DNA of 64,000 bases from Dehalococcoidia bacterium (GCA_022827095.1 JAJDTP010000021.1:130771-194770), one strand, 5' to 3'. Counted from the stretch's first letter, positions 1 through 64,000 are shown. The notes: generated by a model not told the origin, from the sequence alone. Translations and numbers: made by a program.

Positions 1-1242
1 GACACGGGCGACGCGAGTGATCTGCGCCCGTCCGCCTTTCCCGCCCTCCGCAACGTCATCGTCCTCGGCGAAGACCGCCCGGCCGGAACAATCGACTGGG
101 ACGCCATGCTCGCCGGCGCCGACGAGGTGCCTGCCTCCGAGCTGGCCCACCGCGAGGCCGCCGTCAGCCCCGACGACACCTTCCTGCTCATGTACACGTC
201 CGGAACCACAGGTTTCCCCAAGGGCGTGATGCACTGCCACAACCCCATCCGCACCATAACCGACGCCGCTAACCGCATGGCGATGTCCTCCCGCGACGTC
301 ATCCTCATGTACCTGCCGCTGTTCCACTGTTTCGGCCTGTATGAGGGCCCGCTGATGTCATGGGTCACCGGCGCCCGCATCGTGCTGACCACCATGTTCG
401 ATGCCGGCGAGGTGCTCGGTCTCCTGGAATCGGAGCAGGCCACCGTGATGAACGGGTTCGACACCCACTTCTTCGACCTGACCCACCATCCCGACGTCGA
501 CCGCATTGACCGGAGCAGCCTGCGCACTATCCTGCTCGCCGTCGGCATGGCCTCCAGCGAACCGACGGCGCGCCTCACCCAGCAGAAGCTCTGCCCCTCA
601 CTCTCAGCCTGGGGCATGACCGAGGTCGGGGTCGGAGCCACCCGAACCTTCCTGGACGCCCCCGAGGACGACCGTTGCATTGAGAGCGGCCACCCGCTCC
701 CCGGTTACGAGTTTAAGGTCATCGACCCCGAAACCGGGGAAACCCTGCCCGCGTCGACCGTCGGCGAGTTGCTGGTCCGCGGCTACGCCGTCATGCAGGG
801 CTACTACAAGCGTCCCGACGCCACGGCCGAGGCCATCGACGACGACGGCTGGTTCCACACCGGCGACGTGGCGACCATGCGCGACGACGGCAGCATCCGT
901 TTCATGGGCCGCTACAAGGACATGCTCAAAGTCGGCGGGGAGAACGTCGATCCCACCGAGGTCGAGGCTTTCCTGCTGGAACACCCGGCGGTCAACAAGG
1001 TGCAGGTGATCGGCGTGCCGGACGAGCGCCTCACCGAGGTCGCCTGCGCCTGCGTGGTCGTCGAACCGGGCCAAGCCATCACCGACGCGGATCTGGACGG
1101 CTTTTGTCGCGGCAAGATGGCCAGCTTCAAGATACCGCACCACCTGGTCGTCATGGATGACTACCCGATGACCTCCAGCGGCAAGGTCCAGAAGTACCTG
1201 CTGCGCCAGATGGCCGCCGAGCGGTTGGGCCTAACCGCATAG
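1..1242 (+). CDS. AMP-dependent acyl-CoA synthetase/ligase (ANL superfamily), 5' end outside window
   Basis: Reading frame open from base 1 (ORF track 106..1242). Motifs YTSGTTGFPKGV, GWFHTGD and C-terminal SSGKVQK. Confidence 0.85.
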   Translation, partial: DTGDASDLRPSAFPALRNVIVLGEDRPAGTIDWDAMLAGADEVPASELAHREAAVSPDDTFLLMYTSGTTGFPKGVMHCHNPIRTITDAANRMAMSSRDVILMYLPLFHCFGLYEGPLMSWVTGARIVLTTMFDAGEVLGLLESEQATVMNGFDTHFFDLTHHPDVDRIDRSSLRTILLAVGMASSEPTARLTQQKLCPSLSAWGMTEVGVGATRTFLDAPEDDRCIESGHPLPGYEFKVIDPETGETLPASTVGELLVRGYAVMQGYYKRPDATAEAIDDDGWFHTGDVATMRDDGSIRFMGRYKDMLKVGGENVDPTEVEAFLLEHPAVNKVQVIGVPDERLTEVACACVVVEPGQAITDADLDGFCRGKMASFKIPHHLVVMDDYPMTSSGKVQKYLLRQMAAERLGLTA

Positions 1243-1243
1243 C

Positions 1244-1277
1244 GTCATTGCGAGCGCAGCGTGGCAATCTCGATGAC
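1244..1277. repeat. Short copy of palindromic repeat family 1 (GTCATTGCGAGCG...GCAATCTCG)
   Basis: gtcattgcgagcgcagcgtggcaatctcgatgac matches the left arm of the copies at 25193, 27077 and 39627. It lies between the ligase stop and the next gene start. Confidence 0.6.
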
Positions 1278-2034
1278 AGGGCCCTACATCGGCATCACCG
1301 GGTTTTGTTCCCGGAGTGAAGTCGACTCGGTGCTGGCGGCGCTTCTAGCAGAACCGAACCGCCGGCTCATGTGCGGCGTGCTCCTGAGCAACGCCCTGCT
1401 GTCCGGCGATGCCAGCGACGCCCCCAACCGCTGTCCTGCGCCTGATGCCATCGCGGGTATCTTTTCCGACGACCCCCGCTGCCTCAACCTCGTCCACTAT
1501 CGCCCGCAACCCGGCGCGGATGTGGCGGACGCGCTGACCCGCGCCACCGAGGTTGGGGGACCCAACTGCCACGGCGTCCAGATCAACGCCACCCGCGGCG
1601 CTCCCTGGCCTGAACCCAAAGCTCTGGTAGCTTACCGCGAACGGTGCGGCCCGTCTCGCATAGTCTTCCAAGCAGGACGCGAGGCGATGGAATCGGTCAA
1701 TCACCGGCCGGACGAGTTGGCCCGACGCTGCGCCGCTTATTCCGGCCTGGTCACCGACGTGCTGGTCGACGCTTCAGAGGGCCTGGGCCTCCCGCTGGAT
1801 GCGGTCCGCTCCGCCGACTACCTCGAGGCCATCCGCTCCGCCGCGCCGGAACTGGGCCTGGTGGTCGCCGGCGGTCTCCACGCCGGCAACCTTGCCGAAC
1901 TGCTATCCCCATTGCTGCCCCAGTGGTCCGCCGTCAGCATCGACGCCGAGGGCCGCCTCCGCGACGCCGACGACCGGCTGGATGTTGGGGCGGCGGCGGA
2001 GTATTTGGGGGCGGCGTCGCAGTTGTTTGGATAG
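1261..2034 (+). CDS. Phosphoribosylanthranilate isomerase (TrpF)-like TIM-barrel protein
   Basis: ORF 1261..2034. The GTG start lies inside the repeat, and ATG 1273 is an alternative start. IGITGF, VLVDASEG.G, VVAGGL..NL and SIDAEGRLRD follow the PRAI-family layout. Confidence 0.5.
   Translation: MAISMTGPYIGITGFCSRSEVDSVLAALLAEPNRRLMCGVLLSNALLSGDASDAPNRCPAPDAIAGIFSDDPRCLNLVHYRPQPGADVADALTRATEVGGPNCHGVQINATRGAPWPEPKALVAYRERCGPSRIVFQAGREAMESVNHRPDELARRCAAYSGLVTDVLVDASEGLGLPLDAVRSADYLEAIRSAAPELGLVVAGGLHAGNLAELLSPLLPQWSAVSIDAEGRLRDADDRLDVGAAAEYLGAASQLFG
1913..1975 (+). repeat. Direct repeat copy 1 (inside the 3' end of the TrpF-like gene)
   Basis: tgctgccccagtgGTccgccgtcagcatcgacgccgagggccgcctccgcgacgcc recurs at 2759..2820 with 2 substitutions and 1 indel (aligned by eye). 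Confidence 0.85.
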
Positions 2035-2078
2035 ATCAGCCAGTAGCGCAATAGCGTTTGTCAGTGCTGGCGGCGATT

Positions 2079-2414
2079 ATGGAAATACGTTTCAGCACGA
2101 GCAGACTCGAGAGGATTTTCAATTCCGAAAGGAACCTTACCAGGGAATACGGCCCTCGCAGGGTAAGAGCGATTATGAACCGACTACTCGTTCTTGAAGC
2201 GGCTGAATCCCTATCGCAAGTTTCAACCGCTCCTCCAGAACGGCGACACCAACTCACCCAGAACCGCGATGAGCAATACGCCGTTGATATCGGCCATCCA
2301 TACCGCTTGGTGTTTGTGCCTGACCACGCCCCAATTCCCAGACGTCCCGATGGCGGTGTTGATGCCGATTCGGTAACCGCCATCGTCATCACCGAGGTGT
2401 TAGACTATCACTAA
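2079..2414 (+). CDS. higB: HigB/RelE-family toxin (killer protein type)
   Basis: MEIRFSTSRLERIFNSE... and HPYRLVF... are typical of the HigB family. It lies 14 nt upstream of an HTH antitoxin gene. Confidence 0.7.
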   Translation: MEIRFSTSRLERIFNSERNLTREYGPRRVRAIMNRLLVLEAAESLSQVSTAPPERRHQLTQNRDEQYAVDIGHPYRLVFVPDHAPIPRRPDGGVDADSVTAIVITEVLDYH

Positions 2415-2428
2415 CAGGAGGCGCGAAA

Positions 2429-2722
2429 GTGGCGGAGAGAATTTATCCATACCGGCCTGATTACGCCACCCCTCCGGGATACGTGCTTCAGGATCACATA
2501 GAAGCCAAGGGTTTGACCCCTGCCGAGTTCGCCAGGCGACACTCGCTGCCGGTGGAACTTATCGAGGGCATTATCGACGGCAGCGCTCCGATTGATGCAG
2601 ATTTGGCCGCCCTATTTGGGCGCGCATTCAATCTTGAGGCTGAGGTCTGGCTCAATATGGAAGCAATCTATCGCCGCCGCCTGGAACGCAAAGCGGTGAC
2701 GGACGCCCCCTCCGCCGCTTGA
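2429..2722 (+). CDS. higA: HigA-family HTH (XRE) antitoxin
   Basis: PPGYVLQDHIEAKGLTPAEFARRHSLPVELIEGIIDGSAPIDADLAALFGRAF matches the HigA addiction-module antidote pattern. GTG start. Confidence 0.75.
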   Translation: MAERIYPYRPDYATPPGYVLQDHIEAKGLTPAEFARRHSLPVELIEGIIDGSAPIDADLAALFGRAFNLEAEVWLNMEAIYRRRLERKAVTDAPSAA

Positions 2723-2742
2723 CTACCTCCACCAACATCGAA

Positions 2743-2878
2743 AAACTGTTGTCGCCCCTGCTGCCCCAGTGTGCCGCCGTCAGCATCGACGCCGAGGGCC
2801 GCCTCCGCGACGCCCGACCACCTCAACACCAACGCAGCCATCGCCTATCTGCACGCTGCAGGACAGTTGCTGGACTGA
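2743..2878 (+). pseudogene. Displaced, frameshifted copy of the TrpF-like gene 3' end
   Basis: After correcting a 1-nt indel it translates to LLSPLLPQCAAVSIDAEGRLRDADHLNTNAAIAYLHAAGQLLD*. This is colinear with the real C-terminus LLSPLLPQWSAVSIDAEGRLRDADDRLDVGAAAEYLGAASQLFG*. Confidence 0.65.
2759..2820 (+). repeat. Direct repeat copy 2
   Basis: Near-identical to 1913..1975. Only higB-higA lie between the two copies. Confidence 0.85.
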
Positions 2879-2891
2879 GGCGGAAACCTCC

Positions 2892-3575
2892 GTGACCACG
2901 CTGACAGTCAAGCGCATCGTCTGCCTCGCCAATTCCCGCAAGAATGCCGGACGATGCATCGCCGGCAAGGAAATATCGGGCGACGCCAAATCGGGCCAAT
3001 GGATCCGCCCGGTCAGCAACCGTGAGAACGAGGCAGTCTCTGAAAGCGAACGGTTTTACGCCGATGGCACAGACCCGGAGATTCTGGACCTGATCGAAGT
3101 CCCCCTCCTCAGCCCCAAACCCAAAGCCTACCAACAGGAAAATTGGCTTCTGAACCCGTCTCGCCAATGGCGCAAGGTCGGTCGACTGGGCTGGGACAAT
3201 TTGACGCAACTGGCCGATCCCGACGCTCCGCTGTGGACCAACGGGTTCCACTCCCGGGGTGGCGAAAACGACCAGGTTCCGGTGGACCTCACGGCCGCGC
3301 ACGACTCCTCGCTTCGGCTGGTACGAGTCGATGATCTGACGGTGACCGTGTCCGAGCCGTCGCGCCCCAGCGCCAATTACCCGACATTGCGGGGACGCTT
3401 TAGCCACTGCAATGAGACCTACTGCTTCCGTATCACCGACCCGGCCAGCGAGAGCGGGTCGGTGGATCTGCCTTACCGCGAATACCCGGTCGGAGAGCGG
3501 TATCTGACAGTCAGCCTCGGCGAACCGTTTGAGGGCAACGCGCACAAGCTTATTGCCGCCATCATCAGGCCCTGA
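2892..3575 (+). CDS. Conserved-looking hypothetical protein with N-terminal KRIVCLANSRKxxGRCIAGKE motif
   Basis: In-frame GTG at 2892 within ORF 2769..3575 (the upstream part of that ORF is the repeat remnant). High GC3 codon pattern. I could not assign a family. Confidence 0.6.
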   Translation: MTTLTVKRIVCLANSRKNAGRCIAGKEISGDAKSGQWIRPVSNRENEAVSESERFYADGTDPEILDLIEVPLLSPKPKAYQQENWLLNPSRQWRKVGRLGWDNLTQLADPDAPLWTNGFHSRGGENDQVPVDLTAAHDSSLRLVRVDDLTVTVSEPSRPSANYPTLRGRFSHCNETYCFRITDPASESGSVDLPYREYPVGERYLTVSLGEPFEGNAHKLIAAIIRP

Positions 3576-3589
3576 CGGAGTATCACAGA

Positions 3590-4225
3590 TTGAATGATGC
3601 GCAGCCGATGGTCTTCACCGTCGGACATTCCAACCATGCGCCGGAGGTGTTCGTCAACCTGCTGGTGCGCCACGGGATCGACGAGATCATCGACGTTCGG
3701 TCGGCGCCGTACAGTCGGTACTCGCCTCAGTTCAATTACGAGGGCATCCAGCGGGTGCTGGACGATATCGGCATCGGTTATACGTACCTGGGCGGCGAGT
3801 TGGGCGGCCGCCCTGCCGACCGGGCGTGCTACGACGCGGACGGCCGCGTCCGGTACGATCGGGTGGTCGAAACCGACCCGTTTGACGATGGTATCCGCCG
3901 CGTCATCCGCTCCGCCGACGAGCGTCGCATCGCTTTACTCTGCACTGAAAAGGAGCCGCTGGAATGCCACCGTACCCTGCTGGTATCCCGCGTCCTGCAT
4001 GAGCGCGGCGTGCCCATCGCCCACATCCTGGCTGACGGCATCCTGGAAGCCCACGCCGACGCCATGCTCCGCCTCGTGGAAATCCACAAGCTGCCACCCA
4101 ACGGCGACATGTTCCGATCTCCTGCTGACGTCATTGAAGAAGCCCTGACGCGCCAGGCTCGCAAGTTCGCCTACGTAGGCGAACAGCTACCTATCGCTGC
4201 CGATGAGTGGGGATCCAAGGCATGA
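3590..4225 (+). CDS. DUF488 family protein (long form)
   Basis: FTVGHSNH...IDVRSAPYSRYSPQF...ALLCTEKEPLECHRTLL is the DUF488 pattern. The TTG at 3590 is preceded by GGAG, and ATG 3608 is an alternative start. Confidence 0.8.
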   Translation: MNDAQPMVFTVGHSNHAPEVFVNLLVRHGIDEIIDVRSAPYSRYSPQFNYEGIQRVLDDIGIGYTYLGGELGGRPADRACYDADGRVRYDRVVETDPFDDGIRRVIRSADERRIALLCTEKEPLECHRTLLVSRVLHERGVPIAHILADGILEAHADAMLRLVEIHKLPPNGDMFRSPADVIEEALTRQARKFAYVGEQLPIAADEWGSKA

Positions 4226-4659
4226 AGCTCTACACCATCGGCTTCACCCGCAAGTCCGCTGCCGAATTCTTCGGCTTGCTGCGGGAATCCGGCGCCAAGC
4301 GGGTGGTCGACGTGCGCCTGCGCAATACGTCGGGATTGGCCGGCTTTTCCAAGAAGAGCGACCTCCCGTGGTTCCTGCGCGAACTCTGCGACATGGACTA
4401 CGTCCACCTGCCCCGGCTCTCGCCCACCGACGCGCTGCTGGACGGCTACCGGAAGCGTGACATAACCTGGGACCAATACGAACCCATATTCCACTCAATC
4501 ATCGAACGCCGGCTCATCCGAGCGGCCATTCCGCAGGATATAATCGCCGACAGTTGCCTGCTATGCAGCGAGCACCAGCCCGACCGTTGCCACCGACGGC
4601 TCCTTGCCGAGCATCTGCAGCATCACTGGGGCGACGTAGAGATCATCCACTTAACATAA
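4222..4659 (+). CDS. DUF488 family protein (short paralogue)
   Basis: MKLYTIGFTRKSAAEFF...VVDVRLRN...CLLCSEHQPDRCHRRLL. There is an ATGA start/stop overlap with the preceding DUF488 gene. Confidence 0.8.
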   Translation: MKLYTIGFTRKSAAEFFGLLRESGAKRVVDVRLRNTSGLAGFSKKSDLPWFLRELCDMDYVHLPRLSPTDALLDGYRKRDITWDQYEPIFHSIIERRLIRAAIPQDIIADSCLLCSEHQPDRCHRRLLAEHLQHHWGDVEIIHLT

Positions 4660-4670
4660 GGAGGCGCAAG

Positions 4671-5621
4671 ATGTCGCAGGTCAACACTGTCCTTGGTCCC
4701 ATCGACTCCTCCGAGTTGGGTTTCACCCTCAGCCATGAGCACATCACCCTGGGCGCGGCCGGCGCGGCCGCAACTTATCCCGGCTTCCAGGACCGCCAGG
4801 CCATCGCCGACGCGGCTACGGCGGCGCTCAGCGAAGCCTACGAGGGTGGTGTCCGCAGCATCATCGACGTCACCACCTTCGACCTCGGCCGCGACGTCGC
4901 CATGATGCAGGAGGTTAGCCGCCGCTCCCGCGTCCACGCTATCCCCTGCACCGGTAACCATCTCGCCGTCCCCCGCATCTTCTGGGGCGCGCCCGTCGAC
5001 CGCGTCGCCGTCCTGTTCATCAAGGAAATCGAGGAGGGTATCGAGGACAGCGGCGTCAAAGCCGGCATCATCAAGGTCGCCAGCGACCGCGGCGGCATCA
5101 CCGACAACGAGGAGATCATCCTGCGCGCCGCCGCCCGCGCCTGCAACGCCACCGGTACCCGCATCAGCACCCATACCTGGTCGCCCGACCGCGTCGGCGA
5201 AGAGCAGGTGCGCATCCTGAAGGAAGAGGGCGTCGACCTCAACCGCGTCTACATCGGGCACAGCAACGACGACACCGACGTTGGCTATCTGATCGGCCTG
5301 TTGGAGGAGGGCGTCTGGCTCGGCCTCGACCGCTATCCAGGCGGGCGCACCCCCGAAACTCCCCGGTGGGAAACGCGCACCGAGGTAGTCAAGCAGCTTA
5401 TCGACGCCGGCTGGGCCCATCGCCTGATGCTGTCCCACGACCATTCCACCCCGGTGGTCCAGCCATCCGAGGAACTGCGCCAGGAGCGCGAGGAATTCAA
5501 TCCGGACGGTTATCTCTTCATCACCCGCAACGTCCTGCCGCGCCTGATTGAACTGGGGGCCACCGACGCGGACGTGCAGGCCATGATGGTCGACAACCCC
5601 CGCCGTTTCTTTGAAGACTGA
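4671..5621 (+). CDS. Phosphotriesterase-family (PTER/PHP) metal-dependent hydrolase
   Basis: ATG 4671 is preceded by AAGGAGG. GFTLSHEHI (HxH), VASD, HTW and SHD follow the amidohydrolase/PTE layout. Confidence 0.85.
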   Translation: MSQVNTVLGPIDSSELGFTLSHEHITLGAAGAAATYPGFQDRQAIADAATAALSEAYEGGVRSIIDVTTFDLGRDVAMMQEVSRRSRVHAIPCTGNHLAVPRIFWGAPVDRVAVLFIKEIEEGIEDSGVKAGIIKVASDRGGITDNEEIILRAAARACNATGTRISTHTWSPDRVGEEQVRILKEEGVDLNRVYIGHSNDDTDVGYLIGLLEEGVWLGLDRYPGGRTPETPRWETRTEVVKQLIDAGWAHRLMLSHDHSTPVVQPSEELRQEREEFNPDGYLFITRNVLPRLIELGATDADVQAMMVDNPRRFFED

Positions 5622-5633
5622 CAACGATAAACT

Positions 5634-5670
5634 CCCTCTCCCCGGTGGGAGAGGGCTGGGGTGAGGGTGA
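5634..5670. repeat. Left inverted repeat flanking the DUF559 gene
   Basis: The reverse complement of ccctctccccggtgggagagggctggggtgagggtga matches 6006..6043. It contains an internal hairpin ccctctcc/ggagaggg. Confidence 0.8.
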
Positions 5671-6020
5671 TGTCTCCAAAGCAACGCGCTCGAAACCTGC
5701 GACGCAACTCTACCGATGCCGAACGAGCTCTGTGGTTACTGTTCAGAGACCGACGGCTAAGCGGCCACAAGTTCAGGCGCCAGGTTCCCATCGGACCTTA
5801 CATCGTCGATTTTGTGTGTTATCAATCCAAACTAATTGTTGAAGTGGACGGTGGGAAGCACCAGGAACAAGGGCAATACGACAACACCAGAACCGCTTGG
5901 CTTGAGTCCGAAGGGTTCACCGTGTTGAGATTTTGAAACAACGACGTACTGACTAACCCGGATGGCGTGCTGGAGGTAGTTGCGTCCGTTTTGGAGCAAA
6001 GTCCTTCACCCTCACCCTAG
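5670..6020 (+). pseudogene. DUF559 (Vsr-like endonuclease domain) gene with in-frame TGA
   Basis: RNLRRNSTDAERALW...GHKFRRQVPIGPYIVDF...EVDGGKH...VLRF*NNDVLTNPDGVLEVV. The stop at 5934..5936 occupies the usual conserved Trp position (FWN). Confidence 0.7.
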
Positions 6021-6043
6021 CCCTCTCCCATCAAGGGAGAGGG
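6006..6043. repeat. Right inverted repeat flanking the DUF559 gene
   Basis: tcaccctcaccctagccctctcccatcaagggagaggg matches the reverse complement of 5634..5670. Confidence 0.8.
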
Positions 6044-6064
6044 GACAGCAATAGGTGAACTATC

Positions 6065-6943
6065 ATGAACATCGGCTTTTCGCTCTCCAACAACCAGGGT
6101 CTCACCAACGTCCAGGACGTGGTGAGCGTCGCGGCGCGCGCGGAGGAACTCGGCTTCGACTCCGTGTGGGCCAGCGACCATGTGTTCAACGTTAGCTACG
6201 TCTACGAGCGCCTCGGGAACCGTCCCTACTACGACCCGTTGACCATCCTCACCTTCGCCGCCGCGCAGACCCAACGGGTCATCCTGGGCACCAGCGTACT
6301 GGTCCTGCCCTACCACAACCCCATGCGCCTGGCGAAACAGGCGGCCACGCTGGATCAGCTATCAGGTGGGCGTGTTGCGCTGGGCGTCGGTGTCGGCGTA
6401 ATCGATACCGAAATCGAGGCAATGGGCGTGCCCTTCGCGGAGCGCGGGCCGTACACCGACGAGTCCATCGCGATCATGAAGACCCTGTGGTGCGACGACG
6501 ACCCGCGCCACGACGGCCGCTTCTTCCAGTTCGCGGACATGGCGTTCTCGCCCCGTCCGATCCGACCCGAAGGAATCCCCCTCATAATCGGTGGAACCAG
6601 CCGCGCCGCCATCCGACGCGCTGCCCGCCACGGCGACGGGTGGCACCCCACCGCCATGCCACCCGAGGACCTGGCCCAGGGAATCCGCTACCTGAACGAG
6701 CAGGCGGAACGGGCCGAGCGCGACCCGGCGTCAATTCCCGTGTCGGTGAGCGTCCCCTTGCAGGGTGGCCGCCCCGGGCACTTCGCTCTCGGCACGGAAC
6801 CTGCGGAAATGCGGGCCAACGCCCAGGCTTTCGCTGATATCGGCGTTTCCCGCATCGTGGTCTCGCCCTATTCCGGCGACCCCGACGTGGTCTTCCCCGC
6901 GATGGAGACCGTGGCCGCCGAGGTTATGCCGGCCGTCGCGTAA
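6065..6943 (+). CDS. LLM-class (luciferase-like) F420/flavin-dependent oxidoreductase
   Basis: GFDSVWASDH, TSVLVLPYHNP, LDQLSGGRVALGVGVG and GGTSRAAIRRAARHGDGW are typical of the LLM family. Confidence 0.8.
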   Translation: MNIGFSLSNNQGLTNVQDVVSVAARAEELGFDSVWASDHVFNVSYVYERLGNRPYYDPLTILTFAAAQTQRVILGTSVLVLPYHNPMRLAKQAATLDQLSGGRVALGVGVGVIDTEIEAMGVPFAERGPYTDESIAIMKTLWCDDDPRHDGRFFQFADMAFSPRPIRPEGIPLIIGGTSRAAIRRAARHGDGWHPTAMPPEDLAQGIRYLNEQAERAERDPASIPVSVSVPLQGGRPGHFALGTEPAEMRANAQAFADIGVSRIVVSPYSGDPDVVFPAMETVAAEVMPAVA

Positions 6944-6999
6944 GTCGCGTTCCAAATTTCGTACCATCCCATTCCGGCCGCGCCCATCGGAGATCGACC

Positions 7000-8934
7000 G
7001 TGACCACCCCAACCACCGCTCCGTACGGTTCCTGGCGCTCGCCGATCACCGCCGACGCCATCGTCGCCGAGTCCATCGGCATCAGCAGCGTGTCCATCGA
7101 CGGCGACGCTATCCTCTGGACGGAATCCCGTCCGTCGGAGGGCGGACGATACGTCATCGTCCGCATGGAACCCGACGGCACGGTCTCCGACGTCAATCCC
7201 GCGCCGTTCAACGCCCGCACTCGCGTCCACGAATACGGCGGCGGCGCCTGGCTCGCCGATGCCGGCACGGTCTGGTTCTCCAACTTCGACGACCAGCGCA
7301 TTTATCGCATCGAGCCGGGCGGCGTGCCGCAACCCATCACGCCGGACGCTCCGCTGCGTTACGCCGACGCCGTGCTCGACCGCGCTCGGAACCGACTCAT
7401 CTGCGTGCGTGAGGACCATTCCGACTCCGACAACATCGTGAACGCTATCGCGGCCGTTCCCGCCGACGGCTCCGGCGGGCAGACCGTCCTGTTCTCGGGA
7501 TGGGATTTCGTATCCTCACCCCGGCTAAGCCCGGATGGCTCTACCCTGGCGTGGATGTCCTGGAACCATCCCAACATGCCCTGGGACGGCACGCATCTGT
7601 GGACTGCCCCGGTGCTTGACGACGGCACCCTGGGCGAAGCCACCTTGGTCGCCGGCGGCGAAGCGGTTTCCGTGTGTCAACCCGAATGGTCGCCCGAGGG
7701 CGTGCTGCATTTCGTCGCCGATCAGTCGGGATGGTGGAACCTGTATCGCCTCGGCGGCAACGGGCCGGAGCCTCTCTATCCTGACGATGCGGAATACGGC
7801 CGTCCCCAATGGGCGTTCGGCGCCCGCGCTTACGGTTTCGCCGGCAACGGCAACATCGTCTGCGCCGTCAATCGCCAGGGATCGTGGTCGCTGAACGTCC
7901 TGAACTCAGGCGCCAAGACGTTGACACCGCTCAACATCCCGGCCGGCGAGATGGGCCGTGGAGATCTGGCCGTTTCCGGCATCACTGCCGCCGTCATCGC
8001 CGGCGACCCGCGCCGAACCATATCACTGCTTCGGGTCAACCTCCGCAGCGGGGAGTGGGACACCGTGCAGCAGTCGTCTGCGATCGACATCTCCGCGGAC
8101 TATATCTCCCCCGCACAGACCATCGAATTCCCGTCCACGGATGGCCGCCCGGCGTACGCACTGCATTATGCGCCGCGCAATCCCGAGTATGCAGCGCCCG
8201 AAGGGACCTTTCCGCCGCTCTTGACCCTTAGTCACGGGGGCCCTACGGCGGCCGCTTCCGGAGCGCTGGATCTGTCAATTCAATATTGGACCACCCGGGG
8301 CTTCGCCGTGGTCGACGTTGACTACGGAGGAAGCGTTGGGTACGGGCGGGCATACCGTCAACTGCTCAACGGCAACTGGGGCATCGTTGACGTGGACGAT
8401 TGCGCCAACGCTGCTCTCCACCTGGTACACCAGCATCTCGCCGACGGAAACCGACTGGCCATCCGCGGCGGCAGCGCCGGCGGTTACACCACCCTGGCCG
8501 CGTTGACCTTCCGCAACGTATTCGCCGCTGGCGCCAGCTATTATGGGGTCTCCGACCTCGCCGCCCTGGCCGAGGATACCCATAAGTTCGAGTCGCGTTA
8601 CCTGGACCGGTTGGTCGCTCCCTATCCAGAAGGCGCGGAAATCTATCAAAGCCGCTCACCCATCGGCCACACCGAAGGATTGTCGTGTCCGATCATCCTT
8701 TTCCAGGGCCTGGAGGATCGCATCGTTCCGCCCAATCAGGCCGAAATGATGTACGAAGCCGTGCGCTCTAAGGGTATCCCCTGCGCCTATCTTCCCTTTG
8801 AGGGCGAGCAACACGGCTTCCGCCGCGCCGAAAACATCAAGCGCGCCCTGGAAGCCGAGCTGTACTTCTACTCCCGCGTTTTCGGATTCGACCTCGCCGA
8901 CGCAGTCGAGCCGGTGCAGATCGACAACCTGTGA
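7000..8934 (+). CDS. S9 family serine peptidase (prolyl oligopeptidase/acylaminoacyl peptidase type)
   Basis: N-terminal propeller-like region, nucleophile motif GGSAGGYT, and C-terminal D..V and GEQHGF. Confidence 0.85.
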   Translation: MTTPTTAPYGSWRSPITADAIVAESIGISSVSIDGDAILWTESRPSEGGRYVIVRMEPDGTVSDVNPAPFNARTRVHEYGGGAWLADAGTVWFSNFDDQRIYRIEPGGVPQPITPDAPLRYADAVLDRARNRLICVREDHSDSDNIVNAIAAVPADGSGGQTVLFSGWDFVSSPRLSPDGSTLAWMSWNHPNMPWDGTHLWTAPVLDDGTLGEATLVAGGEAVSVCQPEWSPEGVLHFVADQSGWWNLYRLGGNGPEPLYPDDAEYGRPQWAFGARAYGFAGNGNIVCAVNRQGSWSLNVLNSGAKTLTPLNIPAGEMGRGDLAVSGITAAVIAGDPRRTISLLRVNLRSGEWDTVQQSSAIDISADYISPAQTIEFPSTDGRPAYALHYAPRNPEYAAPEGTFPPLLTLSHGGPTAAASGALDLSIQYWTTRGFAVVDVDYGGSVGYGRAYRQLLNGNWGIVDVDDCANAALHLVHQHLADGNRLAIRGGSAGGYTTLAALTFRNVFAAGASYYGVSDLAALAEDTHKFESRYLDRLVAPYPEGAEIYQSRSPIGHTEGLSCPIILFQGLEDRIVPPNQAEMMYEAVRSKGIPCAYLPFEGEQHGFRRAENIKRALEAELYFYSRVFGFDLADAVEPVQIDNL

Positions 8935-8961
8935 GGCGGCGATTAGCGAAACGCTTCTCTA

Positions 8962-9171
8962 TCACTCAGTAACAACGGCAGGACTGGAGAGTTCGATGGG
9001 ATAGTGGATAGATTCGTAGGCTTCGATGCAAGCAACCAAGGCGTCGAGTTCGATTCGGCTAGGATGGTTCTCGTCGTCGATTTGGCCGTCGGGACCCGAC
9101 AGGTCGTCCATGAGTGCAGTTACTCGCTCCAAGGCCGCGTCGTAGTCCACTTCGGTTTGGATAGGTTTCAC
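8962..9171 (-). CDS. Truncated COG5499/HigA-type antitoxin (N-terminal domain only, no HTH)
   Basis: VKPIQTEVDYDAALERVTALMD...ELDALVACIEAYESIHYPI matches the N-terminal part of long HigA-type regulators. The ORF stops before the HTH domain. Confidence 0.45.
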   Translation of the reverse strand: MKPIQTEVDYDAALERVTALMDDLSGPDGQIDDENHPSRIELDALVACIEAYESIHYPIELSSPAVVTE

Positions 9172-9232
9172 GGCTGATATTTTATGCCTCGCTGAGCTCG
9201 CAACTCTGAACACTTACCCGAAGAGAGTTGGA

Positions 9233-10417
9233 TCAGTAAGCCGCCCGCAGCACTTCCATAATCGGCCCGGCGTCCACCACCGGCTTGGGGTTGGTGCTCA
9301 GACTGCGGTCCTGCAACGTGGCCGTGGCAATATACTCCAACCCGTCCTCCGGCACTCCAACTTCGCGCAGGGTCCGAGGCAACTCCAGCTCGCGGCAAAG
9401 TTCGTCCACCGCGTCCGCGGCAGCCAACCCTGCCTCCTCGTCGGTCATCGTGGACCTGGCAACTCCGATGGCCTCGGCGATCAGACGCTGACGGTCGGCG
9501 CACGCGTCAAGGTTGTACCGCATGCTGTGCGGCAACAGGATGGCGTTGGCCTCCCCATGAGGCACGTCGTATAGCCCGCCCACGTGGTGACAGGTCGCGG
9601 TGTTCAGTCCCAGCCCACCGAAGGACGCCAGCGACGCCATGGCGCACGCGGTCTTAGTCGCCAGCAGGGTGTCGATGTCGCCATCCTTGCAACGGAGCAG
9701 GTTCTCAAAGAGCAGCCGGATCGCGTGCAGCGCCATGCCGTCGCCAATGGGGTTGTGTCCCGTGGAATACACCGTTTCGATGGCGATGCGCAGTTGACCG
9801 ATGGCTGTGGAGACCAGTATCCGCAGCGGCGTGGTCGCCAGCGCCCGCCCGTCGATGACTACCGTGCGATGGGTCACCCCGTCCCCAGCGATGCTGAGCT
9901 TGCGCCCCTGTTCGTGATCGGTGATGCCACCACCGCCCCGGCTGAACTCGGCGCACCCCATGGTGGTGGGCACGCTCACGATCGGAACCTTGGGCGACGG
10001 CGTGGGCGGCACGGTGATCTTGTCCGGCGGCTCGAAGATGATGGCGTAATCGCGGATGTCTCCGCCCTCCGCGAGCAGGACGGCGATGGCCTTGGTCGTG
10101 TCGTGGGTGCTACCCCCGCCGACGCTGATGAAGATGTCCGGCTGCGTTTCCTGCGCCATCGCCGCGCCGGCCTCCACCGTGTCCACCGGCGAATGGGGCG
10201 CCACGCCCGAGTACGTGCCCACGTACCGCGACCCCAGCGCCTCCTGGACGCGCGGCACCACGTCACACGCGCTGAGAATGGTGGGCCCGCAGGTGATCAT
10301 CGCACGGCTGGCGCCGAGGCCATCCACGGTCGCCGGCAGGTCATTTATCGCCGCCTCGTTGCAAATGATGTTCTGGTGCAGCGGATCGTATCGGTATCGC
10401 AGCGTGGAGGATGGCAT
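9233..10417 (-). CDS. Iron-containing alcohol dehydrogenase family (maleylacetate reductase-like)
   Basis: ISVGGGSTHDTTKA, and HHVGG..DVPHGEANA (metal-binding histidines). Confidence 0.85.
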   Translation of the reverse strand: MPSSTLRYRYDPLHQNIICNEAAINDLPATVDGLGASRAMITCGPTILSACDVVPRVQEALGSRYVGTYSGVAPHSPVDTVEAGAAMAQETQPDIFISVGGGSTHDTTKAIAVLLAEGGDIRDYAIIFEPPDKITVPPTPSPKVPIVSVPTTMGCAEFSRGGGGITDHEQGRKLSIAGDGVTHRTVVIDGRALATTPLRILVSTAIGQLRIAIETVYSTGHNPIGDGMALHAIRLLFENLLRCKDGDIDTLLATKTACAMASLASFGGLGLNTATCHHVGGLYDVPHGEANAILLPHSMRYNLDACADRQRLIAEAIGVARSTMTDEEAGLAAADAVDELCRELELPRTLREVGVPEDGLEYIATATLQDRSLSTNPKPVVDAGPIMEVLRAAY

Positions 10418-10440
10418 GGTGCGGACTCCTGGGCGGGTTG

Positions 10441-10638
10441 TCAGGCTGGGATTTGTTCGTAGGCAAAGTCGGGGATATCAATGCGCCGGCTGGCGTGTTC
10501 GATAGTGATGGCGCAGAGACGGCCGGTCTCGTCCAGGTCGAGCAGAGTGTTTTCATCCCAGTCGCGAGTTTCGCACACGGCATCAGGGCACAGCTCGATG
10601 TACAGCGTATCGGTGTCCGGGAAGTACTGTACTTTCAT
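10441..10638 (-). CDS. DUF2283 domain protein
   Basis: MKVQYFPDTDTLYIEL......DLDETGRLCAITIEHAS is the characteristic DUF2283 pattern. Confidence 0.75.
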   Translation of the reverse strand: MKVQYFPDTDTLYIELCPDAVCETRDWDENTLLDLDETGRLCAITIEHASRRIDIPDFAYEQIPA

Positions 10639-10783
10639 GGGCTGAATATCCCGTCAATAAAAGCGTTATGCGCCGTCTCGCCGCCGGCAAACAGGATAAC
10701 ACGCAAATACCTGCCGTCGAGTTGGGTAATCGGCCCCCATCGTCCAATACGTCCGTCCTATTCTTCCCTGACCGGATCGTCAA

Positions 10784-10993
10784 TCACCCGTTGAATCCAA
10801 TCCCAAGAGATAACCGGCCGATCAGTGCGATGGCAAGTAGGATGAAATTGTCGGTGAACCTCAGAGGGAATTTACGTCCACCAATGACGAAATGACCTAA
10901 ACCCCATTCATCCCGCCATTGGTTCACCATCTCGGTTGTAACCGTGTATCCCCTGTAGAGTATGACCTTGAAACGGTGCCACTCCAGATCCAT
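10784..10993 (-). CDS. Hypothetical small protein with C-terminal hydrophobic helix
   Basis: ATG-started part of ORF 10784..11065 in a lower-GC spacer. I recognised no family. Confidence 0.25.
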   Translation of the reverse strand: MDLEWHRFKVILYRGYTVTTEMVNQWRDEWGLGHFVIGGRKFPLRFTDNFILLAIALIGRLSLGIGFNG

Positions 10994-11113
10994 CGCCTCG
11001 ACCGTGTGACCTTCATCTCTGCCGCCAATCGCCGACCGACGGCCGGCAGGCCAATCACCAACCACTCCCGTTAGCGGAAGGGATAGGTACTCTCCCTATG
11101 GATATGCGGGGCG

Positions 11114-12811
11114 CTAATCAGTGTTGGGCGGTGGAAGCACGGCGAAGCCATGCCCCCAGGTATTGTTGGGGTCAGGAGTTTGTCGCTGTTCGGCGTGGTC
11201 TTTCAGATACTCGGCGACCTGCTCCGGGCCGTAGTGGGGGAAACGCTGCTTCACCAAGGCCGCCATGCCCACCAAATGGGGTGTAGAGCCGCTGGTGCCG
11301 CAGTACCGGCGCGGGTGAAAGCTTGCCGACTCACCACAGGTCGGTCCCACAATGTCGGGTTTGATCCGCCCATCGGGCGTGGGGCCGCGGCTGCTGTACC
11401 AGGCAATGGTGTGAATGTCTTCCCAATGGGCGGCGCCCACCGTCAGCACGCTCGGATTGGCGCTCTCTGCGGGGTTAATGATGCTGCCGCTTTCAGTATG
11501 GTGCTCGAGGCCCTGACCCCAGTAGAGCAATTGAATCCACTCAGGAACATCGCCATCCTGGCTGGATATGGCAACTTCGTACACTCCATCCCTGGGAGCC
11601 TGAAAGCGCAAGGTTTCATAGGGAACATCGCCCGCTCTTCCAGACTGTTCGCTTCTGCTGTGGGCAATGTGTTGCTGAGCGGCCGTATCCCAGATGTGGA
11701 GTTCAAGATTGCGGGACGCTGCCGCCCAGGTGTCATCCCAACGCAACTGGAATGAAGCCCTGTCACCTTCCTCCAGCGATATAGCATTGCCATCATTATT
11801 GCTGGCGAAGTCGATAAAGGTATCGCCGTCTGCATCCGAGAAAGGGGCGCGTTTGAACCAGGTGCCTGTCGCGAAATTCCCTGCTGGGACGACAAACATG
11901 ATTCCGCCGTTCACTCCCAGGTCCATCAATCCCAACGCGCTCAGGGGATCCGGTGAGGTCCCGTCTCCAGGACCTTCGAAGCGGCCGAACCCGTAGAGTG
12001 TGGCAACGGACACACCCTCTTCGACCATCCAATTGACCGTATCTCTCAGGTCCCGCTTGTTCCGTACCCTGGCAATGTAGAGTGACACACCGGGGGCTGT
12101 GTCTATAATGGTCTCCGTGGTCGCCGTACCGTGAACATCGCCATTCTCGCAATCCTTGAGGGCGCTGGAGAACACGCCACCAGCGTCCGTGTAGCATCTG
12201 ATCCCCACCGGGGATGGCAACTCCTGCCCTACGAGACCGGCGAATCCTTCAAATCCGGTTTCTATTATCCCCACCTTGACGCCTTGACCCTTGTACCCGG
12301 CCTCATGCCAGGGTAATGCGCCAACGACGTTGACTCCCTCGCTGGTGAAGTCGCCGCTTATGGGTTCTGGCCTTGCTGTCGGCGCTGGTGTCGGAACGGG
12401 CGTCTGGGTTGGTGCAGGGATAAGGGTCGGCGCCGGTGTAGGCGTGGGTGTGGCTGTCGGCGCTGGCGTAGGAACGGGCGTCTGGGTTGGTATAGCGGTA
12501 AGGGTCGGCGCCGGTGTAGGCGTGGGTGTGGCTGTCGGCATTGGCGTAGGAACGGGCGTCTGGGTTAGTGTAGGCGTAAGGGTGGGCTTGGGAGTGGGTG
12601 AGGCAGGCGACGGTGTTGCCGTAGGATTTACGGTAGCGGACAGAAAAGTGGTGGGGGGCGGCCCAACGGCTGTTACGGGTTCCTCTGTGGCCTCGCTCAA
12701 AGATTGCTCGCTGACGCAGGCGATCAGCAGGGTGGAGACCAGTGCTAGGAAGAGCAGATGGTAAACCCTTTTTGAATGCCGAGTCTTCATCGTTTTCCTA
12801 GCCCAACCCAT
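11114..12811 (-). CDS. S8 (subtilisin-like) serine peptidase, probable lipoprotein, with Pro/Thr-rich repeat linker
   Basis: Signal/lipobox LLIAC. HGTATTE (His), VPAGN (oxyanion) and GTSGSTPHLVGMAAL (Ser). The Asp-box position reads VGIIETGF. An alternative start lies at 12790. Confidence 0.85.
   Translation of the reverse strand: MGWARKTMKTRHSKRVYHLLFLALVSTLLIACVSEQSLSEATEEPVTAVGPPPTTFLSATVNPTATPSPASPTPKPTLTPTLTQTPVPTPMPTATPTPTPAPTLTAIPTQTPVPTPAPTATPTPTPAPTLIPAPTQTPVPTPAPTARPEPISGDFTSEGVNVVGALPWHEAGYKGQGVKVGIIETGFEGFAGLVGQELPSPVGIRCYTDAGGVFSSALKDCENGDVHGTATTETIIDTAPGVSLYIARVRNKRDLRDTVNWMVEEGVSVATLYGFGRFEGPGDGTSPDPLSALGLMDLGVNGGIMFVVPAGNFATGTWFKRAPFSDADGDTFIDFASNNDGNAISLEEGDRASFQLRWDDTWAAASRNLELHIWDTAAQQHIAHSRSEQSGRAGDVPYETLRFQAPRDGVYEVAISSQDGDVPEWIQLLYWGQGLEHHTESGSIINPAESANPSVLTVGAAHWEDIHTIAWYSSRGPTPDGRIKPDIVGPTCGESASFHPRRYCGTSGSTPHLVGMAALVKQRFPHYGPEQVAEYLKDHAEQRQTPDPNNTWGHGFAVLPPPNTD
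12375..12600. repeat. Tandem 78-bp repeat (about 2.9 units) encoding the PT-rich linker of the S8 peptidase
   Basis: Units at 12375..12452, 12453..12530 and 12531..~12600. The first two are near-identical and each encodes 26 aa (PTATPTPTPAPTLTAIPTQTPVPTPA). Confidence 0.85.
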
Positions 12812-13368
12812 CGTATTGGGCGTGGCGGGCAGCTATATGCCGTGGAACTGTGTCATCCAGCGCGGGAAGGCCGATGGGCCAACCGGATCGGCCGGAAGGG
12901 CAAGTGCAATCATCCTGGATCGTGGGCGTCAAGTTCTGCGTCGTACTCAACAAGTTCGGCTTGGTGGCTGATTGAAAGTGCGCCACTGCCAACGTCCATG
13001 ACGGAACCTTCCAGTCCTTGTTCGCTCACTATGCCGGTCAAATATCATCTTGCCGGACACCGGATTTCACCGTGCCAAAGACGACTCGACCAACCTCAAG
13101 ATATGACGTCGCGGCCAGTGGAACGGGCAAATGATTGTGGAGACCTTCTCGCCATGATCTCCGCGGTATGGAATACCAAAGAGATGCGGCGCCTAGTATA
13201 GGTTGGTTTCCAAGATCACCAAGCTTACGCTATCGCTCCATTCAACATCCTGGCGCAATGGCATAGATTGGATGCTGACCACCAAGGACGGGTGCGCCTC
13301 TCCATTGTTCAATTCAGCCTCAGAACGCTAACTAGCGTCAATGGCTAGTATTGCCATACCAACACTGC

Positions 13369-13887
13369 CTACTGATTCAACCCCCTCTGCATTCCCCGCA
13401 GGTACCCGGCCTGCCCGCCGTGCTGGTTCACTTCCCAGATGAGCAGGCGGAACATGTCCGCGACGGCCATGCTCTCCCCCCGACGGTTGGTCATCTGCGT
13501 GCTCACCAGCGACTCATCGTCGTGGCCGTCCAGGAATTCCAGCAGGTTGTTTCGCACCGCGTCGGCGTACTCCATCAGTAGCGCTTTGCCTGGACACTTC
13601 CAGCTGGTCAGGTCTTCCACTGTGTAACCAAACCCCACGTTCATCGGTTCCGGTTCGAACCCCAGCCGCTGCGCCCACTCACGCTCGTAGAGTTGCTGTT
13701 CCTGCTTGGCTAGGGACTGCACCCACATGTCGAGGGCGCGCCCGTAGTGCCACACGATGAAACCGATGGAGTGGCACTGCTCGTTGGGCGTAAACTCGAT
13801 TTCCTCCTGAGTCAGCCCGTCCACGTATCGGACTAGCCACTCCCAGTTGGCGTCGAACGACTCCTTGATGAATTCTTTCAGTGCCAT
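13369..13887 (-). CDS. DinB-family (DinB_2) protein
   Basis: SFDANWEWLVRYVDGLTQEEIEF.P...HSIGFIVWHYGR and a C-terminal HGGQAGYLRG. Confidence 0.8.
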   Translation of the reverse strand: MALKEFIKESFDANWEWLVRYVDGLTQEEIEFTPNEQCHSIGFIVWHYGRALDMWVQSLAKQEQQLYEREWAQRLGFEPEPMNVGFGYTVEDLTSWKCPGKALLMEYADAVRNNLLEFLDGHDDESLVSTQMTNRRGESMAVADMFRLLIWEVNQHGGQAGYLRGMQRGLNQ

Positions 13888-13905
13888 GTTCCCTCCGGTT
13901 GACCG

Positions 13906-14886
13906 TCACGTCGTCCAGACCGGCCGCCGCTTTTCCAGGAACGCCGATATGCCCTCCTTGGCGTCATCGGCCAGGAGGTTGTCGACCATCACCTTGCTGG
14001 CAAACTGATACGCGGAAGGCCGGTCCATCTCGATCTGTTGGTAGAAAGCGGCTTTACCCAACGCCAGCGTGTGCGCGCTCGCCGAGGCAATCTGCCGCGC
14101 CAACTCATCAACCTGCTCCTCCAGCTCATCGGCCGGAGCAATCCTGCTGATCAAGCCGAACTCCAGGGCTTCCTGCGCGGAGATCGGTTTGCCGGTCAGC
14201 AGCATTTCCATCGCCTTTTTCGGCATCACCGAACGCGCCACCGCCACGCCCGGCGTGGTGCAGAACAGGCCGATCTGCACGCCTGGCGTGGCGAACGCCG
14301 CGGTGTCTGCCGCCACCGCAATGTCGCAGGTGGCTACCAACTGGCAACCCGCCGCCGTGGCCAGACCCTGGACCTGAGCGATCACGGGTTTCGGCAACAG
14401 CCTGATGGCTTCCATCACCCGCGTGCAGGCTTCGAACACCGCCGTATATTCGGCCTCTTCGCCGTTTACCAACTCATTCAGGTCGTGCCCCGAACTGAAC
14501 ACCGGCCCCTCCGAACGGATGACCACCACGCGGGCGTCGGGGTCGTTCGCAATCCAATCCAGCCATTCTTCCAACGCCGCCAGGGTGCGCGAAGACAACA
14601 CATTGCGCTTTTTGGGGTTGGTCAATGTCAGGACGGCGATACCGTCCTGTGCCCAGTTGTAGTCAACCGTCAGCGGTTCGTATTCTTCCGGCTTGGCCGG
14701 GCGAACCTGCGTGCGTTCCGTATAGGCAACCGCGATGGTATTGCCGGCCGGGGAGAAGAACTCAACCATGTAAGCTTCCGCGCCGGGGAAAACGTGAACT
14801 ACCGTCCCTCTCTTACCGGCTTTCAAACCGTGCTCCAACAAATCATCGGTTAGCACGATGATGTCATGCTCTTCAATCACAATCAC
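13906..14886 (-). CDS. DUF4926 domain fused in frame to an enoyl-CoA hydratase/isomerase (crotonase) domain
   Basis: The N-terminal ~65 aa (MIVIEEHDIIVLTDDLLEHGLKAGKRGTVVHVF.GAEAYMVEFF) match DUF4926. The remainder (GIAVLTLTNPKKRNVLS, FSSGHDL, QGLATAAGCQL) is crotonase-like. No ATG/GTG/TTG lies between the two domains. Confidence 0.8.
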   Translation of the reverse strand: MIVIEEHDIIVLTDDLLEHGLKAGKRGTVVHVFPGAEAYMVEFFSPAGNTIAVAYTERTQVRPAKPEEYEPLTVDYNWAQDGIAVLTLTNPKKRNVLSSRTLAALEEWLDWIANDPDARVVVIRSEGPVFSSGHDLNELVNGEEAEYTAVFEACTRVMEAIRLLPKPVIAQVQGLATAAGCQLVATCDIAVAADTAAFATPGVQIGLFCTTPGVAVARSVMPKKAMEMLLTGKPISAQEALEFGLISRIAPADELEEQVDELARQIASASAHTLALGKAAFYQQIEMDRPSAYQFASKVMVDNLLADDAKEGISAFLEKRRPVWTT

Positions 14887-15221
14887 CTCTCACGGGGATA
14901 AGCGCTGATAAGCCTGGGAACATCGCTGCCGTGGTCATATATCCAAACAGTTCTCACACACGGATTGCGCTCGTCCGGGGTATTCAGAATACCATCAACG
15001 GTGCAAACTGGCCCGTGTGGAGTTTCGGTGACGGAGGTGACTTCATGGCTTGCTCCATGAATCCGGAGAGCCTCTGCCAAGATCCACCACTGCTCCCGGT
15101 TGAAACCGAATTGGAGCAGATACTTGGCTTTGCTGCCACCATCAGCATGCTCAAGCGCAAGCAGATAGTCCCTGGCTTTCGCTACTTGAACCCAGGCGTT
15201 CTCGGCGTTCGTCAGTCTCAT
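14883..15221 (-). CDS. DUF6883-like protein
   Basis: ATG 15221 lies directly after the acyl-CoA dehydrogenase stop. ARDYLLALEHADGGSKAKYLLQFGF......TVWIYDHGSDVPRLISAYP resembles DUF6883. The stop overlaps the next start by 4 nt. Confidence 0.6.
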   Translation of the reverse strand: MRLTNAENAWVQVAKARDYLLALEHADGGSKAKYLLQFGFNREQWWILAEALRIHGASHEVTSVTETPHGPVCTVDGILNTPDERNPCVRTVWIYDHGSDVPRLISAYPRER

Positions 15222-15223
15222 GC

Positions 15224-16396
15224 CTACCCACGCGGCAGGCCCAACCCCCGGCTGGCGATGATGTTGCGCTGGACCTCGCTGGTTCCGGCCGCGATGGTGT
15301 GGGAGAACGCCCGGAGCCAATGCTCCTGCATATCGGCTTCCATCGGGGTCCATTTCTCGTCCCGGAGTCCGCCATACATACCCATAATTTCCAGGCAGGA
15401 AGCGGTTGTCCGTTGCACTGTCTCGCTGCCGAAGACCTTTGACATCGACGCTTCCTTGTTCGGCACCAGTCCTTCACCCTGCATCCACGCCACGTTGTAC
15501 GCGATCAGCCGCGCCACCTCGCACTCGATGTAGCGGTCAGCCAGCGCGTTTCGGACCCACGGCTCCTGGCTGAGCGGCTGTCCATTCCGCCGGATCCCGT
15601 CAGCCCACTGCCGCGTGTCGTCCAGGTGCCGGCGAGCCGCCGCTGAGTAGTCGATGCCGGACCGCTCGAAGTCCAGCAGCGTCACCGCCACGTACCAACC
15701 CCGATTCTCCTCGCCGACGATGTTCCGCGCCGGCACGCGCACGTTGTCGAAAATCACCTGGTTGAACTCGTGGCGGCCGCCCATGTTGATGATGGGTCGC
15801 ACCTCGATCCCGGGCGTTTTCATGTCGACCAGGAAAAAGCTGATGCCACGGTGCTTCGGCGCGTCGGTGTCGGTCCGCGTCAGGAGCATGATCCAGTCGC
15901 CCCGGTGTCCCATGGAAGTCCATATCTTGCTGCCGTTGATCACAAACTCGTCGCCGTCGCGGATGGCCCGCGTGCTCAGCGACGCCAGGTCGGAACCCGA
16001 TTCCGGCTCGCTGTATCCCTGGCACCACTGCACTTCGCCCTTGGCCACCGGCGGCAGGTGCTCGGTCTTCTGCTCGTCCGTGCCATGGATCATCAACGTT
16101 GCGCCCATCATCCGGACACCGAAGTTGTCCCGACCGGGAGCCCGGTGGTAAGTCATTTCCTCGTTGAAAATGGCCGTGCGCACCGGCGAAGCTTTCTGAC
16201 CGCCGTACTCCTCAGGCCAGTGCATAGTCAGCCAGCCCCGGTCCGCCAGCTTGCGACGCACTTCCAGAGTGCGTTCCCAATTTTCCTCACCGGAGCCCCG
16301 TTCTCCCAGCTCCCATTCCGGAACGTATTCGTCGTCGATGAACTGCCGCAAGTCACTTCGGAAGGTGGCGTCGGCGGTGCTGAGTTGGAACTCCAT
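15224..16396 (-). CDS. Acyl-CoA dehydrogenase
   Basis: MEFQLS start inside ORF 15224..16468. QGYSEPESGSDLASL, INGSKIWTS and C-terminal IAAGTSEVQRNIIA. Confidence 0.9.
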   Translation of the reverse strand: MEFQLSTADATFRSDLRQFIDDEYVPEWELGERGSGEENWERTLEVRRKLADRGWLTMHWPEEYGGQKASPVRTAIFNEEMTYHRAPGRDNFGVRMMGATLMIHGTDEQKTEHLPPVAKGEVQWCQGYSEPESGSDLASLSTRAIRDGDEFVINGSKIWTSMGHRGDWIMLLTRTDTDAPKHRGISFFLVDMKTPGIEVRPIINMGGRHEFNQVIFDNVRVPARNIVGEENRGWYVAVTLLDFERSGIDYSAAARRHLDDTRQWADGIRRNGQPLSQEPWVRNALADRYIECEVARLIAYNVAWMQGEGLVPNKEASMSKVFGSETVQRTTASCLEIMGMYGGLRDEKWTPMEADMQEHWLRAFSHTIAAGTSEVQRNIIASRGLGLPRG

Positions 16397-16440
16397 GGCG
16401 ATACTCTCCTGGTGGCGAGGTCGATGCCGGTGAGGTTGAA

Positions 16441-16986
16441 TTACCTGATGCGCTGGATGACGCCGCAAGCGACACGCCCGCCAGCGCCGGCGTCAGAGCC
16501 GTAAGTGTCGGGATTTTCGTGGACGATGATGGCGGAACCATCGGCGTCAAATACGGAGTGATCGGCGTCAGTGTCCAAGGTGATGGCATCGGTGAAGTAG
16601 TCGGCGCGCGCCGTGCCTTCGGCGCCGGCGTAAATGTTAGGCAAGTCGCCGGCATGTACGCCATCGGGGTTATTGTAACCATGGCCAACGTCGCCCGGAT
16701 TGAAGTGGTCACCGGCGGCGGCGAAGTCCGGCGTGCAGGTTCCAACAGTGTGGATGTGAAAGCCGTGTCCTCCCGTGGTCAGTCCGCTGACGTCCGCAGA
16801 CACTAGGACACCGTGATAGGTCTGAGTCAACGTAACCGTTCCCATATCGGCGCCGTCCGGTCCAGACATTGCCGCCTCGGCCATTGAGCCAACGGCTGCC
16901 GGCGTTGAATCTCGTCCAGCCTCGCAGGCCACCAACCCCAGAGCCGTACTCACCATAACAGCAAAGACGGCAAATGTTCGCAGCAT
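16441..16986 (-). CDS. sodC: Cu/Zn superoxide dismutase, lipoprotein-type signal
   Basis: MLRTFAVFAVMVSTALGLVAC signal, then GFHIHTVGTC, HFNP, HAGDLPN and IIVHENPD....GGRVACGVI. Confidence 0.9.
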   Translation of the reverse strand: MLRTFAVFAVMVSTALGLVACEAGRDSTPAAVGSMAEAAMSGPDGADMGTVTLTQTYHGVLVSADVSGLTTGGHGFHIHTVGTCTPDFAAAGDHFNPGDVGHGYNNPDGVHAGDLPNIYAGAEGTARADYFTDAITLDTDADHSVFDADGSAIIVHENPDTYGSDAGAGGRVACGVIQRIR

Positions 16987-17033
16987 CGTCCAGTGTCCCT
17001 CAGAAAGTAGGGGCCATCTTATCACGGGGTCAA

Positions 17034-17885
17034 TCACATTTGGCTGTATCCGCTTCCGGGACCACGCGTATCGTCCACGCCCCAGCCACGGCCTTCGGAA
17101 ATCCAGCCGAATTCGAGCAGGATTTGCTGGCTGTAGCAAACACGGCCGGTCACCTTGTCCGTCGGCTCCGACGCCAGCAGCAAGGTGGCTTTCGCCAGCA
17201 ATTCCGGCGGCTCGCCGCGCGGGTCGTCCATCCCTTCCACCAGGTGGTGAAACACCGTACCCGGCGTGGGCACAACGAGCGACGGAGAAACTGCGGTGAC
17301 CGATATCCCGTATTCGTACACTTCCTGCGCCAGCCCTTGGGTGAACCGCTCCAGGGCCGCCTTTTCCGCGCCGTAGCAGGTGCCGTTGTTAGCGGTCGTC
17401 GTATACGGCCCACGACCCGGACCCACCGCCGAACCTGAAGAGATATTCACGATACTGCCCGACTGGCGCTCGATCATGTCCCCCAGAACCAGCTGGCTGA
17501 GAATGAAAGGCGCGTGGAAATTCACCGCCCAGGACCGCATCCAGCGGTTGATGGGAAAATCCTTGATCGGCAGGTAATAGGTCAGCGCGGCGTTGTTGAC
17601 CAGCACGTCCACCGGCCCATAAATGCTGCGCGTCTCCTCAACCAGACGCTCGCAGTCCTCAGGAAGCGAAATGTTCGCCGCCACCGCCGTGGCCTCGCCG
17701 CCGGCTTCCTTGATATCCGCGATCGTCTTGGCCAGCGAGCCTTCCAACGGATGGTCGCCCTCGTTGACCGTGCGCGCGGCACAAACCACTCGCGCCCCTT
17801 CCGCCGCGAACAGCCGGCTGATTTCAGCGCCGATGCCGCGGCTGGCTCCGGTGACGATTGCTGTTTTTCCTTCTAGTCTGGGCAT
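17034..17885 (-). CDS. SDR-family oxidoreductase
   Basis: TAIVTGASRGIGAEI, NNAA, and a Y...K region. Confidence 0.85.
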   Translation of the reverse strand: MPRLEGKTAIVTGASRGIGAEISRLFAAEGARVVCAARTVNEGDHPLEGSLAKTIADIKEAGGEATAVAANISLPEDCERLVEETRSIYGPVDVLVNNAALTYYLPIKDFPINRWMRSWAVNFHAPFILSQLVLGDMIERQSGSIVNISSGSAVGPGRGPYTTTANNGTCYGAEKAALERFTQGLAQEVYEYGISVTAVSPSLVVPTPGTVFHHLVEGMDDPRGEPPELLAKATLLLASEPTDKVTGRVCYSQQILLEFGWISEGRGWGVDDTRGPGSGYSQM

Positions 17886-17901
17886 TAGTCGGTCATCCTT
17901 C

Positions 17902-18375
17902 CTAGTTATCGAACTTACCTGAGTTTTCCTTGCGGGTTCCGTTGCGCGTGGGTGGCGGCTCGGTGAAGGTCAGCCCATCGCGCTCCGCCGCCTCCCGACG
18001 TTCGTTCCAAGTTTCCCAGGCGCGGTTGGCTTCCTCGCGGCCTTCCTCAAGACCCTCTTCACGGCCTTCCTGACGCACTAAGTCACGATACAACTTGGCC
18101 AGTACCATGGGCATGCCCTCCACCAATCCGAACGCCAGCGGGAATGCGACGCCAACGGTTACCGCTGCGGCGACGATGGCGATTATAACAATTTCGGGCC
18201 ATGCCAGCGGCATGTCCTCCGCCGTCGCTACCCGCGCGTAGCTGAGGAGGCCGGCCAGAACTGTCCACAGAGTGTAGAACGCCGCCAGGAACCAGCCGTT
18301 TCGTCGGATCAGAACATCAAAAGCGTTGGCTCTGACATCCCGAACTCCATGATCCGGGTTACTTCTGCTGGCCAT
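17902..18375 (-). CDS. Hypothetical membrane protein with charged C-terminal tail
   Basis: ORF 17902..18402. Two hydrophobic segments are followed by a REEGLEEGREEANRAWETWNERREAAERD tail. The start is uncertain and overlaps the panB end. Confidence 0.4.
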   Translation of the reverse strand: MASRSNPDHGVRDVRANAFDVLIRRNGWFLAAFYTLWTVLAGLLSYARVATAEDMPLAWPEIVIIAIVAAAVTVGVAFPLAFGLVEGMPMVLAKLYRDLVRQEGREEGLEEGREEANRAWETWNERREAAERDGLTFTEPPPTRNGTRKENSGKFDN

Positions 18376-19201
18376 CCAACAGATCGGCCAGGAGGCTTTC
18401 ATTCATCGTAAAGCTCTCCGCTTCCGAGGGAAACGCTCCGGTCCTTACATCCTCCGCATACCGCTCGAAAGCCCGGGTCATATCGGACCCCATCTCCGCA
18501 TACTGCCTGGCGTGCTTTGGAACGAAATCCGGGAACAGTCCCAGCATGTCGTGAAAAACCTGGACCTGACCGTCACAGTACGGACCCGCCCCAATGCCGA
18601 TGGTCGGAATGGTCAATCGCTCGGTGATCGCCCTGGCCAGGGGAGCCGGCACACACTCCAGCACGACCGAGTACGCTCCGGCTTCCTGCAGCGCCAACGC
18701 GTCGTCCAGCACGCGCCTTGCCGCGGCCTTGGTACGCCCCTGCACCCGGTATCCCCCCAGAGCGTTCACCGACTGCGGTGTCAACCCGATGTGACCCATC
18801 ACCGGCACGCCGGCGTCCACGATGCGTCGCACCGTGCTCGCTACGGCGACGCCTCCCTCCATCTTCACGGTGTGCGCTCCGCCCTCCTGCATCAGACGGC
18901 CGGCATTGCGCAGCGCTTCCGCTGCATCGACCTGGTAGGACATGAACGGTAGATCGACCACAACCAACGCCTGGGAGGCGCCCCGGCTCACCATGCGCCC
19001 GTGCCGGACCATATCGTCCATGGTTACCGGCACGGTGGAATCATAACCCAGCACCACCATACCGAGGCTGTCACCTACCAGGATGATCGGGATGCCGGCG
19101 GCGTCGGCAATACGCGCGGCCGTGTAATCATAGGCGGTGACCATGGGGATTTTTTCCCCGGCCCGCTTCATCTCGGCCAGTTGTCGGATCGTAATCGCCA
19201 T
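18359..19201 (-). CDS. panB: 3-methyl-2-oxobutanoate hydroxymethyltransferase
   Basis: IPMVTAYDYTAARIADAAGIPIILVGDSLGMVVLGYDSTVPVTMDDM and VKMEGG. Confidence 0.92.
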   Translation of the reverse strand: MAITIRQLAEMKRAGEKIPMVTAYDYTAARIADAAGIPIILVGDSLGMVVLGYDSTVPVTMDDMVRHGRMVSRGASQALVVVDLPFMSYQVDAAEALRNAGRLMQEGGAHTVKMEGGVAVASTVRRIVDAGVPVMGHIGLTPQSVNALGGYRVQGRTKAAARRVLDDALALQEAGAYSVVLECVPAPLARAITERLTIPTIGIGAGPYCDGQVQVFHDMLGLFPDFVPKHARQYAEMGSDMTRAFERYAEDVRTGAFPSEAESFTMNESLLADLLDGQQK

Positions 19202-19216
19202 CGTACCGCGATTTTA

Positions 19217-20101
19217 TCAGCCCGACGCGCCAATTGTCCGCCGCAATTGCTCCAACTGTGCCTCTTCGATTCCCTTGCCACGGGCCAGGAGAAGCGACGA
19301 CTCGGTCAATTGGCGATAGAGCGGAAGCAAATGCGCGGCGTGTTGGGACAACCCATCGAGGTGTGCCGCCACCGTTGCAGCATCGCCCCGAACCACCGGC
19401 CCGGTCACCGCGTTGGTCGGGCCCTGCCGCTCGATGGCCTCGATGGTGGCCCGCGCCAACGGCATCGCGGCCCGTACGCCATCCTCCTCAGTGAACCCCA
19501 TGCTGGTCCACAGCCCCACCGCCGCGTCCAACAACGTGGTCAAATACCCGCAACTCAACACCGCGCTGGCGTGGTACAACGGCCGCATCCCATCGGGGAT
19601 TTCGATCCCCCTTCCTCCCAGTGATTCGGCCAGGCTCGGCAAAAAGTCGGCCAGCCAGCCGGTCGCCGAAATCGCAAAGGTCACTCCCCGCAACCGCTCG
19701 GCCGACTGATCCGGTCCCGCGATTGCCGCAAACGTCTGGAAAGGATGCATTGCTCCAACAGCAACGCCGGCGTTTACCGCCGCGTCGAGGAGTTCGATCG
19801 ACGCCGCCCCGCAACAATGAGCTACCCCTTGACCTGCCCTCCAGGTAACCGCACCTGACACCTCGGCTATCGCCGCGTCCGGCGTCGTGATGAACACCAG
19901 GTCGCACGAGTCCGCCACCTGTTGCGCGCTGGCCAGCGCTGTGCACCCGTCAATCAGGCGCGCCGCCCTCTCAGCGCTGGCATCGGTCCGGCTCGCGATC
20001 GCCGTCACACGCCAACCGACTGCGCTCAACGCCAAAGCCAGGCCGCTGCCCAGGACCCCCGCTCCCACGAAACCAATGGTGACGTCTTCAGCCCGAACCA
20101 T
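19217..20101 (-). CDS. Rossmann-like / DUF2520 domain oxidoreductase
   Basis: IGFVGAGVLGSGLA, MHPFQTF, PLYHASAV and TGPVVRGDAATVAAHL are typical of DUF2520 proteins. Confidence 0.7.
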   Translation of the reverse strand: MVRAEDVTIGFVGAGVLGSGLALALSAVGWRVTAIASRTDASAERAARLIDGCTALASAQQVADSCDLVFITTPDAAIAEVSGAVTWRAGQGVAHCCGAASIELLDAAVNAGVAVGAMHPFQTFAAIAGPDQSAERLRGVTFAISATGWLADFLPSLAESLGGRGIEIPDGMRPLYHASAVLSCGYLTTLLDAAVGLWTSMGFTEEDGVRAAMPLARATIEAIERQGPTNAVTGPVVRGDAATVAAHLDGLSQHAAHLLPLYRQLTESSLLLARGKGIEEAQLEQLRRTIGASG

Positions 20102-21083
20102 TCCTCGACTCCGATACCGCCGGTGTCCCGGCCAGACCCCGCGCGGACCGAATGGCGTCCAGGACTGCCAGCGCGGTAACGTGCGTGGCTGCCGTGACGA
20201 TCGACATCAGGTTCGCACCAGCCGAACTACGACCCGTAGCTAGGCAAAACATAGTATCGCCGTCGCTTGGGGTGTGACACGGACGGATCGTCAATGCCAG
20301 CCCGTCGTGGCAGGCAGATGCGACGAAATTTGCCTGCATCTTGTCCAGATTGGCATCCGTCGCCACGACGCCGATGGTAGTGTTGGCCAAAGCTGTTGGC
20401 CCCACAGAGGTCTCTCCGGTCAACATAACCTCCACGGGATCAGCCATCGAACCGTCATCCCTACGGGGCCCGGCAATCAGCCTCCCATCGCGATGATCGT
20501 ATATACCGCCCCAGGCGTTGACTGCAACGGCCGCTCCCACCGACACCCCGTCCGGCAGTACACAGCACGCCGAGCCGATGCCTCCCTTTACAGCCCTGTC
20601 GAGGCCAAACGCCTTGGCCACTGTCGCGCCCGTCCCTGCCCCTACTGATCCCACCGGCATTTCCGTCGCATCAGAGGCGTCGCAAGCCGCATAGCCCGCC
20701 GCGCCGTTCGGACGTACGTCGGATCTGCCCATGCCCAGATCATAAAGTATCGCCGCCGGGACAATGGGAACGGGACCGTGCGGCGCGTCAAATCCGATGC
20801 CCCGCTCCTCCAGCCAACGCTGCACCCCCGACGCTGCGGCCAGGCCGAAAGCGCTTCCCCCGCTCAGCAAAACGGCATGTACCTGGTCAACCCGACGGAT
20901 CGGGTCCAGCAGGTCGGTCTCCCGCGTTCCGGGCGATCCGCCACGGACTGCTACGCCACCCACCGCGCCGTCCGTCGTGAGGATCGCAGTGCACCCGGTG
21001 GCGGCCTCCACGTCGGTCCAATGGCCCACCGAAACTCCCGTTACGTCAACGATGGAGCCGAAATGTTCCCTGCCCGACATCAA
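20088..21083 (-). CDS. P1/S58 family peptidase (DmpA-like aminopeptidase)
   Basis: GVSVGHWTD..AATGCTAIL and GSPGTRETDLL. Confidence 0.8.
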   Translation of the reverse strand: MMSGREHFGSIVDVTGVSVGHWTDVEAATGCTAILTTDGAVGGVAVRGGSPGTRETDLLDPIRRVDQVHAVLLSGGSAFGLAAASGVQRWLEERGIGFDAPHGPVPIVPAAILYDLGMGRSDVRPNGAAGYAACDASDATEMPVGSVGAGTGATVAKAFGLDRAVKGGIGSACCVLPDGVSVGAAVAVNAWGGIYDHRDGRLIAGPRRDDGSMADPVEVMLTGETSVGPTALANTTIGVVATDANLDKMQANFVASACHDGLALTIRPCHTPSDGDTMFCLATGRSSAGANLMSIVTAATHVTALAVLDAIRSARGLAGTPAVSESRNGSG

Positions 21084-22333
21084 TGGTCCGAGCCCGCCCC
21101 CACCGACGAAAGCAGTTCCTCCGCACGCTCGAGTAAGTGGTCGCGCCGTTCGGCGCTGAACCCGCGACTCTCCAGGTACATTCGGAGCGCGGTCAACGGC
21201 TGGAGGTCCGACGGTTCAACCGAGATGCGCCGGCGTTCGGCGTCGGTCACCTCACGGGAAATGCTCGCCACGTAGTGCGCTGACGACAACGATGGACGAA
21301 GGTCGGCGTCCCTCAGCTTGGCGGACTGTTCCGAGGTCAGCTTGACCCTCAAGCGCACGATGGCTCCATCCACCCGATGCCGAGAAATAGCCCGGGTTAC
21401 GAACGCAGCGGGGTTTTGCTCAACCTCCGGAACGGTGGCATCAACGGTGACAAAGGGGCGGGCGGCGATGTTCTGGAACCGGAAGTCCTTTAGCCTCTGG
21501 CCTTGCGGCGTCCTCGGATCGATGTCCACCACGCAGAAGCCCTTGTCGTCCGACTCCTCGGAAAAGTCCACCCGCTGCAGGCTGCCGGAGTACGCTACCG
21601 CCGGCCCGCCTTCCCCGGCCGGGCGCAGCACCTGGTGCTTGTGTATGTGCCCCAGGGCGACGTATTCCAGTTCCGGACGTTGGACCGCGCTCACGTTGAG
21701 CACGTGGTCGTTGCCCAGCATCATCGAGCGTTCCGACCCCACCGTCGCTCCGTTCACCGTAACGTGCCCGGCCAGTATCGCCGGTACGTCAGGGTCAATC
21801 CCCTCGGCGCGACCGGCGATGGCCATAGTCATCCGACGCTCCGTCTCCGCCCTTATCTCCTCGATGCTGAGCCCTCGCAACTCTTCCCGAGCCAGCATCG
21901 CCCCGCGCGATGGCCACGGCACCGCCAGGACTTGCAGCGGACCCGCCCGGGTCGGAACGACATATGTTTGCAGGCTCGCTCCCACGTGCACGTTGGGCAC
22001 CTGCAGCGTGGAGAATATCTCCACGGCGTGGGCGCGTCCGGTGGCCGCCGGCAGGTCGTGGTTGCCCGGCAGCAGAAACGTCGCGATCCCGCCGTCCGAG
22101 AGTCTCAGCAACCGGCGGGCGAACTCCCGCTGATGGGTCTGGGTCGGATCCCGCCCCTTGTACGCATCACCGGCCAGGACCACCACGTCGACCCCGTCGG
22201 CCAGGGCAAACTCCACCAGCTCGTCCAGCGCATCCAGAAAATCTCCCAGCCGGGTGGAGAGCCCGGTGTTCGGGTCGGTGCGGCCGTAGTTCTCCACACC
22301 GATGTGCAGGTCGGAGAAATGCAGGATTCTCAT
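21080..22333 (-). CDS. sbcD: SbcD/Mre11-type metallophosphoesterase nuclease
   Basis: MRILHFSDLHIG, VVLAGDAY, LLPGNHD and GHIH. The stop overlaps the dmpA-like start by 4 nt. Confidence 0.8.
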   Translation of the reverse strand: MRILHFSDLHIGVENYGRTDPNTGLSTRLGDFLDALDELVEFALADGVDVVVLAGDAYKGRDPTQTHQREFARRLLRLSDGGIATFLLPGNHDLPAATGRAHAVEIFSTLQVPNVHVGASLQTYVVPTRAGPLQVLAVPWPSRGAMLAREELRGLSIEEIRAETERRMTMAIAGRAEGIDPDVPAILAGHVTVNGATVGSERSMMLGNDHVLNVSAVQRPELEYVALGHIHKHQVLRPAGEGGPAVAYSGSLQRVDFSEESDDKGFCVVDIDPRTPQGQRLKDFRFQNIAARPFVTVDATVPEVEQNPAAFVTRAISRHRVDGAIVRLRVKLTSEQSAKLRDADLRPSLSSAHYVASISREVTDAERRRISVEPSDLQPLTALRMYLESRGFSAERRDHLLERAEELLSSVGAGSDH

Positions 22334-22423
22334 CGACTAAGTCCAGGCGCTGCCGGCACAGTGTTTCCCTGATCGCATTGGCGACTACCGCACGGGTTAC
22401 GCAAAGTCGATCCCGGCGGCAAC

Positions 22424-22513
22424 TGTCAGAATTAGGATTTACCGGATTTTGAGATTTTCGGGATGTTCATAATTCCCGAAAATCCTCTAATCCTGGTAAT
22501 CCTGCTTCTGACA
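22424..22513. repeat. 90-bp imperfect hairpin element (about 40-nt arms)
   Basis: tgtcagaattaggatttaccggattttgagattttcggga / tcccgaaaatcctctaatcctggtaatcctgcttctgaca. The leader GCAACTGTCA.A..AGGA.TTAC also occurs at 25095..25115. Confidence 0.7.
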
Positions 22514-22531
22514 ATCGCGTCGCGCGTGGAC

Positions 22532-23305
22532 TTATACCCGAATCTCCGCCAGGAACCTGCCCGCGCTCTGGCGCACGAAGTCCTGGATATTCACCGACAT
22601 CAACCGAACCCCCCGCTCGGCGAACTGGCGGAACCGGTCCACGTTGTCCACCGTCATGCCCGCGCCGGCGACGCCGATGATCTTGCCTTCCGCCAGCGTC
22701 CCGTCAATCACCTGAGTTATCGCCGCATCCACGTCCGCATGCGGCGGCATGCCCATGGCCTGCGTCAGGTCGCTGCTGCCCACCAGTATGGCGTCGACCC
22801 CGTCCACGGCGGCGATGTCGCGCACGTTTGCCACCGCCTCCGGGGTTTCGACCATGCAGATCACCAGCGTTTCCCGGTTGGCCGCCTCGTAATATTCGGC
22901 CGGCGGCAGTCCGCTTCCCAGCCGGTTGGTGCGCCCGCCCGTGGCACTGCTCCGGTCGCCCATCGGATAGTAATGCGACGCCCGGGCCACCGCCTCGGCT
23001 TCTTCCCGGTTGTTGATATGGGGAACGATCAGGCCCTGCGCGCCCCGATCCAGGAATCGCAAAAGCGTCGATGGCTCAGCGTTGGGAACCCTCACCACCG
23101 GAGTGATGTCGTGCAGTTCGGCGGCGCGGATCATGTTCTCCGACTCGGAGTCGTTGGACGAGCCATGCTCGCAGTCGATCCACGCCCAGTCGAACCCGAG
23201 CACTCCGTACATCTCGACCACAATCGGAGCGTAAAAATTGACGCTCCCACCGACGGCGATTTCGCCGGCAAGCAGCTTGGCTTTGGCCTTATTCGTCCTG
23301 ACCAT
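22532..23305 (-). CDS. HpcH/HpaI aldolase family protein
   Basis: WIDCEHGS, VVRVP, VETPEAV and DAILVGSSDL. Confidence 0.85.
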   Translation of the reverse strand: MVRTNKAKAKLLAGEIAVGGSVNFYAPIVVEMYGVLGFDWAWIDCEHGSSNDSESENMIRAAELHDITPVVRVPNAEPSTLLRFLDRGAQGLIVPHINNREEAEAVARASHYYPMGDRSSATGGRTNRLGSGLPPAEYYEAANRETLVICMVETPEAVANVRDIAAVDGVDAILVGSSDLTQAMGMPPHADVDAAITQVIDGTLAEGKIIGVAGAGMTVDNVDRFRQFAERGVRLMSVNIQDFVRQSAGRFLAEIRV

Positions 23306-23367
23306 TTTGTTCTCCGTTTTCTGGTGAGATAAAGCGCTATCCCGTGTGTTCGGTTTGAGATGAAGAA

Positions 23368-23773
23368 GGGGAGAACGCCGAACGGCCTGTAAGCCGGGTT
23401 CTGTATCCGCATGAAGCGGATGGTGACCATCTATCTAGCCCCAGCGTTACCGCTGAGGTCAAGCGGCCAACCCGGGGACGGGCCGGACACCCATGGTCCC
23501 TCTATTTGGCCTTGCTCCAGGTGGGGTTTGGCCGCCGGTGCGTCGCCACACGCGGCCGGACGCTCTTACCGTCCGATTTCACCCTTGCCGGCTCGCCAGA
23601 AACGGGCCGGCGGTATGTTTCTGTGCCACTTTCCGTCCCCGGCCCGGTTACCCGCGCCGGAGCCTGGGCGTTACCCAGCACCCCGTCCGGTGGAGCCCGG
23701 ACTTTCCTCCCCGAGGCAATAGCCGTTTCTGACCATCGCTCGCGGCGGCCACCCGGCCGGTCCGGCTTTCTCC
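23368..23773 (-). ncRNA. rnpB: RNase P RNA (bacterial type A)
   Basis: The minus strand reads GGAGAAAGCCGG...GGGGAGGAAAGUCCGGGCUCC...GGGUAACGCC...AGGGUGAAA..GGUAAGAGC...AGCAAGGCCAAAUAG...ACAGAACCCGGCUUA. P1 forms by pairing of the 5' and 3' ends. Confidence 0.9.
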
Positions 23774-23780
23774 TGATGCG

Positions 23781-23809
23781 AGGCTAGCACGGGCATTTGG
23801 GGGGGTCAA
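23781..23809 (-). promoter_or_regulatory. Putative sigma70-type promoter of rnpB
   Basis: Minus strand TTGACC-18 nt-TAGCCT (with TG upstream), ending about 7 nt before the predicted RNA 5' end. Confidence 0.5.
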
Positions 23810-23880
23810 GCAGCCCCGGTTCAAACTCGAGTCGACCGGTCGAACGGTGCGCGCGTCCAGCGGCGATGCGCTGACCCCTA

Positions 23881-23888
23881 TGTATAAT
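23881..23888 (+). promoter_or_regulatory. Extended -10 element (TGTATAAT) upstream of the FMN oxidase gene
   Basis: TGTATAAT lies 50 nt upstream of ATG 23938. GAGGT RBS before the start. Confidence 0.4.
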
Positions 23889-23937
23889 GGCGACCCACTC
23901 GTCTCCAAGTCTGTAACTCTCCTTTGAGGTAATCGCC

Positions 23938-25050
23938 ATGGCCACCGAACCCGTCAACATTTTCGAGTACGAGCAGATCGCCAAAGAGCGTATCGAGCAG
24001 GGTCACTACGACTTCATCGCCGGCGGAGCCACCGACGAGATCACCATCCGTCGGACCCGCGCCGTGTTCGATTCGATCATGTTGCGCCCTCGCATGATGG
24101 TGGACGTCGAAAACCGTTCCCTGGCCACCACGGTTTTGGGGCAGGAAATCGCCCTGCCCGTCATGCTCGATCCCGCCGGCAACCACAGCGCGGCTCATCC
24201 GGAGGCCGAGATCGCCACGGTCAAGGCGGCTGGCGAGATGGGTACCGTCATGGTGCTCAGTTCCCACGCCTCGCGCACGCTGGAGGACGTGGCCGCGTCC
24301 GCGTCCGGCCCGCTCTGGTTCCAACAGTATTTCTTCAAGGACCGCGGCCTGACCCTGGAGATGGCCGCTCGCGCGGAAGAGGCCGGGTATTCGGCCATCT
24401 GCATGACCCTGGACGCCAAGATCAAGCCCAAGCGCGAACGCAACATCCGCAACGACTACGTCGGCGCCGAATCGCCCAACTACGCCCAGTTAGATCTGGG
24501 CACCCACACCTGGAAGTTCGCCGCCGACGCGCCGGCCGGACCCAGCGACATCCGTGACGTGGCATCCACTTGGGACGACCTGGACTGGTTCGCGTCGAAT
24601 ATCCGTCTCCCGGTGGTCGTCAAGGGCATCATGGCCGGCGAGGACGGTCGCCTTTCCGCAGAGAACGGCGCCAGAGCGGTGATCGTCTCCAACCACGGCG
24701 GCCGCTATCTGGACACCACGCCCGCCACCATCGAGGTGCTGCCCGAGGTGGTGAACGCCGTGGACGGCAACGCGGAGGTTTACCTGGACGGTGGCATCCG
24801 TCGCGGCACCGACATCTTCAAAGCGGTCGCCCTGGGCGCCCGCGCGGTGCTGATCGGCCGTCCACTGTTCTGGGGACTGGCGGTTGACGGATCCCCGGGA
24901 GTTTCCGCCGTCCTCGAGCTGCTCCGCGACGAGCTCGACGCTACCATGGGCATGTGCGGCTGTCCCACCGTCGAAAGCATTAGCTCAGCGACCATCGATA
25001 CCGTCTCGCCGCTGCTGTCTGCGTTCCCCTCGCCGGCGGATTTCAGGTAG
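23938..25050 (+). CDS. FMN-dependent alpha-hydroxy-acid oxidase/dehydrogenase (LldD/glycolate oxidase family)
   Basis: WFQQYF, LPVVVKGI, VSNHGGR and DGGIRRGTDIFKAVALGA. Confidence 0.85.
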   Translation: MATEPVNIFEYEQIAKERIEQGHYDFIAGGATDEITIRRTRAVFDSIMLRPRMMVDVENRSLATTVLGQEIALPVMLDPAGNHSAAHPEAEIATVKAAGEMGTVMVLSSHASRTLEDVAASASGPLWFQQYFFKDRGLTLEMAARAEEAGYSAICMTLDAKIKPKRERNIRNDYVGAESPNYAQLDLGTHTWKFAADAPAGPSDIRDVASTWDDLDWFASNIRLPVVVKGIMAGEDGRLSAENGARAVIVSNHGGRYLDTTPATIEVLPEVVNAVDGNAEVYLDGGIRRGTDIFKAVALGARAVLIGRPLFWGLAVDGSPGVSAVLELLRDELDATMGMCGCPTVESISSATIDTVSPLLSAFPSPADFR

Positions 25051-25099
25051 TATCCGCACTCCAACCGGCCCCTCACGCCTACCCATTGTCGCCGCAACT

Positions 25100-25193
25100 G
25101 TCATAGGACTTACGCAGATGGAAGCCTTTACAATGGTCATTCCTGCGAAAGCAGTAATGACAGGTTTGTAATCTCAAGCGCGTAACTCCTATG
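25100..25193. repeat. Nested palindromes including a family-2-like hairpin
   Basis: Outer 14-nt arms cataggacttacgc / gcgtaactcctatg. Inner hairpin gtcattcctgcgaaagcagtaatgac at 25136..25161. Confidence 0.6.
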
Positions 25194-25302
25194 TCATTGC
25201 GAGCGAAGCGCGGCAATCTCGTTGGGGCAAGGAACGCTACTGCGGGAACAAGATCGCCACGTCGCTGCGCTCCTAGCGATGACAAAATGGATACGCGTGA
25301 GC
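25193..25302 (+). repeat. Palindromic repeat family 1, copy A
   Basis: gtcattgcgagcgaagcgcggcaatctcgtt...gatcgccacgtcgctgcgctcctagcgatgac followed by the tail aaaatggatacgcgtgagc. Same architecture as 27077..27187. Confidence 0.85.
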
Positions 25303-25330
25303 AACCGACCCCGCTTTCGAAGGATTAGAA

Positions 25331-27037
25331 ATGTATAACCATGCGCCGGTGGAGAGTGTCGCCGAGGCTTACCTGGAGTTGCTGGCCTCCCGCGGGATCG
25401 ATTATTTCTTCGGCAACGGCGGGACCGATTTCGCGCCCATCATCGAGGCCTACGCCAAGCGACAGGTGCAGGAACTGCCGTCACCGCATCCCATCCCGGT
25501 GCCCCACGAGGTCACCGCCGTCAGCATGGCCCACGGCTACACGATGATCACCGGCCGCCCGCAGGTGGTCATGGTGCATACCGTTCCCGGCACCGCCAAC
25601 GCCATCGGCGGCATCGTCAACGCCGCCCGCTCCAATGTACCCATGCTTTTCAGTGCCGGCCGGACGCCCATCACGGAGGGAGACGCCCGGGGCTCCCGCG
25701 ACGGCAGCATCCACTGGGCGCAGGAGTCCTTCGACCAGGCGGCCATGGTGCGCGAGTGGGTCAAGTGGGACTACGAACTGCGCCACGGCGCCGACCTGGA
25801 GAGCCTGGTCGACCGCGCTTTCGCCATCGCCGAATCCCCGCCGGCCGGGCCGGTGTACCTGACCTTGCCCCGGGAGGTGCTGGCGGAGGAGATCGACGGC
25901 CTGTCGTACCAAGACGCTTCCCGTCAACGGAAGGCCGGCGACCGCCTGCCCACACCCGAAGCCATTGGTCAGGCCGCCCGCGCGTTGGCCGCCGCGCGCA
26001 ATCCCATCCTGGTCACCCGCGGCGGCGGCAAAGACCCCAGGACTGTTGCTCCGCTGGTGGAACTGGCCGAACTGCTGGGCATGGCGGTGTTCGAGTCGGG
26101 AGCGCTGTACGCCAACTTCCCCAGGAACCACGCCCTGTACGCCGGGTCTGACGTTGGTCCGGCGCTGGCCGATGCGGATGCGGTGGTGGTGCTGGAAGCC
26201 GACGTGCCCTGGACGCCCAAGCGCCATCAGCCGGCCGAAGGAAGCATCGTAATCGGCATTGGCGATGATCCGCTCTTTTCCAGCTATCCGGTGCGCGGGT
26301 TCCAGGTCGACCTGAACCTCGCCGGCACGCCCCGGTTGGTCCTCCAGGCGTTGGTGGATGCCATCAGCGAGATTGGGGTTGACGCGGTGGCCGTCAAAAA
26401 GCGCACCGATGAGTGGGAACGTCGCAACGACGAGATGCGCGCCGGCTGGCTCCGGCAGGCCCAAGCCGCCAGCGATCAGACCCCCATCAGCAAGTCGTGG
26501 TTCACCCGGTGCCTGTCCGACGTGCTGGACGACGACTCCATCGTGCTGAACGAATTGGGCATCGACGCCGTGCAAATCAACATCAGGAGGCCGGGAACAT
26601 TTTTCGGCGTTCCGGTATCCGGCGGCCTGGGCTGGGGGATTGGCGCGGCGCTGGGCGCGAAGCTGGCCGACCGGGACCGTACCGTCATCTGCTGCGTCGG
26701 CGACGGGTCGTACATCTTCGGTTCCGGTACCGCCGGGCACATCGTGTCCGAGGCCCAGGGACTGCCCATCCTGACCATCGTGTGGAACAACGGCATCTGG
26801 AACGCCGTACAGAGCGCCACCCGGGGCACCTACGCCGACGGCTACGCGGTGCAGACCAACAACTTCGCGGTTACGACGCTGTCCCAGTCCTTCCAGTACG
26901 AGCTGATCTGCCAGGCGGCCGGCGGCTACGGAGAGCGGGTCGAAGATCCCGCGGACGTGCCGGCCGCGCTGGAACGCGCCCTGCACTCAGTGCGCCACGA
27001 AAAGCGCCAGGCCCTGCTCAACGTAATCGGTCAGTAG
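25331..27037 (+). CDS. Thiamine-diphosphate-dependent enzyme (acetolactate synthase large subunit / sulfoacetaldehyde acetyltransferase-like)
   Basis: N-terminal GIDYFFGNGGTDFAP, and a C-terminal TPP-binding GDGSYIFG...NNG motif. Confidence 0.85.
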   Translation: MYNHAPVESVAEAYLELLASRGIDYFFGNGGTDFAPIIEAYAKRQVQELPSPHPIPVPHEVTAVSMAHGYTMITGRPQVVMVHTVPGTANAIGGIVNAARSNVPMLFSAGRTPITEGDARGSRDGSIHWAQESFDQAAMVREWVKWDYELRHGADLESLVDRAFAIAESPPAGPVYLTLPREVLAEEIDGLSYQDASRQRKAGDRLPTPEAIGQAARALAAARNPILVTRGGGKDPRTVAPLVELAELLGMAVFESGALYANFPRNHALYAGSDVGPALADADAVVVLEADVPWTPKRHQPAEGSIVIGIGDDPLFSSYPVRGFQVDLNLAGTPRLVLQALVDAISEIGVDAVAVKKRTDEWERRNDEMRAGWLRQAQAASDQTPISKSWFTRCLSDVLDDDSIVLNELGIDAVQINIRRPGTFFGVPVSGGLGWGIGAALGAKLADRDRTVICCVGDGSYIFGSGTAGHIVSEAQGLPILTIVWNNGIWNAVQSATRGTYADGYAVQTNNFAVTTLSQSFQYELICQAAGGYGERVEDPADVPAALERALHSVRHEKRQALLNVIGQ

Positions 27038-27076
27038 GCCGCCCTACCCTGACGAGTACCCCGTTTTGCTCGAGTT

Positions 27077-27187
27077 GTCATTGCGAGCGCAGCGCGGCAA
27101 TCTCGTTGCGACAACAGACGCCGGCTCTGTGAACGAGATCGCCGCGTCGCTGCGCTTCTCGCGATGACAAATTGGATACGCGTGAGC
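27077..27187 (+). repeat. Palindromic repeat family 1, copy B
   Basis: gtcattgcgagcgcagcgcggcaatctcgtt...aacgagatcgccgcgtcgctgcgcttctcgcgatgac followed by the tail aaattggatacgcgtgagc. Same orientation as copy A. Confidence 0.85.
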
Positions 27188-27421
27188 CGCGAGACCGCGT
27201 TGACGCCGCCGCTGGCGCTCGGTATCATTCGTCGCCGTATGTGCAGCGCGGGTTCCGGATTCACTTGAACGCTTTGCCGACCACTCCGGGTTGAGTGGTG
27301 GGCGGGTGCATCGTGCGCCGGGTGAGTAACTGATCCCCTTTGTCGCTGCGTGCGCGTTTCCCGTCTTACTCGTATCAATGGCGTCTGACGACGCCTCCTG
27401 ACGAATGATGGTGAAACGGAC

Positions 27422-28315
27422 ATGTTACATAACCTCCTGGCGCGAACGGTCGCGGTCTTTGCACTGATCTCAGCCCTTCTGGCGGTAGCCGCCTGCGCTG
27501 AAGAAGAAAAGCCCGTTCTCTTTCTGGGCGGCATTCCCGACCAGGATGTCGCCGTCCTGGAAGCTCGCTTCAACCTCCTTGCCGAGCACATCAGCGAGGA
27601 AACCGGAGTCCCCGTCCGTTACCTGCCTTCCCAGTCCTACGCCGCCCTGGTGACGGGATGGGACAACAACGACGTCCAGCTGGCGTGGTACGGCGGCCTG
27701 ACCGGAGTGCAGGCGCGTCTCGCGGTCCCCGGCTCCGACGCCGTCGCCCAGCGCAGCACCGACGAAAACTTTACGTCCGTATTCGTCGCCGCGCCCGATT
27801 CCGGCATATCGTCCCTCGCTGATCTCAACGGTCGCACGTTCACTTTCGGCAGCGAGAGCTCGACCTCCGGCAACCTGATGCCCCGCTATTTCCTAGGCCA
27901 GGAGGGGATCGTGCCGGAGACCGACTTCAAGAGCGTGGCCTACAGCGGCTCCCACGACGCCACCTGGAAGCAGGTGGAAGCCGGCGCGGTCGAGGCCGGC
28001 GCCCTCAACGCCAACGTGTGGAAAACCCGCGTGGAGCAGGGCGACGTTGACACCTCCCGGGTCACCGCCTTCTACACCTCCCCCGGCTACGTCGACTACC
28101 ACTGGGTGGTCCGACCGGGGCTCGACGAGGTCTACGGCTCCGGGTTCACGCAGCGTTTGGTTGACGCCGTGCTCAAGCTGAACTCCGCCAACGGTGGGCG
28201 TGACCAGGAAATCATGAACGCTTTCCAGGCCGACCGGTTCATTCCTACTTCCAATGAAAACTACCTCCCCATCGAAAATATCGCCCGCGACCTCGGCCTC
28301 ATCTCCGAACAGTAG
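27422..28315 (+). CDS. phnD: PhnD-like ABC transporter substrate-binding protein (phosphonate/phosphite family)
   Basis: Signal plus lipobox-like LLAVAAC. LGGIPDQD, AWYGGLTGV and FGSESSTSG. Confidence 0.7.
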   Translation: MLHNLLARTVAVFALISALLAVAACAEEEKPVLFLGGIPDQDVAVLEARFNLLAEHISEETGVPVRYLPSQSYAALVTGWDNNDVQLAWYGGLTGVQARLAVPGSDAVAQRSTDENFTSVFVAAPDSGISSLADLNGRTFTFGSESSTSGNLMPRYFLGQEGIVPETDFKSVAYSGSHDATWKQVEAGAVEAGALNANVWKTRVEQGDVDTSRVTAFYTSPGYVDYHWVVRPGLDEVYGSGFTQRLVDAVLKLNSANGGRDQEIMNAFQADRFIPTSNENYLPIENIARDLGLISEQ

Positions 28316-29066
28316 CCGCCCGGCCATCCTGATCGATGGCGCGGGCAAGACCTACGGCGACGTCGAGGCCGTTCGCCCGATCTCGTTGACCATCGAGCCG
28401 GGCGAGACGGTGGCGCTGCTCGGGCCCAGCGGCAGCGGCAAAACCACCCTGCTGTCCATGATGGCCGGCGAACTGGAGCCGTCCCAAGGATCCATCCACC
28501 TGCGCGGCAAGAACCTGGCCGACCTGCATCCCGGCCGTGAACTCTCTCGCGAAGTGGGCATGATCCACCAGCAATACGACCTCGTCCCCAACCTGTCGTC
28601 CCTGCAGAACGTGCTGGCCGGCCGTTTGGGCGATTGGGGGCTTCTCAAGTCGGTGATCTCGTTGGTGTGGCCCCAGGATCGGCAGGTGGGCTTGACCGCC
28701 CTGGAACAAGTGGGTGTCGTGGACCGCGCGCGGGTGCGGGCCGGCTTCCTTTCCGGCGGCGAGCAACAGCGGATAGCGGTGGCTCGCCTGCTGGTGCAGG
28801 ACCCCGCCATCATCATCGCCGACGAACCGGTTTCGTCCCTGGACCCGGCCCGCGCCGAAGAGGTGATGGGTATCCTGAGCGAATCCGCCCGCCAGGCCGG
28901 CAAAACCCTGGTGGCCTCCGTCCATTCCACCGACGTCGCGCGAACCTACTTCGGGCGCCTGATCGGCCTTCGCAACGGTGGACGCGAATTCGACCTTCCA
29001 TCCCATCTGGTCACCGACGATCAACTGGACGCCCTCTACACGCTGGAGGGCCTCCAGGATGAATGA
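28254..29066 (+). CDS. phnC: PhnC-like ABC transporter ATP-binding protein
   Basis: GPSGSGKTTLL, LSGGEQQRIAVARLL and IIIADEPVSSLDP. The start is uncertain and overlaps phnD by 62 nt. Confidence 0.8.
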   Translation: MKTTSPSKISPATSASSPNSSRPAILIDGAGKTYGDVEAVRPISLTIEPGETVALLGPSGSGKTTLLSMMAGELEPSQGSIHLRGKNLADLHPGRELSREVGMIHQQYDLVPNLSSLQNVLAGRLGDWGLLKSVISLVWPQDRQVGLTALEQVGVVDRARVRAGFLSGGEQQRIAVARLLVQDPAIIIADEPVSSLDPARAEEVMGILSESARQAGKTLVASVHSTDVARTYFGRLIGLRNGGREFDLPSHLVTDDQLDALYTLEGLQDE

Positions 29067-29868
29067 CCGCGCCCACGAGGGGTCCCTGGGCGGGCGTGGT
29101 GCGCTGACTGCAATATTGCTGATCGCTTTCGCGGTCAGTCTGGTGGGCGTCGGGTGGGAAGACGGCCTGCTCAATTCCGGCGGCCTCCGCGCCGTCGGGC
29201 AGATCGTCGCCGCCGCGATTCAGCCCCAACTGACCCTGGATGTCCTGTCCATCGGCGCCCGTTCCACTTGGACCACCCTCGCCTACGCCTGGGCCGGTAT
29301 GACCGTAGCGTTGGTCATCGGGCTGCCCCTGGGCATCATCGGCTCCGGGACCCTGGTTCGTTCCCCCTGGGCTCGCCGGTGGAACATCTCGTTCGCCCGC
29401 TTTGCGTTGGCGGTGTTCCGCGCCATCCACGAGCTGGTTTGGGCCTGGCTCTTCGTCGCCGCCCTGGGATTGTCGCCCATGGCTGGCGTGCTCGCTCTGG
29501 GGTTGCCCTACGGAGGCATCCTGGGCCGGATCTACGCCGAGCTGCTCCAGGACGTTCCCGACGCTCCCCTGCGCGCCCTGCGCGGAGCCGGTGCGTCCGA
29601 ATGGCGCGTCTTCTGGTTCGGCCGGCTTCCCATGGCCCTGCCCGACATGCTCAGCTATACCTTTTACCGTCTGGAATGCGGCATCCGGTCCGCCGCCATC
29701 CTGAGCTTCGTGGGTTTGGGCGGCCTCGGCCACAACATCCACATCTCTCTACAGGACATCGACTACAGCCGGATGTGGACCTTCGTTTATTTCCTGATCG
29801 CGCTGGTGCTGGTTGTGGACCTGTGGAGCTCGTTGGTCCGCCGCCGCGTCGCCATCGAGCAGGGTTAG
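29059..29868 (+). CDS. phnE: PhnE-like ABC transporter permease 1
   Basis: ATG 29059 overlaps the phnC stop. Multi-TM protein with an EAA-like loop (LRGAGASEWRVFWFGRLP). Confidence 0.75.
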   Translation: MNDRAHEGSLGGRGALTAILLIAFAVSLVGVGWEDGLLNSGGLRAVGQIVAAAIQPQLTLDVLSIGARSTWTTLAYAWAGMTVALVIGLPLGIIGSGTLVRSPWARRWNISFARFALAVFRAIHELVWAWLFVAALGLSPMAGVLALGLPYGGILGRIYAELLQDVPDAPLRALRGAGASEWRVFWFGRLPMALPDMLSYTFYRLECGIRSAAILSFVGLGGLGHNIHISLQDIDYSRMWTFVYFLIALVLVVDLWSSLVRRRVAIEQG

Positions 29869-29872
29869 GCTC

Positions 29873-30772
29873 ATGGCAGCACAATACGGCCGGGGGGAAC
29901 CGGTAGCCCGCGGCGGAGCCACCGCGCCCATCGCTCCCGCGCGTCGTATTGGATTCCTTGCCGCCTCCGCCGCCATCGCCTTCTTGATGGCGGTGGCCGC
30001 GTGGGTGACGATCCTCGGCAACGACCACTTCCCGACCCGGAACCTGTTTTCGCTTGAACCCGTCTTCAGGGCTGCGGACTTCGCCGGCGGTCTGATCGGC
30101 GCCGAATCTTCTACCACCCCCGCCTTCTACAAAGCGGAAGAGTGGGTAGAAAAAGCGCGTCTGGCCGGCGAAACCCTCGCCATGAGCGTTGCCGCTGCCG
30201 GGCTGGCGGGCCTGGGAGCCTTGGCGCTGTTCATGTTCGGTGCGCGCAACGTGATGATGGGCAGCCTCGCGCCCTACCGTTCCCCCTTCTGGACGGCCCC
30301 TTTCTTCCTGGTGCGCGCGTTGTTCACCGTCACGCGAGCCGTCCCGGAACTGGTCTGGGCCATGATCCTCGTCTTTGTCTTCACCCAGGGCACACTGCCC
30401 GGCGTGACCGCCCTTGCCGTCCACAATGGCGGCATCCTGGGCAAGCTGGGATCCGAAATAGTGGAAGGGCTGGACACCCGTCCGATGCGGGCGCTCCGTT
30501 CCACCGGCGCCGGCCGGATGCAGGTGCTGCTCTACGGCGTGCTCCCGGAGGCTCTGCCCAAGTTCATCACCTACCTCTTCTACCGCTGGGAGGTGATTAT
30601 CCGCACCACCATCGTGGTCGGGTTCGTCGCCGCCGGCGGCCTCGGAACCGAATTCCGCCTGGCCATGAGCCACTTCAAATTCACCGAGGTCACCCTCATC
30701 CTCTTCTGGTACCTGGTGCTGGTCCTGTTCGTGGACATCGTCTCCGCGCAACTGCGCCGGCTGGCCAATTGA
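29873..30772 (+). CDS. phnE: PhnE-like ABC transporter permease 2
   Basis: ATG 29873 lies 5 nt after the previous stop. LRSTGAGRMQVLLYGVLPEALP. Confidence 0.75.
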   Translation: MAAQYGRGEPVARGGATAPIAPARRIGFLAASAAIAFLMAVAAWVTILGNDHFPTRNLFSLEPVFRAADFAGGLIGAESSTTPAFYKAEEWVEKARLAGETLAMSVAAAGLAGLGALALFMFGARNVMMGSLAPYRSPFWTAPFFLVRALFTVTRAVPELVWAMILVFVFTQGTLPGVTALAVHNGGILGKLGSEIVEGLDTRPMRALRSTGAGRMQVLLYGVLPEALPKFITYLFYRWEVIIRTTIVVGFVAAGGLGTEFRLAMSHFKFTEVTLILFWYLVLVLFVDIVSAQLRRLAN

Positions 30773-30803
30773 TTGAAATACCGGCGAGACCGAGCAGCGA
30801 CAG

Positions 30804-30828
30804 GAGGGCGGTCAGCGTGACCGCCCTC
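30804..30828. terminator. Perfect 11-bp hairpin between convergent genes
   Basis: gagggcggtca-gcg-tgaccgccctc. There is no clear U-tract. Confidence 0.45.
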
Positions 30829-30859
30829 GGACTCTCTGGCCGCTGGTTGCGTGGCGTAA

Positions 30860-31813
30860 TTACTCCGCGTCTGGATGCGTCGTGATGAACCGCGCCGCGC
30901 GTTCCGGATCAACCTGCGGCGCGCGCACTTCCACGCCGGCCTGTTCCTCCTGCAGCCGCACGGTGCTGCTGCTGTCAGCCTGCCCCCAGCCGCGATTCAT
31001 CGCCTGCAGCGAGATCTGCTGCGCCAGCGTCGACATCGGCATCGGGACGTCGTACTCCCGCGCCAACTCCGTCGCCAGCGATATGTCCTTGTGCGCCAGG
31101 TTCAACGCAAAACTCGCCGGCTCAAACTCCCCGCGGAACATCGTCCTCACCAATCCCTCGTGGAGGAAGGACATCCGGCCCAGCGCTCCGCGCCGAACGC
31201 ATTCCCACAGTGGTTCGGGATCCACACCCGCCTTCACGCCCAGCGTGAGTCCCTCCGCGATGGCCTGCCTCACGCTGTGACCGATCATGTTGTGCACCAA
31301 CTTCGCCACGCTCCCAGCGCCGATCTCGCCAGCGTAGAACACCTTGTCGCCAAAGGCGTCCAATATCGGCTTCACCCGGTCGAACACCTCCCGGTCGCCT
31401 CCTACCATCACCGCCAGGTTCCCCGACGCCGCGCCCGTCTTCCCGCCACTTACCGGCGCGTCCAGCACGTGGCAGCCCTTCGCCCGGAACTGCGGCTCGA
31501 TCTCCCGGATCAGGGTCGGCCGGCTCGACGACAGGTCGATGTAAACGCTGCCCGGCTTGATCCCCTCCAGCACTCCCGAGGCGCCGGTGGACACCGCCTC
31601 CACTTCGTAAGGTCCCGGCAACGACGTGAAGGTCACATCGCTGGCCTCGGCCACCTCCGCCGGCGTGTTTGCCAGCCGCGCCCCGCCCTCAAGCAAGGGC
31701 AGCGCCGCTTCCTCCCTGAGATCGTAGACGATCATCGGGTAGCCGGCCCGCTGAATGTTGGCGGACATCCCGCCGCCCATGTTTCCCAGACCAATGAATC
31801 CCACAGTTTCCAT
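30860..31813 (-). CDS. NAD(P)-dependent 3-hydroxyisobutyrate dehydrogenase-family oxidoreductase
   Basis: VGFIGLGNMGGGMS, DAPVSGG and a KD...A region. Confidence 0.85.
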   Translation of the reverse strand: METVGFIGLGNMGGGMSANIQRAGYPMIVYDLREEAALPLLEGGARLANTPAEVAEASDVTFTSLPGPYEVEAVSTGASGVLEGIKPGSVYIDLSSSRPTLIREIEPQFRAKGCHVLDAPVSGGKTGAASGNLAVMVGGDREVFDRVKPILDAFGDKVFYAGEIGAGSVAKLVHNMIGHSVRQAIAEGLTLGVKAGVDPEPLWECVRRGALGRMSFLHEGLVRTMFRGEFEPASFALNLAHKDISLATELAREYDVPMPMSTLAQQISLQAMNRGWGQADSSSTVRLQEEQAGVEVRAPQVDPERAARFITTHPDAE

Positions 31814-31886
31814 AACGTCACCTGCTCAAAAAATTGGGTTCGCAGCCGCAGTATATCGCACGGGAAACGGCCGAATTCGCGCTAAA

Positions 31887-31895
31887 TGCTATAAT
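31887..31895 (+). promoter_or_regulatory. Extended -10 element (TGCTATAAT) for tRNA-Gln
   Basis: TGCTATAAT ends 9 nt before the tRNA 5' end. Confidence 0.5.
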
Positions 31896-31904
31896 GAAAG
31901 CGAA

Positions 31905-31978
31905 TGCCCCGTGGTGTAGCGGTAGCACGTCAGCCTTTGGAGCTGTAAGCCCTGGTTCGAACCCAGGCGGGGCAGCCA
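31905..31978 (+). tRNA. tRNA-Gln (anticodon UUG), CCA encoded
   Basis: Hand-folded cloverleaf with U1-A72 and G73, anticodon loop CUUUGGA, and T arm CCTGG-TTCGAAC-CCAGG. Confidence 0.9.
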
Positions 31979-32000
31979 AATGAGCTGCGCCAAAAGACTT

Positions 32001-32030
32001 GGGCGACCCATCGGTCGCCCTTATTTGTTG
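32001..32030. terminator. Bidirectional terminator hairpin (tRNA-Gln / P450)
   Basis: gggcgacc-catc-ggtcgccc followed by ttatttgttgttt. On the other strand it is followed by tctttt. Confidence 0.6.
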
Positions 32031-33421
32031 TTTCGTCGTTCCAGGAAAATGGGCATCCCGCCCTTGGGGCGGAGCGAAATCAGCGGCAGCATCTCCGCCT
32101 TGTGCTTCGGGTCGTGCCGAACCTTCCACTGCTGCCCCAGCGTCGCCAGGATCATCTTGGCTTCCATCATCGCGAAGCCCTCCCCGATGCATTGGCGCGG
32201 CCCGCCTCCGAAGGGGTAGTAGGCGTAGCGAGGCAGGCTTTCCCGGAACTCTTCCGTCCAGCGCTCGGGACGAAACGCCAGGGGTTCGTCGAACCACCGC
32301 GCGTCACGCTGGATCACCAGTTGCGGCGCGGCCAGCAGCGCTCCCGGCGGGATGTGATACCCGCCCAGCTCGAAGGGTTGGAACGCCATCCGCGACCAAA
32401 ACCAGATCGGCGGGTAGAGCCGCAGCGATTCCGCAAGCAGCTTGTCCGTGTAGGTCAGGTTCCCCAGGTCCGACAACTCCGGCGCCCGGCCGCCGAGAAC
32501 GTCATCCAACTCCGCGTGGAAAAGGCGCTGCGCGTCGGGGTTAGTCGCCAGCAGGTACCAGGTCCACGTGAGACACACCGCCGTCGTTTCATGCCCGGCG
32601 GCAAACATCGTGATCGTCTGGTCGCGCACCTGTTGGTCTGTCAGTGGCTGTCCAACGCCCTCATCATCCTCCAGCCGGGCGTCCAGCAACAGGGAAAGCA
32701 GATCGTCCTCGCCGGTCGATCTCTGCCGCCGCTGGGAAATCAGCCCGAAAATGATGCGATCAAGTTCCGCCCGCGCCCGTCGGAACCGCACCGTGTACGG
32801 AACCGGCAGTCGGTGCATCAGCCGCCGCAGCTTGGGCGGCTGGTTCACCCGTCTGACCAGATAGTTGTTGATCAGCTCGAACGCCTCGCCGATCCGTCGC
32901 ACGTCATCCGGGAGTTCCAGCCCAAACAGCGTTTTGACCACGACCCGCAGGGTGAGCGCTCCCATCTCCCGGGCCATGTCCACCCGTTGCCCGTCGCGCC
33001 ACGCCTCCCGGTGATGCGCAGCGTAATCGCGCATTAACTCGCCGTAACCTTCGACCCTGCCCCGGTGGAACTGCGGTTGCATCAGCCGGCGCTGTTGGAG
33101 GTGCTCCACCGGCCCAGCGGTTACCAGCCCTTCGCCCATCGCGTACTTGAGCACGTCGGTGTTGGGGCCCCGGCCCACCAGCCGGTGGTTCGTGACCACG
33201 ACGTCCCGTATCAGGTCAGGGTGGTTGACCATCAACAACAGGGCCGGCTTGACCGACAGCGTCACCAGATCGCCGTACCGCGCCGAATCCAGCATGAACC
33301 GGATCGGGTCGCGGACATAACGCAGAGTCTGCCCGATGACGGGCAACTCGGGCGGACCGGGCGGCAAGTCCGCCCGATCCACCACCGGACGCGGCGGATA
33401 TGTCACCGTGGACGTCGTCAT
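32021..33421 (-). CDS. Cytochrome P450
   Basis: Heme-binding FGGGPRQCIGEGFA, an ExxR-type (ESLR) motif, and AGHETT in the I-helix. Confidence 0.9.
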   Translation of the reverse strand: MTTSTVTYPPRPVVDRADLPPGPPELPVIGQTLRYVRDPIRFMLDSARYGDLVTLSVKPALLLMVNHPDLIRDVVVTNHRLVGRGPNTDVLKYAMGEGLVTAGPVEHLQQRRLMQPQFHRGRVEGYGELMRDYAAHHREAWRDGQRVDMAREMGALTLRVVVKTLFGLELPDDVRRIGEAFELINNYLVRRVNQPPKLRRLMHRLPVPYTVRFRRARAELDRIIFGLISQRRQRSTGEDDLLSLLLDARLEDDEGVGQPLTDQQVRDQTITMFAAGHETTAVCLTWTWYLLATNPDAQRLFHAELDDVLGGRAPELSDLGNLTYTDKLLAESLRLYPPIWFWSRMAFQPFELGGYHIPPGALLAAPQLVIQRDARWFDEPLAFRPERWTEEFRESLPRYAYYPFGGGPRQCIGEGFAMMEAKMILATLGQQWKVRHDPKHKAEMLPLISLRPKGGMPIFLERRNNK

Positions 33422-33470
33422 GGCGAGGCTCGCGAACTGGCTGCCCGGCGGCTCTCCGGAGGGAGAGAGG

Positions 33471-33809
33471 CTAACCGTCCAGCGGTATGGTAGCGGTCAA
33501 ACGCGGCGTGTCGCCCACCGCCCGGGTCGTGTGTCCCTGTCCGGTCAGATCCTCCGCCAGTGTCACGTGACCTGCTCCGAACCGGTGCACCGAACCGTCG
33601 CCCAGCCCGATTTCCACCTCGCCTTCCAGCGTGATGACAAACTGGCGTCGCGGGGCGCAGTGCCAGTCGCTGAAACGACCCGGCTCGACCCGCCGGAAAA
33701 CGATCCCCTGCGCTGCCTGCATCGCCTCATACTCCGGATGCGATTCCAGTTCGATTTGCTCAATGTGCGACTGCCCGTCTTCGCCCGTGTAAAGCCTCAT
33801 GATCGGCAT
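33471..33809 (-). CDS. Cupin domain protein
   Basis: 112 aa. H.APRRQFVITLEGEVEIGLGDGSVHRFGAGHV has the cupin barrel pattern. Confidence 0.65.
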   Translation of the reverse strand: MPIMRLYTGEDGQSHIEQIELESHPEYEAMQAAQGIVFRRVEPGRFSDWHCAPRRQFVITLEGEVEIGLGDGSVHRFGAGHVTLAEDLTGQGHTTRAVGDTPRLTATIPLDG

Positions 33810-34107
33810 AGTGGCCCTCCCATTCGTGTTGATCTCGTATCCTGCTCAGCACAATTCTACCAAAATACGCCCGACTATCACCCCGTGACCGCTCCAAAAC
33901 GCAACCCGCCGCCGGGCTTGTGTCGCCAGTAATCAGCCTGCGCAGCAATGCCGGGCCGTCAAAATCTCCGACTCACTCTAACGCCCCCGCAGCGCTTGGC
34001 ATCGGAGCCTCTGCGACCTCCCCCTTTGAACGTGTTCGCTTACGTTTCAGTTGACCGATGTTTACTGCCTTGTTAGAATGCCCGGCAGTCTATTAATTCG
34101 GGCGGTC

Positions 34108-34725
34108 ATGCTTACAATCGGTCTAACGGGCGGTATTGGAAGTGGCAAAAGCGTAGTTGCCGAGCTACTCCGAGCGCAGGGCGCTTCGATTATCGACGCC
34201 GACAGGCTGGGCCACGAGGCTTACGCTCCGAACTCCGAAGCTTGGCGCCAGGTCGTTGCAGCCTTTGGAGAGGACATTCTAACCACGGAAGGCGAAATCG
34301 ATCGGCGCAAACTCGGCTCCATAGTGTTCGCTGACCCGGCACAACTCGAGCGGCTCAACGGCATCATGCATCCGCTGATGGCTCGAATGGTCGAGGACCG
34401 CAAAACTGGCCTCGCTGCCGACGGCGTTGAGGTTGCGGTGGTGGAAGCTGCGGTGCTCTTCGAAGCGGGTTGGGATAAGCTGGTCGACGAAGTCTGGTCC
34501 ACCCACACCCCGGCCGACATGGTCGTAGAACGCCTGCGTCAACGCAACGGAATGACCGAAGAGGAAGCCAGAAAGCGAATCAACTCGCAGATGCCGGCCG
34601 AAGAACGCAACGGGCGTTCCGACGTGGTGGTCGAAAACTCCGCCGATTTGGTCGCATTGGAAAGCGAAGTGGCAGTTCTGTGGCAGGCTCGAGTCAAAGG
34701 AAAGGTAAATCAAGGCAATGGTTGA
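34108..34725 (+). CDS. coaE: Dephospho-CoA kinase
   Basis: [24 protein letters not shown], and VPLLFE-like VLFEAGW. Confidence 0.85.
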
Positions 34726-35629
34726 AGCAAACATCGAAATGCTGGAAGACGAACCCAGTTTCAAAGAGTTCGCCATCGAAGAGTTCCTGGTCCGCAGCGA
34801 GCCGTACTACCGCGCCGTCGGCGATGAGCTGGAACTGTTCGAGGCCGCCTACGAGCAGCACATCCCGGTCCTGCTGAAGGGCCCCACCGGGTGCGGCAAG
34901 ACTCGCTTCGTCGAGTACATGGCGTGGAAACTAGGCCGACCCATCACCACCATCCGGAGCGAAGGGGCTCAGGAGATGCGGGAAGGCGAGGTCCGCGTTC
35001 CGCTGGTGACCATTGCCTGTCATGAAGACCTGACCGCCAGCGACCTCGTCGGACGCTATCTGCTGGATGCCAACGGCACCCGTTGGATCGACGGCCCCAT
35101 GACCCGCGCCGTCAAGGCCGGGGCCATCCTGTACCTTGACGAAGTGGTGGAAGCCCGTAAGGACACCACCGTGCTGATCCATCCCCTCACTGACCATCGG
35201 CGAATCCTGCCCGTGGAGAAAACCGGAAACATCATCGAGGCGGACGATCGCTTCCTGCTTTGCATCTCCTACAACCCTCACTACCAGAGCGCCTTGAAGG
35301 ACCTGAAGCACAGCACCCGCCAGCGGTTCATCTCCATCGAGTTCGACTACCCGCCGGTGGACGTCGAAGCTGAGATCGTGGCCAAAGAGAGCGGCTGCAA
35401 CGAAGAACAGGCCCACGCCCTCGCTCGCCTTGGTGAGAAGATCCGGAACCTCCGGGAGCATGGTCTTGCCGAAGGCGCCAGCACGCGCCTCCTGATCTAT
35501 GCCGGCCGGCTTATGCAGCAGGGTATCCCCGCCCGTCGCGCCTGTCAGGTGGCCATTGTGTGGACCCTGTCCGACGAGACCGAACTGCAGCAGAGCATCG
35601 AAGAGGTGGTGTACTCCATCTTTGAGTAG
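34718..35629 (+). CDS. MoxR-class AAA+ ATPase of the CbbQ/NirQ/NorQ type
   Basis: Walker [14 protein letters not shown], Walker [11 protein letters not shown], and a sensor/Arg region STRLL. It overlaps the coaE stop by 8 nt. Confidence 0.85.
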
Positions 35630-35643
35630 ATGATGGAACCTCA

Positions 35644-36240
35644 ATGGGTGCAATCACCCTCGATCTAGTCCGCAACGCGCTGGCCAACCGCCAGCAGGTT
35701 ACTGCCGCCGCTGAAGGCCTTATGCCGGCGGCAGTAATGCTATTGCTATACCCCAAGGACGGCGAGTTCTGCGTCCTGCTGAACAAGCGCTCCATGACGG
35801 TTGAGCACCACAAGGGCGAAATGTCGTTCCCCGGCGGGGCCCGGGATCCGGAAGACGCGGATTTCGAGGACACCGCCCGACGCGAAACCGAAGAGGAGAT
35901 GGGCATTGCCCGGCATGACATAACGATCCTGGGACGCCTCGACGACAATGTCACCCGTTCCAATTTCCTGGTGAAAGTGTTTGTTGGGACGATCCCTTAT
36001 CCGTACCAGTTCAGCCCCAGCTCACACGAAATCGCGGAAGTTGTCGAAATTCCGATCAACGTTCTTCGCGATCCTTCAACCCTGCGCTGGGACTCCCGGA
36101 TCGAAAATGGCGAGAGGATTTCCGTGCGTTCCTACGGCTACCAGCAGCATCTGGTCTATGGAGCCACTGCCAAAATCCTCGACCAGTTTCTCGATACCAT
36201 TGATGCCGAGTTGACAAAGGAGGGCACGAGCCTTGACTAA
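35644..36240 (+). CDS. Nudix hydrolase with CoA-pyrophosphatase-type signature
   Basis: LLNKRSMTVEHHKGEMSFPGG keeps the spacing of the NudL/NUDT7 CoA motif. Nudix box GGARDPEDADFEDTARRETEEEMGI. Confidence 0.75.
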   Translation: MGAITLDLVRNALANRQQVTAAAEGLMPAAVMLLLYPKDGEFCVLLNKRSMTVEHHKGEMSFPGGARDPEDADFEDTARRETEEEMGIARHDITILGRLDDNVTRSNFLVKVFVGTIPYPYQFSPSSHEIAEVVEIPINVLRDPSTLRWDSRIENGERISVRSYGYQQHLVYGATAKILDQFLDTIDAELTKEGTSLD

Positions 36241-39200
36241 TTCCGCTACAGGCGATCTGCTGGACGAACTGGCCAAACTCCCGCCGGCAGTTGCCGAAGC
36301 CTACCAGGCCGTCGCCGACGCCATGGCCGAGTCCTTCAGTGACGAGGAAACGGCTCTTTGGGCCCGCGAGGGCGTCGCCATCGGCACCCAAACCGTCCGC
36401 TCCTGGGAGTCGGCGGTCGAATACTACCGCGTAAGCCCCGAGGTTGCGCGGTCCCTCGCCTTTGCTTCATTCATGCAGTGGGCGCGCTGTGGGACCTACC
36501 TGTCCCAGGACTCGCCGACTCTGGCGGTTGCCTTCTTCAAGGCCAGCCCATCCATCGTCACCAACCTCCGGCCCCAGTACATCCCGCGCTGGGCTGGGCT
36601 GGGTCGCTCGCTCTACAAGGGCACCTGGAAATCCAGCACGCTGGCCGCCCGGTTCTTCGAGGTTAGTCCCGACCTGGTGCGCAACCTGCCTTTCTGGGAC
36701 GTGGAAGTTTTCGCATCACTCATCGAGGCGCTGTCCTACAAGTCCTACGACGTCGCCGCCGAGTGCCTGGTCCTGGGTCGCGACGTTCTGCCGGCCATGG
36801 GTCGCGAGCGGGAGGCATTCCTGTCCATGTCCCGCGCCCTCACTGACAGCAGTTGGCGCGAGGTCAAGGCCTGTTTGGAAATGGCCCCCCGCGCGCTCCA
36901 GCACGTCGAAGAGGGCCAGACCGGCCGGTTCCTGCGCCTCGGCGAAAAGCTCGCCAAGATGGGCCTCCGCGACACCTCCCGGTTCCTCTACGACGGTGCC
37001 CAGGCCCTGTCCCACGTTTCCGCGGGGTCACAAGGCCACATCCTCGACCTGTGCGACGGCCTGCTCGCCAGCTCCCCGGACGCCGTCCCGCCCTTCCTGA
37101 AGAGCCTGGACCCGGTGCTCAACCGAATCACCCTGCAACAGCTCGACCAGTGGTACCAGCACGGCGTAGAACTGCTCAACGAGAACCCCGAGAGCGGCAT
37201 CGCATTCTTCAAGATCGAATCCAATACCTCGGAATCCATGCTGGAAACCCTTTCCTCCAGCCTGGACCTGGAACGGGTCAAGGGCATCATGCGCCTCTAC
37301 ACTCGCGCCCTGTCCGGCGAGAACATCGAGGTGCTTTCGACGGCCGAGCTCGTCCGTCGTCAGATTGGCTGGGTCGACCAGGACACCGCGTCCACCGACG
37401 GCACCAAGGTCTACCTGCCCCCGGTCATCGACAACTACAACGACAAATCGCAGAACTTCGCGTGGTTCAAGGTCGTGGCCACCCACCAGGTCTCCCACCT
37501 CGAATTCGGCAGTTTCCAGTTCGATTTCGTCCGTCCCGCCAACGTGTTCGATGATCGCCGGTTCCCGATGGAAGAAGCTATCCAGGCCCGCATCGAAGCC
37601 ATCCGCACCGCAACCGCCGAGCACTTCCAACTGCTGGACTCCGACACTGTGCCTTCTATTGAAGTCGGCGACGGTCCCGGCGGCACCATGCGTGTCTACA
37701 CCGACATCGGCCGGTTCCTGTCCCTGTTCGAAGACCGCCGCATGGCCTTCGACCTTTTCAGCGTGCTGGAAGACTGCCGGTTGGACTATCGCATCAAGAC
37801 CGAGTACCCCGGCATCCGCCGCCCGGCATTGGACGTGCAGGGCGACGCCCTCACCCAGCGCCCGCGTGTCGAAGAGCTGCCCCTGCAGGAAGCGCTGATC
37901 GAGTTGCTGGTTCACATGAGCCTGGACCGCTTCGAGGGTCTGCCGGTGCCGCAGGACTATCGGGAAGAAGCGATCATGCTTGCCCGTATCATGCACCGCC
38001 TGCGCACCGTCCGCGCGTCCATCGAGGACACCGCCGAAGCGGCCCTGCGTGCCTACGAGATCATCTCCCGCCTCCAGAACCAGCAGGAACCGGAGGACGA
38101 GTTCCAGCCCGAGGACCTGGACGATCCCGGCGAATTCTCCGAGGAAGAGTACCAGGCTCTGCTCGACAAACTGCAGGCGCAGATGAGTGAGCAAGACGGC
38201 GAGCAGGGTGAGGGAGACCCCTACGAATCCCCCGAGCCCGTTGAGTATCGCGGCGACTTCAAGCCGGAAATGGTCCAGTTGCTCACCAAGTTGCAGATGG
38301 ACCAGAGCGAGATGGGCGACGCCGAGCCCATGACCCAGGAGGAACTCGAGCAGTTGCTCCAGGACAGCGCCGAACTCGAACTCGACGCCCAGGAAGGCGA
38401 CGTCGACCAGAGCATGGCCATGTTCGCCCAGAACATCATGAAGGAAGCCGGCGTTCCCCCGCCGTCCAACGACCCTGGCCGCGGCTACGGTCCCATCCTC
38501 CACGACGACGACGCCGGCGGTGAGCTGGAGGCCCTGGAGCCCAAGACCTTCGTCTACGACGAATGGGACTTCCGCGCCAACGACTACAAGCCGCGCTGGT
38601 GCATCGTCAAGGAGAAGGTCCTGGACGAAGGCGACCCCAACTTCTACAACGACTCCCTCCGCAACTATGCCTCGCTGCTGGCTCACATCAAGCGCCAGTT
38701 CGAGCTCATCATGCCGGAGACCTGGCGCAAGACCTACCGCCTGATCGACGGCGAAGACATCGACCTCAACTCAGCCCTCGAGGCTTGGGCCGACCTGCGC
38801 ATGAACGTGCCCCCGGACGAAAAGATCTACTGGCGCCGCAACCGCGTCGAACGCGACGTTGCCGTGGTCTTCCTCCTGGATATGTCAGCGTCCACCGCCG
38901 AAGCCATTGACGAGGGCCGCCACTCAGTGGACGACCGGGATGCTCCCGACGATCCGGTGGAATACATGGTCTGGCTCCGCCGCCGCCGCGAGGGCTTGGT
39001 GCGCCGCCACTACAAGCGCATCATCGACCTCGAGCGCGAAAGTTGCGCCCTCCTCATCAACGCCCTGGAGTCCATCGGCGACACCTACGGCATCTACGGC
39101 TTCTCCGGCTATGGCCGCGAGAACGTGGAGTTCTACGTCATCAAGGACATCGAAGAGCAGTTCAACGACAAGATCAAACGGCGCATCGACAAGGTGACCC

Positions 39201-39541
39201 CGCTCCACGCCACCCGCATGGGTTCGGCCATCCGGCACGCCATCACCAAGCTGGAAAATCAGGACGCGGCGACCAAGATCATGTTCCTGATCTCAGACGG
39301 CCGCCCTCAGGACCGGGGTTACAGCCGCGAGGGTGTGGAAAAGGAATACGCCGTCCACGACACTCACCAGGCCCTGTTGGAAGCCAAGCGCAAGGAAATC
39401 AACCCCTTCTGCCTGACCGTCGACAAGGCCGGCCATGACTACCTGAAGACCATGTGCGGCGACCTCAACTACGAGGTGCTGGACGACATCTGGGCCCTGC
39501 CGGAACGGCTGCCCATGCTGTACCGGTCGCTCACCATGTAG
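36233..39541 (+). CDS. Large (1102 aa) CbbO/NorD-like protein with C-terminal von Willebrand factor A domain
   Basis: The TTG start overlaps the Nudix stop. MIDAS VVFLLDMSASTAE, later GFSGYG and MFLISDGRPQD. Long alpha-helical N-terminal region and an acidic insert. Confidence 0.8.
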   Translation: MTNSATGDLLDELAKLPPAVAEAYQAVADAMAESFSDEETALWAREGVAIGTQTVRSWESAVEYYRVSPEVARSLAFASFMQWARCGTYLSQDSPTLAVAFFKASPSIVTNLRPQYIPRWAGLGRSLYKGTWKSSTLAARFFEVSPDLVRNLPFWDVEVFASLIEALSYKSYDVAAECLVLGRDVLPAMGREREAFLSMSRALTDSSWREVKACLEMAPRALQHVEEGQTGRFLRLGEKLAKMGLRDTSRFLYDGAQALSHVSAGSQGHILDLCDGLLASSPDAVPPFLKSLDPVLNRITLQQLDQWYQHGVELLNENPESGIAFFKIESNTSESMLETLSSSLDLERVKGIMRLYTRALSGENIEVLSTAELVRRQIGWVDQDTASTDGTKVYLPPVIDNYNDKSQNFAWFKVVATHQVSHLEFGSFQFDFVRPANVFDDRRFPMEEAIQARIEAIRTATAEHFQLLDSDTVPSIEVGDGPGGTMRVYTDIGRFLSLFEDRRMAFDLFSVLEDCRLDYRIKTEYPGIRRPALDVQGDALTQRPRVEELPLQEALIELLVHMSLDRFEGLPVPQDYREEAIMLARIMHRLRTVRASIEDTAEAALRAYEIISRLQNQQEPEDEFQPEDLDDPGEFSEEEYQALLDKLQAQMSEQDGEQGEGDPYESPEPVEYRGDFKPEMVQLLTKLQMDQSEMGDAEPMTQEELEQLLQDSAELELDAQEGDVDQSMAMFAQNIMKEAGVPPPSNDPGRGYGPILHDDDAGGELEALEPKTFVYDEWDFRANDYKPRWCIVKEKVLDEGDPNFYNDSLRNYASLLAHIKRQFELIMPETWRKTYRLIDGEDIDLNSALEAWADLRMNVPPDEKIYWRRNRVERDVAVVFLLDMSASTAEAIDEGRHSVDDRDAPDDPVEYMVWLRRRREGLVRRHYKRIIDLERESCALLINALESIGDTYGIYGFSGYGRENVEFYVIKDIEEQFNDKIKRRIDKVTPLHATRMGSAIRHAITKLENQDAATKIMFLISDGRPQDRGYSREGVEKEYAVHDTHQALLEAKRKEINPFCLTVDKAGHDYLKTMCGDLNYEVLDDIWALPERLPMLYRSLTM

Positions 39542-39569
39542 GTCGCGGTCACGGGGAGTGCAAAATATT

Positions 39570-39597
39570 AGGGGCGAATGACCATTCGCCCCTTTTT
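39570..39597 (+). terminator. Rho-independent terminator
   Basis: aggggcgaatg-ac-cattcgcccct followed by tttt, 29 nt after the VWA stop. Confidence 0.8.
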
Positions 39598-39626
39598 CAT
39601 TAACTGTTCAGAGTTGCAGGGAAAGT

Positions 39627-39734
39627 GTCATTGCGAGCGAAGCGCAGCAATCTCGTTGGCGCAAGGAAGTCCTCCTGTGCGGAAGTTGTCGTTACGGCGT
39701 CGAGATTGCCACGGCGCAAGTGTTTCGCGATGAC
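39627..39734 (+). repeat. Palindromic repeat family 1, copy C
   Basis: gtcattgcgagcgaagcgcagcaatctcgtt...cgagattgccacggcgcaagtgtttcgcgatgac. Confidence 0.8.
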
Positions 39735-39780
39735 AACCCACTGAATCCTGAACGGTTATTGTTTGTCGGTATCCGGCCAG

Positions 39781-41016
39781 CTACGGCGCAACTTCCGTAA
39801 TCAGTTTACGTAACTCTGTCAGCGCCGTGTTGCACGACCGCCGCTTTATAACCAGCCGGCGCGGTGGCGTGCGCAGCGGAAACTCCCGCACGTCGTTGCC
39901 ATGCGCTATCGCGATGTGAATCGTCCCGGGCCGGTGCCCTTCAAGTTCCTGCGGACCCAGCACACCAGTCATGCCAATGCCAAAATCGGCGGCCGTCGCC
40001 AATTGAGCAACCTGGGCCATGGCGTTGGCGGTCTCCTGGCTCACGACTCCGTGGGTCTCCAGAACTCCGGAATCCACGCCCGACGCGACCATCGCGTCGA
40101 TTGTATACGCCACGTTGCCGCCCCGGTACCACTGGTTGCTGTCCGGCGCTTCCGTTATCGTGTTGGCCAGGAAACCGCCGCTGACCGATTCCATGGTCGC
40201 CAGCGTCATCCCTCGGGACACCAGCGCCGCCCCAACGGACAATTCCGGGGTCTCGTCGTCGTAGCCCCAGACGTAGGGAGCCAGCCGGTCGTGGATGGCG
40301 TCTTCAATCGGGGCAATCATCTCCCGCGCCGCCGCCTCATCCGCGGCCCTGGCGATGATCCGCAGGTGGATCCCATCAGCCTTGGAATAGATCCCGAGAT
40401 ACGGATTCTCCAGCCCGAAATACTCGTCCATTATCTCGTCCACCGACGCCTCGCCCAGCCCCAGCGTCTTGATGTTGCGCGTGATGGTAACCTCGGTGTC
40501 GACGATTTCCTTCAACCTGGCGTTGATTTCGTCCTGCCACATGGCGCGGTTTTCGCCCGGCGGTCCGGGCATGCAGACTATGTGCTTCCCATCGCGTTGT
40601 GCCCACCATCCGGGCGCCGTTCCGTTCCGGTTCGTGATGAACTCCGCCGACGGTATCAGGTAGGCCTGCTTGACGTTGTGGGCCGGCATGTCCTGCCCGC
40701 GATTTCGGAACCACTGTCTCAGGTTCTCCAGCTCAGGCTCCTGCACCACGGGCGTTTCGCCCAGCGCCGTCGCTACGGCCTCCCGTGTCAAATCGTCCTG
40801 GGTGGGGCCGAGGCCTCCGGTGGTGAAGATGATGTCCGAGCGCTGCCACCCCTGCACGAACGCCTCGGTGAGCCTCGGCAGGTCGTCTCCGATAATGCTG
40901 ACCCACTGCAGCTGGATGCCCAAGGCGGGCAGCCGACCGGCAATCCAACTCGCGTTCGTATCCGTCAACTCGCCCATCAGCAACTCCGTGCCGACGGAGA
41001 TAATCTCTGCCTTCAA
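39781..41016 (-). CDS. cinA: CinA family protein (MoCF-type domain plus nicotinamide-nucleotide amidase PncC domain)
   Basis: The TTG start at 41016 is preceded by GAGGAGG. KAEIISVGTELLMGELTDTNASWIA and FTTGGLGPTQDDLT, with a C-terminal CinA domain. The rest of ORF 39781..41418 upstream of this start is non-coding. Confidence 0.85.
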   Translation of the reverse strand: MKAEIISVGTELLMGELTDTNASWIAGRLPALGIQLQWVSIIGDDLPRLTEAFVQGWQRSDIIFTTGGLGPTQDDLTREAVATALGETPVVQEPELENLRQWFRNRGQDMPAHNVKQAYLIPSAEFITNRNGTAPGWWAQRDGKHIVCMPGPPGENRAMWQDEINARLKEIVDTEVTITRNIKTLGLGEASVDEIMDEYFGLENPYLGIYSKADGIHLRIIARAADEAAAREMIAPIEDAIHDRLAPYVWGYDDETPELSVGAALVSRGMTLATMESVSGGFLANTITEAPDSNQWYRGGNVAYTIDAMVASGVDSGVLETHGVVSQETANAMAQVAQLATAADFGIGMTGVLGPQELEGHRPGTIHIAIAHGNDVREFPLRTPPRRLVIKRRSCNTALTELRKLITEVAP

Positions 41017-41038
41017 AATGCCCTCCTCACCGACCCGG

Positions 41039-42151
41039 CTATGGGCAGTTGTATGGTCTTTCTGTTGGCGGCTCGTCGACCAGGCAGAAGGTCCGTTCCG
41101 CACGCACGCGGTTGACCACGTATACGATCGGATCGTCGGGCAGCCCGGCGTAATGCACCAGCACCTGCGTGTTGCCGGCGTCGTCCAGGAAGGGCTGGCC
41201 GTCCTGATCCACCTCGATATGCCCGCCGCCGATGTAGAATTCATGCGTCTTCTCGTGCGTCTTGATCCGCACCGTCGTGTCCGCCGGCTGCAGCCCGTAT
41301 TGCGGATCGCTCGCCCCTTCTTCGTCGACGTGCCATCCGCCGGGCGTGTCCGGCCCGCCCGGCTTGCCCGGTTGACCAAACCACTGCAACTGCGAAAGCC
41401 ACCACTCGGGCTCCACAACTGCCTGCCGGTCGTCTCCGATGGTGACGTGCCAGGTGCGCATGCCCGGCTCCCGGGCGTAGGTCGCCGTCACGCCGTCGTG
41501 GTTGATCTCCAATTCCTGGATGTCCCGGAACGCTTCCTCGTAAAAATAGCCCAATTCTATCGGTGGTGGGATGACTGGCGGACTCACCGCCAGGCAGTTG
41601 ACAACCCGCCCCCACACTTCCGGCACCGTCAGCAGCTGGGGGTCGCCCACCAATCGCATGTAGCTGTAGCCTTCGTCAGGTGTGAGGTTACCCAGCCAGA
41701 ACTCGTACGACAACCCGGTTTCCTCGGTTATGACGATCACCGTTTCCGGAGGGTCAAGCCCATATTGCGCCGGGTTTTCAATTGTCGTGCCCAGAACGCG
41801 GTTAACCTTGGGGCCGCTCAACAGCAGAGGCGTTCCTGACCACCTCTGCTGGTACACCTCCTCACGCCGGTCGCCCTCCACGATGAACCATTTGCCCCGT
41901 CCGAGGTCCTTATCGTAAGCCACGGTTTGTACTTCGCCGGTGAGCGGGAAGGTCTCGTCGGAACATTCGATGGATCCGCCCGCCTGACCCCGGTGGATCA
42001 CCTCAACGTGCACGATGGCATCATCGTCGATCCGCCACGCCCACGGCTCCTCCTCTCGTGGGGCATCCTGCTCCCAAGGCTTGAACCAAAGCGCCAGCGC
42101 TCCAAAAAGCGCCAGCACGAAAACCAGTAGGATGGTCAACCGGATGTTCAT
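41039..42151 (-). CDS. DUF4340-like protein (last gene of the GldG/ABC-2 operon)
   Basis: N-terminal TM helix MNIRLTILLVFVLALFGALALWF. Both position and size are typical of DUF4340 downstream of gldG. Confidence 0.6.
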   Translation of the reverse strand: MNIRLTILLVFVLALFGALALWFKPWEQDAPREEEPWAWRIDDDAIVHVEVIHRGQAGGSIECSDETFPLTGEVQTVAYDKDLGRGKWFIVEGDRREEVYQQRWSGTPLLLSGPKVNRVLGTTIENPAQYGLDPPETVIVITEETGLSYEFWLGNLTPDEGYSYMRLVGDPQLLTVPEVWGRVVNCLAVSPPVIPPPIELGYFYEEAFRDIQELEINHDGVTATYAREPGMRTWHVTIGDDRQAVVEPEWWLSQLQWFGQPGKPGGPDTPGGWHVDEEGASDPQYGLQPADTTVRIKTHEKTHEFYIGGGHIEVDQDGQPFLDDAGNTQVLVHYAGLPDDPIVYVVNRVRAERTFCLVDEPPTERPYNCP

Positions 42152-42166
42152 CTCAAACTGTGTTCC

Positions 42167-42213
42167 GTCATTCCGGCGCACTCGTTTCCGTCATTCCGGC
42201 GAAAGCCGGAATC
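42167..42213. repeat. Palindromic repeat family 2 (GTCATTCCGGCGAAAGCCGGAATC), 1.5 copies
   Basis: gtcattccggcgcactcgtttcc followed by gtcattccggcgaaagccggaatc. Related hairpins occur at 25136..25161 and 47997..48027. Confidence 0.7.
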
Positions 42214-42226
42214 CAGGCGCCTTGCT

Positions 42227-44020
42227 CTAGCGGCGGACCCACCAGACCATGACCGCCATGATACCCATCAGTCCGGGCAAAAGCAGCCACGTCGAGAAGC
42301 GCACGAAGTTGAACTCGTTCTCGTCCAGGTTCCACTCTCGGTAGACGAACTCACGGTCCCGAATGGACACCAGCGAAAAGTCGCCCATCAGGTAGTTCGC
42401 CGAGTTCAGGAACAGGGCCGCGCTGGAGCCGCGGTCCACGTTGCGGTTCGAGACGAAATCCGAGTCGCCGAACACAACCATGCTGGCGATCTCGTTGTCC
42501 GGCGGCCGGCTGGTCGGCGCCGCTGCGCCCACCGGGGCGATGATGTCCAGGTACATGGCCGGGAAATAAACCCGCTGCGGGTCGTCATCCACCGGATCCA
42601 CGCGCTCAATGTCATCGATCAGGCGAGCCGACGGGGTGGTCGCCGCAATCGGGCGCGGCAACCGCGTGTTGGTTTCTTCCAGTATCGGTTCGATGGCAGC
42701 CGTACCTGGCATGAAAGCCACGTTCAGCGGCCGCCCCCGGGGTGCGACGATCTCCGGCGGCGCATCAGGATTGTAGATGCCCACCCGCAGCGTTCGCGGC
42801 GCGTTGGGCTGGGATCCCTCAACGTCCCGTATGTAGCTGTCGGTCACGATCACGCCCCAGAATGCCAGGAAGGCCCGGAAGGTATCGTGCGTGTCCGGTT
42901 CGGCCAGGAAGATGATCCGTGCGGCCTCCCGACGCGGTTCGCCGTCGGGGTATCGGCCGGCCATGTAGTAATTCAGCGCGTCCAGGTGCGCCGTCGGCAA
43001 CTCGCCAGTGGGACCGGCAATCACCAGCAGCGCCGCGTCGTCGGGAACGACCACGTCTTCATCAACTGGCGCCCAGGGCAGTGTTTCCACCTGGTAGTTG
43101 TCCACCTCAAGCCCCTCGCGGATCTTGAGATAGCCGTCCTCGGCTTGCCGTGTGACGTCGCGCTCTCCGTGCCCGCTCAGGAAATACACCTTCTTGCGCT
43201 GCGTTTCGGTGGCGACCAGCAGCGCCGTGTACAAATCCTGTTCCAGCCTACTGTAAACCTCATCAGTGGGCTGAACCAGGTCGATAATGTCCGTTCCCAC
43301 CGCTGAGACCGCCAGCGTCTCGTATGCCGTGACTCCCTGGCTCCGGGCCAGGTCGGCCTCCTTCTGCGGGTCAATGAACTGGTAGGTGAAATTGCTGCTG
43401 CGCCGCGCAAACTCGCTTAGCGTGGTTTCCACCTTGCTCTGCCTGGTCAGCACCTCGATGCTGGGTATCTGGTCTGGGTAATAAGCCGTCACGCTGATCG
43501 GGCGGTCCAGCCCATCCAGCAGGTCGCGGGAGCGTTGCGCCAGGGAAAACTGGTTGGTCGCCGTGGTATCAGATCTCACGTGGTTTTCGAAAGCAACGTA
43601 GTTGACCAGCGCGACCAGCCCGAAAAACGCTGCGGTCATGATCACCGTGTTGACCCCATACCGCCCGGTCCGGCTGAAAAACGCCGCCAGCACCTGGCTG
43701 AAATACGATAGCCCTACCAGCAGGATCAACACCGCCCCGATGCCAATCACGATCCCGCCGTACAGCTTCAGGGAACCGATGAACGCCAGCAGCACCGCGC
43801 CGACTATAAGCCCGATCACGCCGGCAATGAGTATCGGCGCGTAGAAAACCGCGATCAGGTCGAACGCCGGCTCTATGAAGGAAAACAGCGTGCGCGACTG
43901 TTCCCGCAACGGCTCCGGCTGCTCGACGGAACCGCCGCCGTCACCGGCTTCCGCCTGGCGGTCTCGCCCCCTGCGCCGGCGCCAATCTCGGGGCCCGTCG
44001 CCGATGCGCTGTTGGCTCAT
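42227..44020 (-). CDS. GldG-family ABC-transporter auxiliary protein
   Basis: 597 aa with N- and C-terminal TM segments and a large extracytoplasmic domain. It follows an ABC-2 permease. Confidence 0.75.
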   Translation of the reverse strand: MSQQRIGDGPRDWRRRRGRDRQAEAGDGGGSVEQPEPLREQSRTLFSFIEPAFDLIAVFYAPILIAGVIGLIVGAVLLAFIGSLKLYGGIVIGIGAVLILLVGLSYFSQVLAAFFSRTGRYGVNTVIMTAAFFGLVALVNYVAFENHVRSDTTATNQFSLAQRSRDLLDGLDRPISVTAYYPDQIPSIEVLTRQSKVETTLSEFARRSSNFTYQFIDPQKEADLARSQGVTAYETLAVSAVGTDIIDLVQPTDEVYSRLEQDLYTALLVATETQRKKVYFLSGHGERDVTRQAEDGYLKIREGLEVDNYQVETLPWAPVDEDVVVPDDAALLVIAGPTGELPTAHLDALNYYMAGRYPDGEPRREAARIIFLAEPDTHDTFRAFLAFWGVIVTDSYIRDVEGSQPNAPRTLRVGIYNPDAPPEIVAPRGRPLNVAFMPGTAAIEPILEETNTRLPRPIAATTPSARLIDDIERVDPVDDDPQRVYFPAMYLDIIAPVGAAAPTSRPPDNEIASMVVFGDSDFVSNRNVDRGSSAALFLNSANYLMGDFSLVSIRDREFVYREWNLDENEFNFVRFSTWLLLPGLMGIMAVMVWWVRR

Positions 44021-44021
44021 A

Positions 44022-44735
44022 CTACCTCCAGCGCCGCGACTCCAGCGCGCGGATCGAGAGGAACAGGAACAACGCGGTCACCGTGACAAAGTACACGATG
44101 TGCGTCGAATCGATGATCCCCCGGTCAAAGTCGTTGAAATGACTGGTGAAACCAAGTTGGTTGAATACCGTCGCCCAAACCCCGGTGACCACGTCGCCGA
44201 TAAACGACGTGGCGTACAGCACCACCAAAATCCCCGTTCCCACCACTGCGGCGATGATCTGGTTGCTGGTCAGCGTGGACGTCAGGATGCCCACGGACAG
44301 AGCCGCCATGCCGTACAGGATCAGCCCGATGTAGCCGGAGTAGATCGGCCCCGGGTCCGGTTTCGCAAACACCACCAGCAGGATTACATAATAGGAGGTC
44401 AGGAACAGCAGGAACAGCAGGAACACGAAGCTCGCCAGGTATTTGCCCAGGATCACTTCCCAGTCCCGCACCGGCGACGTCAACAGCAGTTCGATCGTTC
44501 CCAGCTTCTGCTCTTCCGCCAGCAGCCGCATCGTCAGCGCCGGCGCCAGGGGAATCAACAGGAAGGTCGCTCCCTGGAAGAAATTGCTCAGCGAAGCCTC
44601 GGGAAACGGATTTCCCAGGTCACGGACGAAAAAGAACCCGCTCAGCGCCATGAAGATCAGCGCCACAATGTACGCCACGGGGCTGCTGAAGTAGATCTGG
44701 ATTTCCTTGAACGCCACCGCGCGGATGGTTCGCAT
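44022..44735 (-). CDS. ABC-2 type transporter permease
   Basis: 237 aa with six hydrophobic segments. FKEIQIYFSSPVAYIV is typical of the family. Confidence 0.8.
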   Translation of the reverse strand: MRTIRAVAFKEIQIYFSSPVAYIVALIFMALSGFFFVRDLGNPFPEASLSNFFQGATFLLIPLAPALTMRLLAEEQKLGTIELLLTSPVRDWEVILGKYLASFVFLLFLLFLTSYYVILLVVFAKPDPGPIYSGYIGLILYGMAALSVGILTSTLTSNQIIAAVVGTGILVVLYATSFIGDVVTGVWATVFNQLGFTSHFNDFDRGIIDSTHIVYFVTVTALFLFLSIRALESRRWR

Positions 44736-44750
44736 TGTTATCCGGTCCGC

Positions 44751-45803
44751 CTACTCGACGTCGTCTTCCGCTGTTGTCACCCGCAGGAATATCTCCTCCA
44801 GGCTCATGCTGCTCATCTGCATACTCAGCAGACTCCACCCGTTGCTCACCACGGTGCGCGATATGTCGTCGCGCAGGTCCAAACCCTCTCGGAATTTCAC
44901 CCGGTAGGCGTTCACTCCCGGACGGGGATGATGAGTCACCTCGGTGGTACCTTCAATACCCCGCAGCACGGGCAGAACGTCCGCCGGCGGCCCGCCGATT
45001 TCAACCTCCAGCTGGGCCACGCCGCGCAGGTGCTGCGCCAGGTTGTTCGGCGTGTCGGCCGCCACGATGTGCCCCTCGTGGATAATCAAAACCCGCTCGC
45101 AGATCATGCTGACCTCCGGCAGGATATGGCTGCTCAGCACCACCGTCTGCTCCCGCCCCAGGTCCTGGATCAGGCTCCGAGTCTCAACCACCTGGATTGG
45201 ATCGATACCGATGGTGGGTTCGTCCAGCACCAGCACTTCCGGCTCGTGCAGGATCGCCTGCGCGATGCCCACCCGTTGCCGGAAACCCTTAGACAGCTTC
45301 CCGATGAGGGTCTTGCTGTAGTCCTCCAGGCGGCACACGTCGATCACATCGTCGATCCGACGGCGGATGTTCCGGCCGTTCATCCCCCGCAGCGTGCCCA
45401 TGTATTTCAGGTAGCTGGTCACCGTCATTTCGGTGTGCAGCGGCACCGATTCCGGCAGGTAACCGACCCGTTTGCGCACCTCCAGCGATTTCTCCACTAC
45501 GTCAAATCCGTCCAGCGTCACCGTGCCCCGCGTCGGCGGCATGAACCCCGTCAGGATCCGCATCGTGGTCGTCTTCCCTGCCCCGTTCGGACCCAGAAAT
45601 CCCAGGATCTCTCCCCGCCTGACCGTGAAGTTCACGTTCTCCACCGCCGGCATGGGCCCGTAGTAATGGGTCAGGTCGCGGACCTCGATCATCGCATCGA
45701 CGTCCGCCTCCTCAGTTGCCGGATCCAACTCCAGGTCAGCTTGGTTTTCAGCGTCTACGGCCATGGTCTTTCCGCCCACTGGGCTGGTGTTGCCAGCGTC
45801 CAT
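44751..45803 (-). CDS. ABC transporter ATP-binding protein
   Basis: GPNGAGKTTT, LSKGFRQRVGIAQAI and VLVLDEPTIGIDP. The true start may be an internal Met (45764 or further downstream). Confidence 0.88.
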   Translation of the reverse strand: MDAGNTSPVGGKTMAVDAENQADLELDPATEEADVDAMIEVRDLTHYYGPMPAVENVNFTVRRGEILGFLGPNGAGKTTTMRILTGFMPPTRGTVTLDGFDVVEKSLEVRKRVGYLPESVPLHTEMTVTSYLKYMGTLRGMNGRNIRRRIDDVIDVCRLEDYSKTLIGKLSKGFRQRVGIAQAILHEPEVLVLDEPTIGIDPIQVVETRSLIQDLGREQTVVLSSHILPEVSMICERVLIIHEGHIVAADTPNNLAQHLRGVAQLEVEIGGPPADVLPVLRGIEGTTEVTHHPRPGVNAYRVKFREGLDLRDDISRTVVSNGWSLLSMQMSSMSLEEIFLRVTTAEDDVE

Positions 45804-45998
45804 CCGAATTTACGGTTGGCTGGCATACGCTGACGCCGGGTCAACGGATTTGCGACCTCGGCGCCGATGGGTTGCGGCTGCGGATTTCACCCTTTGAATT
45901 AGCGTGGCGGCTATGATATTCTATGCGCCGCAATTTCACAAGACGGCGCGGCCCCGTCCTTACGGGGCTTATTTTATCGGCGGGGGCTCGGCAGCAGG

Positions 45999-46430
45999 AT
46001 GCACTTGATCATCGACGGTTTCGGCGGCGACCACGCCATGATGTGGGACACCGACCGCCTGCGATCCTTCCTCTATGAATACCCGGCCGCTTTGGGAATG
46101 ACCAGGATCACCGAGCCGGAAGTCCTCGAATACCACGGCCCGAAACCCGCCGACAACGGCATTTCCGGCTTCGTGATCATTGCGGAGAGCCACATCAGCG
46201 TCCACACCTTCCCGGAGCGGGACTACGTCAACATCGACGTCTTTTCCTGCAAGTCCTTCGACCACGAGCAGGCCCTCGCCGACGCACGCTCGCTGTTCGA
46301 CCTCCGCAGCGTGAAAACTTGGTTGCTGGATCGCGGCCTGGAATGGCTCGATGCGGACCAGGGCGCCCGCGAAACCCAGCGGCAACGCACCGTTCTCCAA
46401 ACCGCCGCCTCCGGCTCGCCCGTTGCCTGA
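45999..46430 (+). CDS. speD: S-adenosylmethionine decarboxylase proenzyme (small, SpeH/SpeD class 1)
   Basis: GFVIIAESHISVHTFPE contains the ES self-cleavage site, followed by DVFSC. Confidence 0.85.
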   Translation: MHLIIDGFGGDHAMMWDTDRLRSFLYEYPAALGMTRITEPEVLEYHGPKPADNGISGFVIIAESHISVHTFPERDYVNIDVFSCKSFDHEQALADARSLFDLRSVKTWLLDRGLEWLDADQGARETQRQRTVLQTAASGSPVA

Positions 46431-47322
46431 CCCGCAGATCCCGCCCGTCCCCTGGACGCCGACCAACTTCCTGGCGCTCCCGCCCGAGCAGTCCTCTCTG
46501 GATAGCGCGGCGGCCGTCCTCATCCCCGTCCCCATCGACAACACCACTTCCTTCCGCCCCGGCGCTCGACACGGCTCCGCCGCCATCATCGCCGCTTCCG
46601 CCGCATTGGAAGACTACGACCTCGAGCTGGACATCGACGTCGCCGAGTTGGGTATTTACACCTCGCCGCCCCTGGAGCCCCACGTCGGCGATCCCTATCA
46701 AATGGTGGAACGCGTTCGGGCGGCGGTTTCTCATTACGCTACCCAGGGTTCAGGCAAACTCACCGGCGTCATCGGTGGCGATCACTCGGCCAGCATCGGG
46801 TCAGCCTTTGCGCATCTCGATCAACGTCCGGATCTCTCCGTCCTGTACATTGATGCCCACGCCGATCTGCGCGACGCATACCAGGGAACCGCTTGGGGTC
46901 ACGGCTCCGGCGCGCGCCGCATCGCCGAGCGTTGTCCGATTTCGCTGGTCGGCGTGCGGACGCTGGCCTTGGAGGAACGGCAATACATCGACCACCACCA
47001 CATTCCCACCGCTTTCTGGCCGCCCCATGACCAAAGCGACTTGGATAACATAATCTCCGGCCTGCGCTCCGAGGTTTACGTCAGTATCGACCTGGATGTC
47101 CTGGATCCCGCCGAAATGCCTGCGGTGGGCACCCCTGAGCCGGGCGGTTTGCGCTGGTTGGAATTGACCGGTTTTCTCCAGCGCGTATGCCAGGATCGCC
47201 GTGTCGTCGGGTTCGACGTATGCGAACTCGCGCCCGATTTGGGCCTGCCTGCTCACTCGTACACTGCCGCCAAGCTCGTTTACAAGCTGATCGCCTACTC
47301 CCTCGCCCTCGGCCCTCGCTGA
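46423..47322 (+). CDS. speB: Agmatinase/arginase-family ureohydrolase
   Basis: GGDHS, IDAHADL and SIDLDVLDP (Mn-binding motifs). I chose the in-frame TTG at 46423 because the ORF-track ATG 46351 would overlap speD by 80 nt. Confidence 0.8.
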   Translation: MPDPQIPPVPWTPTNFLALPPEQSSLDSAAAVLIPVPIDNTTSFRPGARHGSAAIIAASAALEDYDLELDIDVAELGIYTSPPLEPHVGDPYQMVERVRAAVSHYATQGSGKLTGVIGGDHSASIGSAFAHLDQRPDLSVLYIDAHADLRDAYQGTAWGHGSGARRIAERCPISLVGVRTLALEERQYIDHHHIPTAFWPPHDQSDLDNIISGLRSEVYVSIDLDVLDPAEMPAVGTPEPGGLRWLELTGFLQRVCQDRRVVGFDVCELAPDLGLPAHSYTAAKLVYKLIAYSLALGPR

Positions 47323-47434
47323 ATCACCCCTAGGCCACGAGCCGTTCAGAATTGCCGCCGCCGCAGGGCTCTGGCAGGCGGTCCCCCGGGTTGAAATCCA
47401 TGACATAGTGCCGTAACGACGCCCAGAACGTGCG

Positions 47435-47443
47435 TGCTATACT
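47435..47443 (+). promoter_or_regulatory. Extended -10-like element (TGCTATACT) in a long non-coding region
   Basis: Same TGnTATAnT form as the elements upstream of tRNA-Gln and the FMN oxidase gene. No ORF follows for about 620 nt. Confidence 0.3.
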
Positions 47444-47996
47444 GGCTCTGCAGGCGAGAAATCCATACCCCGACCAGGTCTCAAGCGAATACGGCCACCC
47501 AGATCAGCATCGAAGTCGCTAAACGGCGTCAAGGGAGACTGTCTCTGATCATCTTACCCAGGGCAGTCGCTCGGCCACCGGGCCCGCCACAGCCCGCCGT
47601 GCCGTGGGCACGGACAATGAGAGCAAAAAACACAGCGCAAAACCCCCGGCCGTGGGGCTGATAACCGTTCCGAGACCTGGTCACCGCAAAATCGCCTGCT
47701 CAATCATTCGACCTAACCAGGAAGGATGCCTATCGAAACATCTTCATCCCTAGCGTCACGGGTCAACGGCCCTTCACCTGTCCGTTGACCCGGTTCGCCT
47801 GTCTGTATTTGGAGAACTGAATGGACCCACTACGATCAGTCGTCCATATCGTCTGGTCGCCGGCGAGCCTTGGCCCTGTCGGTGCGGATCTGGGGTCGTC
47901 GGATTTCCACGGGCGATACCTGAACGGTGCTGTCTGCCGGCGTCCCGGAGACCCGTCCGTTTCTTGACAATGCCGCCGGGCCAACCCTAGAATTCC

Positions 47997-48027
47997 GTCA
48001 TTCCGCGCGTTCGCGCGCCCCGGAATC
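47997..48027. repeat. Palindromic repeat family 2-like hairpin
   Basis: gtcattccgcgcgttcgcgcgccccggaatc, 36 nt upstream of the next start codon. Confidence 0.6.
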
Positions 48028-48062
48028 AGCCACCCGCGCCGGCCCGGCGCAAGGAGTTTCCC

Positions 48063-49256
48063 ATGCCAAACCAATGGCCCACTGTGCACTACAAAGAGGA
48101 GGGCATGCGAGAGGGCATGCAGATCGAGGACGCCAACATCGCCGTCGATGACAAGGTAGAGCTCCTCGATATGCTGTCCGAAACCGGCCTCACCAGCATC
48201 GTCGTTGGTTCCTTCGTCAGTCCCAGGTGGACCCCCCAGATGGAACGCATCGACGAGATCGTCACCAAGTTCACACCGAAGCTGGGCGTTACTTACAGCG
48301 CCCTCGCGCTGAACGCCCGCGGTGTGGAACGCGCCCGCGCCTACTCTCCGCCCCTGACCATCGAGCGCGACGCTTATCCGCGACTGTCCTGCCACCTTTG
48401 CGACGTGTTCGCCCGGCGGAACACCAACCGCAGCCAGATGCAGGAGATGGAGCGCTGGCCCGCCATCATCGCCCAGGCCCAGGAAATGGGCATCACCGAG
48501 GCCGGCATTGGCTGCAACGCCTCCTGGGGTTCCAACTTCCTCGGCGAGTTCGAAGTCGACACCCTGATGACCCTCTTCGAGTACCAGCACGGGCTGTGGG
48601 AGGAGGCCGGCATCGGCGTGCGCAGTTGCTCCATGGGTGACCCCATGAGTCATTGCACGCCGGCCAAGGTCGAGGAGAGCATTTCCCGCGTCAAGGAGCG
48701 CTGGCCGGAGATCGACCACTTCCGTCTACACCTGCACAATGGTCGCAATATGGCCATCGCCTCCGCCTACGCCGCCATGCGCGTCCTCGGCCCCGAGGAT
48801 ACCCTTGAGCTGGACGGCACCATCGGCGGTTTCGGCGGCTGCCCCTACTGCGGCAACGGTCGAGCCACCGGTATGGCCCCCACCGAAGACCTCCTCCACA
48901 TGATGGAAGATATGGGTATCCCAACCGGCGTGGATATCGACAAGCTCATCGAGTGTGTCTGGGCCGCCGAGCGCATCATCGGCCGCGAACTCTACGGGCA
49001 CGTCTCCAAGGCCGGCCCGCGCCCTCGCGCCAGCGCCGGCAATCTCTACGACATCAACATGCCCTTCGTGGAAACCCTGGAACAGGCGACCCACTTCAAG
49101 AAGGGCGAGCAGATGTACGAGGGCGGCCTCTACCCCTACCGCGAGCCCGTCACCAGCCCGTACCGCGACCGCATCGATCAGGGTCAGCCCGCATTCGGTG
49201 CCGGCCCGGACGAGTTCCCCTGGAACGAAGACTGGCTCCCCAAAGCCAGCAGCTAG
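48063..49256 (+). CDS. HMGL-like (DRE-TIM metallolyase) protein, HMG-CoA lyase / pyruvate carboxyltransferase family
   Basis: EGMREGMQIE, VGSFVSPRW.PQM and RLHLHNGRN. At 397 aa it is longer than canonical HMG-CoA lyases. Confidence 0.65.
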   Translation: MPNQWPTVHYKEEGMREGMQIEDANIAVDDKVELLDMLSETGLTSIVVGSFVSPRWTPQMERIDEIVTKFTPKLGVTYSALALNARGVERARAYSPPLTIERDAYPRLSCHLCDVFARRNTNRSQMQEMERWPAIIAQAQEMGITEAGIGCNASWGSNFLGEFEVDTLMTLFEYQHGLWEEAGIGVRSCSMGDPMSHCTPAKVEESISRVKERWPEIDHFRLHLHNGRNMAIASAYAAMRVLGPEDTLELDGTIGGFGGCPYCGNGRATGMAPTEDLLHMMEDMGIPTGVDIDKLIECVWAAERIIGRELYGHVSKAGPRPRASAGNLYDINMPFVETLEQATHFKKGEQMYEGGLYPYREPVTSPYRDRIDQGQPAFGAGPDEFPWNEDWLPKASS

Positions 49257-49279
49257 ACCGAGTTCGATTGGCAAAAATG

Positions 49280-49305
49280 AGGGGCGGGTTTTCGAACCCG
49301 CCCCT
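49280..49305. terminator. Bidirectional Rho-independent terminator
   Basis: aggggcgggtt-ttcg-aacccgcccct, flanked by aaaaat (a U-tract for the minus-strand operon) and gtttc. Confidence 0.75.
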
Positions 49306-49308
49306 GTT

Positions 49309-49578
49309 TCATTCGGCTGACCTGGAACCACTGCTCCAAGCGCTGGCCAGTACAGCCGCGGCGATGGCCAGGATCACCGTCGCGGCCGTGCCGTCATCCC
49401 GCAAATCATCCAGTGTATCTTTCATGCACTTCCATTCAATCGAACGCTCCTCAGTGGGCGCTTGGATCATATCGCCCAGACAGGAGAATGTGCCTGTCAC
49501 ATACGGCTCCAAATAAATCACTCCGGCCGAAAGCAAAATCGCCGTTCCAAACACCACCCTGATGCTGACCCGTTTCAC
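49309..49578 (-). CDS. Small hypothetical protein with two hydrophobic helices
   Basis: GTG 49578 within ORF 49309..49680. VVFGTAILLSAGVIYL ... TVILAIAAAVLASAW. Lower-GC region. Confidence 0.4.
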   Translation of the reverse strand: MKRVSIRVVFGTAILLSAGVIYLEPYVTGTFSCLGDMIQAPTEERSIEWKCMKDTLDDLRDDGTAATVILAIAAAVLASAWSSGSRSAE

Positions 49579-49618
49579 CTGGGAGAGTAGCCTTAATAGC
49601 CATTCATTAAGTCGGAGC

Positions 49619-49819
49619 CTAATTTTGACTGCCAATGTTCCCCCGGTTCGAGTCTTTGACGACTTTCGCCAGCCCGGCAATTAAACCCGTCACCAGACAC
49701 ACCGGCAAGTTCAGCGGTGGCATCCAACTCCATCCCGTTAGCTGCCCAACGATCACCCAAACCCCAAGAACGAGGAAGCCAACCCATAACCCCCGCAACG
49801 CCCCCTCTATCGCCAGCAT
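49619..49819 (-). CDS. Small (66 aa) 2-TM protein
   Basis: LWVGFLVLGVWVIVGQL and LPVCLVTGLIAGLA. The ATG overlaps the upstream Nudix gene stop by 13 nt. Confidence 0.45.
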   Translation of the reverse strand: MLAIEGALRGLWVGFLVLGVWVIVGQLTGWSWMPPLNLPVCLVTGLIAGLAKVVKDSNRGNIGSQN

Positions 49820-50619
49820 TTCTCATCCTCAAATGATTCGTTGCTGTTTGGTGGTCTCTTTTTACGGTAGATGTCAACGATTGGCGCGCCTTGTCCGCTG
49901 GGCGCCACAATGTAACGGTAGTTCCGGCCAACCAGTTGGAAGAAATTTCTGCTGGAAGCGCCATGGAGGTCTAATTTGCTCAGGTTCTTGACCACCCAGT
50001 CCGGAACGCGGCTCAAATCGCATTTGAAATAATCGTAGCCGCCTATACGCCCCCACCCTTGGATGCCTCCGACCTTTGACTCATCGGTATGTTGCATGAC
50101 TCCGGGCCGAGTGGACGATTGCAACGTTCCCTTGCAGGATTTGCAACGATAATGATTCTCATGAGGATATCTCCTCAGGGTTATCTCGCTGCTGTCGCAG
50201 TGCGGGCACAAACCAGGTGCTGGGCGTCCTTTCAATTCGGAGTGGTCTGCGCTCATTTTTTGCCAAGCGTCGATCGCTCGTCGGTCAGCCCCAAAAGCCA
50301 ATGGCGGCAAGTTGTTGTAGGCAAAAAACTTGGCATCCAGACATTCAGGACGTTTAGCCCTGAGGCGCCCTCCTTCGATCACACCGTAGAAAGTTTTGAT
50401 GGGGTTGCTGCGTCCAACCAGGACGGTGGAAACGACTTGAACTCGAAGGCCGGTCTCTTCGCGGGTTTCACGAATGACAGCGCGATGGCTGCGTTCCTTG
50501 TGATCGACGTGCCCGCCGGGCAAAGACCACTTGTACTTTTCCTTTCCGTAGCCTCGCTGCACGATCAGAACTTCGTTTGATTCATTTTCTACTAAACAGA
50601 ACGCTACTCGGCGGGGCAT
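49807..50619 (-). CDS. Nudix hydrolase fused to a C-terminal Zn-ribbon and an unassigned ~110-aa domain
   Basis: ATG 50619 is preceded by GGGAG. Nudix box GGHVDHKERSHRAVIRETREETGL. CPHC...CKSC ribbon. The C-terminal domain GGIQGWGRIGGYDYFKCDL... has no family I recognise. Confidence 0.75.
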   Translation of the reverse strand: MPRRVAFCLVENESNEVLIVQRGYGKEKYKWSLPGGHVDHKERSHRAVIRETREETGLRVQVVSTVLVGRSNPIKTFYGVIEGGRLRAKRPECLDAKFFAYNNLPPLAFGADRRAIDAWQKMSADHSELKGRPAPGLCPHCDSSEITLRRYPHENHYRCKSCKGTLQSSTRPGVMQHTDESKVGGIQGWGRIGGYDYFKCDLSRVPDWVVKNLSKLDLHGASSRNFFQLVGRNYRYIVAPSGQGAPIVDIYRKKRPPNSNESFEDEKCWR

Positions 50620-50712
50620 CTCAAGTCTCCCTTTGAGCACAAAGTGCTACCGGCGGCGGCCCGCAATCTGCGAACCGCCGCCAGCGTTTCACGTCAGGTG
50701 ACGAGAAGCGGC

Positions 50713-51702
50713 TTATGCCGACGCGCACGCCACGCTGATCACGTTCTGAGCCATGTCCGGCAATTGGTCGGACGACCACGAGGCCCCGCCGTCGTGGGTG
50801 CCGAACACCTGGCCCCGACGCGTGCAGAAGTAAACCTGCGACGGGTCCTGACGGTTTACCGCCACGCCAAACGTGGTGCTGCCCGGGTTGACGCCCGAAT
50901 CGAAACGCTCCCAGCTTTCGCCGAGGTTGGTCGTCCGCATCACGCCGCCCTGCTCGCTGCCAAAGTTCATGCCTACGCAGGCGTAAAGCGTGTTCGCGTC
51001 GCTGGGGTCACGCACCACGCCGCGCGAGTACTTGATGTCCGAGAACCGGTCGAATTCGCAGTCCTGCCAGGATGCTCCCCGGTCACCGCTCCGCCACACG
51101 CCCGTTCGGTTGGAGATCAGCACCGACTGCGAATCGGCGCCGCCGACGGCCACGCCGTGAAGGTCCAGCAGGTCAACGTCGCCGGCGAACTCGCTGTTGC
51201 GGATCGTCCACGTGTTGCCGCCGTCCGTGCTGCTCGCTGCCCCGCCCACTTCCAGGGCGGCGTACATGTTGTTGGGATTGCTGGCTTCGATGTCGATGCC
51301 CAGGATCCGCATGGCAAACGCCATCTGCACCTGTGCGGGGTTCGACACCGTCGCGATGTGCGCCCAGTTCTCTCCGCCGTCTTCGCTCTTGTACACCTCG
51401 GCGCCCTCGGTGCCCAGGAACATGATGTTGGAGTCGTTGGGATGGAACCGAATGGACCAGACCACCCGGCCCTCGGTCATGTTCATGCGCTGCCAATGGT
51501 CGCCGCCGTCGGTGCTCCGGTAGATGCCCCGCTGCGTTCCGCAAAAGATCGTTCGCGGGTCGTTCGGATGAATTGCGATTGCCCGCGCCTGCGTGGCGGG
51601 GGCAAGGCCATCGGTGAGGAGATCCCAGTGAGCATCGCCCGCCGTCTTCCGGTACAGTCCGCTGGCTTCCGCGCCAACGTAGACGATAGTGTTGCCTGCC
51701 AT
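50713..51702 (-). CDS. BNR/Asp-box repeat (Ycf48/sialidase-like beta-propeller) protein
   Basis: Six SxDxGxxW repeats: STDGGDHW, SEDGGENW, STDGGNTW, SGDRGASW, TNLGESW and THDGGASW. Confidence 0.8.
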   Translation of the reverse strand: MAGNTIVYVGAEASGLYRKTAGDAHWDLLTDGLAPATQARAIAIHPNDPRTIFCGTQRGIYRSTDGGDHWQRMNMTEGRVVWSIRFHPNDSNIMFLGTEGAEVYKSEDGGENWAHIATVSNPAQVQMAFAMRILGIDIEASNPNNMYAALEVGGAASSTDGGNTWTIRNSEFAGDVDLLDLHGVAVGGADSQSVLISNRTGVWRSGDRGASWQDCEFDRFSDIKYSRGVVRDPSDANTLYACVGMNFGSEQGGVMRTTNLGESWERFDSGVNPGSTTFGVAVNRQDPSQVYFCTRRGQVFGTHDGGASWSSDQLPDMAQNVISVACASA

Positions 51703-51810
51703 GATGCTGCCTCCTGCTTTTGTTGTGTCGGTTTGGTAGCCGTTGCCGCCATTTCAGCAGACCGAATGTAGGATGTCAAACCAGACACGACTTCATGCGT
51801 GCCCCGGCGC

Positions 51811-52557
51811 TCACTCCCCGGTGCGATGGGTCCCGGCCACAGCCAGCGTCAGGCACCAAACCGACGCGGCGCCGGCTTCCTTGAGCGCCCCAGCGCACGC
51901 ATTCAACGTGCTGCCGGTTGTCGCCACGTCGTCAACCAGGATGATTCCACGGCCATGCGTCTCGCTCGGTCGCAACACGACGACGCTGTCCGCGACGTTG
52001 GTCGCCCTGCTGGCCGCGTTGGTCATCCCGGCCTGGGGATCAACCTTGCGGGTTCGCGCCAACAGGTCGGCCCGGTACCCAATGTCGCAGCGTCCAGCCA
52101 CCCTACGGGCCAGCAATTCTGCCTGGTTGTAGCCACGCTCCCGCCGTCTGCTCTCGTGCATCGGCACCGGCGCCACCACGTCGCCCGGCAACGGATTCTC
52201 CTTCAGGTAGTCGGCGAGCATGTCGCCCAGTTGCGGCGCGGCAGCTTTGATGCCGCCGTATTTCAGGGCCAGGATCGAGTCGCGGATACTTCCTTCATAT
52301 CGGTACGGCGACCGCGCGCCGTCGAAGTGTCGACGCGACTGCGCGCATGCCCGACAAAGTTCGGTCTCGCTGTACGCCGCACAAACCCGGCAATATGGCG
52401 GAACCAATCGCGGCAACTCCTGAGCACACCGGTCGCAGATGATTTTGCCCGAGCCACCGCACCCGGCGCATTCCAATGGATACAGCGCATCCAACAGGGT
52501 CCGACCGGCCTGCTCGGCCAGGCCTCGCACCGGCGCCAGGCGACGCATCAGCGACAT
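51811..52557 (-). CDS. comF: ComF-family protein (double zinc ribbon plus phosphoribosyltransferase domain)
   Basis: CAGCG...CDRC...CRVC...CRAC followed by the PRTase motif IILVDDVATTGST. Confidence 0.8.
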   Translation of the reverse strand: MSLMRRLAPVRGLAEQAGRTLLDALYPLECAGCGGSGKIICDRCAQELPRLVPPYCRVCAAYSETELCRACAQSRRHFDGARSPYRYEGSIRDSILALKYGGIKAAAPQLGDMLADYLKENPLPGDVVAPVPMHESRRRERGYNQAELLARRVAGRCDIGYRADLLARTRKVDPQAGMTNAASRATNVADSVVVLRPSETHGRGIILVDDVATTGSTLNACAGALKEAGAASVWCLTLAVAGTHRTGE

Positions 52558-52567
52558 CGCCGTGATC

Positions 52568-53068
52568 TCACGAGCGTTCGTGTCGAATGCGTTGCCACCG
52601 CCTTAGAATCTGCTCGTCTCTGGGAAAAGCCAGTGGCGGCAGGTCGTCCAGCGCGAAAAACCCCACGTCCAAGGACTCGGGCCCCGGCGCCAGCACGCCG
52701 CCGACTTCGGTCGCCGCGTATGCTGCTACCACCACGGGGTTGCCCACATCCGAGAAAAGCCCGATCAGTTGCCCGATCTCGACCAGAAGGCCCGCCTCTT
52801 CTTCCACTTCCCGTGCCGCCGCCGTTTCCACCGGTTCCCCCCGGTCAACATAACCGCCCGGCATACTCCACAGCCCGTAGCCGGTCTGCACCGCCCGCCT
52901 CACCATCAGCGTCTTGCCATCCCGTTCAATGACGCACGCGGCCGCCAGTTTGGGATCGTAGTAGACCACCCGCCCACACTTGGGACACACCGGCCGCTCA
53001 CGACCCTCGTGCTCTCTCAAAGCCAGCCGAGCCCCGCATCCGGCGCAGAACGTGTCGTTACTGGTCAT
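52568..53068 (-). CDS. Nudix hydrolase with N-terminal Zn-ribbon
   Basis: ATG 53068. FCAGCG...CPKCG ribbon, and Nudix box GGYVDRGEPVETAAAREVEEEAGL. Confidence 0.8.
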   Translation of the reverse strand: MTSNDTFCAGCGARLALREHEGRERPVCPKCGRVVYYDPKLAAACVIERDGKTLMVRRAVQTGYGLWSMPGGYVDRGEPVETAAAREVEEEAGLLVEIGQLIGLFSDVGNPVVVAAYAATEVGGVLAPGPESLDVGFFALDDLPPLAFPRDEQILRRWQRIRHERS

Positions 53069-53604
53069 GAGCGGATTTCTGTTTTCTCGACTTTGGCATA
53101 TTCCAGGCCCTTCTTCTTGAAGATGCGTGCCTCCTTGTAGCCCAGATCCCGATACCACGGTCGGTAGGCAAACCGCTCCAGGGCACAAAGCACCGATCTT
53201 TGTTTTGCCTTCTTGCGTCCGTATTTTCCCGTCCAGTGCCAAAAGCTACCATTCACCTTGTACTTCGAGAACCAATCCGGTGCCCACTTCTCCAGAATGC
53301 GAACGAGCTCGCCGTGCTTGACTAAGTACCACGTGCCATCCGTTCCGTCGAGCGGGAAGCACATATACAGGTCGTCGGCGTAGTCCTTATCGATAACCAA
53401 GCCGCTCTTGAGCTGGACCTGGAGCGTCTCCCCTGTGCTATTGTGGTGGGCTAGGAAGTCCGCGCCCTTCCAGTCGTTGGACAGCCTGATGCAATCAAAA
53501 CCGTACTCCGCCAGCACCGCCGCCGCTTTATGAAAGTTGTAGGTTTCGATTTCCTTCGAGACGACACCTGTTCCTTGTTCGTAGCCTATGTGTTGAAACT
53601 CCAT
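53065..53604 (-). CDS. Hypothetical protein with PD-(D/E)xK-like nuclease motif and basic C-terminal tail
   Basis: ATG 53604 is preceded by GGAGG. ...YGFDCIRLSNDWKGADFLAHH....LQVQLKS has a D...QxK layout. Lower-GC gene with an ATGA overlap onto the Nudix start. Confidence 0.5.
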   Translation of the reverse strand: MEFQHIGYEQGTGVVSKEIETYNFHKAAAVLAEYGFDCIRLSNDWKGADFLAHHNSTGETLQVQLKSGLVIDKDYADDLYMCFPLDGTDGTWYLVKHGELVRILEKWAPDWFSKYKVNGSFWHWTGKYGRKKAKQRSVLCALERFAYRPWYRDLGYKEARIFKKKGLEYAKVEKTEIRS

Positions 53605-53630
53605 GATGCCTCCGGGCGTGGTTTGGGAAT

Positions 53631-54605
53631 TTATCCCATGTTGCCGGTCGCTAACGCTAAAACCGCATCCCGCGTCGGCATGGAGTCCTGCGCCCCAACC
53701 CGCGTCACCGACAACGCGCCCGCCGCGCACCCCCATCGGACCGCCGACTCCAGCGAATGCCCCTCGGAAAGCGCCACGGCCAGGGCCCCGTTGAACGCAT
53801 CGCCGGCCGCCACGGTGTCTACAGCCTGCACTGCAAACGGTTGGACCTCCCCTGCGCCTGCACCGTCGGCCCAGTATGCCCCTTGAGCCCCCAACTTGAT
53901 CACCGCTGACCCGACGCCCCTGGCCAGCAACTCCTCAGCCGCGCTGGCCGCCGTGCGCATGTCGGTAACCGGGTATCCGACCAGGGCTTCGGCTTCGGTT
54001 TCGTTGGGCGTGATGACCGACACATGCCGGTAAAACTCTTTGGGCACCGGTCGCACCGGACCGGGATCGAGAATTACCTGAACTCCCTGCGCAGCCGCCA
54101 GCTCGGCCGCCTTGATCGACAGGCCAATCGACACTTCCAACTGCAGCATCAACGCGGATGCCCGCGGCAGCAAGTCCGCAACGGCATCGTACTCGGCATC
54201 GCCGCAAGTGTTGTTCGCGCCCAGGACCTGCACGATCCGGTTCTGCCCGCTCTCTCCCACGCTGATCACCGCGATGCCGGAATTGGTTCCCGATGAGACG
54301 CCCACCGCGCCGGCCTCCACGCCCGCCGCCTCCAGGAGATCCGTCAATTGCGGACCGAACATATCGTCGCCTACCCGCCCCACCATCGCCGACCGGGCTC
54401 CCATCCGCGCCGCCGCCACCGCCTGGTTGGCGCCCTTTCCCCCTGGATACGTCACGAACCGATCGCCCACCACGGTTTCGCCGTCGGCCGGCAGACGATT
54501 CGAGAATGTAACCAGATCCATGTTGATGCCGCCCAGCGACAGGATCAGCGGGCGGTCACCGTGATCGCGCGTCATCGAAACCTGACATAACGAAAATTCG
54601 GCCAC
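53631..54605 (-). CDS. rbsK: Ribokinase
   Basis: GGINMDLV, YPGGKGANQAVAAARMG, and C-terminal DTVAAGDAFNGALA. ATG 54575 is an alternative start. Confidence 0.85.
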   Translation of the reverse strand: MAEFSLCQVSMTRDHGDRPLILSLGGINMDLVTFSNRLPADGETVVGDRFVTYPGGKGANQAVAAARMGARSAMVGRVGDDMFGPQLTDLLEAAGVEAGAVGVSSGTNSGIAVISVGESGQNRIVQVLGANNTCGDAEYDAVADLLPRASALMLQLEVSIGLSIKAAELAAAQGVQVILDPGPVRPVPKEFYRHVSVITPNETEAEALVGYPVTDMRTAASAAEELLARGVGSAVIKLGAQGAYWADGAGAGEVQPFAVQAVDTVAAGDAFNGALAVALSEGHSLESAVRWGCAAGALSVTRVGAQDSMPTRDAVLALATGNMG

Positions 54606-54692
54606 ACGCTAACACCTGACATCCCCCGCGTCAACGTAACAGTACCCCCATGCTATAATCCGCCAAACCTGAAAAAAGCGAGGACCCGAACG

Positions 54693-55916
54693 ATGTCTCA
54701 GCCTCTGGAAAACATCAAGGTCGTCGACCTGACCCGTACCCTGGCGGGGCCGTTTTGCACCCAGAATCTGGCCGATATGGGGGCCGATGTCATCAAGATT
54801 GAAGAGCCCAACGATGGTGACGAAACCCGCAAATGGCCGCCCATCTGGAACGGCGAAAGCACCCAGTTCATGTCGTTCAACCGCAACAAGCGGAGCCTGT
54901 CCGTCAACTTGAAGTCTGAAGAGGGCTTGGACATTGTCAAGAAGCTGGCCAAGGAAGCCGACGTGATGATCGAAAGCTTCCGCGCCGGCACCCTGGCTCG
55001 GATGGGGTTGGGCTACGAGGACATCAAGGCCATCAATCCCGACATCGTTTATTGCACCATTTCCGGTTACGGGCGCACCGGCCCCATGGCCAACAAGCCC
55101 GGCTACGATCTGATCATCCAGGCTTACAGCGGCTTGATGCACCTGACTGGCGACCCGAACGGCCCTCCCCAGCGCGTCGGTTTCTCGTTGGTGGACCTCT
55201 TCACCGGGATGCTCGCCTACGGCTCCATCGTCACCGCGCTGTACCATCGCGACAAGACCGGCGAGGGTCAGTTGATCGACACCGCCCTGTTGGACGGACA
55301 GGTCGCCGCCATGAGCTACCACGCCACCGGCTATATCGGCACCGGCGTCGAGCCCCATCGCCTCGGTTCCGGCCATCCCAGCCTCGTGCCCTATCAGAGC
55401 TTCCAGGCGTCAGATGGCTTTTTCATCCTGGGGGTGGCCAACCCGAACCTCTGGGAGCGGTTCTGCAACGCCATCGGCCACCCGGAACTCAAAGACGATC
55501 CCAAATACGCCACCAACCCCGACCGCGTTGCCCACCGCGCCGAACTGGTGGATCACCTCAACAGCATCTTCGCCGACAACACCATCGCCCATTGGGTCAA
55601 GGTAATCGACGAGGCCGGCGTCCCCGTCGGCCCCATCAACAAGACCTCCGACGTGGTGGCCGACGAACAGGTCAAAGCCAGGGAAATGTTCCTGGAGATC
55701 AACCACCCCCACGTGCCGGACCTTCGGGTTCCAAATTCGCCCATCAAACTACGGGGCACCCCTTCCCAACTGCGATTGGCTCCTCCGCTGCTGGGAGAAC
55801 ACAATGAGGAAGTGCTCGCGGAACTGGGTTACGACTCGGATGCTTTCGCCAAGCTCAGGGAATCCGGAGCCGTGGGAGAACCTGGCAAAGAGATCAGCGG
55901 GGTCGGCGCGCACTGA
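54693..55916 (+). CDS. Family III CoA-transferase (CaiB/BaiF)
   Basis: IKVVDLTRTLAGPFCTQNLADMGADVIKIE, and the GYD..IQA region. Confidence 0.9.
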   Translation: MSQPLENIKVVDLTRTLAGPFCTQNLADMGADVIKIEEPNDGDETRKWPPIWNGESTQFMSFNRNKRSLSVNLKSEEGLDIVKKLAKEADVMIESFRAGTLARMGLGYEDIKAINPDIVYCTISGYGRTGPMANKPGYDLIIQAYSGLMHLTGDPNGPPQRVGFSLVDLFTGMLAYGSIVTALYHRDKTGEGQLIDTALLDGQVAAMSYHATGYIGTGVEPHRLGSGHPSLVPYQSFQASDGFFILGVANPNLWERFCNAIGHPELKDDPKYATNPDRVAHRAELVDHLNSIFADNTIAHWVKVIDEAGVPVGPINKTSDVVADEQVKAREMFLEINHPHVPDLRVPNSPIKLRGTPSQLRLAPPLLGEHNEEVLAELGYDSDAFAKLRESGAVGEPGKEISGVGAH

Positions 55917-56060
55917 TTACCGTTGGTTCGCACAACGCACGTTATGTAGATGCCAGGCACGAATTTAGAAGGTTTTTTACATAACATGCCGGTCAGGGGA
56001 CCCGCCGCTTGATTGCGCAGGGTCCCCTTTTACGCGACCCCTCGCGCCACGACTTCCCGG

Positions 56061-56089
56061 TTGCCGTGTGAGTACACCAGGGCTATAAT
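56061..56089 (+). promoter_or_regulatory. Sigma70-type promoter of the tRNA cluster
   Basis: TTGCCG-17 nt-TATAAT, with the -10 element ending 21 nt before tRNA-Val. Confidence 0.55.
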
Positions 56090-56110
56090 GAATCATCGTT
56101 GGTCACGCTC

Positions 56111-56186
56111 GGGCGGTTAGCTCAGCGGTTAGAGCGCCTCGTTCACACCGAGGAGGTCGGAGGTTCAAATCCTCCATCGCCCACCA
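56111..56186 (+). tRNA. tRNA-Val (anticodon CAC), CCA encoded
   Basis: Hand-folded. Acceptor GGGCGGT/ATCGCCC and anticodon arm CCTCG-TTCACAC-CGAGG. Confidence 0.9.
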
Positions 56187-56224
56187 TACCGGCCGCAGCG
56201 GGACCAAATGACGGAAACCACCTT

Positions 56225-56310
56225 GCCGAGGTGGCGAAACGGCAGACGCGCTGCGTTCAGGGCGCAGTGTCCTTTAGGACGTGTGGGTTCAAATCCCTCC
56301 CTCGGCACCA
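56225..56310 (+). tRNA. tRNA-Leu (anticodon CAG), long variable arm, CCA encoded
   Basis: Acceptor GCCGAGG/CCTCGGC, anticodon arm CTGCG-TTCAGGG-CGCAG, and variable arm TGTCCTTTAGGACGT. Confidence 0.9.
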
Positions 56311-56320
56311 TTTCCGACGC

Positions 56321-56396
56321 GCGCTTGTAGCTCAGTGGATAGAGCGCTGCCCTGCGGAGGCAGAGGTCGTGAGTTCGAATCTCGCCAAGCGCGCCA
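56321..56396 (+). tRNA. tRNA-Arg (anticodon GCG as read), CCA encoded
   Basis: Acceptor GCGCTTG/CAAGCGC and anticodon arm CTGCC-CTGCGGA-GGCAG, giving positions 34-36 = GCG. Confidence 0.85.
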
Positions 56397-56423
56397 TTTC
56401 TATGTCTGTTCACCACCGTCAGC

Positions 56424-56500
56424 GGGCGGTTAGCTCAGATGGTTAGAGCGTCTGCTTTACACGCAGAAGGCCGGGGGTTCGAGTCCCTCACCGCCCACCA
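56424..56500 (+). tRNA. tRNA-Val (anticodon UAC), CCA encoded
   Basis: Acceptor GGGCGGT/ACCGCCC and anticodon arm TCTGC-TTTACAC-GCAGA. Confidence 0.9.
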
Positions 56501-56622
56501 TTTCCCCTTTTGTGCAACCCCCAGGATCGCTGCCGGCCCGGATAGCATCCAAGACCCGCAGCCATTGCCCAGTCTTTTGTGGACGATCCGGAATTCCCCG
56601 GCGGAGATAGGGCGCTGATCCA

Positions 56623-56937
56623 ATGATGGAACACCAGGGCATCCGATGGGGCTACGTCTTCCTGCGCGCGCCGAACTTCCTCAGCGGCGAGGACCGTGAC
56701 TCCCTGATGACCACGGCGGTCGAGATGTACCTTTCCGGCGAACCGGAGCGCGACATCCTGGCCGAAGGATACGAGGGCCGCGTCTACACTGAACGGCGCT
56801 TCGAGATGCTGGGCGAGTTCGGTGGCCAGCGGTTTGACGCCGAACTTGAAACGGTCCACGGCCGGGACACCGCCACTTTCCTGGTCAACGAGCAGACCCG
56901 TGGTATAGGTGGCGGCGGCGGTTTCTCGCGAAACTGA
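56623..56937 (+). CDS. Hypothetical protein (104 aa)
   Basis: Strong GC3 bias in this frame, so the antisense ORF 56488..56955 is a shadow. No family recognised. Confidence 0.5.
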   Translation: MMEHQGIRWGYVFLRAPNFLSGEDRDSLMTTAVEMYLSGEPERDILAEGYEGRVYTERRFEMLGEFGGQRFDAELETVHGRDTATFLVNEQTRGIGGGGGFSRN

Positions 56938-57058
56938 GCCCGAACGAAACCCCATCCCCCGGAGCGTCCTGTCTCCGCCTCAGCAAAGGGCGCTCGCGGT
57001 CGATGTGTTATATTGGGCCAAACCTCAGCGTCGCAGCCGCGGTCGGAGGCGGTCAACT

Positions 57059-58015
57059 ATGCCAGAGGATCTCTTTACCTTTAGCGACAAACCGGAATCC
57101 AGCTATCTGCTGGCCGGTTGGCGCCGCCAATGGTCCAATGGCGGCCGCATCTCCAGCGGGTTGCCGCGCTATCTCATCGAGAAAAACGGTGGACGGCAGG
57201 TCGGTCAATTCAGCGAATATGTCAACCGGATGTGCTACCCGTTCCAGGTTGCCGGCACCCATGATGCGTTCCGGCCATCCGCGGCGTTCAACGAAGGTCT
57301 GCCCAGCGTCGCCATGTCGCGACAGAACTCCTTTTACGAAATTGGCAGCGGCCTGATCGTCTTTCTGGGCGAAGAGCCCTGGTATCGACTGGACATCTAC
57401 TCCGAGGCTTTCTTCTCGGCTATCAAGGAATTGGGGATCGAGCAGACCGTCGCCGTAGAAGGGGTAAACGGTCCCGCGCCCCCGGATCTGGAACGCCGCA
57501 TCACTTGCGTCTATTCCCGCCCGGAAATGCGTGAACAACTGGAGCGTCATGGCGTCCAGTTCAGTAGCTACGGCAGCCGAGGTCGGCAGGGACCGACCAT
57601 CGGTATGGCTCTGGTTTCCGTGGCCCACTACCAGTATCCCGAGGTCCAGATGTTCCGGATGGGCGCCATGGCTCCCATGTACCCCTTCATGACCAGCAAC
57701 AACAACCAGCTGGGCATCACCCAGGACCACCGCGCCTATTACGATATCCTGCGGCGGCTCCGGTCTATCTTCAAGATCGAGATGGACCTGTCGGAGCTGG
57801 AGCAGATGGGTAATCGGGAGTCGCAGGAACTCCTCGATAACCTGGAGCGGCTTGGCCGCACCAACAGCGAAGCCAAGCAGATCATCGACCAGGTGCGCCT
57901 GGACTACCAGTACACCCCGTACGTCGAACCCGTCGATCTCGACCCCGCCCTGGACCAGGCTCTGGAAAATATCCTCAGGGATATAGATATCGGTGAACCC
58001 GGACAGGAGCCCTGA
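57059..58015 (+). CDS. PAC2 (proteasome assembly chaperone 2)-family-like protein
   Basis: ATG 57059 is preceded by GGAGG. LLAGW...GG.IS, LIVFLGEEPW and GPTIGMALVSVA resemble the PAC2 layout. Tentative. Confidence 0.45.
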   Translation: MPEDLFTFSDKPESSYLLAGWRRQWSNGGRISSGLPRYLIEKNGGRQVGQFSEYVNRMCYPFQVAGTHDAFRPSAAFNEGLPSVAMSRQNSFYEIGSGLIVFLGEEPWYRLDIYSEAFFSAIKELGIEQTVAVEGVNGPAPPDLERRITCVYSRPEMREQLERHGVQFSSYGSRGRQGPTIGMALVSVAHYQYPEVQMFRMGAMAPMYPFMTSNNNQLGITQDHRAYYDILRRLRSIFKIEMDLSELEQMGNRESQELLDNLERLGRTNSEAKQIIDQVRLDYQYTPYVEPVDLDPALDQALENILRDIDIGEPGQEP

Positions 58016-58030
58016 TACCGGCTCCTGCTC

Positions 58031-59413
58031 TCACGCAACAGGCCAGCGTGGTGCAAACGCCACGCTGGTTCGCTTTAACAGAGCCTCGCCCCGGCCTTGT
58101 ACCTCGTCCACCAACGCCGCTTCATCTACGAACAGCGGCCGGTGATCCGCTACGACAACTTTTCCATCGACTATGACCGTGTGCACGCTGCGCCCATCAG
58201 CGTTGTAAACCAGGCTGTTTATCGGGTTGTGCAACGCCCCCCATTCGGCCCGACGCGTATCGAACAGCACCAAATCGGCCACCTTGCCCGGCTCGATCGA
58301 TCCAATCAAATCACCCATGCCAAGGGCGGCCGCGCCACCGATCGTGCCCAGCTCCAGCGCAGTCTCCGCCGGGATCATACCCACGTCGCGCCGTCCGTCT
58401 TTATACAACACGGCGGCCAAGTAAACCGACCGCAGGGTTTCCAGCAGGTTGGAGTTGTTGCCCGCGTCGGTGCCCAGTCCCACCGTCGCGCCGAATTCCA
58501 GCAATTCCGGAAGCAAACCGTGGGAGGATGTTCCCGCCCCGCCTTTGACCGCGGCTGTGGGGCACATCACGACGGCGGCTCCCCGATCTGCGATCAAGTG
58601 GGCCTCGTCCGCGCCGATCCCCAGACTATGGGCCAGCGTCATCCGCGAGTTGAGCACCCCGTGCCGGTCGAGGTATTCCGTGGGGGTACACCCATGGGTT
58701 CGCCGACACTCTTCAATCCAGCGAGGCCCGTTGGTGAAATGCAATGTGGACCGCGTCGCGTGATCTGACGCGATCCGGTCGCACGCCTCCAGCAGCTCCG
58801 GCGTACAGAATTCGGCTGAAAAGGGCATCGACCACGCGGTTACCAATTCACTGCTTCTGCTCGCCGCCAGAGCAACGACGTCCTCCGTCTCTCGTATCGC
58901 TTCATCGGTCCCGTAGACCGGCAGGTTCAGCGGGTTGGGGCGGTCCTGCACGTTGCGGCCAATCACAATCCGGCAGCCGGCTTGATCGTATGCGGTCATG
59001 CAGTGTTCCAAATGGGAGGTTGTTCCAGGGTCGATGAATGTGGTCGTTCCGTATTTCAACAACTCGACGATCGCCAGCATGGAGGTCGCGTATTCGTCAT
59101 CCGCGCTCATCGCCTGCTGGAGCCGGAATACGTTGGGCAGGTATTCGGCGCCCAGATCGTCAGGAAACAGACCGCGCACCGCGTGGGCATAGCTGATGTG
59201 CATGTGACCGTTGACGAAACCAGGCGTCAGGACCATCCCCGAACCGTCAATAGTCTGGTCGGCCAGAGTGGAAGCCAGCTCGGCGGATTTGCCGACCTGG
59301 CTGATGCAATTCCCCGTTATGACAACCGACCCGTCGGCAACGATCCGTCGTTCCGGATCCATCGTGACGATGTAGCGGACACCCTCGATCTTCAGGGTAG
59401 GGGTATCGGTCAT
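58031..59413 (-). CDS. Amidohydrolase-family deaminase/chlorohydrolase-like protein
   Basis: PGFVNGHMHIS (HxH), an HF..... region, and GTDAGN. Confidence 0.85.
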   Translation of the reverse strand: MTDTPTLKIEGVRYIVTMDPERRIVADGSVVITGNCISQVGKSAELASTLADQTIDGSGMVLTPGFVNGHMHISYAHAVRGLFPDDLGAEYLPNVFRLQQAMSADDEYATSMLAIVELLKYGTTTFIDPGTTSHLEHCMTAYDQAGCRIVIGRNVQDRPNPLNLPVYGTDEAIRETEDVVALAASRSSELVTAWSMPFSAEFCTPELLEACDRIASDHATRSTLHFTNGPRWIEECRRTHGCTPTEYLDRHGVLNSRMTLAHSLGIGADEAHLIADRGAAVVMCPTAAVKGGAGTSSHGLLPELLEFGATVGLGTDAGNNSNLLETLRSVYLAAVLYKDGRRDVGMIPAETALELGTIGGAAALGMGDLIGSIEPGKVADLVLFDTRRAEWGALHNPINSLVYNADGRSVHTVIVDGKVVVADHRPLFVDEAALVDEVQGRGEALLKRTSVAFAPRWPVA

Positions 59414-59428
59414 GAGATCTCCGGTTGT

Positions 59429-60064
59429 CTATTCGTGCCAGTCACGGAAGCCCCAGCGATTGAACGAGGTCACCTCCGATGGCGGGCGTCGGTTGGTCGG
59501 GCCAAAACTTCCGCGAGGATAACCCACCGGTGTCAGGCAGATCATCTCGGCATGCTCAGGAAGTCCCAGGATCTCGCGGACCTCGTCTTCCTTGCGGTTC
59601 AGGACGGTGGTTATGCGAGTTCCCAGGCCAAGCGCCCGGCCGGCCAGGAAAAGGTTTTGGATCGCCGGCCAGATGGATGCAGCGTGCCGGCCCGGTTCGA
59701 TGGGTTGGTCAGGTTGGAACCCACTGCCTCTCGAGTGATCCGCGCATATCACGATCATCGCTGGCACTTCGGGCATGTGGTGAGCCAGGTATCGGGCGTG
59801 GCGGTAAACGCGCGACTCGGTGGGCGATGGCTCCCAGCCCATGGCGTCCAACCACGTGTTCTTGTACAACTCGCCGAGGGCCTTTACCGTGTCCGAGTCG
59901 TTGACGACCACGAATTCCCAAGGCTGCGTATTGCCGCCGTTTGGAGCGCGAACTGCCGCATCGATCATCTGCTGGATCGCGGCTTGCGGCACCGGGTCAG
60001 GCTTGTATCGCGTGATCTGACGCTGACTGTAAATTGCCTCAAACAGGTCTATTTCGTTGGGCAT
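59429..60064 (-). CDS. Nitroreductase family protein
   Basis: RQITRYKPDPVP...AVRAPNGGNTQPW. Confidence 0.85.
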   Translation of the reverse strand: MPNEIDLFEAIYSQRQITRYKPDPVPQAAIQQMIDAAVRAPNGGNTQPWEFVVVNDSDTVKALGELYKNTWLDAMGWEPSPTESRVYRHARYLAHHMPEVPAMIVICADHSRGSGFQPDQPIEPGRHAASIWPAIQNLFLAGRALGLGTRITTVLNRKEDEVREILGLPEHAEMICLTPVGYPRGSFGPTNRRPPSEVTSFNRWGFRDWHE

Positions 60065-60130
60065 CGTATTCCCCTCCGGCCATGTGGATAGCGAGCGCAG
60101 TCAACGCCATTATAGCCGCTCCAGCCAGCG

Positions 60131-61015
60131 TCACCGGAACACGCTTATAAGCACAAGCCCTGCCACAATCATCCCAGCCCCCACCACCCGGCCAGGCGTG
60201 ATTACTTCTCTAAGCACAACCGCGCCCAGGACCAAAGCGAAGAGCAGACCAACCTCCCGAGCCGGCGCGACGTAGCTCACGTCGGCTATGCGCATAGCCG
60301 TCAGCACCAGACCATACGCCAGGAAGAGCAGCAGGGAAGCGGCAGCCACCGACCGGTACCCTCCTCTCCATTCCGAGATGACCGCTCCGGCTCCGTGACT
60401 CCGAAGTATGTAGGGCAGCATTCCCGCCGCCACGCCGAGGGTCGTGAGATACAGGTATAGAAAGGGGCTGATGTATGCGACGCCCTGCTTGTCGATCAGG
60501 GTGTACATAGCGATGCAGAGGCCGGTGAGCAGCGCGTATCCAATGCCGGCCCGACTGGAGGCCAGGGCTTCCGCGGAAAGCAGCCGGATGCGGCCCCACC
60601 ACGACATGGTGTAAATCCCCACAACAATGCAGGCGATGCCGACCCAGGCCACGGGAGTTACTCGTTCCCCGAGGGTGAATACGGCCAGCACCGGTACCAG
60701 GCCCGGCCCGAATCCGCGCGCGATGGGGTAGGCCAACGACAAGTCAGCCCGCGCCAGGCTGCGACCCAGGAACAGGAAATAGCAGATGTGGACTACCGCA
60801 GACGCCCCAACAAACCATAAACCTACCGGTTCGAACTCAGTACGCCAGGCTAATACGGCTGCCACAGGCAACGTGCCCACGACGCCGAATCCGGAAAGCC
60901 ACCATACAAACACTTCCTGATCGCGTGCGCGCTTCAGCAGGAAGTTCCACGTGGCATGGGCCCCGGCCGAACCCAACACCAGGATTAACGCCAACAGTGT
61001 GGTCGAGTCCAGCAT
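60131..61015 (-). CDS. EamA/DMT-family transporter
   Basis: ATG 61015. Ten hydrophobic segments. The upstream part of ORF 60131..61285 overlaps the tRNA-Glu gene and is not coding. Confidence 0.8.
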   Translation of the reverse strand: MLDSTTLLALILVLGSAGAHATWNFLLKRARDQEVFVWWLSGFGVVGTLPVAAVLAWRTEFEPVGLWFVGASAVVHICYFLFLGRSLARADLSLAYPIARGFGPGLVPVLAVFTLGERVTPVAWVGIACIVVGIYTMSWWGRIRLLSAEALASSRAGIGYALLTGLCIAMYTLIDKQGVAYISPFLYLYLTTLGVAAGMLPYILRSHGAGAVISEWRGGYRSVAAASLLLFLAYGLVLTAMRIADVSYVAPAREVGLLFALVLGAVVLREVITPGRVVGAGMIVAGLVLISVFR

Positions 61016-61089
61016 TGGGCAGGCACCGCCAGGAGGCCGGAGAAAAGCAAACCGCCGACGCGGTTCAGGACGTCGGCGGGAGAAATCTT

Positions 61090-61166
61090 TGGTGGCGCAT
61101 AGGGGATTCGAACCCCTGATCTCCGCCTTGAGAGGGCGGTGTCCTGGGCCGCTAGACGAATGCGCC
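61090..61166 (-). tRNA. tRNA-Glu (anticodon CUC), CCA encoded
   Basis: Minus strand GGCGCAT...CCGCC-CTCTCAA-GGCGG...AGGGG-TTCGAAT-CCCCT-ATGCGCC-A-CCA. Confidence 0.88.
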
Positions 61167-61470
61167 GGAAAGACCCGATTGACGACCCAATCGGGAAGTT
61201 CAAGGATTATAGCACGTACCGTTCGCCATGCAACCGAATTGCCGGGATCGACGCAATGACACCCTCGCTCCTGCTCGAGCGTCAACCTGTTGTATCCTTA
61301 CAGAAATCCCAAGCCGATGATTGATGATTGCGACCCAGATAACGTGTAGGATTGCCGCATCCCCGGAGCCGATCAGGCCGGCCACGTGGGATAACACGGC
61401 GGCCGTTGATGACGCACTTCCGTAGGACTGCGGGCGTTCAGGTCGTCTGCCCTCGATAAAGGTAAAGGAA

Positions 61471-62496
61471 TTGGAAACAGGCAAGCTGCCTCCGGACCTG
61501 TTGGAGGGACTACTTTCCGACCTCGGCGCTGCCGACCCGCGGGTGTTGGTTGGTCCGGGCGTGGGAGAGGACTGCGCGGTCGTGGATATGGGCGATCGAC
61601 TCCTAATCGCCAAATCGGACCCGGTGACTTTCGCCGCTGACCGCGTGGGTTGGTACGTGGTTCAGGTGAACGCGAACGACGTGGCGTGCACGGGTGCGGC
61701 TCCGCGGTGGTTTTTGCCTACCGTGTTGTTGCCGACCAGCGCGACGCCTGACGACGCGCGCGGCATCTTCATGGACATTGCAGTAGCATGCCGCCAGATC
61801 GGGGTAGCGGTGATCGGTGGCCACACCGAAGTGACCGATGGGCTCCCGCGACCCATAGTTGCGGGCACGATGTTGGGTGAACTCACCGATCGGACCCGTT
61901 TGGTTTCCACCGGTGGGGCGCAAGATGGTGACAGCATCATCGTGACCACCGGGTTGGCAATCGAGGGAACCGCGATATTAGCGCGCGAACACGCGGCTGA
62001 ACTTCGGGCTCAAGGGCTCGACGAGCAGTCTTTGGAAATAGCCGCAGGCTATCTGCGCGATCCGGGGATCAGCATCTTGCCGGCGGCGCGGGCGCTATTC
62101 GGAACACACGCCGTACACAGCATGCACGACGTCACCGAGGGCGGGCTGATCACAGCGCTTCGGGAAATCGCCGGGGCGTCGAACCTCGGTTTGGTTGCCG
62201 AAGCGGAGAGCGTGCCGTTGCTTCCCGAGTGCGGCGCTATCTGCGCGGCATTGGGACTCGACCCGCTGGGTCTGCTCGGCTCGGGCGCGTTGATCGCGAC
62301 GATGTCGGCGGGAGATGTTCCGGGTGCCCTGCGCGCACTGGACCGGGTAGGGGTTACCGGCTGGGAAATCGGGCAGATGGTGGAGCCTTCGGACGGTCTG
62401 TGGCTGATCGACAGGAGTGGTGAACGCACGCTGCCTGAATTCCGGCACGATGAACTGGCCCGCTACCTGGAAGAACGCAGTCATTCCTCCAGGTAG
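61471..62496 (+). CDS. AIR synthase-related (PurM/HypE/ThiL-like) protein
   Basis: VGPGVGEDCAVVD, DPVTF, VNANDVACTGA and GGHTEV. TTG start. Confidence 0.7.
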   Translation: METGKLPPDLLEGLLSDLGAADPRVLVGPGVGEDCAVVDMGDRLLIAKSDPVTFAADRVGWYVVQVNANDVACTGAAPRWFLPTVLLPTSATPDDARGIFMDIAVACRQIGVAVIGGHTEVTDGLPRPIVAGTMLGELTDRTRLVSTGGAQDGDSIIVTTGLAIEGTAILAREHAAELRAQGLDEQSLEIAAGYLRDPGISILPAARALFGTHAVHSMHDVTEGGLITALREIAGASNLGLVAEAESVPLLPECGAICAALGLDPLGLLGSGALIATMSAGDVPGALRALDRVGVTGWEIGQMVEPSDGLWLIDRSGERTLPEFRHDELARYLEERSHSSR

Positions 62497-63449
62497 AGGT
62501 TAATGCAATCGCGCAGTTGCGCCAGCGTGATGTTGCCGCCGCTCACAGTGATCGAAATCTTTCTCCCGCGAACCAGGTCCCCACGACGGACCGCGCCGGC
62601 CAACGCGGTTGCCCCCGCTCCTTCGGCAAGGGTGTGCGCCTTTTCGATCAACATCGCCACGGCGCGGCGAATCTCGTCCTCACTCACCAGCACGAAGTCG
62701 TGCAGACGGTGCCGCATGATCTGCTGCGGGAGTTCGTAGCCTTCAGCCGTCGCCGTTCCCTCTACCCAGGTACGCATCGGCGCCTGCACCAGTTGACCCT
62801 GCTGCCATGAGAGGTATGCAGCAGGAGCAGCTTCAGATTGAACCGCGACGACGCTAATTTCCGGGTTGAGCGCCTGCGCAACGATGCAAGCCCCGGAAAT
62901 TCCGCTACCGCCACCGATCGGCAGGAACATCACATCCACGTCGGGCAGTTCTTCGATGATCTCCAGGCTTGCTGTGGCTACTCCAGCGATGAGTTCCGGC
63001 TCATTGACCGGATGTACATATCGGTAGCCCTCTTCTGCGGCCAGTCGCTCGCAGTACCGGCGAGCCTCATCAAAATTCGCCCCGTGGAAGATCAATTCTG
63101 CTCCTAAAGCCTCCATTGACGCGACCTTGTTCGGGTTCGCGTCCACCGGCAGTCCGATCAAGGCCCTGGCTCCGAACGCCCGGCAAGCGCTGGCGATCGA
63201 TTGACCGTGATTGCCGCTGCTGGCGGTGATCACGCCGCGCTGCCGGTCCCCTGGATCCATGTTGGCGAGGAGATTGATACCTCCGCGAGCCTTGAAAGCT
63301 CCCAGCGGCAAGTGCTCCTCGTGTTTCAGGTAAACCTCCGCGTCCAGCGCCTGACTCAATCCAGCTGAATAAGTAAGCGGCGTGCGCGGGAAGTAAGGTC
63401 CGATGGTGGCGCGAGCGCGGTAAACGTCACGCAAGGTTGGGATGTACAA
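62481..63449 (-). CDS. PLP-dependent threonine/serine dehydratase-family enzyme
   Basis: LGAFKARGG (PLP lysine), SSGNHGQS and IGGGSGISG. Confidence 0.85.
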   Translation of the reverse strand: MYIPTLRDVYRARATIGPYFPRTPLTYSAGLSQALDAEVYLKHEEHLPLGAFKARGGINLLANMDPGDRQRGVITASSGNHGQSIASACRAFGARALIGLPVDANPNKVASMEALGAELIFHGANFDEARRYCERLAAEEGYRYVHPVNEPELIAGVATASLEIIEELPDVDVMFLPIGGGSGISGACIVAQALNPEISVVAVQSEAAPAAYLSWQQGQLVQAPMRTWVEGTATAEGYELPQQIMRHRLHDFVLVSEDEIRRAVAMLIEKAHTLAEGAGATALAGAVRRGDLVRGRKISITVSGGNITLAQLRDCINLYLEE

Positions 63450-63618
63450 GGTCAGGCTCCGTTGTAACCGCCATCGCGGCTATGCAGGGTCGACGGCAAG
63501 GTTAGGCAGGCCTCCCGGGAGTGTCAACCTCCGCACTTACGACAATGAGCTCGTCGGGGCATCTGAGCGCACAGCCGAAACCCGCGACTGGATCCGCGCT
63601 CACTACACCCCTTGAGAT

Positions 63619-63942
63619 GTACTATGCGGGAATTAACGAGGCAGTACACGTCTCTCTACGCCGTACGATCCACCTATTGTGTAATAATGCAGTACCTACA
63701 TCGTCATAAATGCAACGAATGCGTCGAATGTGTACAAACGGCCTCACGCAGTGTAAACTGCTGATCTTGCAGTACGCCACCGTTTGCATTACATTTCGGC
63801 AATTGCGGTACAGGCATTGCAACAACTAGATCCTCCCGAGGACGGTGCTGCCGTGCACTACACGTGTACCGGCAGATGGTACACGCATCGCTCCATGAAG
63901 CGCCGACGAATGCAACGTAGAGAACGCGGTCCCAAGTGGTAC
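63619..63942. repeat. AT-richer non-coding region with dispersed GTAC / GGTACAC motifs
   Basis: Ten GTAC sites, starting at 63619, 63644, 63663, 63692, 63732, 63772, 63808, 63866, 63879 and 63939. GGTACAC occurs at 63878 and 63938 (+) and 63864 (-). Confidence 0.6.
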
Positions 63943-64000
63943 ACCGGCAAGCACTCGGAAGATACCAGCTGAGGCATCCGGACTCCCAAGGCCGATTATC

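Follow-up and report, generated by a model that had tools for sequence, protein, structure and literature searches.

A CbbQ/NorQ-type AAA+ ATPase and its NorD-like VWA adaptor encoded behind coaE in Chloroflexota, with a possible role in remodelling a CoA-binding enzyme

Described AAA+/VWA systems and the coaE locus

CbbQO, a Rubisco activase, is a MoxR-type AAA+/VWA complex of Q6O1 composition in which CbbO spans ~ 760 aa by CbbO2 numbering (review PMC5437159). In NorQD, the corresponding machine of cNOR maturation, the VWA subunit NorD carries a finger-bearing VWA domain with a YxEWD hairpin, a MIDAS and a ring-binding LPxxYRxL tail; among proteins of solved structure, NorD is the one closest to the adaptor described here. 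Client genes precede the pair in norCB-norQD, norCB-Q-(4Fe-4S)-D and amidase-Q-VWA. The last arrangement, found on Roseibium plasmids and presumably of the AmiB type (Pseudomonas AmiB), is likewise an orphan CbbQ-like/VWA pair directly 3' of a soluble enzyme gene (aliphatic amidase); it differs from the present pair in that its AAA+ protein groups with CbbQ and has no insertion, its VWA protein has 746 aa, and it is unrelated to CoA. CobS/CobT and Midasin/Rea1 are distant relatives only. CobT residues 99–269 match the middle domain of the present adaptor, but no CobN-like partner is present and the AAA+ protein contains CbbQ_C rather than CobS-type domains.

The locus lies in a 64,000-nt stretch of DNA, henceforth referred to as the window, from a marine Chloroflexota genome (Dehalococcoidia bacterium GCA_022827095.1, contig JAJDTP010000021.1). 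Four open reading frames were confirmed on the plus strand, encoding CoaE (34108..34725, 205 aa), a CbbQ/NorQ-type MoxR AAA+ ATPase (34718..35629, 303 aa), a CoA-pyrophosphatase-like Nudix hydrolase (35644..36240, 198 aa) and a VWA adaptor with a TTG start (36233..39541, 1102 aa), the last also being 1102 aa in the public gene call for the same contig. The junctions are as tight as the original prediction had described them: the coaE stop overlaps the AAA+ start by 8 nt, 14 nt separate the AAA+ and Nudix genes, and the Nudix stop overlaps the TTG start of the VWA gene by 8 nt. A sigma-70-type promoter-like site on the same strand (34051..34079; TTGACC, 17-nt spacer, TAGAAT, extended TG before the -10) is located 29 nt 5' of the coaE ATG and agrees at 10 of 12 positions, as a consensus match only. 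The unit is closed, as had been proposed, by a strong intrinsic terminator (39570..39593, plus strand) with a 10-bp stem containing 6 G-C pairs, a 4-nt loop and a TTTTT run. The operon is genuine, and its gene arrangement, found again in dozens of divergent genomes, is not due to chance. The four-gene unit did not survive as a conserved entity, the Nudix gene being confined to one clade and gained about once on the VWA tree.

As in CbbQ/CbbO loci, the AAA+ gene precedes the VWA gene and both lie 3' of another enzyme gene; unlike those loci, no Rubisco gene is present, coaE stands in the place of cbbLS, and the Nudix gene separates the Q and O genes. The locus also differs from NorQ/NorD loci by having no norCB genes. 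The separation of the pair had been regarded as a peculiarity but is not unique, since in a nor cluster an accessory 4Fe-4S gene likewise separates norQ from norD. The predicted absence of Rubisco, Nor and chelatase genes was confirmed within the annotated parts of the window (~ 8–64 kb), where no CODH gene was found either, and neither cbbLS/cbbM nor norCB is among the recurrent flanking genes of 80 related loci. The accompanying claim that no client is visible may be wrong: the client position of known systems, directly 5' of the AAA+ gene, is held by coaE.

The ATPase and its adaptor

The AAA+ protein matches PF07728 (AAA_5, E 3.6e-27) and PF08406 (CbbQ_C, E 5.9e-30). Its matches among solved structures include CbbQ (5c3c, E 4.7e-103) and NorQ (9qhd, E 4.3e-86), with 50–54% identity to CbbQ (5c3c, 6l1q) and 49–50% to NorQ, as well as Midasin AAA modules (E 1e-37). 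All motifs of CbbQ and NorQ are present, Walker A, Walker B and the helix-2 insert aligning with both. The insert contains the GRYLLD..GTRW motif found in CbbQ, and its GRxLL element is the one that contacts the VWA finger (PMC13036017). Judged by its sequence, the protein belongs to the CbbQ/NorQ/GvpN (CGN) subfamily of MoxR AAA+ ATPases.

In a neighbor-joining tree of 30 sequences (no bootstrap), the protein branches outside the CbbQ and NorQ clades and groups with all other AAA+ partners of long VWA proteins in a third clade. All AAA+ proteins of this clade have an insertion of 8–25 aa, represented here by residues 80–94 in the alpha1-beta2 loop, whereas CbbQ, NorQ and the amidase-linked forms have none. 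The original assignment to the CbbQO/NorQD type is upheld, with the qualification that the AAA+ protein falls in neither clade. The AAA+/VWA pair is a distinct, uncharacterised third branch of CbbQO/NorQD-type machines.

The adaptor is NorD-like: it has an N-terminal domain (NTD), an acidic linker and a VWA domain in which the MIDAS is intact and a finger is predicted, and to these an extra HEAT-like domain is added. Its 1102 aa exceed the length of NorD and CbbO (~ 640–770 aa), and the additional N-terminal domain of 345 aa is absent from NorD. This domain (residues 1–345, 36233..37267, plus strand, as are all adaptor segments) is predicted to consist of helices only, in ~ 8 HEAT-like repeats of ~ 37 aa (AF2 pLDDT ~ 90); it has no Pfam match, and its profile matches symplekin HEAT repeats (E 2.5e-4). 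Residues 346–640 (37268..38152) are homologous to the NorD/CobT NTD by profile alignment, aligning weakly to NorD 36–117 and 156–198 and to CobT 99–269 (E 2.8e-4), and contain the invariant residues P396, N408, H418, F509, R516 and G527. The AF2 model of this domain (pLDDT 89.8) found no fold match among solved structures. The acidic, mostly disordered segment 641–770 (38153..38542; 26% D+E, low pLDDT) is analogous to the linker described for NorD (PMC13036017), and the two adaptors have the order NTD, disordered linker, VWA in common.

The VWA domain (residues 771–1102, 38543..39541) is related to NorD by phmmer (9qhd_G, E 4.7e-33, 117 bits) and by Foldseek of its model (9qh6_G, E 5.9e-16, TM 0.78), and the model also matches the MDN1 MIDAS domain. 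Identity to NorD is only ~ 26–29%, mainly over the last 330–410 residues. The C-terminal position of a VWA domain with MIDAS and SDGRPQD motifs, as originally described, was confirmed by the presence of both motifs and by a PF00092 match (E 1.9e-7, residues 944–1077). The MIDAS is intact (D883-x-S885-x-S887, T994, D1022) and invariant in 28 diverse homologues; unlike in NorD, a family-specific insert of ~ 35 aa follows its DxSxS. The domain includes a YDEWD hairpin, a putative finger region and a C-terminal LPxRLPxLYRxLT tail. Residues 772–875 align to the NorD segment before the MIDAS in which the finger lies, the pLDDT of the finger being partly low, and the tail LPERLPMLYRSLTM aligns to LPQIYRQL of NorD.

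Gene neighbourhoods of the pair

The coaE product is predicted to be a dephospho-CoA kinase, with a PF01121 match of E 2.7e-52, a TIGR00152 score of 176 bits against an equivalog cut-off of 65.6, and both the P-loop and the DAD motif. In a survey of homologous neighbourhoods its linkage to the pair held throughout Chloroflexota, coaE lying directly 5' of the AAA+ gene in 73/73 genome loci and 12/12 metagenome loci with upstream sequence. The order coaE-AAA+-VWA is kept down to 40% VWA identity and ~ 45% CoaE identity, and the genes flanking this core on both sides turn over among loci. Retention of coaE-AAA+ in 85/85 divergent loci while the flanks change implies selection on the linkage. Two loci (L064, L065) contain the VWA gene with neither an AAA+ gene nor coaE within 10 kb. 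As a housekeeping gene, coaE is of a kind often found in conserved mixed operons, a point against reading a CoA-related client from its position.

The Nudix protein (PF00293, E 1.4e-14) is probably CoA-pyrophosphatase-like, by its motifs and best matches. Its best NCBIfam match is the CoA pyrophosphatase PRK10707 (E 2.9e-26), which scores 92.2 bits, below the 134-bit equivalog cut-off, and is better by 20 orders of magnitude than the next family (6.8e-6). Every solved-structure match (5 distinct sequences from 3 enzymes, NUDT7, AtNUDX11 and DR1184; E 1e-15 to 2e-13, full-length alignment) is a CoA pyrophosphatase. The NuCoA signature upstream of the Nudix box reads LLTxR[SA]x3[RK]x3Gx3FPGG. 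The segment LLNKRSMTVEHHKGEMSFPGG has the spacing and most positions of this signature, with N in place of T and E in place of R/K. The protein shares CoA-motif spacing and the catalytic box with NudL, NUDT7/8, AtNUDX11 and DR1184, but departs from the NuCoA signature in these two positions and scores below the equivalog cut-off. Across 54 orthologues, its LLNKRSxxVEHHKGEISFPGG motif and REtxEEmG catalytic box are both retained. The reaction expected of an enzyme of the NudL/NUDT7 type would be hydrolysis of CoA or acyl-CoA, yielding 3',5'-ADP and (acyl)phosphopantetheine.

The slot between the AAA+ and VWA genes is occupied in Chloroflexota by Nudix in 54 loci, by a Metallophos_2 phosphoesterase in 13 and by a short-chain dehydrogenase (SDR) in 1 (L052), and is empty in 9. 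Nudix is the occupant in a SAR202-like clade and the phosphoesterase in its Tepidiforma-like sister clade, each apparently gained about once on the VWA tree. Other unrelated genes were also found there: PhnB-like in L018/019/045, a DNA methyltransferase in L039, and lipoprotein and cyclophilin genes in L072. Conservation of the Nudix insertion with the pair is contradicted by the 9 empty Chloroflexota loci and by its absence from all non-Chloroflexota loci examined. A metallophosphoesterase in the same slot of the sister clade fits an accessory role for a hydrolase; since each family appears to have been gained about once, the argument from a recurrent hydrolase comes down to few independent events.

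Members of the pair family were found in Spirochaetota, Deltaproteobacteria and heterotrophic Dehalococcoidia, where neither Rubisco nor nor genes accompany them, and the pair recurs in other phyla without coaE or Nudix. Outside Chloroflexota coaE never adjoins the pair in the loci examined; a CoaE fusion 3 kb from the pair in L085 was estimated to be possibly a chance occurrence. In two cases, L085 and the L143/155/157/164/166/175 lineage, the gene directly 5' of the AAA+ gene encodes an enoyl-CoA hydratase (ECH). The two ECH types are only 26–30% identical and belong to two independent lineages, in one of which an alpha/beta-hydrolase gene and the ECH gene precede the AAA+ gene. ACAD genes are present near the pair in L177 and L086, MeaB and a B12-binding gene in the neighbourhood of L175, and thiolase, DUF35 and AMP-binding genes in that of L169. 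No CoA genes were found in the contexts of L083, L084, L176, L090 and L092/093. Most other-phylum loci examined have no hydrolase near the pair; in one locus from Spirochaetota, a gene for an MBL-fold hydrolase lies 30 nt 3' of the VWA gene. The recurrence of ECH and ACAD beside the pair in other phyla fits the earlier idea that the client is a CoA-dependent enzyme. CoA-metabolism genes form abundant paralogue families, which counts against a CoA-client reading of such contexts.

Candidate clients

The best explanation, to which a probability of roughly 0.4 was assigned, is by analogy a CbbQO/NorQD-style remodeller for a CoA-binding enzyme, accompanied by a ligand-destroying hydrolase. The mechanistic template is provided by PMC13036017, PMC9976466 and the CbbQO review (PMC5437159). 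By homology with the NorQD cryo-EM structures and the CbbQO biochemistry, six AAA+ subunits would form a ring around a single adaptor, whose VWA finger would occupy the pore while its C-terminal tail binds the post-sensor-1 loops. ATP-driven rotation would then strain a client that the MIDAS face grips on one side and the N-terminal domains on the other. Gene context suggests that this client would be an enzyme binding CoA or a CoA-like nucleotide, because the pair is always behind coaE in Chloroflexota and directly behind ECH in two lineages of other phyla. The slot enzyme, Nudix or Metallophos_2, may cleave the expelled nucleotide-diphosphate ligand and so prevent rebinding, after which CoaE would help to rebuild CoA. 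The hydrolase would be an optional accessory, since some lineages have none.

It is possible, although somewhat doubtful, that the neighbouring genes say little about the client, the pair being a chaperone that remodels, or inserts metal into, a non-CoA client encoded elsewhere, with coaE merely co-transcribed and Nudix an opportunistic insertion. Such an account would be consistent with a slot that accepts unrelated genes or none, with the restriction of Nudix and the phosphoesterase to one clade each, with the absence of coaE and Nudix beyond the phylum, and with the solitary VWA genes of L064 and L065. It is opposed by the unbroken coaE-AAA+ adjacency despite deep divergence and flank turnover, and by the two independent ECH placements. 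In addition, both stable slot occupants come from families that include nucleotide-diphosphate hydrolases, and the Nudix protein beside a CoA-biosynthesis gene is predicted to be specifically of the CoA type.

Loading of metal into an enzyme, with the adjacent Nudix, Metallophos_2 and MBL proteins as clients or as part of a metallation pathway, appears improbable. NorD is itself a metal-insertion factor (cf. FeB into cNOR), the adaptor profile also matches the CobT NTD, and each of the three hydrolase families found next to the pair depends on metal. Nudix enzymes, however, hold Mg/Mn loosely and are not known to require an insertase, many lineages have no adjacent hydrolase, which excludes the hydrolases as a general client, and neither the window nor the flanks of related loci contain a linked gene for a metal transporter or metallochaperone.

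A bona fide CbbQO or NorQD with its client elsewhere in the genome is very improbable: the strong similarity of the AAA+ protein to both (E 1e-103 to 1e-85) and the public annotation of some homologues as NorD are outweighed by its position outside both clades with a clade-specific insertion, by an adaptor that, at 1102 aa, includes an extra domain and aligns to NorD with only 117 bits, and by the absence of Rubisco and nor genes both from the annotated window and near the pair in the other groups. MoxR-VWA modules and Nudix enzymes occur in conflict systems, but a nucleotide-controlled anti-phage module with Nudix as effector or regulator is hardly credible here, given PADLOC matches that are weak (P-loop region to IetA, E 1e-5) and above noise for none of VWA, CoaE and Nudix, and a single, vertically inherited locus that is syntenic across the whole class beside housekeeping genes, with no mobile-element context.

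Alongside the preferred reading of a remodeller for a CoA-binding enzyme, a more specific proposal, considered rather unlikely, is that in Chloroflexota the client is CoaE itself, serviced by a dedicated CbbQO-like activase. The activase would open the kinase and expel a dead-end nucleotide bound tightly to it (for instance CoA, an adduct of CoA or a dinucleotide of the bisubstrate type), which Nudix, or Metallophos_2 in the sister clade, would destroy, in parallel with Rubisco activase and XuBP phosphatase. In other phyla, CoA enzymes with a crotonase fold would be serviced by this machine. If this were true, no activase would have been known before for a kinase of cofactor biosynthesis, and CoA metabolism would join the processes in which AAA+ remodelling repairs enzymes.

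Operon layout and protein assignments

The original prediction of four co-directional ORFs was borne out with exact coordinates by ORF analysis of the window, and public gene calls for the same metagenomic scaffold concur. The names of homologues assign the organism to Chloroflexota, class Dehalococcoidia (SAR202-like). The plus-strand operon comprises coaE (34108–34725, 205 aa), an AAA+ gene (34718–35629, 303 aa), a Nudix gene (35644–36240, 198 aa) and a VWA gene with a TTG start (36233–39541, 1102 aa), joined in that order by an 8-nt overlap, a 14-nt gap and a second 8-nt overlap. A promoter-like sequence match (TTGACC-17-TAGAAT with TG) is located at 34051–34079 (+), and a terminator with a 10-bp stem and T-run at 39570–39593 (+). 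No Rfam match to a riboswitch or other RNA element was obtained upstream of coaE or within the operon at E values up to 1.

CoaE is an ordinary dephospho-CoA kinase, scoring 176 bits on TIGR00152 (cut-off 65.6). The AAA+ protein has an AAA_5 plus CbbQ_C architecture and matches solved structures of both CbbQ (5c3c, E 4.7e-103; 6l1q, E 5.6e-92; 50–54% identity) and NorQ (9qhd and 9qh4, E about 1e-85; 49–50% identity). For the Nudix protein, CoA pyrophosphatases were the top matches in both NCBIfam and PDB searches. The NCBIfam match, PRK10707, covers the full length at E 2.9e-26, yet falls under the equivalog cut-off, and the runner-up family reaches only 6.8e-6; the PDB matches are NUDT7, AtNUDX11 and DR1184. 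In 54 operon-linked Nudix orthologues, both the catalytic box and the CoA-type motif LLNKRSxxVEHHKGEISFPGG are kept.

Several other features of the window were recorded. A REP-like intergenic element with the invariant core GTCATTGCGAGCGMAGCGYRGCAATCTCG, which holds an ATTGC...GCAAT inverted repeat, occurs in four plus-strand copies (1246–1275, 25195–25224, 27079–27108 and 39629–39658) versus 0.04 expected, the last directly past the operon terminator. CoA and pantothenate genes are dense in the window, with panB (18359–19201, minus strand) 15 kb from coaE. An enoyl-CoA hydratase (ECH) with an N-terminal DUF4926 domain is encoded at 13906–14886 on the minus strand and is preceded by a DUF6883 gene and an acyl-CoA dehydrogenase (L168 12806–15296; L numbers denote loci collected for comparison, of which L167 and L168 cover parts of the window). 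Two more Nudix genes lie 10–14 kb downstream of the operon on the minus strand, at ~49.8–50.6 kb and ~52.6–53.1 kb (L167 5098–5895 and 7873–8373), adjoining phosphoribosyltransferase and PfkB kinase genes. Their products are 265 aa and 166 aa long, the latter with a Zn-ribbon, and the genome is thus rich in Nudix paralogues.

A long VWA adaptor and its AAA+ partner

The VWA protein aligns over residues 686–1100 with NorD 270–643 (E 4.7e-33) and retains the full set of five MIDAS residues. Its AlphaFold2 model (mean pLDDT 81.8) resolves into an all-helical repeat domain (residues 1–345), a mixed domain (346–640), an acidic disordered linker (641–770) and the VWA domain (after 770), which superposes on the NorD VWA domain 9qh6_G (Foldseek, E 5.9e-16, TM 0.78); matches in the full-length Foldseek search were limited to this domain. 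The N-terminal 750 residues matched no family in Pfam or NCBIfam. With a profile built from 28 diverse homologues, the first domain aligned to symplekin HEAT repeats and the middle domain to the NorD N-terminal domain and CobT, while the middle domain modelled alone (pLDDT 89.8) gave no structural match in the PDB. A zincin-like domain, proposed from the conserved 'THQxxH..E' and 'EDxRID', was rejected, since the second His is not conserved and the high-confidence domain model lacks a structural match.

Model and profile results together show a NorD-like protein with an additional HEAT-like N-terminal domain of ~345 aa, which along with a ~35-aa insertion beside the MIDAS motif distinguishes the window adaptor from NorD; CbbO was compared by literature description only. 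This architecture goes with intact ATPase and MIDAS motifs, a conserved region where the finger would lie, and a conserved C-terminal tail. A shorter subfamily of ~690 aa was seen in metagenome loci including L099, L104 and L105. It matches only long-form residues ~370–1056 and thus lacks the HEAT-like domain, and no AAA+ gene was seen within 8 kb upstream of its members.

The AAA+ protein was placed in a neighbour-joining tree of 30 sequences, comprising solved CbbQ and NorQ, plasmid norQ, amidase-linked and other orphan pairs, and long-VWA partners from several phyla. The tree contains a NorQ clade, a clade of CbbQ plus amidase-linked proteins, and a third clade holding every long-VWA partner, including the window AAA+. 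All third-clade members, and no others in the tree, carry an insertion of 8–25 aa that separates helix alpha1 from strand beta2 (residues 80–94 of the window AAA+). In this small tree without bootstrap the AAA+ therefore does not nest inside bona fide NorQD or CbbQO, the placement that the original prediction had set against its own reading. We regard the locus as part of a third clade of MoxR-VWA systems of the CbbQ/NorQ type, distinguished by a long adaptor and by its operon context; no earlier description of this clade was found.

Conservation of the operon and its neighbourhood

A scan of species-representative genomes with the VWA protein gave at least 598 matches, of which the best 80 loci were examined by tblastn with the four window proteins. 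All 80 are from Chloroflexota, among them the isolate Tepidiforma flava. Of the four-gene linkage in the original prediction, the coaE–AAA+ part is conserved and the Nudix part varies. Wherever an AAA+ gene is present and the upstream sequence available (73/73 loci), coaE is immediately 5' of it, even at VWA identities as low as 40%; the slot between the AAA+ and VWA genes holds a Nudix gene in 54 loci. Elsewhere it contains a ~200-aa Metallophos_2 phosphoesterase (13 loci; PF12850, E 5e-25 to 5e-30), nothing (9 loci) or an SDR (1 locus), and flanking genes vary between lineages. The same pattern was seen in 12 more metagenome loci. On the VWA tree the Nudix loci form a SAR202-like clade, the phosphoesterase loci lie within a Tepidiforma-like clade and empty slots are basal or scattered, which indicates roughly one gain each of Nudix and phosphoesterase. 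Two Dehalococcoidia MAGs (L064 and L065) carry a full-length long-VWA gene at about 10001–13200 with neither an AAA+ nor a coaE gene in the 10 kb to each side, differing in this from all other Chloroflexota loci with upstream sequence.

Unrelated insertions in the slot include a PhnB-like gene, a DNA methyltransferase, a lipoprotein and a cyclophilin. At L039 (6811–9200) a DNA methyltransferase-like gene and small ORFs separate the AAA+ and Nudix genes, and at L072 (5937–9930) lipoprotein, cyclophilin-like and dockerin-like genes surround the phosphoesterase; such foreign genes indicate that the intergenic slots are permissive.

A full-library search with the VWA protein returned 4159 clusters (50% identity) at E up to 1e-3 and 1353 at E up to 1e-30, counts that cover both the long form and shorter, NorD-like VWA proteins. 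Among the best 150 of the 4159 clusters are many proteins of 1000–1130 aa, with identity down to 27%; the shorter relatives (650–790 aa) bear uninformative names or 'NorD'. The long form was found in Chloroflexota, Spirochaetota, Deltaproteobacteria and many metagenome contigs. Outside Chloroflexota, a CbbQ_C-type AAA+ gene lies directly 5' of the VWA gene in nearly all loci with upstream sequence; the upstream flanks of long-form loci L137 and L154 gave no AAA+ match. In the non-Chloroflexota loci examined, coaE, Nudix and Metallophos_2 genes adjoining the pair are absent, and across 24 such loci no recurrent conserved neighbour besides the AAA+ gene emerged as a client candidate.

An ECH gene lies directly upstream of the AAA+ gene at L085 and in the L143/155/157/164/166/175 lineage, where a small alpha/beta-hydrolase is 5' of it. 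The two ECH types are only 26–30% identical, and these associations are thus independent. Acyl-CoA dehydrogenase genes neighbour the pair at L177 and L086, MeaB and B12-binding genes at L175, and thiolase, DUF35 and AMP-binding genes at L169 (a Miltoncostaea plasmid); in one locus from Spirochaetota the VWA gene is followed after 30 nt by an MBL-fold hydrolase gene. At L085, where the AAA+ and ECH genes overlap and the long-VWA pair is a distant one (29% identity), a 472-aa DUF169-CoaE fusion (13999–15417, minus strand) is encoded 3 kb from the pair. Among the non-Chloroflexota loci seen, this one alone has a CoaE domain close by, and the proximity could be due to chance.

Proposed mechanism and candidate client

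The known Rubisco-activase gene order is cbbLS-cbbQ-cbbO (PMC5437159). Plasmid loci showed the orders norC-norB-norQ-norD, norC-norB-norQ-[4Fe-4S protein]-norD (L174, a bona fide nor cluster on a Sphaerotilus sulfidivorans plasmid, 4071–9713) and aliphatic amidase-cbbQ-like-VWA, the second giving precedent in classical systems for an accessory gene lying between Q and D. At L171 (Roseibium aggregatum plasmid NZ_CP045632.1, 5747–10057) genes for an aliphatic amidase, a CbbQ-like AAA+ protein and a 746-aa VWA protein follow those for an ANTAR regulator and a urea-type ABC transporter. An orphan pair also occurs in L170 (Acidithiobacillus caldus plasmid), whose match as CbbO was rejected because it is a truncated VWA protein adjoining an amidase. 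These pairs suggest an amidase-directed MoxR/VWA system, presumably resembling Pseudomonas amiB. In characterised systems the client lies directly upstream of the AAA+ gene, a position occupied here by coaE and in two other lineages by ECH.

By homology with NorQD cryo-EM structures (PMC13036017, PMC9976466) and CbbQO biochemistry (PMC5437159), the AAA+ hexamer would bind one adaptor, with the VWA finger filling the pore and the tail docking onto post-sensor-1 loops. ATP hydrolysis would then twist the VWA domain against the N-terminal domains, putting strain on the bound client. Gene context suggests that the client may be an enzyme binding CoA or a CoA nucleotide, and that the slot hydrolase may remove the expelled ligand, the same activase-plus-inhibitor-hydrolase logic that the original prediction had put forward. 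Both Nudix enzymes and metallophosphoesterases offer classic analogues for the cleavage of nucleoside-diphosphate-X compounds. We assign this layered explanation, of remodelling machine, CoA-binding client and ligand-disposing hydrolase, a probability of roughly 0.4; the identification of the locus as coding for a CbbQO/NorQD-type machine stands on much firmer ground.

No CoA-related neighbours were found at L083, L084, L176, L090 and L092/093. The main rival reading, in which coaE and the Nudix gene are carried as passengers of a conserved transcription unit while the pair serves a client encoded elsewhere, is a real if doubtful possibility. Given its upstream position, CoaE itself could be the client, which we consider unlikely. 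A defence-system identity was dismissed, as PADLOC gave no convincing match. For the CoA-binding client, the invariant link to coaE, the exchange of one nucleotide hydrolase for another and the repeated occurrence of ECH as a neighbour together provide a testable lead to the client class, and Tepidiforma flava is a cultivated carrier.

To our knowledge, clients are known for few MoxR/VWA pairs: Rubisco, cNOR, CODH, methanol dehydrogenase and chelatases. Each brought to light a new principle by which enzymes are repaired or metallated. Although the machine type itself is familiar, the third branch of the CbbQ/NorQ group, in which the locus falls, is large and unannotated. No curated NCBIfam family covers the VWA protein, Pfam gives only a weak VWA match, and its homologues are annotated publicly as 'VWA domain-containing protein', as 'hypothetical protein' or, which is misleading, as 'NorD'. 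No paper was found that links CbbQ with Nudix, describes the pair in Chloroflexi, or treats the third clade, the coaE linkage or the hydrolase slot. Should the tentative CoA link of the pair hold, CoA-dependent or CoA-biosynthetic enzymes would need ATP-driven reactivation, with relevance to SAR202, which is among the most abundant deep-ocean lineages.
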